64,000 nucleotides of DNA from Mobula hypostoma (taxonomy: Eukaryota). Positions 1 to 64,000 of the stretch are shown piece by piece; the first letter of the stretch is position 1; the number at the start of each line of letters is the position of its first letter. The position numbers were made by a program, and so were the translations under genes. The DNA lies in NCBI RefSeq assembly GCF_963921235.1, contig NC_086108.1:89034001-89098000 (forward strand). Reading direction: 5' to 3'. The notes under the pieces are model-generated. The model saw nothing but the letters and a program-made list of their open reading frames with translations. It was not told where the DNA came from and did no database searches.

Positions 1-249
1 TGCCTGATGGACAAAGAAAATGATTTAAGAATGGGTACTAATCTTGCTTGACAAAATGCAATTTCTCCCCTGACTCCTGACTAGCATCAAGTAAAGAAGG
101 AGCAAAGCTCAAGAAACTTGAGTCCATGCATCAGACATGTTGGAAGGAGTGCATCATGTTGTAAAGTACCCACTCACCCAGGCTGCTGTTAGCTCCCGCC
201 CACTCCTCTGTACTCATATAACTCAGAGTACCAGAATGGAAGCAAGTCC

Positions 250-1820
250 AAAGTTCACTGTAAATTTGTTATCAAAGTGAATACTGTATATGTCACTATA
301 TACAACCCTGAGATTTATTTTCTTGCAGGCATACTCAATAAATTCATAGAACAATAACCATAGCAGAATCAATGAGACTGCATCAATTTGGGCATTCAAC
401 CAATGTGCAAAAGACAACAAACTACAAACACAAAAAGAAGGAAATAATAAAAGTAATTAATATGCAATAAATATTGAGAACATGAGATGAAGAGTCCTTG
501 AAAATGAGTCCAAAGGTTGTGGTATCAGTTCAATGATAGGGCAAGTGAAGTTGAGTGAAGTTATCACCTTTGGTTCAAGAGCATGATGGTTGAGAGATAA
601 TACCTCAATTCCTGAACCCAAGTTCCTGAACCCAGTCCTAAGGCTCCTGTATCTTCTTCCTGATGGCAACAGTGAGAAGAGAGCTTTACCTGGGTGGGGG
701 GTTGTGGGTGGCTTGATGATGGAGCTGCTTTCCTGTGGTATTGTTTGGTGTAGATGTGCTCAATGGTGGAAAAGTCTTTACCAGTGATGGACTGGTCTGT
801 ATTCATTACTATTTATAGGATTTTCTGTTCAAGGACATTGGTGTTTCCCTACCAGAATGTGATGCTGCCTTTTAAAATACTCTTCATTACACATCTATAG
901 AAGATGACAAAGTTTTAGAAGTCATGCTGAATCTTCGCAAACTCTTAAGGAACTACAGGTGCTACCATGCTTTCTTTGTAAATGCACTTACATGCTGGGC
1001 ACAGGACAGGTCCTCCAAGATAATAACACCTAGGAACTTAAAACTACTGACCCTCTCCACCTCTGATCCTCTGATGAGGACTGGCTCATGGACCTCTAGT
1101 TTTCTTCTCTTGAAGTCAACAATCGACGCCTTGGTCTTGCTGATATTGAGTAAGAACTTGTTGGTATGGCAACAATCAGCCAATTTGTCTCCTATATGCT
1201 GATTCATCACCACCTTTGATTCAGCAAATGACAGTGGTGTTGTCACAGACTTGAAAATGGCATTGGATCTATGCTTAGCCACACAGTCTAAGTGTAAAGT
1301 GAGTAGATCAGAGGGCCAAGCATGCAGCCTTGTGGTGCGCCTGTGCTGATAGAAGTCACGTAGGAGATGCTGTTGTCCATCCAAAGTGACTGGGGTTTGC
1401 AAGTGAGGATGTTACACATCCAGTTGTACAAAGGGGTATTGAAGCCAAGGTTTTGGAGCTTATTGATTAGTTTTGAGGTGATGATAGTATTGAATGCTGA
1501 ATTGTAGTTGATAAAGAGCATCCTGGTGTTTAGACATTCCAGGGTTGAGTGTAGAGCCAATCAGATGGTGTCTGCCGTGGACCTGTTGCTTTGGTAGGAA
1601 AATTGGAGTGGATCTAAGTAATTTCCTAGGCAGGAGTTGATATGCTTCATCATCAACCTCTCAAAACACTTCATCACTCTGGATGTAAGTGCCACGGGAT
1701 GGTAGTCTTTGAGGTAGATCACCATGTTCATCTTAGTCACCAGTATAATTGAAGCCTACTTGAAGCAAGTGGGCACCTCAGACTGCCAAAATGAGAGATT
1801 AAAGATCTTGGTGAACAATG
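250..1820 (-). mobile_element. Rex1/Babar-type non-LTR retrotransposon remnant (RT fragments and 3' tail)
   Basis: Minus-strand ORF fragments RMLFINYNSAFNTII, STGAPQGCMLGPL, VERVSSFKFLGVII and MPSGRRYRSLRT are typical of Rex1 RT and its C-terminus. The same tail recurs at 2140-2440. Confidence 0.8.
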
Positions 1821-1839
1821 CAGTCATTCTTGCTCCTAG

Positions 1840-1937
1840 GGCATTGACTAAGAAGAGAATGGAGAAGGATAACCTTCGCAAGGAATTGCGTGAACATTTT
1901 CAAAAGTATTGCAGATATGTGAGAGGGAAAGCAAAAG
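1840..1937 (+). CDS. candidate host-gene exon (ALTKKRMEKDNLRKELREHFQKYCRYVRGKAK)
   Basis: Non-repeat stretch bounded by acceptor ttcttgctcctag| and donor AAG|gttagt. Frame is open and ends in phase 1. Protein not recognised. Confidence 0.35.
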
Positions 1938-2139
1938 GTTAGTTTTTGTAAGAATTGTCACAGGTCAATGACCTGAAAAACCTCTTCTGATGTACTGATT
2001 CTACAAAGTTGACATAGGAAGGTTGCTACTTAAGTTCATTGAAAGAAGCATTAAAGATTGATTTTTTAAAGATGAATTCTTGCCTGAAATCATCTTGATA
2101 CCAATGTCGATGTGGGTTAGAGTTTAGTTCAATGATCAA

Positions 2140-2435
2140 AGTTAAGTTCAAAGTAAATTTATTATCAAAGTACTTACATGTCACCATATACAGCCCTGAG
2201 ATTCATTTTCTTGTGGGCGTACACAGTAAATCCAAGAAACACAATAGAATCAATGAAATCCCACATCCAACAGGACAGACAAACAACCAACCAATGTGCA
2301 AAAAAGAACAAACTGTGCAAATACAAAAGAAAGAAAAAAATAAATGAATAAACAATAACTATTGAGAACATGAAATGAAGAGTCCTTGAAATTGAGTCCA
2401 AAGGGTTGGGAATGGTTCAGTGATGGGGCAAGTGA
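2140..2435 (-). mobile_element. Rex1-type 3' tail fragment
   Basis: Clearly similar to 250-560 (aagttca...aaatttattatcaaagt...ccctgagatt...gagtccttgaaa). Confidence 0.65.
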
Positions 2436-2439
2436 ATCA

Positions 2440-3364
2440 CAAACACAAAATAACCTGCAGATGCTGGGGTCAAAGCAACAATCACAACACGCTGGAGGAA
2501 CTCAGCAGGTCGAGCAGCATCCGTGGAAACGATCAGTCGACGTTTTGGGCCGGAACCCTTAAGAGGCCCTATAAAGAAGGTGGGGGAAGGGTGGGAGGGA
2601 GAAGGCTGGTAGGTTCCAGGTGAAAAACCAGTAAAGGAAAAGATAAAGGGGTGGGGGAGGGGAAGCAGGGAGGTGATAGGCAGGTAAGGTGAAGAAGGAA
2701 TAGGGGAAAACACAATGGGTAGTAGAAGGAGGCAGAACCATGAGGGAGGTGATAGGCAGCTGGGGTAGGGGGCAGACTGAAATAGGGATAGGGGAAGGGA
2801 GGGGAGGGAATTACTGGAAGTTGGAGAATTCTATGTTCATACCAAGGAGCTGGAGACTACCTAGACGGTATATTGAGGCGTTGCTCCTCCAACCTGAGTT
2901 TAGCCTCATCATGGCAGTAGAGGAGGCCATGTATGGACATATCTGAATGGGAATGGGAAGCAGAGTGGGTGGCTACCGGGAGATCCTGTCTGTTAAGGTG
3001 GACGGAGTGGAGGTGCTCAACGAAGTGGTCCCCCAATCTGTCTCGGGTTTCATCGATATAGAGGAGGCCGCACTGGGAGCACCGGATGCAATAGATGACC
3101 CCAAAAGACTCACAAGTGAAGTGTTGCCTCACCTGGAAGGACTGTTTGGGGCCTTGAATGGTGGCAAGAGAGGAGGTGTAGAGACAGGTGTAGCACTTAC
3201 GCTTACAGGGATAAGTGCCAGGTGGGAGATCCGTGAGGAGGTACGTGTGGAACAGGGAGTCGTGGAGGGACCGATCCCTGCGGAAAACGGAGAGGGGTGG
3301 AGAGGGAAAGATGTGCTTAGTAGTGGGGTCCTATCCTCCGCAACTTCCGCCACCTTCAACAGGA
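2440..3364 (-). mobile_element. Penelope-like element 3' part: GIY-YIG endonuclease fragment plus pLTR with degenerate hammerhead
   Basis: ORF 2857-3132(-) VIYCIRCSQCGLLYIDET.RL.DHF.EH is a GIY-YIG motif. It is followed by a pyrimidine-rich tract and aagggttccggcccaaaacgtcgactg at about 2534-2560. Confidence 0.85.
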
Positions 3365-4347
3365 ATAAGATGGAATATTCAAATGGAATAAGATACATGA
3401 ACTTGTAGCGCAGTTAGAGACTGGCAGGTATGATGCTGTGGGCATCAGTTAATTGTGTCTGAAAGATTATAGCTGAAAGTTTAACATCCAGTTTAACATT
3501 GTATCAAAAGGACAGGCAGGTAGGCAGAGGGTGTGGGTGGCTCTTTTGGTAAAAAATGAAATCAAAATCCTTAGAAAGAGGCGACATAGGATCAGAAAAT
3601 GTAGAATTAATGTAGAGTTAAAAAAGACAGTTACATGTGCTTCCTGGATTATGAAAAAGCTTTTGACCGAGTCAATCATGAACAGCTGGTCAATTGCCTG
3701 AACTCATTGGGGCTGGATGGGAAAGATGTTCGACTGATTGCGAGTCTGTACTGGCATTAGAAGGCAGTAATAAGAACTAGTGATGGGAATTCACCGGAAG
3801 CTGAGATCTAAAAAGGGGTTCGCCAGGGCTGCATTATCTCCCCTTTATTATTTAACATTTACTCAGAGGTAATCTTCAGGGTGTTGAACGATGAAGCTGG
3901 TGTCCAAACTGGTGGAGTGACGGTGAACAACTTGAGGTATGCAGACGATTCCGTGTTGTTAGCCGAGACTGAGGACGAGTTACTCAGAATAGTCGATAAG
4001 ATAAATGCTGAAGTTGAACGATTTGGAATGAAAATAAATGCTGCAAAGACGAAGATGATGGTAGTATCACGGAAAAAAGAAGTTCTCAAAATCAGTATCA
4101 AAATTAACGGTGTGGGCATAGAGCAAGTCAAGAAGTTTGAGTACTTGGGACAGATGGTCACAGAGGATGGGAAATGTGATACAGAAATTAGACGAAGAAT
4201 TGAGATTGCGATAGGGGACTTCCGGGTCATCAAGGGAATGGCGGCGTAAGGAAAAGGTCTCTCGACAAAAAAGAAGGTAAACTGCCCCAAAATCGAATTT
4301 AGACAAATACTTAATATTGCATAACTATATTAATAAAAGGGGCAAGG

Positions 4348-5334
4348 ATGATGTCTAAGAACAAGAATAAAAAGTCCGCTTCGAAGGCTGATAAACATAA
4401 AGAGACGCAGCAAGGCGACGGGCCTAGCTCCCCCACGGCAAGCCAGGACGGAGATAATGAGGGGGAATCGGTGACTCTGTCTTTGATTCTCGGAGAGATT
4501 CGCGAGTTCCGACAAGATAACAGCAAACAGCTGGAAGATATTAAAGGAGAAATAGTAAAAACTAACTCGCGGATAGATGAAGCCGAAGCGAGGATTGTTG
4601 GAATTGAAGAGAAGCTACAAAACGCCGAGGAAGTGATCGCAGAAATGCTGAAGCTACAAGACCAGTTCCAGTGGAAACTAATAGATCAAGAAGGCCGCTC
4701 GAGAAGGGAAAATGTGAGGATCTACGGAGTTCCCGAAGGAACCGAAGGTAAACCCGGATTGATGATTCCCTTCGTGGAGAAGCTGCTTAGAGAGAACCTT
4801 GATATACCGGCCGCAAAAGACCTACAGATAGAAAGGGCTCACCGCGCGTTGGCACCACAGCCTCCGGCAGGCGCCCAGCCCAGATCGATTCTGATCAGAT
4901 TTCTCAGTTACAGAACGAAGGAAGAGGTGCTTAAAAGAGCATGGCAATAGAAAGGTTTCATGTGGAACAACTGCAAAATCAGTTTAGACCACGACTACAC
5001 ACCGGGGATTCTTGCCAGACGGAAGGAATATGCGGAAACATGGAGAGTCCTGAAGGAAAACAACATCAGATTCCAGACCCTGTATCCAGCTCGGCTGAGA
5101 GTCTTTTACGACGAAGGGACAAAAACTTACGCTACGGTGGAGGAGGCAACGTTGGACCTGGCGGACTGGGGACTACCTATTAAAGTTATCACCCAACCGG
5201 AGTCGCTACTGGAGAGGATTCGGCAGAAGTCCTGGCAGTTAGTGGGGCGAGGACGCTCCACTCGAACCAGAGTGTCAAACTACAAGGAAAAGCTGCAAAT
5301 ATTCAGACGCGAATGTACAGAGAATACAGATTAA
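4348..5334 (+). pseudogene. L1 ORF1p with one in-frame stop (TAG 4948-4950)
   Basis: Coiled-coil, then DQEGRSRRENVRIYGVPEG, IERAHR, PRSILIRF and LYPARLRV. ORFs 4348-4950 and 4960-5334 share one frame. Confidence 0.95.
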
Positions 5335-5696
5335 TTAAGAGAAATGACTGAAAAGAGTAAATCGGACTTAAAAGTAAAATGAAAACTGGTAACTGAAAAT
5401 AAACTAGGCGGAATAACTTGAATGATAGCAATATGGTCGAGATATAAATAGGAGAAAATTCTCTATGATTATTCAAACTGCTGAGGGCCCTCTAACACAG
5501 GGTGAAGATAGAGGTTATCCCTCTGAACTGAGGCGGGTCGGTGCTCAGGCCTCACTGTGGGAAGTTGGGAAAAATTTTCAAATGTTATACGTTCAGAAAT
5601 GTCTAGGGTGTGGTTATATGTCTTGGTTTACTGTTGAGAAGGGATTGCTTACTGTTTGGTTAGAAAAGGAGAGTGCTTTTTTTCTACTAGAGAAAA

Positions 5697-8600
5697 ATGC
5701 AAACTGAATTGGTAAAAATAATTTCCTATAATGTTAATGGGGTTTTGAACCCAATTAAAAGAAATAAGATTATGTCTAAATTGAAAAAAGAGAGGGCACA
5801 AATAGCTTTCCTCCAGGAAACACATATGAGCCAATCTGAACATGGAAAATTAAAAAGAATGGGCTTTAAGCATGTATTTTATTCATCATATAAATTGAGT
5901 CACAAAAGAGGGGTAGCTACTTTAATATCAAGTACTCTTAATTATGAACATATTTCAGAGACTAGAGACAAAGGACGGTTTGTAAAAATCACAGGAAGAA
6001 TAGAAGGTACAGAAATAACATTGCTGAATGTTTATGCTCCTCCAGGTAGTGAATGGTCATTTTATAGACACATTTTTGACCTAATGGTCAGTTCTTGAGG
6101 GGTAGTAATTTGTGGAGGGGATTTTAATATTAGATTAAATCCTATATTAGATTCTTCAAGAATAGTTACTCAGAATAAACCTCTGACTCGGAAAGTGAAT
6201 TCATTGATGGAGGAGTTGGGAATTATAGATGTCTGGAGGGAATTACACCCTACTAGTAAAGATTATACATATTACTCTTTCCCTCATTCAGCCTATTCAA
6301 GGATAGACTATTTCTTTATCTTTAATACAGATAGACTCAGGATAAAAAACTGTAATATTGCAACAATTGATCTGTCGGATCATAGCCCAGTCTCTATGTC
6401 TCTAATCCTGGAAAGGAAAATGAGGAAAACACTATGAAGGCTAAACTCACATATACTCAATAACCCGAAAGTAATGGAGAGATTAAGGGGAGAAATCAAA
6501 GAATATCTAGACCTTAATGACACGGGAGAAACATCACCAGTGATTTTATGGGATACATTGAAAGCTGTACTGAGAGGGAAAATTATTTCCATTACTACTC
6601 ACATGAAAAAAATCAATGCACAAAAATTAGCAGACCTTCAAGGAAAATTAAAACAACTTCAAGTTGTAGATAGCAACAAAAGTAATTCAAATCGAAAACA
6701 GGAAATTAGGAAATTGCAAAGTGAAATTGATGATATTTATACGTTGGAAACTCAAAGAAATTTTCTTTACCTGAGACAAAAGAATTATGAAGTAGGAGGT
6801 AAATCAGCTAGATCATTAGCATATAAATTACGAAAACAACAAGCAGACAATACAATTCATAAAATAAAGAATCCAAAGACAAAGCTTGTGGAGAGTACAA
6901 TAGGGAAAATTCAAGAGAGTTTTGAAACATATTATCGAGAGCTGTACTCCCAACCCCGGGCCCCCAATGAGCCCTATATAGACAGTGTATTGAATTTTTT
7001 AGATCTACCTAAACTTACAGATTTACAAAATGAAAGTTTATTAGAACCAGTAACTGTCAAAGAACTGAACGTGGCCATCTCTAGGTTAAAGGCCGGAAAG
7101 TCCCCGGGTTCTGATGGGTTTACCTCAGAGTGGTACAAGTCCCTGAAGACACAGTTAGCCCCATTACTACTTAACACCTTTAATTGGATCTTGCAGAGAG
7201 GAGAAACTCCACCTTCCTGGAGAGAAGCGATTATTTCAGTTATTCCTAAAGAGGGTAAAGATAAACTAGAATGTGGCAATTATCGGCCAATTAGTGTTCT
7301 TAATTTAGATTACAAACTATTTACATCTATATTAGCGCGCAGATTGGAAAAGCTTTTACCTGGCCTAATCCATTTAGACCAGACTGGATTTATTCAACAA
7401 AGACAAACACAGGACAACATAAGGAGAACTCTGCACATATTAGAACAGGTTAATAAGAACGAGACAGAGACAATGGTAGTAGGATTGGACGCTGAGAAAG
7501 CTTTTGATTCGGTTAGTTGGGCATTCCTATACAGAGTGTTAGGAAGATTCGGCTTTCAAGAAAGGTTTATTAAAGTAATTCAGACTCTATATGACAGCCC
7601 TACAGCCCGAATTAAGATAAATGGGGACCTCTCTGACTCCTTCATTTTAGAGAGAGGCACTAGACAGGGATGCCCAATTTCTCCTCTCCTTTTTGCGCTA
7701 TATATTGAACCACTTGCCCAACTAATAAGACAGAGCGAAATCGTAAAAGGTATCAAGGTGGCAGGGATTGAACAGAAAGTGGCGTTATTCGCAGATGATG
7801 TTTTGGTCTATCTGAGTGAACCAGAAAAATCATTTATAGGATTGTTTACACTGTTGGATGACTTTGGGAAAATATCAGGTTATAAAATAAATGTAAAGAA
7901 AACGCAGGTTATGTCCCTAAATTATACACCATCCAAAAAATTGCAGGATACATACGATCTTAAGTGGGAAGCTAAATCATTAAAATATTTAGGAATAACC
8001 CTGCCGAAGGATCTTTCAACACTGTCACAGGTAAATTATGGGCCATTAATCTCGGAGATAAAAGCAGATATGCATAGATGGAATCTTATCCCCTTTTTAA
8101 GTTTAAATTCAAGGATAAATACTATAAAAATGAATATTCTTCCTCGGTTATTATATCTTTTCCGTACTTTACCAGTGGAGGTGGATGATAATCAATTCAG
8201 GGAATGGGACAAATGGATTTCCCGCTTCATTTGGCAAGGAAGGAAACCTAGAATTCGATATAACACCTTACAGTTAGGGAAGGAAGGAGGAGGTATGGTT
8301 CTTCCTTGCCTGAGAAATTATTTTTATGCCTCACAGATAACCCCTCTGTTATATTGGTGTAATAGGGAATATAAGGCTAGATGGAAGGAAATAGAATTTG
8401 GATTAGTTGACAGTTTTCCTCTTCAGGCCTCAATAGCTGACAAAGGATTGATGGCCCAGTTGGAAAAATTTAATAATGCTTGGATAAATCTTACATTAAA
8501 AGTATGGCAGAAGGTGGTTAATTCATGTGGAATTAATAACATGTTAAAACTCTTTAGATGGTGTGCATATGATACCGAATTCCTTCCCAACAGAGGAGAT

Positions 8601-9479
8601 AAAAGATTTGAGCTATGGATAAAGAAAGGTCTTACAACCTACCTCTCATTTATAGATAAAAGAGTATTACAAAGTTTCCAAATCCTGCAGGACAAACATG
8701 GCCTAGAACATAATGACTTTTTTAGGTACTTTCAAATACGAAACTATGTTAACCAGAGTTGTAGATATACAGACCCATCAACAGTAGAATTAGAATTTTT
8801 CAAGATTCTGAATTCGGCTTGCAGTTCAATACCTAGTAAATCAGTTTCTCACCTATATAATGCACTCTCCCATGCTAAAAATGTAAATACACTGTATATT
8901 AAAGAGAAGTGGGAGAAAGAAGCGGGGTTGGTACTTTCAGAGGAGGCTTGGGGGAAAATCTGCAGCTTTCAATGGTCCTCGACTAATTCTTTGACTTGGA
9001 GAGAACATTGTTGGAAAAACATTATAAGATACTTCAAGACCCCATATCAGGAAAAATATAAAGATACAAATGTGATGTGTTGGAGAAGGAGCGGCTCCAA
9101 GGAGGCAAATCATTTTCATATTTTCTGGGATTGCCCTAAATTAAGTCTATTTTGGGAAGGTATTCATAGAACATTAGTTAAGGTACTTAGGTCCCAGATA
9201 CCTCTGAACTTTGAGACGCTCTATTTGGGGCATGTATTGTTCCTTGAACAGAAGGAAGATATAAAGTTGCTGCAGGCCCTCGTAGCGGCAAGTAAGAAAT
9301 CAATCACTAGAAAATGGCTAAATCCAATACCACCTACATTAGAAGATTGGTACGAAATTATCTTGGAAATACTTAAAATGGAAAAGTTGACTTCCCTGAG
9401 AACTCAAAAAGAAACATTTTATCAAATCTGGAATAAATGGATTGAATATATAACCCCAATGCGAGCAGACTTTAGATGA
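5697..9479 (+). pseudogene. L1 ORF2p (APE endonuclease, RT, C-terminal Cys-rich domain) with two in-frame TGA stops
   Basis: SYNVNG, FLQETH, GGDFN, SRIDY, SDH, YRPISVLN, DAEKAFD, GTRQGCPISP, LFADD and KYLGI. ORFs starting at 5697, 6195 and 6474 share one frame; stops at 6096-6098 and 6435-6437. Confidence 0.97.
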
Positions 9480-12400
9480 CTCTCCTAATGATTTATATTG
9501 CTCTTCTCATCAACACAGTAATATTGCTAATGTAAGCACCCCTAGTCTAAATGTTTGTTTTTTTTTGGAAAATAGAGAATTAACACAAGTAAAGGGAAAG
9601 ATTTGGGAAAGGGATAAAAAAAAAGAAAAAATTAAGTAAATAAGTACATAGGGATTGGATAATTATGTCTGCGGGCAGGAACAAGCACGAACAAATTGGG
9701 ATATAAACACCTACAATGGTTGGTATATAGGCTTGTATGCAACATTTTGGACCAGTGGAAATGGTCCAGAAGGGTTGTATGGAAACTATTATTACCATTT
9801 TTCTTAACAACTAATTTCATTACTTAGCCTAATAGGTTAGATTTACCACAGTACATAATTATCTATTTAAATGTTTATTTTCCTTTTATATCATCTCAAT
9901 GTGTACTTAAGAATGTATAAATAATTGTAGTTTTATACATATAAAAAAATGGAAAAGGTTATATGTGTGAAAAAAGTACATGATAATTGTGAATTCCTTA
10001 TCCAAATAAAAATAAAATTATTAAAAAAAAAGAATTGAGATTGCAAGATCGACGTTCTGGAGCCTGAGTGATGTGCTGTGTGGCAAGAGGTTGGACTTTG
10101 GGCTGCGTTGTAGAATTTGGAAATGCTACGTCCAGAGCAGTCTGTTGTGTGGAGTCGAATTGTGGACCTTATGCAAGGAAGCGCAATGACAACTGGGGGC
10201 ATTTGAAGTGTGGTGTTTAAGGAGAATGCAGAAAATTAGATGGGTGATGAAGGTCAGTAATATGGAAGTGTTGAAGAGAGTGAGGAGAGAAAAGGAGTTG
10301 CTGAAGAATGTGCAGAAAAGGAAGCTGGAATATGCCGGGCACTTGTTAAGAGGTGGTGGACTGCAGAAATTGTTATTGGAAGAGATGGTAGAAGGAAAGA
10401 GGGAAACAGGAAGCCAGTGAACTACTTGGTATGATAGTGTGAGGCAATGGACTGGGTTCAGTTATGCTGAGGCCAGAAAAAGAGCACAAGATTGAAGAAG
10501 ATGGAGGTGCATAGCCACCAACCCCGGATTCAGGACAGCACCCACTGACTGACTGACTGACTGAGAGTTAAAAAAAGCTTCGAGGGTAAAAAAGACCCTG
10601 ATGGGAATTATATACAGGCTTCTGAACAGTTGCCCATATGTGGGCTACAAATTACAGTGGGAAATATAAAAGGCATGTCAAAAGAACAGTGTTACAATAT
10701 TCATAGGGGATTTCAATATGCAGGTAGATTGGGAAAATTAGTTGGTGCTGGATTCCGAGAGAGAGAATTTGTAGAGTGCTTACAAGATGGCTTTTTACAG
10801 CAGCTTATGGTTGAGCCCATTATCGGATCAGCTATGCTGGATTGGGTTTTGTGTAATGAACATGATTTGATTAAGGAGCTTAAGGTAAAGGAACCCTTAA
10901 GAGCCAGTGATCATGACATGATAGAATTCACCCTACAATTTGAGAGGGAGAAGCTAACATCAGATGTGCAGTAGTACAGTAGATAAAGAGAATTACAGAG
11001 GCATGAGAGAGGAACTGGCCAAGGTTGACTAGAAGGGGACAATAGCAGGAAGGATGGCAGAGCAGCAATAGCTGGAGTTTCTGGGAGCAATTCTGGAAGG
11101 TGCAAGGTGGATACATCCCAAAGAAGAGTATTCTAAAGGCAGGATGATGAAATTGTGGCTGACAAAGGAAGTCAAAGCCAACATAAAAGCAAAAGAGAAA
11201 GCATATGATAGAGCAAACATTAATAGGTAGTTAGAGGATTGGGAAACTTTTAAAAACCCACAGAAAGCAACTAAAAGCCATAAGGAGGAGAAAGATAAAA
11301 TATGAATGTAAATTAGCCCATAATATCAAAGGGGATATCAGAAGTTTTTTTTTCAGATATATAAAGGGTAAAAGAGAGGTGAGAATAGATAATAGACCAC
11401 TGGAAAATGACACTGCATGGCTAATAATGGGAGACAAAGAAATGACGGACAAACAGAAGAAGTATTTTGCGTCATTTCTCACCGTGAAAGACACTAGCAG
11501 CATGCCAGGTGCTTGAGAGTGTTATGGCACAGAAGTGAATGCAGTTGCTTTTACTATGGAGACGTTGCTTAGGAAACTGAAAGAGCAGAAGGTATATATC
11601 TCACCTGGAGCAGATAGACTACACCCTAGGGTTCAGAAGGAGGTAGCTGAAGAGATTTTGGAGGCATTGGTCATGATCATTCAAGAAACAATAGATTCTG
11701 GCATGTTTCTGGAGGACTGGAAAATTACAAATGTCTCTCTATGTTTTAAGGAGGGAGAGAGGCAAAAGAAAGGAAATTAAATGCCAGTTAGTCTGCCCTC
11801 AGTGGTTGGGAAAATGTTAAAAGTTGATTGTTAATGATGTGGTTTCAGGATAATTGGAGGAACGTGTTAAAATAGGCTGTAGTCAGCGCAGTTTCCTTAA
11901 GGGGAAATATTGCCTGACAAATCTGTCAGAATTCTTTGAGAAAATAACAAGCAGGATTGAAAAAAGGAGGATCAGTGGTTGTTCTGTACTTGGATTTTCA
12001 GAAGGTTTTTGACACGTTTCTGCACTTGAAGCTGCTTAACAATATAGGAGCCCATGGTATTACAGGAAGAATACTAGTATGGAGAGAGCATTGGCTGGTT
12101 GGCAGGAGGCAAAGACTGGGAATAAAGGGAGCATCTTCTGATTAGCTGCTGGTGACTGGTGGTGTTCCACAGGGGTCAGTGTTAGAACTACATCTTTTTA
12201 CGTTGCATGTCAATGATTTGGATGATGGAATTGATCGTTTTGTGGCCAAATATGTGGACTATAGGAAGATAGGTAGGGAGGCAGGTAGTGTTGAGGAAGC
12301 AAGGAGGCTGTAGAAGGACTTAGACAGATTAAGAGAATGAACAAAGAAGTGGCAGATGGAATACAGTGTCCGAAAGTGTGTGGTTGTGCACTTTGGTTGA

Positions 12401-13234
12401 AGAATTAAAGGATAGACTATTTTCTAAATGGAGAAAAGGTTCAATAATCTGAAGTGCAAAGGGACTTGTGAGTCCTCATGCAGGATTTCCGTAATGCTAA
12501 TTTGCAGATTGACTTGGTGGTAAGGAATGCAAATGCAATGTTAGCATTCATTTCAAGAGGACTAGAATATAAAAGCAAGGATGGAATGCTATGGCTTTAT
12601 AAGACATTGGCGAGGCCTCACTTGGAGTATCATGAGCAGTTTTGGGCCCCTTATTTAAGGAAGGATGTGCAGACATTCAAGAAAGTTCAGAGGAGGTTTA
12701 CAAGAATGATTCTGGAAATCAAGGTTTATTATATGAGGAGAAATTGATGGCTCTAGGACAGTAGGCACTAGAATTTAGAAGGAGTGGGGTGGGGGGATCT
12801 CATTGAAACCTATTGAATGTTGAAAGGCCTAGACAGAGTGGATGTGGAGAGGATATTTCCGTTGTCGGGCGAGTCTAGAACCTGAGGCACATCCTCAGAA
12901 TTGAGGGACATTATTTAGAACGGAGATGAAGAGGAATTTCTTTAGCCAGAGGATGGTGAATCTGTGGAATTCATTGCTACAGGCAGCTGTGAAGCCATGT
13001 TATTGGGTGTATTGAAAGTGAAGGTTGATAGATTATTGATTAGTCAGGGTGTAAAAGATTACAAGGAGATGTCAGGAGAATGTGGTTGAGAGGGGAATGG
13101 ATCAGCCGTGATGAAATTTCAGAGCAGACTCAATGGGCTGAATGGCCTAACTCTGCTCCTATGAGCTTATGGCTCATGGATAGTTTCTACCTCACTATTA
13201 TGGTCTTACAGTCTAAGGGCTTTTCTGAATGCAC

Positions 13235-13338
13235 AATACGTCAAACTTTGAAGTGGATGGGCTACAGCGCATAAGTCCCTGAATATACTCCGAATGTCAG
13301 CTACAGGAGCTACATAATAAAGTAGTCACTGAGTGTAT
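13235..13338 (+). mobile_element. Tc1-like non-autonomous element, 3' end fragment
   Basis: tcaaactttgaagtggatgggctacagc...aataaagtagtcactgagtgta matches the elements at 37672-38241 and 63388-64000. Confidence 0.6.
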
Positions 13339-14621
13339 AACTATTGATAGAGTGCTATTTCTTCTGTTTCCTGTGTATCTTGGAACTTGGGATTTTGGTG
13401 TGGCACCTTCAAAGTAAAGTGTTAAAATGTCCTTGTAACATTGAGAAGCTGACAATAGCTGGGAATCCCCCTTTCAATCAGACTGGTGCTCCAAAACAAA
13501 GCAACTATTGATGAATTCAGCTGTCCTTGAATGCTCACATCTGTTACTCCTTTAAAGCCATATGAATCAGCTTTGTAGAAATTGGTAGCATTGGTTACCA
13601 TGACTACAGCAGGAAAGGTTGTCCTGCTGTGAAGCTTCAGCATCTGACAGATCTCATTTAACACCTTCCTTTAGGAACAGTCTTCTTATACATTACTCAT
13701 TGGTCTGGTTGACGCAGGTATACTGCTACCAGAAACTCTTCTTTGGAAAGGGCTTCTTGCAAGGGGCTTTTCTGCTCCCCTCCTCTTCCTTCCACTTCTG
13801 ACGGATGGCTCTGCTCTCCTTTGCACTTACTGATTTTTGACATTAAGGTGAACCTATAACTACCTTCATGTTGGTTGGGAAATGATTGAGCTGAAGTTAG
13901 ATTGCACATTCATCCATAAGAGGACCTTCTCTCTTAAGGCATTTCATGACCAACATTGTCTAACAATAATGCACAAGCAACCAATTTTCTACTGATCTTC
14001 TCCAACAAATATAGAAGTCATGAATGCACCTTTTAACTTAGGTCAAACAGGTACTGGGACTTTTCTTTCAGCTGCTGAATATTGATGTTTCTGTGAGGCA
14101 CAGAGCATCTTACTGGTTGAATTGTCCCATTCCTACTTCGAATCACAGATATCAAACTAGCTTTGTATATGGATCAGCTTAGTGCCAGTAAGTGAATTCT
14201 AGTTAATAGGGCCATTGGTTAATCGGGGCAGTCGCTTATTTGGGACAACTCTTAAAGAACAAAAACTTATCAAAAAAATACCAGGGATTCCCCTTGTTTA
14301 TTTGGGATACCATGCGATTAGTTGGGACAGAAGACTGTTGCTGAGCAGTGCTATCTAGCGCCAGTCGCGTGCATTTGTGTGACCTTTAAACGCTACCCTG
14401 TACTTAGAGCAAATGGCATTTGTTACATGTGTTTTTGTTCAAAATAGAGTGATTTTTGTCACTGATAGTGGTGAGAAATAAGCAGTAAGACAAGTTGGAA
14501 TTGTATTGCTCAGCGTGGTTCAAATATTCAGACTCTAAGATGCCAGAAATAGCCAGGAAATGAAATGATTTCGCTACTTTAACAGGTTAGAAACTACAAA
14601 AAAAATTGAAGGTATCAGCAA

Positions 14622-14716
14622 CACACACAAAATGCTGGAAGAACTCAGCAGGCCGGGCAGCATCTACGGACAAAAGTACAGTCAATGTTTCGGGCCAAAA
14701 CCCTTTGGCAGGACTC
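14622..14716 (-). mobile_element. 95-bp Penelope-derived hammerhead repeat insertion
   Basis: TSD aaggtatcagcaa (14609-14621) and aaggtattagcaa (14717-14729). Minus strand reads gagtc-CTGCCAA-agggttttggccc-GAAA-cattgactg. Confidence 0.8.
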
Positions 14717-14839
14717 AAGGTATTAGCAATCATCTGGAATGTTACAATGAAAATGAAGGTTTGAAGGATGCCATCATCAAAAGCATTGTATGAAGGCAAT
14801 TCTTTATCTACACTAGATCTCTGCACTCATTTGGTTCAT

Positions 14840-15210
14840 TTAGAGAAGGAGGATGAGAGGAGACATGATAGAGGTATACGAGATATTAAGAGGAATAGAT
14901 AGAGTGGACAGCCAGAATCTCTTCCCCAGGGCACTACTGCTCAATACAAGAGGACATGGCTTTAAGGGGTGGGAATTTCAAGGGGGATATTAGAGGAAGG
15001 ATTTTTACTCAGGGAGCGGTTGGTGCGTGGAATGCACTGCCTGAGTCAGTGGTGGAGGCAGATACACTAGTGAAATTTAAGAGACTACTAGACAGGTTTA
15101 TGGAGGAATTTAAGGTGGGGGTTATGTGGGAGGCAGAGTTTAAGGGTCGGCACAACATTGTGGGCCGAAGGGCCTGTACTGTGCTGTACTATTCTATCTA
15201 TCTATCTATT
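14840..15210 (+). mobile_element. CR1 3' fragment with (TCTA)n tail
   Basis: FTQGAVGAWNALPESVVEA...FKRLLDRFM, then gggccgaagggcctgtactgtgctgta. Confidence 0.85.
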
Positions 15211-15769
15211 TACATCAATCAAAAGAATATGGCTGCACACTCCAAATGAATTCCTCCATCAATAACTAGTAAGAACTAGTATACAGTTTTATGGTGCTGC
15301 AGAGGTATCGGTAGTGGCTTAATTTGTTCTGCATTTCATTTAAATACATAAACTGTTACTCAGTTAAATTGTCATTTGTTTTTTTTTTATACCTTTTTAA
15401 CTACTTCCATGGAACTTTGGCTAATTCAAGCAGCCACTTAATTGGGCCAAATTGTACTGTTCCCGATGTGTCCCAATTAACCAGAATCCACTGTATATGT
15501 CGAGTGGAAAAATACTGTTAGTCTTCTAAAATATGGCAGATAATTCACGCTTAAAAAAAGAATATATGTGTGTGCTTCTTAATTGACATTTAAACCAAAT
15601 GGGCACAGGCAATACCAAAGTAATGGGCTACACTTAGCCGAATTTTATAGTTCCAGTACCTAATAATTACAGCATGTAAATCTATCGTTCAAGGGTAGCA
15701 CTGAATTAGAACATTTAGCATTTAATAAAATAGACACTAGTTCAGAATCAGACTTAATATAATAATAGT

Positions 15770-16930
15770 AACTTTATTTATAGAGCAATTTTCATATAGA
15801 TGATGTACATATGAACATAAGAACATAAGAAATAGGAGCCATCTGGCCCATTGAGTCTGCTCCACCATTCAATAAGATCATGGCTGATCTGGCCATGGAC
15901 TCACCTCCACCCACCTGCCTTTTCCCTATAGCCCTTAATTCCCCTACTACGCAAAAATCTATCCAACCTTGTCTTAAATATATTTCCTGAGGTAGCCTCC
16001 ACTACTTCATTGGGCAGAGAATTCCACCGTAGTTCAAAGAGATTTATAATAAAATAACAAACATGAAAATAAAATACAAAAAAATGTTAGTTAAGAAGCC
16101 GAGTTAAAGAAATAGTTGTGAGCTGGTGTTTAAAAGTCACAATTGAGTCTGCATCCCTTATATTTTTAGATATTGAATTCAATAGTTTAGGAGCATGGTT
16201 CAAAAAAGCTGATCTGCCAGTTACCTATTGAGAGCGATTGTTTAAATTTAAGAAACCAGTGGAACAGGATCTGCAAGCTCAAGCAGGATGATAAAATAAA
16301 AATATTCTGTGGTATCAGACCATTAAAAGCTTTAAAACAAGTAAGGGAGTTTTAAAATCAATTCCAAAAAATCCAGGAAGCCAATGCAGAGAAGCTAATA
16401 TAGGAGTGATATATCCCCTCCTCCTGGTTTTGGTGAAAAGTCAAGCAGCAGCGTTCTGAATTAGTTGAAGTTTGTCAATAGGTTGCAATGGAAGGCCAGT
16501 AAAAAGTGCTTTGCAGTACTTGAACACGAGGAATTCTGCAGATGCTGGAAACTCAAGCAACACACATCAAAGTTGCTGGTGAACGCAGCAGGCCAGGCAG
16601 CATCTCTAGGAAGAGGTACAGTCGACGTTTCTGCACGTCGATTGTACCTCTTCCTAGAGATGCTGCCTGGCCTGCTGCATTCACCAGCAACTTTGATGTG
16701 TGTTGCAGTACTTGAGTCTATTTGATATAAAGGCATGATTTAGTTTTTTCGGCATCATTACATGATAGAAATGAAAGGACTTTTGCAATAAGTCTAGAAA
16801 TACTGATCTGGTCGCTTTCTTTATATGGGATTTAAAATTCAAATCTGAATCAAGGATAACACCAAGGCTAGTTACTTCTGATTTTACAAGGGGAGTGAAG
16901 TTCCCAAGTTTATTGAGAAGTTTATCTCAT
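15770..16930 (-). mobile_element. L2 LINE 3' portion, interrupted by a CR1 tail (15810-16027) and a hammerhead repeat
   Basis: Minus strand encodes LGVILDSDLNFKSHI (about 16825-16870) and ITPILASLHWLP (about 16375-16410), hallmark L2 C-terminal motifs. Confidence 0.75.
16524..16702. repeat. fold-back Penelope pLTR insertion: two 72-bp inverted arms meeting at the hammerhead
   Basis: Arms 16557-16628 and 16635-16706 with 2 mismatches. TSD ttgcagtacttga at 16511-16523 and 16703-16715. Confidence 0.9.
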
Positions 16931-17074
16931 TGGCGTATGTCATGAAATTTGTTGTTTTGTGGCAGCAGTACATTATAATTAAAAATCTATAAGTTACAAT
17001 GGGAAGAAAGTAGATTCCAATTCACTGGGCCACTGGTTAATTGGGCCAGCAGCTTATCTGGGACAATTCGGCAG

Positions 17075-19705
17075 TGTTGGCAGAGCAGCTTATTTGTGCC
17101 ATAAGATGGAAGGATGTTGAATCCTTGTGGATTGAGTGAAGAAACTGCAAGGGTAACAGTACTCTGATGGCAGTTATATAAAGGGCTTCCAACTGTAGCT
17201 ATGATGAAGACCACAGATTACAATAAAGAGAGTGAGTTTGTTGAATACCTACACGGTAGCTTTTTAGAGCATTTTGTCTTTGAGCCTACTAGGGGGATCA
17301 GCTATACTGGAGTTGGTGTTATATAATGAACTGGAGGTGATCAGGAGCTTAAGGTAAAAGTACCCTAGGAGCAAGTGATCAATATGATTGAGTTCAACTT
17401 GAAATTTGATAGGGAGAAAGTAAAGTCTGTCATAGCAGTATTTCAATGGAATAAAGGAAATTACTATGGTATGAGAGAGGAGTTGGCCAAAGTAAATTGG
17501 AAGGAGATGCTAGCAGGGATGACAGCAAGGCAGCAATGGCATGAGTTTCTGGGAAGAATGAGGAAGGTGCAGGATAGATGGATTCCAAATATGAAGAAAT
17601 ACTCAATTGGCAAAAAAATCTAACAAGGGAAGTCAAAGTAATGTAAAAGCAAAAGAGTACAACAAAGCAAAAATTAGTGGGAAGATGGAGGATTGGGAAG
17701 CTTTTAAAAACCTACAGAGAGCAACTAAAAGCATCATTAGGAGGGAAAGGATGAAATATAAAAAAAAAGAGAGCAAATAATATCGAAGTGGGTAGTAAAA
17801 GCTTTTTCAAGTATGTAAAAAATAAAAAAGAGATGAGAGTGAATATAAGACTGCTAGAAAATGAGGCCGGAGAAATAATACCGGGGGCCAAGGAGATGGT
17901 AAATGAACTAACTGAGTATTTTGCATGGATCTTCACTGTGGAAAGCACTAACTGTGTGTCAGTTAGTCCTGCCGAAAGGTCTCGGCCTGAAACCTCGACT
18001 GTACCTCTTCCTAGAGATGCTGCCTGGCCTGCTGCGTTCACCAGCAACTTTGATGTGTGTTGTCAGATATTAAAGGGTGTGAGGGAAGATAAGTGAGTGT
18101 AGTTAGTATTGCAAGGGAGAAGGTGCACAAAAATCTGAAAGTTCTAAGGTTGCATAAGTCACCTGGACCAGATGAACTGCACTCTAGGGTTCTGAAAGAG
18201 GTAGCGTTAGAGATTATGGAGGTATTAGCAATGATTTTTCAAAAATCATTGGACCCTGGTATGGTGCCAGAGGACTGGAAAATTGCAAATGTCACTTCAC
18301 TCTTTAAGAAAGGAGGAAGGCAGCAGAAAGCAAATATGGACCAGTTAGTCTGAACTCAGTGGTTGGGATGGTGGTGGGATCAATTATTAAGGATGGGGTT
18401 ATAGGGTACTTGGTGATGCAGGACAAGATAGGACAAACTTAGTGTTGTTTCCTTATGGGAAAATCTTGCCTGACAAACCTGTTGGAATTCTTTGAAGAGC
18501 TTACAAGTAGGATAGATAAAGGAAATGTAGTGGATGTTATATATTTGGACTTTCGGAGGCCTTCGATAAGGTGCCACACATGAGGTTGTTTAGCAAGTTA
18601 AGAGCCCATGGTATTACAGGAATGTTTTGGCATGGTTAGAGCAGTGGCTGATTGGTAGGAGGCAACGAGTGGGAATAAAAGGATCCTTTTCTGGTTGGCT
18701 GCCAGTGACTAGTTGTGTTCCGCAGGGGTCAGTGTTGGGACCGCTTCTGTTTATGCTGTATATAAATGATTTAGATGTTGGAATAGATGGTTTTGTTACC
18801 AAGTTTGCAGATGATATAAAGGTTGGTGGAGGGGCAGGTAGTGTTGAGGAAACAGGAATGTTGCAGAAGGACTTAGAGAGATTAGGAGTATGGGCAAGAA
18901 AGTGACAAATGTTGGAAAATGCATGGTCATGCACTTTGGTAGTAGAAATAAAGATGCAGACTATTTTCTAAACAGGAAGAAAATACTAAAATCTGAGATG
19001 CAAAAGGACTTGGGAGTCCTTGTGCAGAACACCCTAAAGGTTAATTTTCAGGTAGAGTCAGTGCCAAGGAAGGCAAATGCAATGTTAGAATTCATTTCAA
19101 GTGGTCTGGAATACAGGAGCAAGGCTGAGATACTGAGGCTTTATAAGGCACTGGTCAGGCCTCACCTTGAGTATTGTGAACAGTTTTGAGATCTTCATCT
19201 AAGAAAAGATGTGCTGGCATGGGGAAGGTTCAGAGGTTCACAAGGATGATTCCGGGAATGAAAATTTATCATACAAGGAATGTCTGATAACTCTGGATCT
19301 GTTCTCACTGGAACTTAGAAGGATGAGGAGGGATCACATTGAAATCTCTTGAATGCTGAACTGCCTAGACAGAGTAGATGTCAAAAGGATGCTTCCCTTG
19401 GTGGGGGAGTCTAGGGCACAGACTCAGGATGGGGGGGTGGGGTGTCCATTTAAAACAGAGATTTCTTTAGCCAGAGTGTGGTGAATTGGTAGAATTTGTT
19501 ACCACAGGCAGCAGTGGAGGCCAGGTTGTTGAGTGTATTTAAGGCAGAAATTGATAGGTTCTTGATTGGATACGGCATCAAAGGTTACAAGGAGTAGGCC
19601 AAGGAGTGAGGCTGAGAAGGGGAAGAAAGGATCAGCTATGATTGAATGGCAGAGCAGACTCAATGGGCCAAATGGCCTAATTCTGCTTCTATGTCTTACA
19701 GTCTA
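17075..19705 (+). mobile_element. CR1 LINE (degenerate EN/RT and 3' end)
   Basis: KSPGPDELHSRVLKE, VPQGSVLGPLLFMLYINDL, KFADD and LVRPHLEYCEQF, followed by a CR1 tail. Confidence 0.9.
17963..18060 (+). mobile_element. about 100-bp hammerhead repeat inserted in the CR1
   Basis: agtc-CTGCCGA-aaggtctcggcct-GAAA-cctc-gactg, flanked by tgtcag at 17957-17962 and 18061-18066. Confidence 0.8.
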
Positions 19706-20502
19706 ATAATCTTATAACTCTTAAAGAACAAAAACTAATGGAAAAAATAGCCCTGATTCCCTTCGTTTATTTGGAAGCACCATGCCGCCAAAATGGGACA
19801 GGAGACTGTTGCAGAACAGTTTCTAACCAGCATCAGTCATGTGCTAGATTAAACAGTTTTTAAATAGTGTCAGTTATATGTGTTTGTGTTCAAAAAGCAG
19901 TGTTTTTTGTCACTGATAATTAGCGAGGAACATACAATAAGACAAAGTAGAACTTTTTCGCTCACTGCAATTCGAGCATTCAGGCATGGAGATTTCAGAT
20001 GTGGTCAGGGGTGAAGACGAAATGATTTCACTACCTCAGCAAGTTAGGAACTACAAAGAATTGGTAGGCATGACAATATTTATAGTCATAGGTTATAGAG
20101 GCATGGAGAGCAAAAGCACAGAGAAAGCCCTTTTGGCCAATGAGACTGCATTGAGCATCAACTACCCATTTACACTAATCATAGGTGAACAGAAAGGATT
20201 ATACTTATATACACAAGGAAAGAAGAAATGATGGCAGTTATAATTGGAAAAAATAAGTCATTTATTGTTAAATTGGTAAATTGATTTATTATTGCCACAT
20301 GCATTGGCATACAGTGAAAAGCCCATATTACATTATTTGGTAATTATTTTGATTTGATTGACCTTAATTACTCTGTGTTTCTTTTAAATATAGGATATTC
20401 ACATTTTATTGCTTTCAACAACAGTATTGCTCTGCTTACTTTAAAAATTAGGATTATATATATAAAACAAATCCTCAATTTAAGCACAAGCAAGGCTAAG
20501 AT

Positions 20503-20634
20503 GTAACTATGGCAACAATTACCTACTAAGAGCTGCTTTGCTCTTAGAAGTAACAAGGCCATAAGCAGCAGCATTGGAAAGTCTCATGCTTCCTTTCAAT
20601 ATCTACCTGTTGCCATGGCAAGTTACTAGGCACT
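20503..20634. promoter_or_regulatory. cluster of RFX X-box motifs (candidate enhancer)
   Basis: GTAACTATGGCAAC (20503-20516), GTTGCCATGGCAAG (20609-20622) and an overlapping GTTACTAGGCAC, all in non-repetitive sequence. Confidence 0.5.
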
Positions 20635-22349
20635 TTGGTCCCACTATCACAATATAATTAAAGCTCATGTTGCTAACAAAATTATATTGTAACACGTGAT
20701 TTTGATTTCTTTTCATCACAATGTTCTTTAGGTATAGAAACGTGAATAATCAGCATATGAGTCATTTTCAGTATTTCAGCATTATTTTCCTCATTTTTAA
20801 TTAAAGCAGTAATGCCCTCAAATAAGTAGGTCAAAACCATTTTTGACATGATAGGCATCAATGAGTCATAGAGTCATAGAGGAGTACAACACAGAAACAG
20901 GCACTTCAGCCCATCTAGCCCATGCCAAAACCATTAAACTGCCTACTCCCATTGTCTCACTGGGACTATAATCCTCTATATCCCTATTATCCGTGTACCA
21001 ATTCAAACTTCTCTTAAATGTTGAAATCGAGCTCACATGTACCACTTGTGCTGGCAGCTCATTCCACACTCTCTTGACCCTCTGAGGGAAGAAGTTTCCC
21101 CTCATGTTCCGCTTAAACTCTTCACCTTTCACTCTTAACCCTTGACCTCTGCTTGTAGTCCCACTCAACCTCAGTGGAAAAAGCCTGCTTGCATCTACCC
21201 TATCTATACTCCGCATAATTTTGTATACCTCTATTAAATCTCCTCTCAAACTTCTACATCCTAAAGAATACAGCCCTAACCTATTCAATCTTCCCTTATA
21301 ACTCAGGTCCTCCAGACCCAGTAACATCCTTGTAAATTTTCTCTGTACTGTTTTAACCTTGTTTACATCTTTCCTGAAGGAAAACTGCACACAATACTCC
21401 AAATTAGGTTTCACCAACATCTTATAGAACTTCAACAAAGCATCCCAACTCCTATACTCCATACATTGTTTTATGAAGGCCAATGTGCTAAAAGCTTTCT
21501 TATGTCTCTATCTACATGTGACACCACCCTCAATGAATTCTGGACCTGTATTCCCAGGTCCCTTTGTTCTACCACACTCCTCAGTGCCCTACCGTTCATT
21601 GTGTAAGACCCACGCTGGTTGGTTCTCTGAAGCGCAACAAGTCACACTTGTCTGAATTAAATACCATCTTCCATTTTCATCCCATCTTAACAGCTGATGC
21701 AGATCCCTTTGCAAGTCATGATAGCTGTCCTTACTGTCCACTACCCCCAAACTTGGTGTCATCCACAAATGTTCTGATCTGTTTGACCACTTTTGTCATC
21801 CAGGTCATTGATATAGATGACAAACAAGAATGGACCCAACATCAACCCCTGCGTCACACAACTAGTCACAGGCCTCCGGTCTGTGGCACAACCCTCTACT
21901 ATCACTCTCTGGCTATCACAAAGCCAATGTCTAATCCAATTTACTAGCGCATCTTGAATGCCAAGTGACTGATCCTTGTTAACCAGCCTCCAATGCAGGA
22001 CCTTGTCAAATGCCTTGCTAAGGTCCATGTAGACAATATCCACTGCCTTGCCTTCATCCAGTTTCCCGGTAACATCCTTCAAAAACTCTATAAGATTGGT
22101 TAGACATGACCAGCCATGCACAAACCCATGCTGTCCATTCAAATAGTTATGTATCCAGTCCCTTAGAATACCTTCCAATAACTTTCCTGCAACTGATGCA
22201 ACTTCATGCCTTCTTTTCGCCTTCTTGATTTATTTCTTATCTTCTGTTGTGTTTCTCACCTCATTTGTTCCTACTTGTCTATACCTGCTATGTACCTCCA
22301 TTTTTTTCTTAACCAAGGCCTCAATATCTCTAGAAAACCAAGGTTCCCT

Positions 22350-23205
22350 CCACTTATTTCCAAGCAAATCTTTCACTCCCCCTCAACTTTACGGCTTTCC
22401 ACCTGGATCGCTCCCTGCATGACTCCCTTGTCCATTCATCCCTCTCTGCTCTGAGTACTTATCCTTGCAAGCAGAACAAGTGCCACACCTGCCTCGACAC
22501 CTCCTCCCTCACTACCATTCAGGGCTCCAAAAGTTCTTCCAGGTGAGGTGACACTTCACCTATGAGTCTGTTGGGGTCATCTACTGTATCCAGTGCTCCT
22601 GGTGTGGCCTCCTGTATATCGGTGTGACACAATGTAGATTGAGAGACCGCTTCACGCACCGGACACCAGAAAAAGCAGGATCTCCTGGTGGCTATCCATT
22701 TCAATTCTACTTCCCATTCCCATTCTGACATGTCAGTCCATGGCCTCCTCTATAGCCGCGATGAGACCACACCTTATATTTTGCCTGGGTAGCATCCAAC
22801 CTGATGGCATGAAGATCACTTTCTCAAATCTCCGGTAATTTCCCCCCACTTCTTCACCATTCTCCATTCCCATTTCCCTCTCTCACCTTATGTCCTTACC
22901 TGCCCATCACCACCCCCTGGTGCTCCTCCCCTTCCCTTTCTTCCATGGTCGTCTACCCTCTCCTATCAGATTACCCCTTCTTCAGCCCCTTATCTCTTTC
23001 ACCCATCACCTACCACCTTGTACTTCTTTCTCCTCTCCCCCCCACTTTCTTGCTCTAATTTCTCATCCTTTTTTCCAGTCCTGATGTAGGGTCTCAGCCT
23101 GAAACATCGACTGTTTACTCCTTTCTAATAATGCTGCAGTTCCTCAAGTTTTATGTCTGTGTTACTTGGATTTCCAGCATCTGCAGATTTTCTCATCTTT
23201 GTACC
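22350..23205 (+). mobile_element. Penelope-like element 3' part (GIY-YIG remnant plus pLTR)
   Basis: gtcatctactgtatccagtgctcc...ctcctgtatatcggt encodes VIYCIQC..LLYIG. Homologous to 2440-3330. Confidence 0.85.
23076..23113 (+). ncRNA. minimal type-I hammerhead ribozyme motif (near-consensus)
   Basis: cagtc-CTGATGT-agggtctcagcct-GAAA-c-ATC-gactg, with a perfect 5-bp helix I. Confidence 0.6.
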
Positions 23206-26200
23206 TGACACTTGTTATATAATTTCCTGGTTTATCTTTAGAGCCTTTTTTAAACAGCAGATCAACATTGGCTATCCTCCAATCCTATGGTACCTCCCTT
23301 GTCACTTAGGATGATTTAAGTATCTCTGCTACAGCCCCGACAAATTGTGCACTTCCCTCCCGTAGGGTCCGAGGGAAGAACTTGTCAGACTCTGGGGATT
23401 TATCCACCCTGATTTGCCTCAGGTAACAGACACCTCCTCCTCTTTAAACTGTATAGAATCCACGAAGTTGATGCCACCTTGTTTCACTTCTATAGACTCT
23501 GCATCCATCTCCTTAGCAAAGACGGATGCAAAGAATTCATTTAAGATCTCCACCATCTGTTTTGGCTCCAGACATAGATTACCATTCTGGTCTTCCAGAG
23601 GACCAATTTTGACCCTTGTAATGCTTTTGTTCTGTAGAATCACATAGGATTCTCCTTCATCCTGTCTGCTAGAGCAATTTCTTCCCTTCTTTTAGCCCTC
23701 CTGATTTCTTCCTTAAGTGTTCTATTGCATTTCTTACACTTAATAAGCATCACATTTGTTCCTACATGCCTATACCTGCTATGCACCTCTGTTTGTTTTC
23801 ATAACCAAGCCCTCAATATATCTTGAAAATTAAGGTTCCCTACACTTGTTATCTTTTCCTTTTGTTCTGACAGACACATACAAGCTCTGTACTCTCAAAC
23901 ATTCACTTTTGAAGGCCTCCCAGTTGCCAAGTACACCTTTGCCAGAAAACAGCCCGTCCCAATCCACACTTCCGGATCATTTCTAATACTATCATAGTGG
24001 TTGTTCTCCAATTTAGAATTTCAACTCGCGGATCAGATCTATCATTTTTTTTTACATTCACTTTAAAACTAATGGTATTGTGGTCACTGGATGCAAAGTT
24101 TTCCTCTAGACAAACTTCTGTCACCTGTCCTGTCTTATTGCTAATAGCAGAGCTGGTATTGCATGCTTTCTCCTTGGGACTTCTATGTGTCAATGAAGGA
24201 AACTTTCCTGAACACATTTGACAAACTCTGTTCCATATAGTTCTTTTACAGTATGTGATTCCCAGTCAATATGTGGAAAATTACAGTCACCTACTATCAC
24301 AACCTTATGCTTCTTGCACCAGTCTGCGACCTCTTTACAAACTCGTTCCACTAAATCCTGAGGACTGTTGAGTGGTCTGTAATATAATCCCGTTAACATC
24401 TCCATACCTTTCTTATTTCCCAGTTCCATTTGACTCAGTATGACTTCTGGTTAAGATGGCGCTACCTTATGCCTGTGATAGCTCACTGGGAGTTCAGATG
24501 GCAAGAAGTTCAACTCAAAACACCTTTTCTGAGGGAAATTGTGTTTAATTATCGCCGCAAACAGTGAGGGGGTGAGTAATAGTGAGGTGAGTTCAGGTGA
24601 TGAGCCGAGATGGTGTGTTGCAGGTGGAGTGCGCCATTCAGAGAGGAGAAGAGGACTTTCGATGTCCATAAAGTTGACCTGGGTGTGAGGCTGGATCGTT
24701 CTGGGTGCCGAAAGGAGAACTCAGGACAGAGGAGGTTCAATGTCTGTACAACTGGCCCAGGTACAAGTTTGGATCGCCCTGGGCACCGAGCTGGTTTGAA
24801 GAACTTGTAAGCACCTCCAGGCTGGACTGTGAAATCTGGGCCTGGAGCAAGTCACTGGGTGGTGTGGTCTAGGCCCTGAGCCTAGGAGTAGCTGGATTCC
24901 AATGTGAGGTGTGATCTGCTGTTTTGACAATTTAAATTCCAGCCCAGATTGGAGGCAGGAGTTGATTTCGCTTGCTCTCTGCGATGTTCATTCCTCCCTC
25001 CACAAATCCAGGTGCTAATCCATGCCCTGAGCTTATCCACTTTTCCTCCAATACTTCTTGCACTGAAATATTTGCAGATCATGATACTAGTTGCATCCTG
25101 CTCAACCTTTTGATTCCTGACTTCTTCTGAGGTTTTACGAGCATCTGTCGCCACAACCCCTTCACTAACTGTTTTGGCACACTGGTTCCCACCCCCCTAC
25201 AGTTCCAGTTTAAACCCCACCGTGCAGCATTAACAAACCTTCCCACGAGGATAATAGTCCCCCTCCAGGTCAGGTGCAAACCATCCCTTCTGTACAGGTT
25301 CCACCTTCCCTGGAAGAGAGCCCAATGATCCAAAAATCTTATGCCTTCCCTCCTACACCAACTCCGTAGCCACGTATTAAATTATATAAACTTTCTAGTT
25401 CAGGCCTTACTGGCACATGGCATGGGTAGCAATCCAGAGATCAAAAGCCTGGAGGTTCTGACATTTAACCTAGCACCTAACTCACTGAACTCTCTTTGCA
25501 GAACCTCCTCACTCATCCTACCAATGTCATTGATAACTATATGGATTATGACCTCTGGCTGTTCACCTTCTTACTTAAGAATGCTGAGGATTCCATCAGA
25601 GACGTTCCAGATCCTGGCACCTGGGAGGCAGCATACCATCAGGGAATCTCATTCTCACCCGCAGAACCTCCTGTCCGTTCCCCTACCTTACGAATCCCCT
25701 AACACCACTGCATGCCTTTTCTCCATCCCTTCCCTTCCTAGTCACAGGAGACCTGACCACTGTGACTTTCCTCTGTTAGGTCATCCCCTTCAACATTATC
25801 CAAAGTGATATACCTGTTGATGAGGGGGATGGCCACAGGGGTACTTTGCACTGGCTCCTTAATCCTTTCCCCTTCTTGACTGTCACCCTGTTCCCTATGT
25901 CCTGCACCATGGTTATAACTACCTCTCTATGTGTCATATTGATCACCCCTTCAGCCTCCCAAGTGATCAGGAGTTCATCCTGTTCCAGCTCCTCAACGCA
26001 GATTGCTTGAAGCTGCAGCTGGATGCACTTCTTGCAGCTGGAGTCGGCTGGGACACTGGAGGTCTCCCTGCCTTCCCACATCCCGCAACTGGAGCCTGAC
26101 ATCTCTACTATCCTAACTGAGCAGATGGAAAGAAGGGAAGGAAAAAATAAATTCTACCTGCAGCTTTTCTTTTTTGCCTTTTCTGACTAAAGCCTCTCTT

Positions 26201-26850
26201 CGATGGAGATTCGAAGAGCAAAAGCCTCATCACTCTAACTCTGTCCAATCTAATGACAGTCACTGTGACGAAGCCTGCTCACTTGCCCCTCTATTCTTTA
26301 ATTTGCTCTTACTAATCAATCCCAAAGAGTGATTGGTCACTGTTCAGAGCTCCAATTAAACTGCCACAAGCTGTGACTCCTTTTTCTACTCTGTCAGTAG
26401 ACCTGAGTGAAATCCACTCAAACTTCTGATGACTGAATTGGATTGAAATGAATTGACTTTATTACTTACATCCTTCCTATACACGAGGAGTAAAAATCTT
26501 TACGTTATGTCTCAATCTAAATGTGTAATGTGCGATTTACAGTAATTTGTCATAAATATTACATACAACAGGACAGTCAATATAAAATAGAAATACAATT
26601 GTATTAGCATGAATTTTTTTTATATATAATTTTTATTAAATTTTCAAAAAGAATACATGAAAAGATAAAATCTACCCCCCCTCCCCTTAACCCTCCCCCC
26701 CCCCATATGTAGTCCTACCTAAAAGAAAGAAGAAAAAAAAGAGAGCCGCCTGGATATTGGAAGGTTTCCACATGCTCCATGGGATTCAAAATAAATTTGG
26801 TATAATTATTCGTTACTTTCCCCAAGTAACCAAATTCTTTGTCGGAGCAC

Positions 26851-29272
26851 TTAAATATGACATCCTATCTTTTGTAAATAAGGGCGCCAAATATTCAAGC
26901 ATGTTACATAATTATCTCTTAAATTATAAGTAATTTTTTCAAGTGGAATAGAACTAGCCATTTCATTATTCCAACGATCCATACTTAAATACGAATCAGA
27001 TTTCCAAGTAACTACTATAGTCTTCTTAGCTACTGCCAATGCAATTTTTATAAATTCTTTCTGATATTTATTCAATTTAAGTTTCGGTTTTATCCCTTCA
27101 ATATCACCTAATAGAAATAATACAGGGTTATGTGGAAGTTGAATTCCAGTAATTTCTTCCAATAAGATTCTTAAATTTATCCAAAAAGGTTGAATTTTAA
27201 AACAAGACCAAGTAGAATGTAAAAAAGTACCAATTTCTTGATTACACCGAAAACATTTATCAGATAGATTTGAGTTTAATCTATTTATTTTTTGTGGTGT
27301 AATATATAATTGGTGTAAAAAATTATATTGTACTAATCTAAGTCGAACATTTATTGTATTTGTCATACTGTCCAGACAAAGTCTTGACCAATTTATTTAA
27401 TCAATATTAATATTCAGATCTGTTTCCCATTTTTGCTTTGACTTATGGGTTCCTTGTTTAATTGTCTGTTCTTGAATCAAATTATACATACAAGAAACAA
27501 ATTTTTTAATTTTTCCTTTTTGAATTAAAATTTCAATTTCATTAGCTTTTGGCAAAAACATTGTTTGACCCAGCTTACCTATCAAGTAAGCCCTTAACTG
27601 AAAATAACAAAAGAAAGTATTATTAGATATTTTATATTTATCCTTTAATTGTTCAAATGACATCAATATACCTTGCTCAAAACAATCTCCTATAAATTTA
27701 ATCCCTTTTTGGTACCAATTATATAAAAGTTGATTGTCCATTGTAAAAGGAATAAGTCTGTTCTGAAACAAAGGTCTCCTTGCTAATAGATATTTCTGCG
27801 TTTCCTTATCAACATTTATCTTATTCCATAGATCAATCAAGTGTGTTAATATAGGAGATTCTTTCTTTTCCCGTATCCATTTAGATTCCCATTTATATAT
27901 AAAATCTTCAGGTTTATTTTCTCCTATCTTGTCTAGTTCTATTTTAATCCATGCTGGTTTTTGATCATCGAAAAAAGATGCAATAAATCTAAGTTGATTT
28001 GCTTTATAGTAATTTTTAAAGTTTGGAAGTTGTAACCCTCCTAACCTAAATTTACATGTCAATTTTTCCAATGATATTCTTGACATTTTACCTTTCCAAA
28101 GAAATTTTCTCACAGATTTATTTAACTCTTGAAAAAATTTCTGTGGCAATTGTATTGGTAATGTTTGAAACAAATACAGTAATCTTGGAAATATATTCAT
28201 TTTTACAACATTGATTCTACCTACTAATGTTATTGGTAGTATCATCCATTTGTCAAGATCTTCTTGAATTTTTTTCAATAGTGGTAAATAATTAAATTTA
28301 TATAAATTTTTTACATCACTATCAAGTCTTATACCTAAATACTTATTCTTTCTTAATTTTAGACGTATAACTTATTATCTGTCCCCTAAGATATGCTTTC
28401 ATCGCATCCCATAATATAAATTTATCCTCCACTGAATGAAAATTTGTATCCAAAAAAAATTGAATCTGGTTTTTCATAAAATCACAAAAATCTTGACGTT
28501 TTAATAATGTTGAATTAAATCTCCATCTATAAGCCACTTCTTCCTTATCAGCCATTATTATTGTCATTAATAAAGGAGAATGATCTGATAATATTCTTGC
28601 TTTATATTCCATATTTTTCACTGTGTTGAATATGTATTGATAATAGAAAAAATCTATCCTTGAATAAGTTTTATATCTATGGGAATAGAACGAATAGTCT
28701 CTTTCTTTAGGATTGATTCTTCTCCATATATCAATCAAATTTAAATCTTTCATCAATGATAAAGTTAGATTTACTACCTTCGATTTTATAACAGCCTTGG
28801 TTGATCTATCTAAGACTGGGTCTAAGCAAAAATTAAAGTCTCCTCCAATTAATATTTTTTCAAGTGCATCCGCCAAATTCAAAAAAGTTTCTTGTATGAA
28901 TTTTGCATCATTTTCATTTGGTGCATAAATATTCATAAAAGTCCATAGTTCGGAAAAAAGTTGACAATGTATAATCACATATCTCCCCGCAGAATCAGTT
29001 ATTACATTTTGTATTCTAATTGGTAACGTTTTATTGATCAAAATTGCTACTCCCCTCGCTTTTGAATTAAATGAGGCCGCAACAACATTACCCACCCAAT
29101 CTCTCTTTAGTTTCTGATGTTCTGTTTCTGTTAGGTGTGTTTCCTGTAAAAAAGCTAAATCTATCTTCATTTTTTTAATATATGTTAAGATTCTTTTTCT
29201 TTTCACTGGTCCATTAAGCCCATTAACATTAAAACTCAAAAAATTCAATAAATTAGTCATTATTCTTAACAA
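26851..29272 (-). pseudogene. L1-B ORF2 remnant: APE endonuclease joined directly to post-RT region and CCHC
   Basis: SFNVNG, FLQETH, GGDFN, SRIDF and SDH, then at about 28345 KYLGIRLD, KMNIFPRLLY and CFRCNQEIGTFLHSTWSC. No YRPI, QG or ADD motifs. Confidence 0.92.
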
Positions 29273-29724
29273 AGTTACTCCAATCTAAAACATTACTTAT
29301 CTTCTCAACTCTCATAGTTCCTTGGGGAATCTCTTTAAACTTCACCATGATGCTATGTGTCCCCCCCCCCACCAACCTTCCAGGCAAAAAGAGAAAAAAA
29401 AAGATAGGAAAAAAAAGAAAAAACAAAATACCCCCCCACTAATGTTGTGAATGAAAAGATATACAACACTACCCCCCTCCATTTTACGGGTCGCGGCAAA
29501 AGCCACGGTTGCACACATGATTAATGTGGCAATCGATCAGTGCTTCTTCCAGCTCCCCCGCAACAAAAAGTTATATATATATAGACAAAATTAGTATTAT
29601 TATTCCCAACTAATTTCCTCCAGTGTTAACCTTTCTTACCCCCCTCATATAATTAATACTATATTTATACATTCATCCAGCTTCAAAAATCCAACAAATC
29701 CATTCTTAAGCCCAATCTTCATCT

Positions 29725-30829
29725 TCAATCTTTCTCGCTCTCCTGAGTTTGTTCTTGTATCTGGTGAATATTCAGAGAATCTTGCACAAACTGCTCCGCT
29801 TTCTGGTAGTCATCAAAAAATCTTTTTTCTCCACCAGACAAAAAAAATCTTCAAAGTTGCAGGATAACGCAGTATAAATTGATAACCATGCTCCCATAGG
29901 GTTTTTTCCACTGGATTAAACATCTTCCTTTTCTTCAAAAGTTCGTAACTTATATCAGGGTAGAAAAAAACTCTTTTCCCTTTAATTATCAATGGCCCTT
30001 TTCTATCTTTGGCAGCTCGAACAGCTGCCTGAAGAATCCTTTCCTTGTCTTGAAATCTTAAGAATTTTATTAAAATCGATCGTGGATATTGGTCATCTTT
30101 TGGTTTTGGTCTTAAAGCTCTATGTGCCCGCTCAATGTCAATTGGTTGAACCTCCTCTCCCATTTGCAAAACCTTCGGGATCCATCTTTGAAAAAATTCT
30201 ATTGGCTTATCTCCTTCCATACCTTCTGTAAGACCAACAATTTTAATATTATTACGTCTACTGAAATTTTCCAACATGTCCACTTTCTCCAAGAGTCGAT
30301 TTCTTTCCGAGTTCCAGACAAGCAAATCATTTTCTGTTTTTTCCACTCTATCATTCATAAGCCCCATTTCTCTTTCCATCTTCTGAAGCTTCTTTTCCAT
30401 TTTGTCCTGTCTTTCCATAACTTTATTATAGCATCTCTTTGTGTCTCTAAGCTCCTCTCTTACTTTCCTTAATTCAGTTGTTGATTTCAATACAGCCTCT
30501 CTTATGTCTCTATCATATCCTTTACTTCCACTCGCTTCCAATTCTTCCTCCTCTTCTTCATCTGTGTTCTCTGCAGAATCCAGTTCTGGCTCTGAGTCAC
30601 TTTCAATTGCAGTGGGTGTCGGTTCTTGTAGTTTGCGCTGTGCCGATTTGCGCATGCGCAATTCCGTTGTCTTCTTCGGAGCAACCGTTGCCACCGCCAT
30701 TGCTCCCTGTTCTACCGAAGGAGATCCAACCTGAGTCCAAGGCTCCATCGTTGCAGTAGGCCCTTTTTTCTTCCCATCTCACGGCTGCTTCGTAACAGCA
30801 GACTTCTTTTGTTGCGGTTTAGGAGGCAT
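29725..30829 (-). pseudogene. L1-B ORF1p (ATG 30829, one in-frame TGA, frameshift near 29830)
   Basis: MPPKPQQKK..., LENFSRRNNIKIVGL, IERAHR, PRSILIKF, FYPD and RYPATLKI. Confidence 0.9.
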
Positions 30830-32775
30830 ATCGTAAAGTAATCTTACAAAGTTTATAAATAGTTTTCAAAAAATATTTACCAACTTTGTTTTATTTAAAC
30901 GGTACTTTACTGATTTGTTGCGGGAGAGCTGAATTTACACGTCTCAATCCCACGTCATCACGTGACGCCCCCCTATTAGCATGAATTAATCAGTGTGATG
31001 GCCAGGTGGAAGAAGCTGTCCTGGATTTTATGCTGTGGTACTGTTTCCCAAATGGTAGCAGCTGGAACAGTTTGTGGCTGGGGTGACTCTGGTCCCCAGT
31101 TGTCCTTTCTATACCCCTACCTTTGTAAATGTCCTGAATAGTGGGTAGTTCACATCTACAGACGTGTTGGGCTGTCCGCACCACTCTCCACAGAGCTAGT
31201 CAGAGCTCAAATTTATACAATAATATTTCCATGACATTACTTCAAGGTCAAGTTGTCTCCCTGCACTTATCACTTCCTGACATCTTCACTATTTGATTTT
31301 TTTTTCGGACATTCTCTTGGAAGGCCCTCACTTTCAACAAAAAGCAACTCCTTTTTGTCCATTGGCATGTATTCAGTATCAGATTTATTTACTTGTCACA
31401 TGTACATCAATACATGCACTGAAACAGATCATCTGTGTCAAAAATCAAGAATCTGCTGGGGCAGGTGTGCCCACACAGTCCAGAACCAACATAGCACGTC
31501 TAGAATGCTTGGCTGAGCCACACAGATCACAACAAGCATCAAAAGCAACAGCAAAACAAGCTCCAGTCCCCCCTCCCACCTAGCCACCCACGCACATACT
31601 GCACACAGATCTGTAACCCCAGGACAGGCCATCTTTGGCTGCCAGGCTCCAGAAGACTCATGGATTTGCGGTCATTGAGCCTCTGTTTTCCCCAGCAGAC
31701 CTGCAGAGATTCACAGAGTCAGGGCTCCAACAACTGGAGCTTGACTTCGGCGGATCCGATCGACCTTCGGACTTTGACTGGACTTCCTGCTGTCCTCACC
31801 GGCTGTCCTGCTCCTCTGGCCCCTGTGTGAATCATCCACTGCAACTGCATCAATTTTAGTGAAAGAATCACAGAAATCTTAGATAAAAACAAAACAGGTG
31901 AGAGTCTAACTACAGAAATTTACTGTCCAAGATCTTTGAGTCTTTCCATGGTCTCATCTACATCTACCTCAATGATAGTTTATATAGCTCTAGGCACTTT
32001 TGTGCTTCTATAACACTTTTCTGTAATGGCTTCCACAACTGATTAGCCCCATCATCATGGCCTCTTCACTTGCAAAGGGTCCTGACTTAAAACATTGACT
32101 GTCCTTTCTCTTCTGCAGATGATTGCTGACCCACTGAGTTCCTCCAGCAGCTCATTATGTTGCTCCAGAAATGATCTCCTGCTTCTATTTCTTCCCTAAG
32201 GGGGTCTGTGCTTTTGCTGGAGCAGGTGAGGGGAGGGGAGGGCTAATACTGTTGCTGCTGCTTGTGTACGAGGGAAGGGGGCTTTGGGGTTCTGATGTTT
32301 CGGTCATTCATTATTTGGGTTGTTTTCTGTTTTTTGGAGACCTCTGAAGAGTAAGAATTTCAGGCTGTATACTGTATACATTCTCTGAACCGTTGAACCA
32401 TTCCTACCTTTCAAACTTTGAATGGCAGCTCCATCTAGGAAACAATAACAACAACAAAACAGAAGCCCTCATATCAGGGACTGTTTGATGGCCTTAACCT
32501 TGTTAGCTATTCTTAGCACATAATAGCATATTTTACCTGCTGCTTTAGAGGAAATTGAGCACAATATGCATCTTGGAAGAAGGGTACTGTGAACAGTGTA
32601 AAGTCACGATTAGTCAATGCTTGCAATAATAGGTACTTAAGGCTTGGCAATTTTTCCTTCTACTGCTAATTTCTTTGAGTTCCTCATTTATCCTGAACCT
32701 GCAGTCTTTTGCTATTTCCAGAAGTGTTCATCCGTTTTTGTTTCTTTTCCACTAAGATGCATTCCTGTGCAAAAG

Positions 32776-32914
32776 CGCAAACAACAGGAATTCTGCAGAT
32801 GTTGGAAATTCAAGCAACACACACCAAAGTTGCTGGTGAACGCAGCAGGCCAGGCAGCATCTCTAGGCAGAGGTACAGTCGACGTCTTAGGCCGGGACCC
32901 TTCGTCCCGTGTGT
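32776..32914 (-). mobile_element. hammerhead repeat insertion into a tiny Tc1 TIR element
   Basis: 14-bp TSD ttcctgtgcaaaag at 32762-32775 and 32915-32928. Minus strand reads gacgaagggtcccggcctaagacgtcgactg. Confidence 0.85.
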
Positions 32915-33437
32915 TTCCTGTGCAAAAGTGTTAGCTGGGGTGCCTAAGACTTTTGCACAGTACTGTATCTACTAAATTAACAACAACGTAAGACTCACAG
33001 ATATTGCTGTTTCAAGGGAAGATAAAGAGAGGATGGAGATGGATGCCTTTCCACCATCTGCTTCTTTTTCTTCTTACAGAAACATCTGCATGATGCTAAA
33101 CTAGGACACATCATCAGTGATGCTACCTGGGGTCGTCAAGTGTTTCGGGTCTTTCAACATCATACACCCTCACCCAGGCGACCCGACCGGGGTTGATCAG
33201 ACCCCGGCCTGTGTCCTAGCAGCAACCCATGGATCTGCCCTCTTTATCCAGAGCCATCTTGATGCTTTCTCTGCTGCATCTATGGTGGTAGAAATGGCTT
33301 TCCTTCTTATCTCTCCCGTGATTCCAAGTGCAGTGTACACTTTGCAGAGTGACTGGCCTGTAAAGCCACGTCACCCGACCTCCACGGGCCAACACTTTGC
33401 TCTCCAGCCTCTTCTTTGGCAGTTGTTCTTCAGATCT

Positions 33438-34076
33438 TCATACCTGGCTCTTTTCCGTGTCGTAGGCCTCCTCCATGCGTTCTTCCCACAGTACGGTAAG
33501 CTCAAGCATAAGAACATGCTTCAATGAGTTGGACCACAACACAATGTCGGGCCACAATGTAGCCTCTGTGATATGGGGAGGAAACTGCAGCTGTTTTCCC
33601 AGGTCTGCTTTTAGCTTCCAGTCCTGCGCGGTGAAGAGCAACCCGGTTGCTTTCCAGTGTTCTGTTGGTCTTTCCCCCTCTTTGACAAAGCAGATAGTAT
33701 CCTTGACCGGACTTGTTTTCCGGCAGATGTTAAAGGTGCTGCAGATTGTCTCAGCAATTGTCTGAAGGACCTGGTCATGCCACCACCGATAAAGGCCATC
33801 AGCAAGAGCTCTGGGGCAGCAGCTCAGAATATGCTCCAGCTCACAGAGGATCTTCTCACAGAGGGGGCAAGCTGGTGGTTCTGCAAGGCCCCAGTAGTAC
33901 AGGTTGCATGGACTAGGGAGGACGTCATAAACAGCCTGGATAAGGAATTTGATGCGGTGTGAATCCACCTTCCAGAGATCGTTCCACGTGACCTTTCGCT
34001 CGATCACCTGCTCCCATTTGGTCCAGGCTCCTTGCTGTTTCATTGCCACTGCTCTGCTGGTCCTCTCCTCCTCCAC
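33438..34076 (-). pseudogene. Hero-like C-terminal CCHC and restriction-like endonuclease
   Basis: CPLCEKILCELEHILSCC, YRWWHDQVL, WPDIVLWS and MLELTVLWE. Confidence 0.85.
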
Positions 34077-34084
34077 AGCTGCCC

Positions 34085-36241
34085 TTACTTCATTCTGGAC
34101 CAGTTCTCATCGCTCTTTCCCTTGTACTTTGTCAAAATGGGGGAGCTTCCGAGTCCAGCTCTTCCCTTGGTGACTGCCCCCACCAGCACTTTGTGGCGCA
34201 GTCGCACCTCAGCTTCTTCCACTGCAGCTTCTGCTCTCCGCTTCCTTCCAGTTCTCACTGCCACTCTTGCTCCGGCAACCTTTGGCTCCGAAGGTTCCTG
34301 GAACTGCAGCACCTCTCTTGCTCGCAAAACCTTGAACTCCTCCTGGATGGATTTCAGGGGCAGCCTCGGTTTGCAGTTATTCCCGTACAGAGCGATGCTG
34401 CTGATGTTCCTTGGTAAACCTAGCCATCTTCGCAGGAACCGGCTGACTACTCTCTCTAATTCAGCAACAGCGGAAATTGGGAACCCATAGAGAAGCAGTG
34501 GCCAGGGGATTCTTGGTAGTGTACAGTGCTGGTAAATCCATGCCTTAAACTGCCCTGGAAGACCTGTCCTGTCAACCTTTTGCAACCATTGTTCAAACTG
34601 CCCACAGGTGTTTCCTATCGCCGCCTTATCTCTGAGTGTTGCATCAAACATCTTCCCAGGACTTTTAACAGGGTTCTTTGTGATGTTAGGATTTGAAACG
34701 TCCTCAATAGAGAAACAAAATCTCTCCTGTACTCTCCCCTTCTTCAGCACTACAGATCTTGATTTTTCAGGCTTAAAGGACATCCTTGCCCACCTCATCA
34801 ACCTTTCCAGCCCCTTAAGAATCCACCTAGCACCAGAAACTGACTCCGTAGCGATAGTCAGATCATCCATGAAGGCTTGTATTGGTGGTTGGCAGAACCC
34901 AGATCTTGATTTCATGCCTCGACACTCTGGCTGTGCAGATTTTACCAGCACGTTCATTGCCAGGGCGAAAAGAATGACTGAGATGGTGCAGCCTGTGATG
35001 ATACCAGTCTCCACCCTGCACCAGTCTGGTGTTATTGGCCCTGTTGAGACTCTCAGGTGGAACTCGTTGTAATAGTCCATAAGCAGGCCTCTGATTCCTT
35101 CAGGAACATGGTGCCTCTTCAGAGCGTCTGTAATAACTTCGTGGGGGATTGACCCATAGGCACTGGCCAAATCCAACCACAAGACCACTGAGTCACCCTT
35201 CTTCTCTCTGGCCTCTCTCAGGAGCTGTGTGATGACTCCAGTGTGCTCCAAGCAGCCTGGTACCCTTGGAACGCCACCCTTCTGGACGGAGGTGTCGATG
35301 TAATTGTTCCTCAGGAAGTACTCTGTTAGGCGCTTTGCCACCATGCTGAAGAAGATCCTCCCTTCAACACTCAGCAAGGATATTATCCTAAACTGGCTGA
35401 TGTTCTCGGAGTTCTCTTCTTTTGGAATCCACACTCGGTTTGCATACTTCCATTGCTTGGGCACTTTGCCTTTCTTCCAGACAACCTTGAGGATTCTCCA
35501 CGGCTGCCGGAGAAGCCAGGGGCAGCGTTTGTAGATGTTGTAAGTGGTGCCGCTCGGACCAGGAGCTGAGCCAGCTCTGACTTTCTTGACTACTTGCTGA
35601 ACCTCCTTGAAGAGAGGCTCTCGAAGGTGGAAAGCCTCTGTTGGTTCTGTGGGGGCGATGAGGGCATCACAGTCTCTCAGTTCAACTTCTCTGACCGGTT
35701 TACTGAAGGTGCTTCGAAGATGGTGGTCTATCAGTTCCTTTGTGCAGGACAGCTTTCCACTTCTCTTCTGACCCAGCAGCTGTTTGGTGAACTGAAATGG
35801 ATTACTGATAAATACAGATCTTTCCTGTGTTCTTTCTCTCCTGCGCCTCTGATGTTGCTCCGCTCTCCTCAGAGTTATGAGCCTTTTCCTCAGCATCAAG
35901 CTCAGTTCTTCCAGTGGTGCCCTTTCCTCATGGTTTGCCAATTTATGTTGTTGCTTGATCGCCTTGAGTTCTTTCTGGATGTTGTGGATTTTGGTGGCCC
36001 TGTTGTTTTTAACATATGGCTGTTTGGCCCGTTTCTCTTCCTCAGTACCAAATCTTTCTGCTGCCACAGTTATGATCACTGTTGTCATTAACCACCTCCC
36101 CCCCCCACCCGCCTCTCGGGCTTCCCTGGGGGTATCTTTCCATTCTTGGATCCGAAGCTTTCTCGGGTACTCCTTTATAGGAGCTGCGGTTCGGGCTGCT
36201 AACCCACCCCACCCCGGTTTTCTGTCTTTCCAGGCTGCCAA
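34085..36241 (-). pseudogene. Hero-like reverse transcriptase ORF (718 aa, frameshifted before the endonuclease)
   Basis: ORF track shows a full set of RT motifs including FMDD. Confidence 0.88.
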
Positions 36242-36639
36242 CTGTTTTTCCAGTAGTCACCAAACTTTCTTGATCGTCAACCAGACTCTTCAAATCAAAT
36301 CAAAATTTACCCATGCAGAAAGTGATACAAAAAACAGCCTGTGCAAGTCTTAGGCAAGACTTTTGCACAGTACTGTAGGCATTAAATATTTGTTTTTTTA
36401 AAATAATTAACACCATATTTGTCTTATTCAGTCAGTTAGGGTCTCACATTAAGTTGCAGTAATCTTTTCCTTTTTATGTATGTGTCGATTCTCATACAAT
36501 CTATATCTGTTTCTTCCTGGCCTACTCTTGTATTGTGTCTTTGCTTTCCTTATCGATGTCTTTTCTGAGAGCTGATATATTTCTAATCCACAGGTTTGTG
36601 GCTTTTATTCTGAGATACAACGGACTGGAATCTGGTGTG

Positions 36640-36810
36640 AGAACAAACTGCTGGAGGAACACAATGGGCCAGGCTGCATCTATGCGTAGAAGTGGACAGT
36701 TGACATTTCGGGATCTGGACTGCTGAGGGACCTCAACCCAAAATGTCATCTAGCTACTTCCCTCAATAGGTGCTGCCTGACCTGCTGAGTTCCTCCAGCT
36801 GCTTGTTTCT
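36640..36810. repeat. inverted pair of degenerate hammerhead repeats
   Basis: ctgctggaggaac...cagttgacatttcggg on the minus strand, then ...acccaaaatgtc...ctgctgagttcctccagc on the plus strand. Confidence 0.7.
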
Positions 36811-37225
36811 TTACTAACAGGTTTTCTATTGGCAAGGTTAGAAGTCTTTATTTCTAATTTTAGCATTTTGTAATACCACTGAGCTTACAAAATAAATTAA
36901 AAAAAACCTATGTAAGAAAACCAGCATGAAAGAAAGATTCGGGGAATAAAGGAGAACATTGGAATCCAGCCTGCAATCCAAGCAGTTTACCACTGTAAGT
37001 ACATATTTTCCTCGCAAAATTTCAGTGCTGGATATCCTGAATATTGCACAGATGTTCTGGGCACATCTTACACCGGAATCCATTAAAACAGCATCCAGTA
37101 ATGTAAAGCTATAATTTTTTATTTTCTTTTCAAAATTGTTTCAAATTTTTTTTTTCTTTTGTTCCCTATGTAGTTATTTTGTCTCATTTAACAGGTGTTA
37201 ATTACACACCATCCATTTTCCACAG

Positions 37226-37262
37226 GTCAGATCAAACGAGTTTATTATATCAGTAAAGAGTG
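37226..37262 (+). CDS. candidate 37-nt host-gene exon ((G)QIKRVYYISKE)
   Basis: Strong acceptor ccattttccacag| and donor TG|gtaagc in unique AT-rich DNA. Phase-1 start matches the end of 1840-1937. Confidence 0.4.
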
Positions 37263-37671
37263 GTAAGCTGCTCTAACCAAAAATGTATGTTTTTTTGGAT
37301 GTATAACCATTTCAACATGGTTCTCATTGATAGGCAGGATTATATTTATTTGGGAATAAGAACTGTCAGATTGTGTTGGTCTCAGGTGGCACATGAACAC
37401 AATAATCACAAGAGCTAAGAAGGAGAAAAGCACATTCATTCATCACATCAACACTTGTTTCCATACGCTAACTGAATGATTCCAGCATTCTGGTCTCCAC
37501 TATACTATCTGAATGCAAATTGGTTGGTGTGACTAAGTGATTTTTGACATCAAAATGAATACACCTTTTGCTAATTTCTACCCAGTTTACATCTTTGCTT
37601 ATTATTATTATTATACTTCAAGCAAGAGTCAGTTGCTTTTCAATTCTTAAAACATAAGGTTCCCATCATAT

Positions 37672-38241
37672 ACAGTCATAGACACTTTATTAGGTACTTC
37701 CTGTACCTAATAAAGTGGCCACTGAATGTATATTCATGGTCTTCTGCTGCTGTAGTTCATCCACTTCAAGGTTCAACATGTTGTGCAATCAGAGATGCCT
37801 TTCTACACACCACTGTTGTAATGTGTGGTTATCTGAGTTACTGTCTCCTTCCTGTCAGCTTGAACCAGTCTGACCATTCTCCTCTGTCCTCTCTCAGTAA
37901 CCAGCTGTTTTCACCCACAGAATTACCCCTCACTGGATGATTTTTGTTTCTCACACCATTCTTTGTAAACTCTAGAGACGGTTGTGTGTGAAAATCCCAG
38001 GAGATCAGCAGTTCCTGAGATACTCAAACCACCCCATCTAGCACCAACAATCATTAGTTCCATGGCCAAGGTCATCTGGATCACAATTCTTCCCCAATCT
38101 AATGACTGGTCTGAATAACAAATAAACTTGAACATGCCAGAGGCTTTCATGCACTGAGTTGTTGCCACATGATTGGCTGACTGCATATTTGTATTAATGA
38201 GCAGGTGTACAGGTGAACCCAGTGAAGTAGCCACTGAGTGT
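37672..38241 (-). mobile_element. Tc1/mariner internally deleted element
   Basis: TIR-like cagtggccactttattaggtac; transposase HTH remnant MIVGARWGGLSISGTADLLGFSHTTVSRVYKEW; TA flanks. Confidence 0.85.
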
Positions 38242-38434
38242 ATGCAAATAAATGTGACACTTCTGCATGATGTGTTTGATGATGCAAGCACCATTTTGCA
38301 TATTTGCACAGCACTCAAGTGAGCCTGATATTCCCGAAAGAGCTCTTTGTGCTTCCTCTTACTATTCTTCATCTTCTGTACATTATTTAACAAAAGATTA
38401 GGAACTCACAGGAGCATTTATGGTACAATGGTGA

Positions 38435-39030
38435 TGGTACCCAAGACCAACGAACTGATCGTGCATTTCAGGAGGGGAAATTGAAGAGATCAACAGGGGT
38501 AAGCAGTTTCAAATTCCTGGGTATCAATAACTCTGGAGATCTATCCTGGGTCTAACATACCGATGCAATTACGAAGAAGGCATGCCAGTTGTTATATCTC
38601 ATTAGGAGTTTGAGGAGATTTTGTACGTCTAGCAAATTTATACAGTTGTACCAGAGATAGTGTTCTAGCTGGTTGCATCACATTCTGGTATGGAGGGACA
38701 ACTGCACAGGATCTGAAATCTGAAAAAGCTGCAGAGGTTTGCAAACTCAGCCTGCTTCATTATGGGCACTTGCCTCCTCAGCATCGACAGCATCTTCAGA
38801 AGGTGATGTCTCAATCACTAAGAACCTCCATCACCCAAGACGTGCGCTCTTTTTATTACTACCAGCAGAGAGAAGGTACAGGAACCTAAAGATATACACA
38901 GCATTTTACGAACCGCTTCTTACCCCCCCCCCCACTATCGGATTTCTGAACGGATAATGAACCAAACTATGAACACTACCTCACTATTTTCACTCTCTTT
39001 TTGCACCACTCATTTATTTATTTACATTTT
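38435..39030 (+). mobile_element. Rex1 RT C-terminal fragment
   Basis: agcagtttcaaattcctggg (SSFKFLG); homologous to 250-1100. Confidence 0.7.
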
Positions 39031-39203
39031 ATATATATATAAATATAAAACTGTACATATGATAAGAATGTTTTCTCGAAACCAATAGAAAACCTAATAA
39101 AAATTGGCATGGATGTATCTGCCAATTTAGAAAATGCTATTATTTCACACAAGACAATGGTTGTTTCATTTGATGAGATGATAGGTTACGGAATCACTTG
39201 AAA

Positions 39204-40060
39204 CTATAGAAACCACAGAAAAAACTACAGCACAGAAACAGGCCTTTTGGCCCTTCTTGGCCGTGCCGAACCATTTTCTGCCTAGTCCCACTGACCTGCA
39301 CACAGACCATATCCCTCCATACACCTCCTATCGATGTATTTGTCCAATTTATTCTTAAATGATCAAAAAGAACCTGCATTTACCACCTCGTCTGACAGCT
39401 CATTCCATACTCCCACCACTCTCTGAGTGAAGAAGCCCCCCCAATGTTCCCTTTAAACTTTTCCCCCCTCACCCTTAACCCATGTCCTCTGGTTTTTTTT
39501 CTCCCCTTGCCTCAGTGGAAAAAGCCTGCTTGCATTCAGTCTATCTATACTCATCATAATTTTAAATACCTCTATCAAATCTCCCCTCATTCTTCTATGC
39601 TCCAGGGAATAAAGTCCTAACCTATTCAACCTTTCTCTGTAACTGAGTTTCTCAAGTCCCGGCATCCTTGTAAACCTTCTCTGCACTCTTTCAACCTTAT
39701 TTAAATCCTTCCTGTAATTTGGTGACCAAAACTGAACACAATACTCCAGATTCGGCCTCACCAATGCCTTATACAAACTCATCATAACATTCCAGCTCTT
39801 ATACTCAATACTTTGATTAATAAAGGCCAATGTACCAAAAGCTCTCTTTACGACCCTATCTACCTGTGACGCCACTTTTAGGGAACTTTGTATCTGTATT
39901 CCCAGATCCCTCTGTTCTACTGCACTCCTCAGTGCCTTACCATTAACCCTGTATGTTCTACCTTGGTTTGTCCTTCCAACGTGCAATACCTCAAACTTGT
40001 CTGTATTAAACTCCATCTGCCATTTTTCAGCCCATTTTTCCAGCTGGTCCAAGTCCCTCT
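39204..40060 (-). mobile_element. young CR1 3' fragment
   Basis: ORF 39453-40109(-) WAEKWQMEFN...LVRPNLEYCVQFWSP, followed by a tail. Confidence 0.9.
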
Positions 40061-41579
40061 GAATATGGCACTTTCTGAGAAGTGATAAATTTGTTACCAG
40101 AAAGTTCATTCAAATCTGGCGGTAGTTGTATTAGTTGTATACAATAGTTGTATTGAGGAATCTGTCTTGGCAGTACAATTTTGGAGTTTTCTCATTTGAG
40201 CACTCTGGGACAGGTTTATGTGGTGTTTGTCAAATGAGCAAATCTAAACTAAATTATTAAATAGACAAGATTTAGCATTTGAACATGCATGAAAAATCAT
40301 CAGATCAATGGAAATGCTAAGAAGTTCTAAAAAGTTTGATCTGGTGCAATACGTCAGGCTTAATGCTGTAAATAGTCGGATGGAGGTAGCAAGGGTAGGA
40401 ACTCAGACACAAAGCCCAAAGCTTATTTGCAATTTTGGCATGAAAGGAGAGAATGTCAGGTAATGTTACCACTTACTGTATGTAACAGAGATAATTCATC
40501 ATCCAGTTTGGGGCAGTGAAGTATTTCAGCTACAAAAGGAGAGGGTAGGTAGCTCCAGTGGGCAAGGCTAGAGAGAGAAATGCAAACCATAATACTGTCA
40601 GCCAAGTAGGTTCTCAACGTAAGAGTAACATTTATAACAGAGAACCTGAAAGGTGGGCTTGTAGAGTATTGAAGTTGATGAATAGTTGGGAAAGTTAAAC
40701 CTAAACAGATTAAATACCATCAATAGTGAAAATGCACTAAAATTAAAGTGTAAGTTAATCATTTGAATACAAATAAAGTTGCTGATTGCTGTTTATTACA
40801 GGGGTATACACATTTCTTAAAAATCAGCAAATTGTTATTAATAAAAAGCACACCGAGATTCAACACATGCTCTATTCTGGCACAATATTGGCGCAACAAG
40901 GTTTCTTGTTAGAAACAAAAATTGAAGCTACCAAACAAAAACAGAGTACTCCATTGTGAAAGATTTTATCAACAAATAAAAAAGCAAATGGAAGAATGTA
41001 CTGCATTTAGTGTGAGCATTTTGCAACCACATCCAGATAAACTTCTGGAGAAATATACAGATTATAGTCACAAATTTGTATGCTGGCATGAAGGCACACA
41101 GCACTCATTTGTCTGTTGAGCCAAGCCAGGTTATTGCAGGTCCAAGCTAATACCTTATGTACTGAAGGAGTTGAACAAACTCAAATAACCCAGTGCATTG
41201 AACAAAACTGCACAGACAGACTGGGTGGCAGGCATTGCTGTTGATCTCAAAATGAATAGCACACGTGAACAGCTAACTTGAACGAATTACAAGGAAATGC
41301 CCGGCAAAGGCATAGAAAATGAATAATACCCATTAGCAATTTCGTAGGATATTTGTGCTGAATTTAGAGAGCCCTAGGTCTTTAAACATTGAACATCAGC
41401 AATAGAATGTGGATAAAGATAGCTAACCCTATCTAGTAATCAGCACCGAGAGATTCATGAAGGTATATACAGAAAATATATGTACATAGATGTATACAGC
41501 ATACAGTATATGAAGATGTAAACAGAAAACTTCATTAAATTATTGAAGACTAATTGTACGTTTGGATGAGCAGTTAAAA

Positions 41580-41800
41580 ACAAGAGATTCTGCAGATACT
41601 GGATATCTTGAGCAATATGTTCAAAATGTTGGAGAATCCTAGTAAGTCAGGTAACATCTGAGAAGGGGAATAAACGGTCAACATTTTGGACCGAGGCCCT
41701 TAATCAATTTCTGATAAATGGTATTGGACCTAAACGTGAATTGTTTATTCCCTTCCATAAATGCTGCCTAACTTATTGAGTTCCTCAAACATGTTTTGCC
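41580..41800. repeat. head-to-head degenerate hammerhead repeats
   Basis: Minus-strand ttgattaagggcctcggtccaaaatgttgaccg abuts plus-strand ctgataaatggtattggacctaaacgtgaattg at about 41705. Confidence 0.7.
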
Positions 41801-42669
41801 TTTGGATAAAAAGATCTGAACTCTGACATGAATGGTCACAAGTCTGTCTGCAAAAGCAGGAGGGTTGGGCATGGGGCGAGCAATTCCATTCCAGAAAAAC
41901 CCGGTGCTACAGAAAGGACAACAAAAGCTCTGGAAGCCTCATTTCTGGAAGAGGAAGGATCTTTGAGAATGGGCTACACCTGAACCAAATAAATTAGTAA
42001 TCAAATAGCCAACTAAACTAATCCCTTATGCCTAAACAATCTTGATACTCTTTCATTTTCCTCACATTTATGTGCCTATCTAATTTAGAAGTCTCTAATA
42101 TTTTTGCCTCTACCACCACCCCAAGCAGCGAATTCCAGGCACCCACCACTCTTTGTATAAAAAAACATCTGGATGTGAATGTGGCACCAGTGAACAATGC
42201 AACCAAGGGCGACATTCTTCAGACAATTCACGAAACTACTTATTTCACTTCTTTTAATTCTTCTTCTTCTTTGAACTATGATTCTGCTACGGTTGGAACC
42301 TGTGACTTACATTTTGATGGTGTGTTTTCGGGCTGATTGAGTGACCTGGCACTTTGCTTTCTCAGAGGAGTTTGCTGAGGTTTTGAGCAGAAGCCAGGAA
42401 TCCTGGAGATGGTGCGCGAGACCATGATCGACTCCATTTCGTGCTGAACTCGCTATTGCAAGTGTTGAGCAAGATTGAAATCAATGAGGCCGAGAGCGGA
42501 AGGAGAGTGGATATTCAGGTCTCTCTCTCCCTTTCACTTGCCGCTGCCAGAGGAAGATGTTTGCGCTTGTTCATTACTGCTGGAGGATGGTGCCGGAACC
42601 TTACAGGCTTGGACAAGGTTTAATCAACACAGTTTGTGGATTCACCTCTGCAGTTCATGTTATATACAG

Positions 42670-45000
42670 AGGTAAATACAGGACTAAAGGTGTATATTTG
42701 ATTGCACGCAGTATATGGAATAAGGTCGATGAAGTTGTAGCACAGTTACAGATTGGCATGTATGATGTTGTAGACATCACTGAATCATAGCTGGAAGAAG
42801 ATTATACTTGGGAGTTTAATGTCCAAGGAATGAAATTGTACTGAAAGGACAGGCAGGAATGACGGGGGAAAAGTTTAAAGGGAACATTAGGGGGGGCTTC
42901 TTCACACAGAGAGTGGTGGGAGTGTAGAATGAGCTGCCAGACGAGGTGGTAAATGCAGGTTCTTTTTTATCATTTAAGAATAAATTGGACAGATACATGG
43001 ATGGGAGGTGTATGGAGGGATATGGTCCGTGTGCATGTCAGTGGGACTAGGCAGAAAATGGTTCGGCAGAGCCAAGAAGGGCCCAAAGACCTGTTTCTAT
43101 GCTGTAGTTTTTCTGTGGTTTCTATAGTTTCTATGAATGCAGAAGGGGTTACAACAGGAGGTAGAAAATGCATGCCAAAAGGGCAATGTTGCAATAGTCA
43201 TGGGGAATTTCAATATGCAGGTAGATTGGGAAAGTTAGGTTGGTGCTGGATTCCAGGAGGGGGAATTTCTAGATTGTCTTTGAGATGGCTTTTTAGAGCA
43301 GCTTGTGGTTGAGCCCACTAGTGGATCAGCTATTCTGCACTGGTTGTTGTGCAATTAACCAGAATTGATTAGAGAGCTTAAGGTCGAAGAGCCCTTAGAG
43401 CTAGTGATCACAATATGATCGAATTCACCCTGAAATTTGAGAAAAGTAGCTAAAGTCTGATGTATTGGTATTGCTGTGCAGTAAAGAAAATCACAGGGGC
43501 CTGAGAGAGGGGTTGGCCAGAATTGATTGGAAAAGAACACTGGCAGTGATGATGGCAGAGTGGCTGGAATTTCTGGAAGCAATTCGGAAGGCACAGGATA
43601 TAGAAACATAGAAACATAGAAAATAGGTGCAGGAGTAGGCCATTCGGCCCTTCGAGCCTGCACCGCCATTTATTATGATCATGGCTGATCATCCAACACA
43701 GAACCCCGCCCCAGCCTTCCCTCCATACCCCCCTGACCCCCATAGCCACAAGGGCCATATCTAACTCCCTCTTAAATATAGCCAATGAACTGGCCTCAAC
43801 TGTTTCCTGTGGCAGAGAATTCCACAGATTCACCACTCTCTGTGTGAAGAAGTTTTTCCTAATCTCGGTCCTAAAAGGCTTCCCCTCTATCCTCAAACTG
43901 TGGCCCCTCGTTCTGGACTTCCCCAACATCGGGAACAATCTTCCTGCATCTAGCCTGTCCAAGCCCTTTAGGATCTTATACGTTTCAATCAGATCCCCCC
44001 TCAATCTTCTAAATTCCAACGAGTACAAGCCCAGTCCATCCAGTCTTTCTTCATATGAAAGTCCTGCCATCCCAGGAATCAATCTGGTGAACCTTCTTTG
44101 TACTCCCTCTATGGCAAGGATGTATATATACTAAAGGGGAAGAAGTATTTTAAGGGTAAGATGACACAACCATGACTAACAAGGGAAGTCAAAGCAACAT
44201 AATAGCCAAAGAGAGGACATATAACAGAGCAAAAAAATGATGGGAAGTTAGGGGATTGGGAAGCTTTTAAAAACCAACAGAAGGCAAGCAAAAAAAAAAT
44301 TGAGAAGGTAAAGGTGGAATACAAAAGTAAGATAGCCAATAAGATTAAAGAGGATACCAAAAGTTTCTTCAGATACATACAATGTAAAAGAGAAGTGAAA
44401 ATGGATATCAGACCACTGGAAAATGATGCTGGAGAGGTAGTAATGGGGGAAAAGGAAATGGATGTTGAACTGAATAAGTATTTTGCATGACTGGACACTG
44501 TGGAAGACACTAGAGGTTTGGTGGAAGTTCCAGGTGTCAGGGATCATGAAGTGTGTGAAGTTACCATCACTAGAGAGAAGGTTCTTGGGAAACGGAAAGG
44601 TCTGAAGGTAGATAAGTTACCTGGACCAGATATTGTACACTCCAGGAACTGAAACAGGTGCCTGAAGGGATGGTGGAGGCCAGCAATAATCTTTCACAAA
44701 TCACTAGATTCTGGAAAGGTTCCAGAAGACTGGAAAATTGCAAAAGTCACTCCATTCTTCAAGAAAGGAGAGAGCCAGAAGAAAGGAAATTATAGGCCAG
44801 TTCGTCTAACCTCAGTGGATGGGAAGATATTGGAGTCCATTGTTAAGGATGTGGTTTTAGGATACTTGGAAGCACATGATAAAATAGGCTGTAGTCAGCA
44901 TGGTTTCCTCAAGGGAAAATCTTGCCTGACAGATCTTCTGTAATTCTTTGAAGAAATAATAAGCAGGATAGACAAAAGAGAATCAGTTGATGTTGTGCTG
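42670..45000 (+). mobile_element. CR1 EN/RT remnant with two nested CR1 3' fragments (42862-43135 plus; 43600-44120 minus)
   Basis: ARSIWNKVDE..YDVVDITES. ORF 43450-44082(-) LGLYSLEFRRLRGDLIETYKIL...FTQRVVNLWNSLP. Confidence 0.85.
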
Positions 45001-45019
45001 GACTAGACACACCCAGACA

Positions 45020-45108
45020 TCATCCCTGAAGACATTGGCAGAGTCTGTCATTGAAATGTTGGTTATAATTGATATCTGTACCTGATTGGGAGCCAAGAAG
45101 AGTTTATT
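45020..45108 (+). ncRNA. second-family hammerhead-like motif (CpG-decayed)
   Basis: cc-CTGAAGA-cat-tggcag-agt-ctgtca-tt-GAAA-tgtt-gg, with a 6-bp helix II. tgtt is interpretable as deaminated cgtc. Confidence 0.5.
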
Positions 45109-45374
45109 CTAGAAGGCATACATTTAAAGTGAAAGGGAGCAAGTTCAAAGGAGATGACTGGGGCAAGCTCTTTTCATAGTGTGTGGTGTGTGCTTGGAAC
45201 ACACTGCTAGGCATCGTGAAATAGTCAAATACAGCAGAGACATTAAAGAGACTCTTAGGTAGGCATGTAAATGTGAGAAAATGGAGAGTTATGCTGATGC
45301 TCCTGCTACGGCCTCCTCCACAATGGTGACCTGTCATAAATTGGGGGGGGGGGTGGGGGCGGAGGTTGGTGCTG

Positions 45375-45920
45375 CTTTGTCAAGCACCTCCACTGCATCT
45401 GCCAAAAGCAGAAATTCCTGGTGGCCAAACATTTTAATTCCAATTCCATTCTGACAAGTCGGTCCAGGGCCATCTCTTCTGCCAAGATGAGGCCACACTC
45501 AAGGTGGAGGAGCAACACTTTATATTCCATCCAGCTACCTCCAAACTGATGGCATGAACATCCATTTTTCCCTTCAGTAAACAAGATCCCCCTCCCCACT
45601 TCCTGTATTCCTCACTCCGACCTTTTATCTCTTTTCACCTGCCTATCACTTCCCTGTATGTTCCCTCCTCCTTTCTTTTCTCCTTTGATTCTCTCCTCTC
45701 CTATCAGATTCCTTCTTCTCTAGCCCTTTACCATGCCCACCCACTTGGCTTCACCCATCACCTACCAGCTAGTCTCCTTCCCCTTCCCCAACCTTTTTAT
45801 TATGGCATCTTCCCCCTTCCTTCTCAGTCTTGAAGAATGGTCTCGGCCCAAATGTCAACTGTTTATTCATTTCCATAGATACTGCCTGACCTGCTGAGAT
45901 CCTCCAGCATTTTGCGTGAG
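45375..45920 (+). mobile_element. Penelope-like 3' fragment with degenerate hammerhead (45825-45861)
   Basis: gtggccaaacattttaattcc...gaggagcaacac, then cagtc-TTGAAGA-atggtctcggccc-AAA-tgtc-aactg. Confidence 0.8.
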
Positions 45921-47227
45921 CTGCATATGGACATTGTTTAGGCAGAAGGGATTAGTTTAGTTAAGTGATAACTTGATAGTTTAATTGGTTCAACATAACA
46001 TCATGGCCAAAGAGCCTGATTCTGTGCTGCACTATTGTATATTCTATGTTCTTTGACTTTTGTTTCTTTCTAAGGGAAGCAGATACAAATAAGTCTCATG
46101 GATTCTTGGTTTCATGTCTCTGCTAGGTGACACCTCTGACCTTCAGTAAGGCACTGAGCTTTCAGTACAGAGCATGGGCTGTGACCTGTGGAGTGAGATT
46201 TTAAAACACAACCTTTTGAAATGATGCCAATAATGATGCCTGTGCCCCTTGGTTGAGGTCTCACTTATTCACCTGAAGAAAGATATCGAGGCCAAATAAA
46301 GCTGTGGTGATATGTGTAAATTTTCCTGCATCATTTGGACGATAAACCATATCCCACTCAAAGAGGAACACCACATAGTGATTTTTCTATTTCACAGACA
46401 ATCAATCTTTAAGGTCGTTCTGAGAATGTCTGCCCAGGAATCTAATCAATCCTGCATGCAATCTCCACATTGTAGTGAGGATATCAATCCTTTGAGCATC
46501 AGACCAAGGTTGACAAACGTATTTCAGTGAAGACTATTGATATCCTCCAGAGGCTATCCATCCACCAGGAACTGACCCAACTGAGTCTGCGGGTTGAGAG
46601 GAACTGTGTCTGAGATATCAGTTTTTTAGTCTGTAGATACCACTTGTGTGCATTTTGGTACTGGTATTGGTTTATTACTGTCACGTGACAAGATACAGTG
46701 AAAATCTCATCTTGCATACTGCTCATTTAAGATTCAAGACTCAAGATTGCTTATTGTCATTCTTCAGTACCCGAGTGTAAAGGAAAACGAAAGGATTGTT
46801 ACTCCAGATCTGATGTGGCATAAAAGAACACAGTAAGCATAAAAAATACAAGAAGTATAAAAGTAAAAGGAATCCTATACAACACAATGTACAAGTAATT
46901 GTTTGAGTGTGTCTATATGTATATAAGTTTAGCTTATATACATACACTGATTGTATGTACATCAGTGATGCTGGGTGCGGGAGTATCTGAACATAACGCT
47001 GATTCAGATAGGAAGTGTTGAAGTGACAAATTGACTCTTGGCAAGAGCAATATTTAGAGCCATACAGTTATAGTACAGAAAGAGGCACATTGGCCCATCT
47101 AGTCCAGGCTGAACTATTAATATGCTTAGTCCCATCAACGTGCACCCAGACATTAACCCTCCATACCTTTCCCATCCATGCACCTATCCAAATTTATTTT
47201 ATATTTTAAAATTGAACCTGCCTCCAC

Positions 47228-50200
47228 CATAAGACCATAAGACCATGAGATATACGAGCAGAATTAGGTCATTTGGCCGATCAGGTGTACTCCGCCATTT
47301 CATCATGTCAAATCCATTTTCCCTCTCAGCCCCAGTCTCCTGCCTTCTTCCTCTAATCAAGAATTTTTCAACCTCTGCCTTAAATATACCCAATGATTTG
47401 ACCTCCATAACTGCCCGTGGTATCAAATTTCACAGATTCACCACTCTCTGGTTAAAGAAATTCCTCCTCATCTCTGTTCTAAAAGGACGCTCCTCTGTTC
47501 TGAGGCTATATCCTTTGGTCTTTGACTCCTCCACCATAGGAATCATCCTCTCCACATCCACTCTAACAAGGCCATTCACCATTCAATATGTTCCAATGAG
47601 GTCACCCCTCGTTCTTCTGAATTCTAGTGAGTAGAGACCCAGAGCCATCAAAAGCTCCTCATATGATAAGCATCAATCCCAGGATCATAATTTTGAGCTT
47701 CCTTTGTACTCTATCCAATGTCAACACATCCTTTATTAGATAAGGGGCCCAAAACTGCTCACAATACTCCAAGTGAGGCCCTACCAGTGCTTTATAAAGC
47801 CTCAAAATTATATCTTTACTTTATTCCATCTACCACTTCTTTGCCCATTCTTCTAATCTGTCCAAGTTCTTCTATAGCTTGTCTTCCTCAAAACTACCTG
47901 CCCCTCCACCTATCTTTGCATTGTCCATGAACTTGGTCACAAAGCCATCAGTTACATCATTCAAATCATTGACATATAATGTAAAAAGAAGCGGTCCTGA
48001 CACAGATCCTTGTGGGAAACCCCTGGTCACCAGCAGCCAACCAGGAAAGGCTCCCTTTATTCACACTCATTGCCTCCTTCCAAATAGCCAGTGCTCTGTC
48101 TATGCTAGAATCTTTCCTGTAATACCATAGGCTCTTAACTTGTTACGCAGCTTCACAAGTGGCACCTCGTCAAATGCCTTCTGAAAATCCAAGTACATAA
48201 CATCCACTAATATTTCTTTTTCTATCTTTCTTGTTATTTCTTCAAAGAATTGTAACAGATTTGTCAAGCAGGATTTTCCCTTAAGGAAACCATGCTGACT
48301 ATGGCTCATGTGTCTCCAGATACCCTGAAACCACATCCTTAACAGACAACTCCAATATCTTCCCAACCATTGAAGTCAGAATAATTAGCCCATAATTTCC
48401 TTTCCTCTGCCTCTCTCCCTGCTTGAAATGTGGAGTGACATTTGCAATTTTCCATTCTTCTGGAACCATGCCTGAATCAGTTGATTCTTGAAAAATATTT
48501 ACTAATACCTCCACAGTCTTTTCAGCCATCTCTTTCAGAACCCTGAGGAGTATGCCACCTGGTCCAGGTGACTTACGTACCTTCAGACTTTTCAGTTTCC
48601 CAAGAACTTTCTCCCTAATAGTGGCAACTTCACACACATCTGCCCCCTGACATTCTCAAACTTCTAGTATACTGCTAGTGCCTTCAACAGTGAAGACTGA
48701 TGTAAAATACTTATTCAATTTATCCACCCTTTCTTTGTCCCCATTACTACCTCTCCAGCGCTATCTCCAGTGGTCCTATAACTACTCGCACCTCCTTACA
48801 CTTTATGTATCTGAAGAAACTTTTGGTATCCTCTTTAACATTATTTGCTAGCTTACCTTTGTATTCCATCTTTTCCTTCCTTATGACTTTTTTAGTTGCC
48901 TCCTGTTGGTTTTTAAAGGCTTCCCAATCCTCTAACTTCCCACTAATTTTTGTTCTATTATATGCAGTCTCTTTGGCTTTTATGTTGGCTTTGACTTCTC
49001 CTGTTAGCCATGGTTGTGTCATCTTGCTTTTAGAATACTACTTCTTCTTTCTTCCTGTGCCTTCAGAATTGCTCCTAGAAATTCCAGACATCATTGCTGC
49101 TCTGCCATCATCCCTGCTAGTGTTCCTTTCCAATTAATTTGGCCAGCTCCTCTCTCATGCCTCTGTAATTCTCTTTACTCCACTATAATACTGATACATC
49201 TGACTTTAGCTTCTCCTCAAATTGCAGAGTGAATTCTATCATACTATAATCACTGGTCCCTAAGAATTCCTTTACCTTAAGCTTACTAGCCAATTCCGGT
49301 TCATTGCACAACACCCAACTAAGGATAGCTTATCCCCTGATGGTTTTAACTATGAACTGCTCTAAAAAGCCATCTCGTAGGCCGTCTAGAAATTCCCCCT
49401 CATGAATTCCAACAGCAACCAGATTTTCCCAATTTACCGGCATATTGAAATCAAAGTTCACAATTTCAATGTTCAAAGTACGTATAAATTATACAACCTT
49501 GAGATTTACCTGCTTACAGGCAGCCGCAAAGCAAGAAACCTGAAAGAACTCAATTTAAAAGAAGTCCAACATCCAACGCATAGAGAGAGAGAAGAAAAAC
49601 ACAAATCATGCAAGCAATAAAAGCAAGCAACAGCATTCAGGACCAAATTGAGTTCACAGACCTGGAGCCCGGAGCAACTGGAGTCAGCCCACAGCCTCAT
49701 TCTCAGTTTATCACACAGCAGGCTAAATCACCACGATGCTTGCAGACACGAGGTTGGAGCAATCTCACAGCCTCAGCACTGCAGATAAAGGAGTAATCAT
49801 CATGGCAGAGTGAGCAGAGTCAGCCCAATCCTCGCTTCTGGTCCTGACACCCTGCCTTGATGGTCTCTCCGGGCTGGTGTTTAAAACATCCCAACACTGA
49901 GTCATCACCCACTCTAGGACATGGGCCCTGCCACAGTGATATGCTTTGGGGCTGTAACACGTCACTCCACCCATGACTATACTTGACCTTTCCAAATCTT
50001 TCCAAATGTTGCTTAGATCAATCGAACCTCGCTCCCTGTTTAGGTGAACGGACTCCGAAACTCATGCGCACTGACTCCTCTCTGATTTGCTCGCTCCAAC
50101 TCCAACTTGACCATTCCTTGTCCTTGCTTCTCCTTGAAAATAATATGCTCCGACTTTGCATCACACCCACATGGCTCAACCCTCAAGTCAGCCTCACCTT

Positions 50201-50755
50201 CACTTGCCTCTTTATTGTTTGCAGTGATAATTTAATGTGTTATTAATAAGGTATTTAGTCATATTTATTGCCTTTTGAACTACCAGTAAGCTGTTGCCTG
50301 ACTTCACTAGCACCATCTTCATCCTCCATGAACGTTGTAATATTGCCCTTTTGACATGCATTTTCTATCTCCCATTTTAATTTATAGACCACATCTTTAC
50401 TACTGTTTGGGAGTCTGTCTGCAACTCCCATCAGAGTCTTTTTACCCTTAGCTTTGCCCACAACGATTCCACGCTTTTGAATCCTATGTCCCCTCTTTCT
50501 AATGATTCGATTTCATTTTTTACCAACTCCTCCCACCCCCACCTACCTGCCTGTCCTTTCGATACGTGTATACTTGAACATTGAGCTCCCAGGTATAATC
50601 TTCTTTCAGCCACGATTCGGTGATACCCATGATGTCATACATACAAATTTGTAAATGTGTTACAAGTTCATCTACTTTATTCCGTATACTGCATGCATTC
50701 AAATATAACACCTTCAGTTCTGTATTAACTCTTCTGATTTTGTCCACCTTTTACT
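47228..50755 (-). mobile_element. CR1 (EN, RT, 3' tail), interrupted at about 49450-50330
   Basis: LYLNACSIRNKVDEL, KSPGPGGI..VLKE, SQHGFLKGKSCLTNLL and YLDFQKAFD; tail (tatggtct)n. Confidence 0.88.
49450..50322 (-). mobile_element. non-coding element with Rex1-like 3' tail and AAGATGG 5' start
   Basis: The 3' end resembles the Rex1 tails at 250 and 2140 (tatacaaccttgagattta). No RT motifs seen in the body. The CR1 continues on both sides. Confidence 0.45.
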
Positions 50756-50759
50756 TTGC

Positions 50760-51538
50760 AGCTGTCTAAAGAGTGGACAGTCGCAAGGCTGTGGGACTGG
50801 ACGGCATCCCAGGGCGGGTACTCAGGATGTGCGTGGCACAACTGGCAGGTTTGTTTACAGACATTTCTAATCTCCCTCTCTCCCAGTGTACAGTGCCCTC
50901 CTGCTTCAAAACATCCATCATTGTTCCCCTACATAAAAAGACCAAGGTAACATGTCTGAATGACTGGCGTCCTGTCGCACTCACCTCAATAATAAGCAAA
51001 TGCTTTGAGAGGCTGGTCAAGGACTACATCTGCAGCTTGCTACCACCCACGCTGTCCCCTACAATTCACCTACCAACACAACCGACCGATAGACAACGCA
51101 ATAGCCACTGCTCTACACACCGTCCTTACGCATCTGGAAAAGAAGGATGCTTATGTGAGAATGCTGTTCTTGGACTACAGTTCAGCATTCAACAGCGTAA
51201 TTCCCTCCAGACTCGAGAAGAAGCTCAGAGTCCACGACCTTCACCCTGCCTTGTGCAGCTGGATCCTAGATGTTCTGTCAGATCGCCGGCAGGTGGTAAG
51301 AGTGGGTTCCCTCACCTCTGTCCCACTGACGATCAACACAGCAGCCCCTCAGGGCTGTGTACTAAGCCTCCTCCTTTACTCTCTGTATACCCATGACAGT
51401 GTCGCCACCCACAGTTCCAATCTGCTAATTAAATTAGCTGACAATACTACACTGATTGGCCTAGTCTCAAATAATAATGAGGCAGCCCACAGTGGTGTCA
51501 AGAAAACAAACTCTCCCTCAACATCACAAAAACAAAGG
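50760..51538 (+). mobile_element. Rex1/Babar RT fragment
   Basis: KAVGLDGIPGRVLR, CLNDWRPVALTS, RMLFLDYSSAFN, APQGCVLS and IKLADNTT. Confidence 0.9.
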
Positions 51539-51598
51539 ACCACACAACAAAGTTGCTGGTGAACGCAGCAGGCCAGGCGGCATCTCTAGGAAGAGGTA

Positions 51599-51635
51599 CA
51601 GTCGACGTTTCAGGCCGAGACCTTTTGTCAGGACT
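51599..51635 (-). ncRNA. hammerhead ribozyme motif (G8>A variant)
   Basis: agtc-CTGACAA-aaggtctcggcct-GAAA-c-GTC-gactg. Confidence 0.6.
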
Positions 51636-52377
51636 AACTGAAAGAAGGGATAGGAAGAGATTTGAAAGTGGGAGGGGGAGGGGGAGATCCAAAATGATAG
51701 GAGAAGACAGGAGGGGGACGGATAGAGCTAAGAGATGGAAAGTTGATTGGCAAAAGAGATACAAGGCTGGAGAAGGGAGAGGATCATGGGACGGAAGGCC
51801 TAGGGAGAAAGAAAAGGGGAGGGGAGCACCAGAGGAAGATGGAGAGCAGGCAAGGAGTAATTGTGAAAAGGACAGAGAGAGAAAAAAAAGATAAAAAAGG
51901 AAAAAATTAAAAAATAGACAAACAAACAAACAAACAAATAAATAAATAAGGGATGGGGTAAGAATGGGAAGAGGGGCATTAATGGAAGTTTGAGAAGTCA
52001 ATGTTCATGCCATCAGGTTGGAGTCTACCCAGATGGAATATAAGGTGTTGCTCCTCCAACCTGAGTGTGGCTTCATCTTTACAGGAGAGGAGGCCATGGA
52101 TAGACATATCAGAATGGGAATGGGATGTGGAATTAAAATGTGTGGCCACTGGGAGATCCTGCTTTCTCTGCTTTCTCCATCTTCCTCTGGACTCCCCTCC
52201 CCATTTCTTTCTCCCCAGGCCTCCCGTCCCATGATCCTCTCCCTCCTCCAGCCTTGTATCCCTTTTGCCAATCACCTGTCCAGCTCTTAGCTCCATCCCT
52301 CCCCCTCCTGTCTTCTCCTATCATTTTGGATCTCCCCCTCCCCCTCCTACTTTCAAATCTCTTACTATCTCTTCTTT

Positions 52378-52420
52378 CAGTTAGTCCTGATGAAGGGTCT
52401 CGGCCCGAAACGTCAACTGT
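52378..52420 (+). ncRNA. minimal type-I hammerhead ribozyme with intact catalytic core
   Basis: CTGATGA at 52387-52393, helix II gggt-ctcg-gccc, GAAA at 52407-52410, palindromic ACGT helix III and GTC triplet at 52412-52414. Confidence 0.75.
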
Positions 52421-52879
52421 GCTTCTTCCTGTGGATGCTGTCTGGCCTGCTGTGTTCCACCAGCATTTTGTGTGTGTTGCTTGAATTTCCAGCACTTGCA
52501 GATTTCCTCGTGTTTGCTGAATAGCGGGAAGTTCACGTCTTGGAATGGGGCCTGGAGTCAACGACGCCTGGGGGAAATCGATGGAGGACTAACGGATGGG
52601 AAACCGTAAGCGCCAACATGCACATTAGACTGTTTCATTAAAATGGGCCCTTTTCTTTTTTGTTTTTTTCTTTACTAACCCTCTAGTCAAATTAAGAATT
52701 ATAAAGCTAAATCGTTTAATTGCGTATAGTGTACTGTTTGTTATTTCGTGGTATTGATTTGTAACAGGGGAACACATCACGCAGCATCCAAACAAACAAG
52801 AGGTTTTGCACCTTAGCTTTCACACGTTTGGCGGGGCCAGATGCTGTCTTAGAATAACGCCGCCAGCCGAACCTGAGGG

Positions 52880-54960
52880 TTGCACCTTCGTCAACTTTCC
52901 TGGTAACTTCCTTGAAAACCTCTATTAAATTGGTTAGACACAACTTACCACACAAAGCTATGTTGACTGCCTCTACTTATTCCCTGTCTATCCAAACTAT
53001 TTCCAGTCCCTTAGAATACTTCCCAATAGCTTTCACACTACTGATGTTAGGCTCACCAACCTATAATTTCCTGGCTTATTTTTACACCCTTTCTTAAACA
53101 AGGGTTTAAGAATGGCCTATGGTCAGGCCACACTTAGATCCCCTCCAGTTCACCTACCAGCCCCGACTAGGAGTTGAGGATGCCATCGTCTGCCTGCTGA
53201 GCCGTGTCTACTCCCACCTGGGCAAGCCAGCGAGCACTGTGAGGGTCATGTTTTTTGACTTCTCCAGTGCATTCAACACCATCCGCCCTGCTCTGCTGGG
53301 GGAGAAGCTGACGGCGATGCAGGTCGATGCTTTCCTGGTGTCATGGATTCTTGATTACCTGACTGGCAGACCACAGTACGTGTGCTTGCAACACTGTGTG
53401 TCCGACAGAATGATCAGCAGCACTGGGGTTCCACAGGGACTGTCTTGTCTCCCTTTCTCTTCACCATTTACACCTCGGACTTCAACTACTGCACAGAGTC
53501 TTGTCATCTTCAGAAGTTTTCTGATGACTCTGCCATAGTTGGATGCATCAGCAAGGGAGATGAGGCTGAGTACAGGGCTACGGTAGGAAACTTTGTCACA
53601 TGGTGTGAGCAGAATTATCTGCAGCTTAATGTGAAAAAGACTAAGGAGCTGGTGGTAGACCTGAGGAGGGCTAAGGTACCGGTGACCCCTGTTTCCAACC
53701 GGGGGTCAGTGTGGACATGGCGGAATATTACAAGTACCTAGGGATACGAATTGACAATAAACTGGACTGGTCAAAGAACACTGAGGCTGTCTACAAGAAG
53801 GGTCAGAGCCGTCTCTATTTCCTGAGGAGACTGAGGTCCTTTAACATCTGCCGGACGATGCTGAGGATGTTCTACGAGTCTGTGGTGGCCAGTGCTATCA
53901 TGTTTGCTGTTGTGTGCTGGGGAAGCAGACACCAACAGAATCAACAAACTCATTCGTAAGGCCAGTGATGTTGTGGGGATGGAACTGGACTCTCTGACAG
54001 TGGTGTTTGAAAAGAGGATGCTGTCCAAGTTGCATGCCATCTTGGACAATGTCTCCCATCCACTACATAATGGACTGGTGAGCACAGGAGTACATTCAGC
54101 CAGAGACTCATTCCACCGAGATGCAACACAGAGCGTCATAGGAAGTCATTCCTGCCTGTGGCTATCAAACTTTACAACTCCTCCCTTGGAGGGTCAGACA
54201 CCCTGAGCCAATAGGCCAGTCCTGGACTTATTTCCTGGCATAATTTACATATTACTATTTAATTATTTATGTTTTTATCACTATTTAATTATTTATGGTG
54301 CAACTGTAACAAAAACCAATTTCCCTCGGGATCAATAAAGTATGACTATGACTATGACTAAACAACAGAACAATTTTATCTATCCACCAATCCTCTGATA
54401 TCTCACCTGTTGCTAAAGACATTTTAGGTGTCTATGCTAGAACCCCTGCAATTTCAGCACTAGCCTCCTATAGGGTCTGATGGAGCATCATGTCAGACCT
54501 GGGGGATTTATTCACCGTAATTTGCTGAAACAGCAAACATTTCCTTATCTGTAATCTGTCTAGGGCACATGACCTCACTGCCATGTTGCCTCACATATAT
54601 AGACTCTGTGTCTGTCTCATGAGTAAATACAGATGCAAGCATTTCATTTAAGATCTCACCCATCTCACTTGGGTCCATGCATAGATGACTACTGTGATTT
54701 TCCAGAGGACCAGTTTTGTCCCTTGCAATCCTTTTGATCTGAATATATCTGTAGAAGCTCTTGCGACTTTCCTTCACCTTGACTGTTCCTTTTTTCTATT
54801 CACAAAAGAAATCTCATGCCTTCTTTTAGCTATCCTGATTTCCTTTTTAAGTGTTCTCTGCATTTCTTATACTCCTCAAGTACCTCATTTGTTCCTTCCT
54901 GCCTATACCACCTTCTTCTTAACTAGGACCTCAATATGTCTTGAAAAGCGAAGTTCCCTG
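52880..54960 (-). mobile_element. CR1 remnant split by a Rex1 insertion
   Basis: CLTNLIEVFKEVT and KSFYRYI..IARDKTGPL. Confidence 0.75.
53102..54358 (+). mobile_element. young 5'-truncated Rex1/Babar element
   Basis: LDPLQFTY, MFFDFSSAFNTI, QKFSDDSAIVG and YKYLG. AATAAA plus (TATGAC)n tail. TSD taaacaa at 53095-53101 and 54359-54365. Confidence 0.92.
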
Positions 54961-54961
54961 A

Positions 54962-55078
54962 ACATGAGAAAATCTGCAGATGCAGGAAATCCGAGCAACA
55001 CATACAAAATGCTGGAGGAACTCAGCAGGCCAGGCAGTATCTATGGAAAAAAGTACAGTCAACATTTTGGGCCAAAAT
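54962..55078 (-). repeat. hammerhead repeat truncated inside helix II
   Basis: Minus strand reads ttttggcccaaaatgttgactgtac...ctgctgagttcctccagc. Confidence 0.75.
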
Positions 55079-55099
55079 GAACCGCAACATCTGACTGCT

Positions 55100-55590
55100 T
55101 ACTCTCCCACTTAAGAATAATGTAGAATCGATCCAAGATGTCCCTAACCCTGGCACTCGGAGGCAACACATCATCCTGGAATCTCTTGCCTCCAAAGCCA
55201 ACTGTCCATTCCCTTAATCATTGACTCCCCCATCACCACTATTCTGCTGTCTTCCCCCTTCCCTTCTGAGCCACAGAGCCAGAGTCACTGCCAGAGACCT
55301 GACCTCTGTGGCTTTCCTCTCAAATGTCACCCCACACCACCCCCCAGCCTCACCAGTGTTCAAAGCGGTACACTTGTTATTGAGGGGAACAACCAAAGGG
55401 ATACTCTGCACTGAATGCCCATGTCCTTTCCCTCTCCAGATAGTCAGCCAGTTACCTGCCTCCTGCAACTTGGGTGCCCCCACCTTCCTATATATCCTAT
55501 CAAACAACCCCTCAGCCTCCCAAATGACACGATGTTCTTACACAGCCTGTAAGAATCTGCAGCTGGATGCATATGGAGTCGCAGTAGGTC
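55100..55590 (-). mobile_element. CR1 ORF1 remnant
   Basis: Homologous to 25580-26040 (GNWLTIWRGKG...VVPLNNK). Confidence 0.7.
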
Positions 55591-55689
55591 TGTGACAGTG
55601 TAAGTGTGGGTTTGAGGTGTGGCGTGTAAGCGTAAAGTGATGAAGGATGCTGAGGTACAGATCACACAGTGCATTAAGGTAAAACAATA

Positions 55690-55925
55690 TGGTGCAGTTG
55701 CAGAGCATAGCATTTAGCATAAAGCTGTTACAGCGACTGTGACCTAAGTTCAATTCACCCCCTGAGCATGTGGGTTTCTTCCGGGTGCTTCAACTGCCTT
55801 CCACGTTCCAAAGACATACAGGTTAGTAGATTAATTGGGTATAGGGGTACACCTATAGGTATATAGGGGTATAATTTGGAGTGGTAGGCTCTTTGGGATA
55901 CAGAGCCTGTTACAATGTTATATTT
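55690..55925 (+). mobile_element. tRNA-derived V-SINE (HE1-like), degenerate
   Basis: V-domain-like gtgggtttcttccgggtgct...ccttccacgttccaaagac after a B-box-like gttcaattc. Confidence 0.65.
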
Positions 55926-56344
55926 CAAAATATAAATAAATATATAGGTAGATAAATAATGTGGAATAAAGTGGAAAAGGTACCAAAAAAGTGCAGGTCT
56001 TAATGGGGTAGATTGTGAGGCCAAGAGTCCACCTTATAGTATAAGGTGTCCATTCAGGAGTCTGATAATAATGGGATAGAAGCTACCCTTAAGACTGATG
56101 GTACATGCTTTCCTATCTTCTGCCTGATGGCAAAGGGGATTAGAGAGAATGGCCAGATAGGTGATGAATTTGATTTATGCTGGCTGCTTTACGGAGGCAG
56201 CAAGAGATTTAGATCAAGTCAATGGAGGAGAGGCCGGTTCCCGTGATTTACTCAGTTGTGGCCACAATTCTCTGCAGTTCATTGCAGTCACGTGCAGAGC
56301 AGTTGACATATCAAGTCCTCATGCATCAGACAGAATGCTTTCCA

Positions 56345-56435
56345 AGCAACACACACAAAATGCTGAAGAAGATCAGCAGACCAGGCAGCATCTATAAAAA
56401 AGAATACAGACAATGTTATGGACCCAGTCCTTCAG
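56345..56435 (-). repeat. degenerate hammerhead repeat
   Basis: gcaacacacacaaaatgctgaagaa...gcagcatcta...caatgttatggacccagtccttca. Confidence 0.6.
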
Positions 56436-56439
56436 AGTT

Positions 56440-57815
56440 GATTTTGGACCACTGGAAAATGATGCTGGTGAAGTAGTAATGGGGGACAAAGAAATGACAA
56501 ATAAACTTAATGGGTACTTTGCATCTGGCTTCACAGTGGAAGACACTAGCAGTGTGCCAGAGGTCTGTGAGTGTCAGGGAGCAGGAGTGAGTGCCATTGT
56601 TATTACAAAAGAGAAAGTGCTAGGCAAGTTCAAAGGTCTTAAGATGAATGTTACTTGAACGAGATGTTATACATCCCAGGGTTCTGAAAGAGGTGACTGA
56701 AGAGAATCATGGAGGCATTAGTAATGATCTTTCATGAATCACTTGATTCTGGCATGGTGCTGGAGGACTGGAAGATTGCAAATGTTACTTCACTCTTTAA
56801 GAAGGGAGGAAGGAGGGAAATTATAGGCCAGTTAGCCTAACTTCAGTGGTTGGGAAAGTGTTGGAGTCTATTATTAAGGATGAGGTTTCAAGGTACTTGG
56901 AGACTAATGATAAAATAAGTCAAAGTTAGCATGGTTTCTGTAAAGGGAAAACTTGCGTGAAAAATCTGTTAGAGTTCTTCAAGGAAGTAACAAGCAGGGT
57001 GGACAAAGAAGAGGCAGTGGATGTCATTTACTTGGATTTTCACATGAGGTTCTTAGCAAGATAAAATCCTATGGCGTTACAGGAAAGATACTGGTATGGG
57101 TAGCGGAATGGCTGACAGGCAGGAGACAGTGAGTGGAAATAAAAGGGACCTTTTCTAGTTGGCTGCCACTGACTAGTGGTGTTCCTCAGGGGTCAATATT
57201 GGGACCACTGCTTTTCATATTGTTTGTCCATAATTTAAATAATGGAATTGATGGCATTGTGGCAAAGTTTGTAGATGATATGAGGATAGGTGGAGGGGTA
57301 GGTAGTGCTGAGGAAGCAACATGATTGCAGCAGGACTTCGACAAATTGGAAGAATGGGCAAAAACGTGCCAGGTGAAAAGTGTTGGGAAATGTATGATAA
57401 AGTATTTTGGTGAAATGAGCAATACCGTGGACTATTATCTAAATGGGGAGAAGGTTCAAACATCAGAGGTGCAGAGGGACTTGGGAGCCCTCATGCAAGA
57501 TTCCCAGAAGGTTGAGTTTGTGGTAAAAAAAAATCAAATGCAATATTGACATTTATTTCAAGAGTAATAGAACATAAAAGCAAGGAGATAATGCTGAGCC
57601 TGTATAAGACACTAATCAGGACGCACTTAGATTACTGTCAACAGTTTTGGGCCCATATCTCAGAAAGGATGTGTTGTCATTGGAGAGAGTCCAGAGGAGG
57701 TTCACTAGGATGATACCAGGGAATGAAGGGGTTAACATATGAGGAGCATTTGGCAGCTTTGGTCCTGTACTCACTGGAATTTAGAAGAATGCAGGGGGAT
57801 CACCTTGAAACCTAT
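56440..57815 (+). mobile_element. CR1 RT remnant
   Basis: GPLENDAGE, SGVPQGSILGPLLF and AKFVDD. Confidence 0.88.
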
Positions 57816-58429
57816 AAAAATATCATTTACTGTTGTGTCTGCTCTTTTTCCTTATTTCTCCATTGTTCACAACTCAATTAAGCTGCAAGAGCTTGAAGAT
57901 TACTAGTAGACTGACTGACTTGTTTGAAGTAGGATAGCTCACTTAGATGATCAGCCCTTTTAACATTGTTAGATAAATCATGGTAAACTGGGTTTAGCAT
58001 GAAACAGTGAAGAAGCTGTGACTTCACAATTTAACTTGCAGCTATTTCCTAACTTTTGAGTATTCATCTTGACATTCAGATAGCACGATTTAGTGAATCT
58101 TAATGTATTAATATTGTACATTTACTTGATGATACCAGTCTGCAATATACCCCAATTTTAGATGAAGCTTTCATAGGCCCTATTTATATTGCAGACCTAT
58201 CTCTGGGAGACACTTATTTGCCTTAGTCTCAGTACCTGCAGAATTGGTTCTTCATTTCCTTCCAACTTATCGTTAAGGATGGAATGCTGAATTTGATGGC
58301 CTTGCAAGGTAAATACAAGGCAAGCTGATAAGATCATGGCTGAACTTTTACTTCCACACCACTTCCGCAGGACTAACTTCATGCTCATTACAGGTCCATT
58401 CTGCAACCTAATTGAGCATATGTGAGTAT

Positions 58430-59385
58430 ATTTGAAAGTGGTGTCGCAGGTAGATAGGGCCATAAGGAGAGTTTTCGATACATTCATAAATAAAATTATT
58501 GAGTACAGGAGTTGGGATGTTATAGAAACATAGAAACCCTACAGCACAATACAGGCCCTTCGGCCCACAAAGCTGTGCTGAACATGTCCCTACCTTAGAG
58601 CTACCCAGGCTTTATCCATAGCCCTCTATTTTTCTCAGTTCCATGTAGCCATCCAGGAGTCTCTTGAAAGACCCTATTGTTTCTGCCTCCACCACTGTTG
58701 CCGGCAGCCCATTCCACGCACTCGCAACTCTCTGCATAAAAAACTTACCCCTGACATCTCCTCTGCTCCTACTTCCAAGCACCTTAAAACTATGCCCTCT
58801 TGTGCTAGCCATTTCAGCCCTAGGGAAAAGCCTCTGACTATCCACACAATTATGTTGAATTTGTATAAGACATTGGTGAATTGTAATTGGTAGTATTACG
58901 TGCTGTTCTGATCACATACCTACAGGAAAGCTATCAACGAGAGTGCAGAGAAAACTCATATGGATTTTGCTGGGAAGTGATTACATAAGTCATACGGAAA
59001 GGTTGAATAAGTTAAGACTTTATTCCATAGAATGTAGGAGAATAAGGGGATTGTTGACAGAAGTATACAAAATATTGAGGACTATAGATAGGGTTCTTCA
59101 CCGAGGTCGGGTGAGATGTTGAGTTAAGGGTGAAAGATGAGATGTTTAAGGAGAACATGAGGGGGAATTTCTTCATTCAGAGGGTGGTGAGAGTGTAGAA
59201 TGATCTGCCAGAGGAAGTGGTTGATGTGGGTTCAATTTGAACATTTTAGAGAAATTTAGATAGGTATGTGGATGGGAGGGGTATGGGGGGCTGTGGTCAG
59301 AGTACAGGTTGATGGGACTAGGCAGAAAAATAGCTCAGCATGTACTAGATGGGGTGAAATGCCTGCTTCTGTGCTGTAGTAACTA
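58430..59385 (+). mobile_element. CR1 3' remnant with a nested inverted CR1 tail (58521-58848)
   Basis: ORF 58612-58845(-) FMQRVASAWNGLP; the plus-strand CR1 resumes at about 58850. Confidence 0.75.
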
Positions 59386-59503
59386 TGTAAAGAACAAGAC
59401 TTGTGCTTATTTTTTTAATTCAAATGCTCCGGTAGAAGACCTGTATGAATTACGCATTGTCTAATGTCCTGAAGTTTGGCTGACTGAAATTTTCTTTCTT
59501 CAG

Positions 59504-59536
59504 CCGGCAGCTATTCATCAGTGTTAGAATCAGCAG
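59504..59536 (+). CDS. candidate 33-nt exon (RQLFISVRIS)
   Basis: Branch-like ctgac, acceptor ttttctttcttcag| and donor CAG|gtcagt. Phase-2 reading continues 37226-37262. Confidence 0.25.
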
Positions 59537-60250
59537 GTCAGTGAAGCCCTGTAAGCTACTTTTGTTTGATGGCACATGCTGTCCATCACCCAGTGTGGCA
59601 TGCCTTCTTTGTGGCCCTCAAAGGCGCTACAACTGCTACCAGCAAACACATACCAGCATGGCACCATCCACAGCTACCAGTCTACAGTATGCATGTGTAT
59701 TTAGTATAACTATTACAATGATAATTTGTAATACTTTTAGCAAAAAAACACTTTGATTTTTATGAAATATTTGTGCTTGGGAAAGGTAACAGGCAGGGTC
59801 CCTAAAACCACTGGAGGCAGTAGGCCTGGACTTTGTGTGTGTGTGTGTGTATACAAGTATGCACGTACACGCGTGTATGGGTGGGAGGTATTTTGCTGTT
59901 ATCTTTTTGTTGTTCATGTTGTTGCTTGTGCTGTTCTGTGAACATGGTGGGCATTCTATGTTGGCGCTGGAATGTGTGGTAACATTTGTGGGCCTGCACA
60001 CAATACATACTTAAATTGTGTTAGTTGTCAGTGCAAACAATGTACTTCACAGTGTGCTTCAATATACATGTGATAAACGAATGAATCTCAGTCTCAAACC
60101 TTCTCTCTTATTAATTTCTTCACTTAGGTTCTGACTAATCATTAATTCATTATTCCAGCAGTGTACAAAATAATTGATTCCAGTAAATTTACGGACTAGA
60201 GTTCATTTATAGAATGCTAAAGCAGAACTATTTTATGCTGTTAAAATATT

Positions 60251-62290
60251 GAACATAGAAAACCTACTTCACAATACAGGCCCTTCGGCCAACAATGCTG
60301 TACCGAGCATGTACCTGCTTTAGAAATTACCTAGGGTTACCCATAGCCCTCTATTTTACTAAGCTCCATGTACCTATCCAAGAGTCTCTTAAAAGACCCT
60401 ATTGTAGCTGCCTCCACCACGGTCGCCGGCAGCCCATTCTACGCACTCACCACTCTCTGCATAAAACACTTACCCGTGACATCTCCTCTGAACCTACTTC
60501 CAAGCACCTTAAAACTGTGCCCTCTCCAGTTAGCAATTTCAGCCCTGGGAAAAGGCCTCTGACTATCCATATGATTAATGCCTCTCATCATCTAATACAC
60601 TTCTATCAGGTCATCTCTCATCCTCCGTCGCTCCTAAGAGAAAAGGCTAAGTTCACTCAACCTATTCCCATAAATCATGCTCCCAATCCGGGCAACATCC
60701 TTGTAAATCTTCTCTGCACCCTTTCTATGGTTTCCACATCCTTCCTGTCGTGAGGAGACCAGAACTGAGCACAGTACTCCAAGTGGGGTCTGACCAGGAT
60801 CCTGTACAGCTGTAACACTACCTCTCGGCTCTTAAACTCAATCCCATGGTTGATGAAGCCCAATGCACGGCTTGCCTTCTTAACTGCAGAGTCAACCTGC
60901 ACAGCAGGTTTGAGTGTCCTATGGACTTGGACCTCAAGATCCCTCTGATCCTCCACACTGCCAAAAGTCTTACCATTAATATTATATTCTGCTATCATAT
61001 TTGACCTACCAAAATGAACCATCTCACGGTTATCTGGGTTGAACTCCATCTGCCACTTCTCAGCCCAGTTCTGCATCTTATCGCTGTCCCTCTGTAACAT
61101 CTGACAGCCCTCCACACTATCCACAACAACCCCAACCTTTGTGTCATCAGCAAACTTACTAACCCATCCCTCCACTTCCTCATCCAGGTCAATTATAAAA
61201 ATCACGAAGAGAAGGGGTCCCAGAACAGATCCCTGAGGCACACCACTGGTCACTGACCTCCATGCAGAATATGACCTATCTGCAACCACTCTTTGCCTTC
61301 TGTGGGCAAGCCAATTCTGGATCCACAAAGCAAGGTCCCCTTAGATCCCATAACTCCTTATTTTCTCAATAAGCCCGGCATGGGGTACCTTATCAAATGC
61401 CTTGCTGGAATCCAAATACACTGCATCTCCTGCTCTACCTTCATCAATGTGTTTAGTCACATCCTCAAAAAATTCAATCAGGCTCGTAAGGCACAACCTA
61501 CCTTTGACAAAGCCACACTGACTATTCCTAATCATATTATGCCTCTCAAAATGTTCATAGATCCTGCCTCTCAGGATCTTCTCCATCAATTTACCAACCA
61601 CTGAAATAAGACTCACTGGTCTATCATTTCCTGGGCTATCCCTACTTCCTCTCTTGAATAATGGAACAACATCTGCAACCCTCCAATCGTCCGGAACCTC
61701 TCCCATCCCCATTGATGATGCAAAGACCATTACCTGAGGCTCAGCAATCTCCTCCCTCACTTCCCACAGTAGCCTGGGGTATAGCTCCTCTGGTCCCGGT
61801 GACTTATTCAACTTGATGCTTTCAAAAACTCCAGCACATCTTCTTTCTTAATGTCTATATGCTCAAGCTTTTCAGTCTGCTGTAAATCATCCCTACAATC
61901 GCCCAGGTCCTTTCTCGTAATGAATACTGAAGCAAAGTATTCATTAAGTACCTCCGCTACCTCCTCCGGTTCCATACACACTTTCACTGTCACTCTTGAT
62001 TGGTCCAATTCTCTCACATCTTATCCTCTTTCTCTTCACATACTTGTAGAATGCTTTAGGGTTTTCCTTAATCCTGCTCGCCAAGGCCTTCTCATGGCAC
62101 CTTCTGGCTCTCCTAATTGCATTCTTAAGCTCCTTCCTGCTAGCCTTATAATTTTCTAGATCTCTGTCATTACCTGACACCTGACCAGGTCCATTTCCCA
62201 ATACCAGATCAAGTACAACCTCTCCTTTTGTTGGCTTATTGTGTCAGGAAACCTTCCGGAACACACCTAACAAACTCCACCCCATTTTAA
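60251..62290 (-). mobile_element. CR1 RT plus 3' end
   Basis: KSPGPEELYPRLL, GVPQGSVLGPLLF, SKFADDTK and LVRPHLEYCAQFWSP. Confidence 0.92.
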
Positions 62291-63387
62291 CCCTTTAAAG
62301 TAGCATTAACGCAGAACAGCAGTTTAGCGTTGGGTTTTTTTCTGGGTGAGTCAATGAAAGGACATTAACTCTTAATTCTTCAGTGATATTCCCATGTTTG
62401 CTAGCTCTTTTCTTCTAATATGGAACTCACCTAAGTAATGTCAACAGTATTGTCATACATAAAGTTGATCATCACCAAGATTTTCAACCATGCTGACCTG
62501 AACAATGACATTCCTCTGCTGAAGAGAAAATCTTCAATTTAGTGAGATTGCTACACTCTGCTCTGGACACAGCTTCCACAAGAATACAAATTGAAGCAGG
62601 AGGAATCCTCTCATCTTCTCAAACATGCCCCACCATTTAATATGATCTTGGCTGATCTCTCCCAGCCCTCAAATCTTCTTCCGTGCCACTTAGCCATAGC
62701 TCTCAAGTTCCTTGCCTTTCAAATGTATATGGTATACATACTTCAATAATAAATGTATTTTGAACTGAAAAATCTATCTATCTCTGCTTTAAGTGCATCC
62801 ATGATACAACCTCTACAACCCTCTGGGCAGGAGAATTCAATATATTCACCACCCTTTTCGAGAAGAGGGTTCTGTGCACCTCAGCTTTAAATGACCACTT
62901 CTTATTTGGTATCTATGTTGCCTTGTTTAGGACTATCTGTCTAGCAATAAGCTTTAGTAAGATCAGCCCCTCATTCTTCTAAACTTCAAAGACAGCATAT
63001 CTAATTGTTTTAGCTATTCTTGTTGGAACAGCTATCTCTTTCCAGTAGTTAGCACAGCAAATCTCTTCTGGACTGCCTTCAATGTTGGTGTACACAATAC
63101 AGAACAGGCTCAAAATGGTACACAATATTCTAGATGTAGCCTCTCATCACTCAATAAAATTGGAACAAACATCTCTACTTCTAAACTCAGAGGTCAACAT
63201 ACCATTTACTTCCTAACTAGATTGTGTTTTTTGTTTCTCAAGACAAAAACACATAAAACTCTTTGTATTCTCTCCAATATTTCTCCATTTAGATAGTGGT
63301 CGCCTTTTGTTTCCTCTTATCAAGTGCATGGCTATTTTTGCATTAAACTTTCTTTGCCAAGTATTAGTCCCATTCAATTAACCAACA

Positions 63388-64000
63388 TTCAGTGGCCACC
63401 TTATTAGGTATACCTGTGCATCTGCTTGTCAATGCAAATATCTCACCAGCCAATCATGCTGCAGCAACTCAATAGATAAAAACATGCAGACGTGGTCAAG
63501 AGGTTCAATTTTTGTTCGGACCAAACATCAGAATGGGGAAGAAATGTGATTGAAGTGACTTTGACCATGGAATGGTTGTTGGTGCCAGACTAGGTGGTTT
63601 GAGCATTTCAGCAACTGCTGATCTCCTTGGATTGTCATGCACAACAGTCTCTAGAGCAGGACTTCCCAACCTTTTTTATTCCATGGACGTTTAACATAAC
63701 CTGAGGGGTCTGTGGCCCCCAAGTTGGATACCCCTGTTCTAGAGTTTACAGAGAATGATGGGGAAAAAGCTTTAAAAAACCTACTGAGCGGCAGTTCTGT
63801 GGGCAAAAATGCTTTGTTAATGAGAGAGGTCAGAGGAGAATGGCCAGACTGGTTCAAGCTGACAGGAAGGCGACAGTAACTCAGATAGCCACATGTTACA
63901 ACAGTGGTGTTCAGAAGAGCATCTCTGAGCACACAACACTTCAAACCTGGAAGTGGATGGGCTATAGCAGCAGAATAACACAACAAACTCTCAGTGGCCA
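63388..64000 (+). mobile_element. Tc1-like deleted element (same family as 37672-38241), cut by the window edge
   Basis: cagtggccaccttattaggta start; body matches the reverse complement of 37720-38240. Confidence 0.85.
63657..63736. mobile_element. 80-bp hAT/Charlie-type MITE
   Basis: TIRs caggacttcccaac / gttggatacccctg; 8-bp TSD ctctagag / ttctagag. The empty site is visible in the sister Tc1 copy near 37970. Confidence 0.85.

Follow-up and report, generated by a model that had tools for sequence, protein, structure and literature searches.

Short inserts with a hammerhead-like motif recur in the window (the whole stretch of 64,000 nucleotides analysed here, G000:C50:89034001-89098000). 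They are real, non-random products of a kind already known, and the signature of the mechanism in them is unusually clear. Judged by their sequence, they are terminal modules of a Penelope-like element with a reverse transcriptase (RT) and a GIY-YIG endonuclease and not a separate retrozyme family, since their variants and both of their 3' ends are common with copies of up to 3.6 kb and no tandem arrays occur. The most informative feature is a two-armed anatomy that was absent from the initial annotation of this DNA. It is fairly probable that the inserts are 5'-truncated modules made by dual priming of an uncut RNA, both cDNAs likely running off a 5' end upstream of the hammerhead.

Positions in the module are counted from the predicted hammerhead cut between GUC and GACUG, which is set to 0, with negative values upstream. 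Two 3' ends occur, one at +66 (site 1, tailless) and one about 102 nt downstream of the cut (site 2), the latter with a tail of 35-45 nt. The following copies and target site duplications (TSDs) were found in the window.

2452..3330, minus strand: longer 5'-truncated family C copy with endonuclease frame end, 3' UTR, module and tail
14609..14621: left TSD copy, 13 bp, flanking 14622-14716
14622..14716, minus strand: single-arm terminal module of the older family B; begins near -33, at helix I, and ends without a tail at site 1
14717..14729: right TSD copy, 1 mismatch, flanking 14622-14716
16511..16523 (left) and 16703-16715 (right): TSD, 13 bp, of the head-to-head insert 16524-16702
16524..16631, minus strand: tailed arm (site 2), family A2, of this head-to-head insert; 5' stop at -8
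16635..16705, plus strand: partner of the preceding arm, tailless (site 1); its 5' stop, at -5, falls at the ACGT palindrome
17957-17962 and 18061-18066: 6-bp repeat at the 17963 copy, overlapping the element's own ends
17959..18062, plus strand: single-arm A2 module, -38 to site 1, within a CR1 copy
32762..32775 (left) and 32915-32928 (right): TSD, 14 bp, of the insert 32776-32914
32776..32906, minus strand: tailed A2 arm (site 2); 5' stop at -26, inside CTGACGA
32907..32914, plus strand: 8-nt filler that looks like the remnant of a site-1 arm, with an ambiguous match over 7 nt
51535..52517: longer head-to-head pair of 3' ends, the minus arm tailless and the plus arm tailed
54956..55078, minus strand: family-B module with tail; its 5' end lies within helix II, and it is flanked by no clear TSD

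The insert at 14622-14716 contains the 5' strand of helix I, a decayed core (CTGCCAA), helix II and the cut site; its start at helix I and its 13-bp repeats with one mismatch were recovered as annotated. For 16524-16702 the annotated 13-bp TSD was confirmed, but the description as ribozyme plus downstream sequence has to be given up, as the insert consists of two arms head to head and the CUGANGA box is absent from it. The final 3 nt of its plus arm are in common with the TSD. The copy reported at 17963-18060 is a true insertion, 104 nt long, into CR1, as shown by alignment with four other CR1 copies. Its 6-bp repeat is partly made up of the element's own letters on both sides and cannot serve as a 13-15-bp TSD; the TSD search score was 0. 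The 14-bp TSD reported for 32776-32914 is present, with the element stopping at 32906 and 8 extra nt following. Likewise, the copy at 55078 stops in helix II as described, with a flanking repeat of merely 5 nt (by eye). In each of the 14622, 16524, 17963, 32776 and 55078 copies the core is decayed or clipped. The copy at 2452..3330 links the module to a coding element, as it carries both the endonuclease frame end and the module.

Several further observations were made in the window. A core variant CTGCCGA/CTGCTGA (A6 to C) at 14705-14711 and 17970-17976 recurs in short and long copies, so the ribozyme may have been dead in part of the source elements. At 36643-36799 and 41583-41795 there are two head-to-head module pairs from other subfamilies, both older and decayed. 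Approximately 3 kb around the 55078 copy (54956-58000) recur inverted with 99% identity about 52 kb downstream on the same contig (G000:C50), just beyond the window, which is either a recent duplication or an assembly artefact. CR1 and L1-like repeats are abundant in the window, which belongs to a 3.48-Gb genome, possibly that of a cartilaginous fish. An L1/Tx1-like RT with a 1013-aa open frame, possibly young, occupies 6438-9479 (plus strand) with an ORF1-like frame ahead of it at 4315-4950, and a second L1-like element with its frame in pieces lies at 26851-30778 (minus strand). RT frames of 723 and 222 aa at 33438-36256 (minus strand) resemble an R2/NeSL-type element with a restriction-like endonuclease.

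With the segment 52174-52520 as query, matching copies extend upstream for variable lengths. The window's 156-aa frame led to a locus (L166) with a 973-aa frame that ends in the module. This frame gave matches to RVT_1 (E 7.9e-6) and GIY-YIG (E 0.0033), both below the Pfam curated cut-offs, and contains CKRKCYTC, a CX3CX2C linker read in family C only, before the endonuclease. A CX2-5CxxC linker at this place is given as a mark of Neptune/Nematis in a passage of PMC8557442. An optional 30-40-bp tail, inverted 5'-truncated copies and TSDs were all found. On these features the element can be classed as an EN+ Penelope-like element (PLE) with a Neptune-type cysteine linker. The 16524, 17963 and 32776 copies belong to A2, a young family and the youngest one here, of which a full-length copy measures about 3.58 kb with an 11-bp TSD; the A2 body is 77% identical over 2.3 kb to the 973-aa frame with RT and GIY-YIG. 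The module ends long copies of this element, and the proposal that a Penelope RT/GIY-YIG made the inserts is supported. Partial tandems with module and tail placed as a pseudo-LTR (pLTR) ahead of the ORF were observed at L175, L216, L218, L220, L232 and L243. In the genome the module 29-mer has 39,331 exact matches, compared to 686 for the 26-mer of the module-ORF junction; two variants of the 29-mer occur 15,256 and 5,476 times. A sample of arbitrary places (1.264 Mb) contained 336 modules of all families, 69 of them A2, which extrapolates to about 190,000 young modules genome-wide.

A minimal hammerhead descriptor (CUGANGA, an extra nucleotide, helix II, GAAA, palindromic 15.2-16.2, NUH, helix I) matched 70 of the 336 modules. 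Positions of helices I and II are paired in 58-69 of these 70 with compensatory change being scarce, and the triplet is GUC in 45. Helix II has 4-5 bp and in A2 mostly a G-U at its base (45/70). No hammerhead match was obtained with Rfam at gathering score in the window. The motif is a minimal hammerhead outside the Rfam models, with cleavage predicted. The module folds no better than shuffles (z -0.9 to 1.6), which gives no ground for postulating a stable retrozyme-like structure. At L218:520-580 and in other long copies, a branch-point-like TACTAAC/TACTCAC, a pyrimidine tract and one or two AG stand directly before helix I, and this look-alike of a 3' splice site is kept in families A2, B and C.

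For the statistics 163 A2 motif matches were collected, 69 from the arbitrary sample and 94 from loci near the 72 places listed first for the module 29-mer; after exclusion of one 5' module belonging to a full-length copy, 162 arms remained. The motif used covers +29..+65, so that shorter arms are invisible. TSD scores of at least 8 were reached by 115 of the 161 testable arms versus 2 of 400 mismatched (shuffled) flank pairs. These duplications are 13-15 bp long in 80 of the 115 cases and have a GC content of 32%. In total, 82 distinct TSD-flanked inserts were obtained, 33 of them with at most 180 bp and 45 two-armed; 24 of 64 single-arm inserts were without an adjacent TSD.

The 3' ends of the 162 arms are bimodal, with 74 being tailless and 88 tailed. 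In the head-to-head inserts with both ends intact, site 1 is combined with site 2 in 45 of 45, a count from which 13 further inverted cases with a second arm short of an end were excluded. Genome-wide, a tailed arm facing a second arm had tails on both in 63 of 4,929 matches, compared to about 53% (72/137) expected for free combination, in a test that comprises short pairs and the two-tail class only and counts many matches on both strands. Fillers of 10-16 nt in four apparently single inserts match the opposite end type in all four, while fillers below this length are ambiguous and a few weak calls point the opposite way. The lengths of the two arms are coupled: among the 45 pairs, 32 are both short, 9 both long and 4 mixed (Fisher p 2e-6), and 3 of the 9 long pairs have near-equal arms (p 0.05). 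The tailless arm is often the longer one (e.g. -2649 / -804 or -448 / +42), by which a fold-back of the tailed cDNA is excluded. This anatomy points to a common template on which each of the two target ends primes a cDNA of its own, followed by joining of the cDNA ends. Two other candidates were rejected: spliced templates, as no junction linking -30/-34 with element sequence further upstream was found, and an extra G derived from a cap, as the G's before -32 turned out to be part of the TSD.

The 5' ends were mapped on family-matched references; a jump in coverage seen at helix I with one reference for all copies was set aside, as the families diverge upstream. In the 162 A2 arms the stops per 100 nt at risk amount to 0.28 at +29..+5, 0.30 at +4..-4 and 0.62 at -5..-24, rise to 2.93 at -25..-39 (47 events), and fall to 1.15 at -40..-61 and 0.12-0.18 in all bins upstream to -3500. 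The enrichment over upstream is about 20- to 21-fold; a p value of 7e-39 on arms is overstated because arms of one insert are not independent. Peak rates of 2.14 in 68 arbitrary arms and 2.98 in 64 single-arm inserts were obtained. The mode at -31..-33 coincides with the 5' strand of helix I, and the peak is not sharp but a smear of 15-35 nt. Approximately 45% of the arms reaching -22 stop before -65. Genome-wide probes at -22, -43 and -65 gave 70,993, 39,953 and 39,441 matches, with probe retention of 44, 40 and 44 of 52. The loss from -22 to -65 is 44% over 43 nt compared to a baseline prediction of 6%, most of it between -22 and -43; for the shoulder at -43..-65 the corrected genome-wide loss is about 10% versus 21% in the sample. 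In family B, 11 of 62 modules stop at -30..-32 and 23 of 62 at -21..-40, to which reference divergence may contribute. The break-point tables of A1 and C (19 and 14 modules) were left out, as they overlap with B via motif cross-matching.

In the histogram of 5' breakpoints that the initial annotation had set as a check, an even spread was not observed, and the pile-up at the hammerhead that it described is real. Its suggestion of a stop at the cleaved ribozyme is not supported: stops within 4 nt of the cut occur in none of the 64 single-arm inserts and in 4 of the 162 arms, the peak lies 31-33 nt upstream, and most short inserts retain sequence upstream of the predicted cut. With no single-arm insert starting at the cut, cleavage does not make these ends and is not the explanation of the enrichment. 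Stops prefer a purine after a pyrimidine (18 of 47; 20% expected, p 0.003). Transcription starts favour the same context. In 20 copies that continue into the ORF start, the range -25..-37 contains no stop at all. Their stops fall at -38..-48 in 4 cases, at -7/-8 in 3 and downstream of the cut in 6; another 4 end at -93..-178, and the last 3 extend beyond -390. Full-length templates thus do not have one common start at -32.

These results can be arranged in the following scheme. The protein of the element would cut both target strands with a stagger of 13-15 nt, corresponding to the observed TSDs. The two 3' ends would mark two RT start sites, by analogy with the anole element (PMC11167929); the observed pairing suggests that one DNA end would use site 1 and the other site 2. 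The junctions and stubs point towards a subsequent head-to-head joining of the two cDNA ends, frequently where short homologies exist, as in helix I or the ACGT palindrome, and an arm of 0-16 nt would make an insert look single-armed. The stop peaking at -31..-33 would be the template 5' end, either a transcription start or a processed end at -26..-60. Any RNA with a module near its 5' end, including the 5' pLTR of a monomeric transcript, would yield a short product, and ribozyme cleavage would not be required. Both the coupling of arm lengths and the purine-after-pyrimidine bias would be explained by a common template end. The coupled arm lengths, together with one solo copy that was reused as template, lean to short templates. 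The lack of stops at -25..-37 in the ORF-junction copies counts against run-off at helix I, and so does the start site known from D. virilis, as transcription begins further upstream there, 46 nt upstream of a 75-nt intron and not at helix I, according to passages of PMC2377424 and PMC4209133. As the cause of the stop, the template 5' end is a serious candidate that falls just short of probable, versus a barrier to the RT as a somewhat weaker one. If two-ended priming is obligate and transcription starts at the hammerhead front, an RNA of 100-140 nt with the ribozyme fold and both start sites might be mobilised without cleavage and account for about 10^5 inserts, which we put forward tentatively.

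Alternatively, dual-primed insertion could proceed on a long RNA with the RT halted by some barrier that it meets at the hammerhead's 5' edge, a reading that we consider possible but rather doubtful. Candidates for the barrier are a weak rU:dA hybrid, a protein-bound fold, or factors on the pyrimidine tract and AG, which resemble a 3' splice site. A peak at -30..-32 in family B as well, despite its different upstream sequence, would fit this reading, with the reservation that divergence from the reference may account for some of these break points. In most families helix I follows a pyrimidine tract that ends in YAG, and in D. virilis the end of the 75-nt intron maps to helix I (a passage of PMC4209133); a spliced junction at -30/-34, however, was not found. 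Of the ORF-junction copies reaching -24, 4 of 11 stop by -48, which is near the general rate and in line with a barrier. The coupling of the arms speaks against it, as independent stalls predict about 17 mixed pairs of short and long arms in 45 and 4 were observed; a barrier acting jointly on both RTs is possible. Furthermore, an RT moving 3' to 5' would open helix I at +3 first, so that a stop would be expected at about +4 or -9 and not at -32.

It is improbable that the inserts form an independent non-autonomous family, SINE- or retrozyme-like, in which solo modules are self-transcribed, copied in trans and found lineages. One composite insert (G000:C1:2960798-2961421, 14-bp TSD) argues for this, as it joins a short module to 296 nt of flank of a solo copy. 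This flank matches that of the solo copy at G000:C1:170427 with 98.6% identity. At least once, therefore, a solo copy acted as template; trans transposition of sequence between pLTRs in a rotifer is also described in a passage of PMC3846280. At L250 (G000:C1:2960765-2961421) and L187 the order within the 14-bp TSD is short module, 296-nt flank, 42 nt of other sequence, tailed module and tailless arm, and the solo copy from which the flank derives sits in an LTR-retrotransposon RT region. The composite looks like a 5' transduction with template switch. Such trans use of a solo short copy occurs but looks rare: one transduction was found among 47 arms searched for a distant TSD. The 5' end of the short inserts is not fixed, and no tandem arrays occur in the window; a same-strand core within 1 kb was met in 3 of 70 intact-core modules. 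Diagnostic variants are common to short and long arms. Shared variants confined to short arms number 3 compared to a permutation mean of 1.8 (254 of 1000 permutations as high), in a test on 66 short and 60 long arms whose power is low with 90 nt. Divergence from the majority is 3.7% in short and 4.5% in long arms. One variant class was seen in 6 long and no short arms, and a second class occurs in 7 of the 60 long arms and 20 of the 81 short ones, which indicates that the source elements differ somewhat. With no arrays, no private variants and short copies continuous with long ones, the retrozyme-like family of the initial annotation is not supported.

A hammerhead-cut template, with the cDNA running off the cleaved 5' end of an RNA from GACUG or copied from a circle, would fit the proper minimal hammerhead with its paired helices and GUC triplets and the few arms of two-armed inserts ending at 0..+7, but it is extremely improbable and largely refuted by the break-point histogram, and single minimal hammerheads did not cleave in vitro (PMC4209133), while cleavage-dead RNA inserts equally well and none of the reads in anole began at the cut (PMC11167929).

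As an element the one described here is ordinary, since truncated Penelope ends with a minimal hammerhead have already been described. Its value is mechanistic and concerns how telomerase-related retroelements finish insertion, why inverted ends carry a tail on one side, and what role the hammerhead plays. Three testable constraints emerge: each DNA end uses a single start site, the lengths of the two arms are coupled, and stops cluster 25-40 nt upstream of the cut and not at the cut itself. Each could be tested directly in the published in vitro system.

Metazoan non-LTR retrozymes (passages of PMC7229834; bioRxiv 10.64898/2026.07.22.740005) resemble the inserts in having a type I hammerhead and pLTR-related sequence, TSDs of more than 4 bp and a probable mobilisation by PLEs. 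They are, however, head-to-tail repeats of 150-450 nt with at least two, typically canonical, hammerheads and circular RNAs. In contrast, the inserts found here are solo or head-to-head, never carry more than one minimal motif on a strand and align colinearly with the autonomous element. Head-to-tail hammerhead repeats were not found in the window, and among the 336 modules 48 head-to-head versus 18 same-strand pairs were counted. Closer are the minimal hammerheads of metazoan PLE pLTRs, which in passages of PMC4209133 likewise have no helix III, a palindromic ACGU and an extra A before helix II, and are mostly single dispersed motifs ascribed to truncated PLEs with some opposite-strand pairs. 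The present motif differs from those described there by its helix II of 4-5 bp and the G-U at its base in most of A2.

Known EN+ PLE copies, as far as described in passages of PMC8557442 and PMC3846280, possess a pLTR, an inverted truncated copy and a 30-40-bp tail. Shared with these insertions are the frame of RT and C-terminal GIY-YIG, heavy 5' truncation, TSDs, head-to-head copies with a tail on one end only, and partial tandems forming a 5' pLTR (here L218, L220, L232 and L243). Beyond these passages, in which no such numbers were found, our analysis adds a counted tail rule, the coupled arm lengths and the 20-fold hotspot. A literature search yielded neither a counted hammerhead break-point hotspot nor a pairing rule for sites 1 and 2, although supplements such as Fig. 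S2 of PMC11167929 may bear on the point. The closest experimental counterpart is PAc (Poseidon of Anolis), whose protein cuts and extends both strands in vitro from two internal start sites with ribozyme cleavage being dispensable (PMC11167929). The spacing of the two internal sites, which equals the tail, the AC-rich start region downstream of the hammerhead and the AT-rich targets are similar in both elements. In that study the start site was alike for both strands, and the sites were not paired with the two ends of one insert. The element described here differs from PAc in its cysteine linker, which is of Neptune type, and in the start of its ORF, which lies downstream of the tail and not in helix II.
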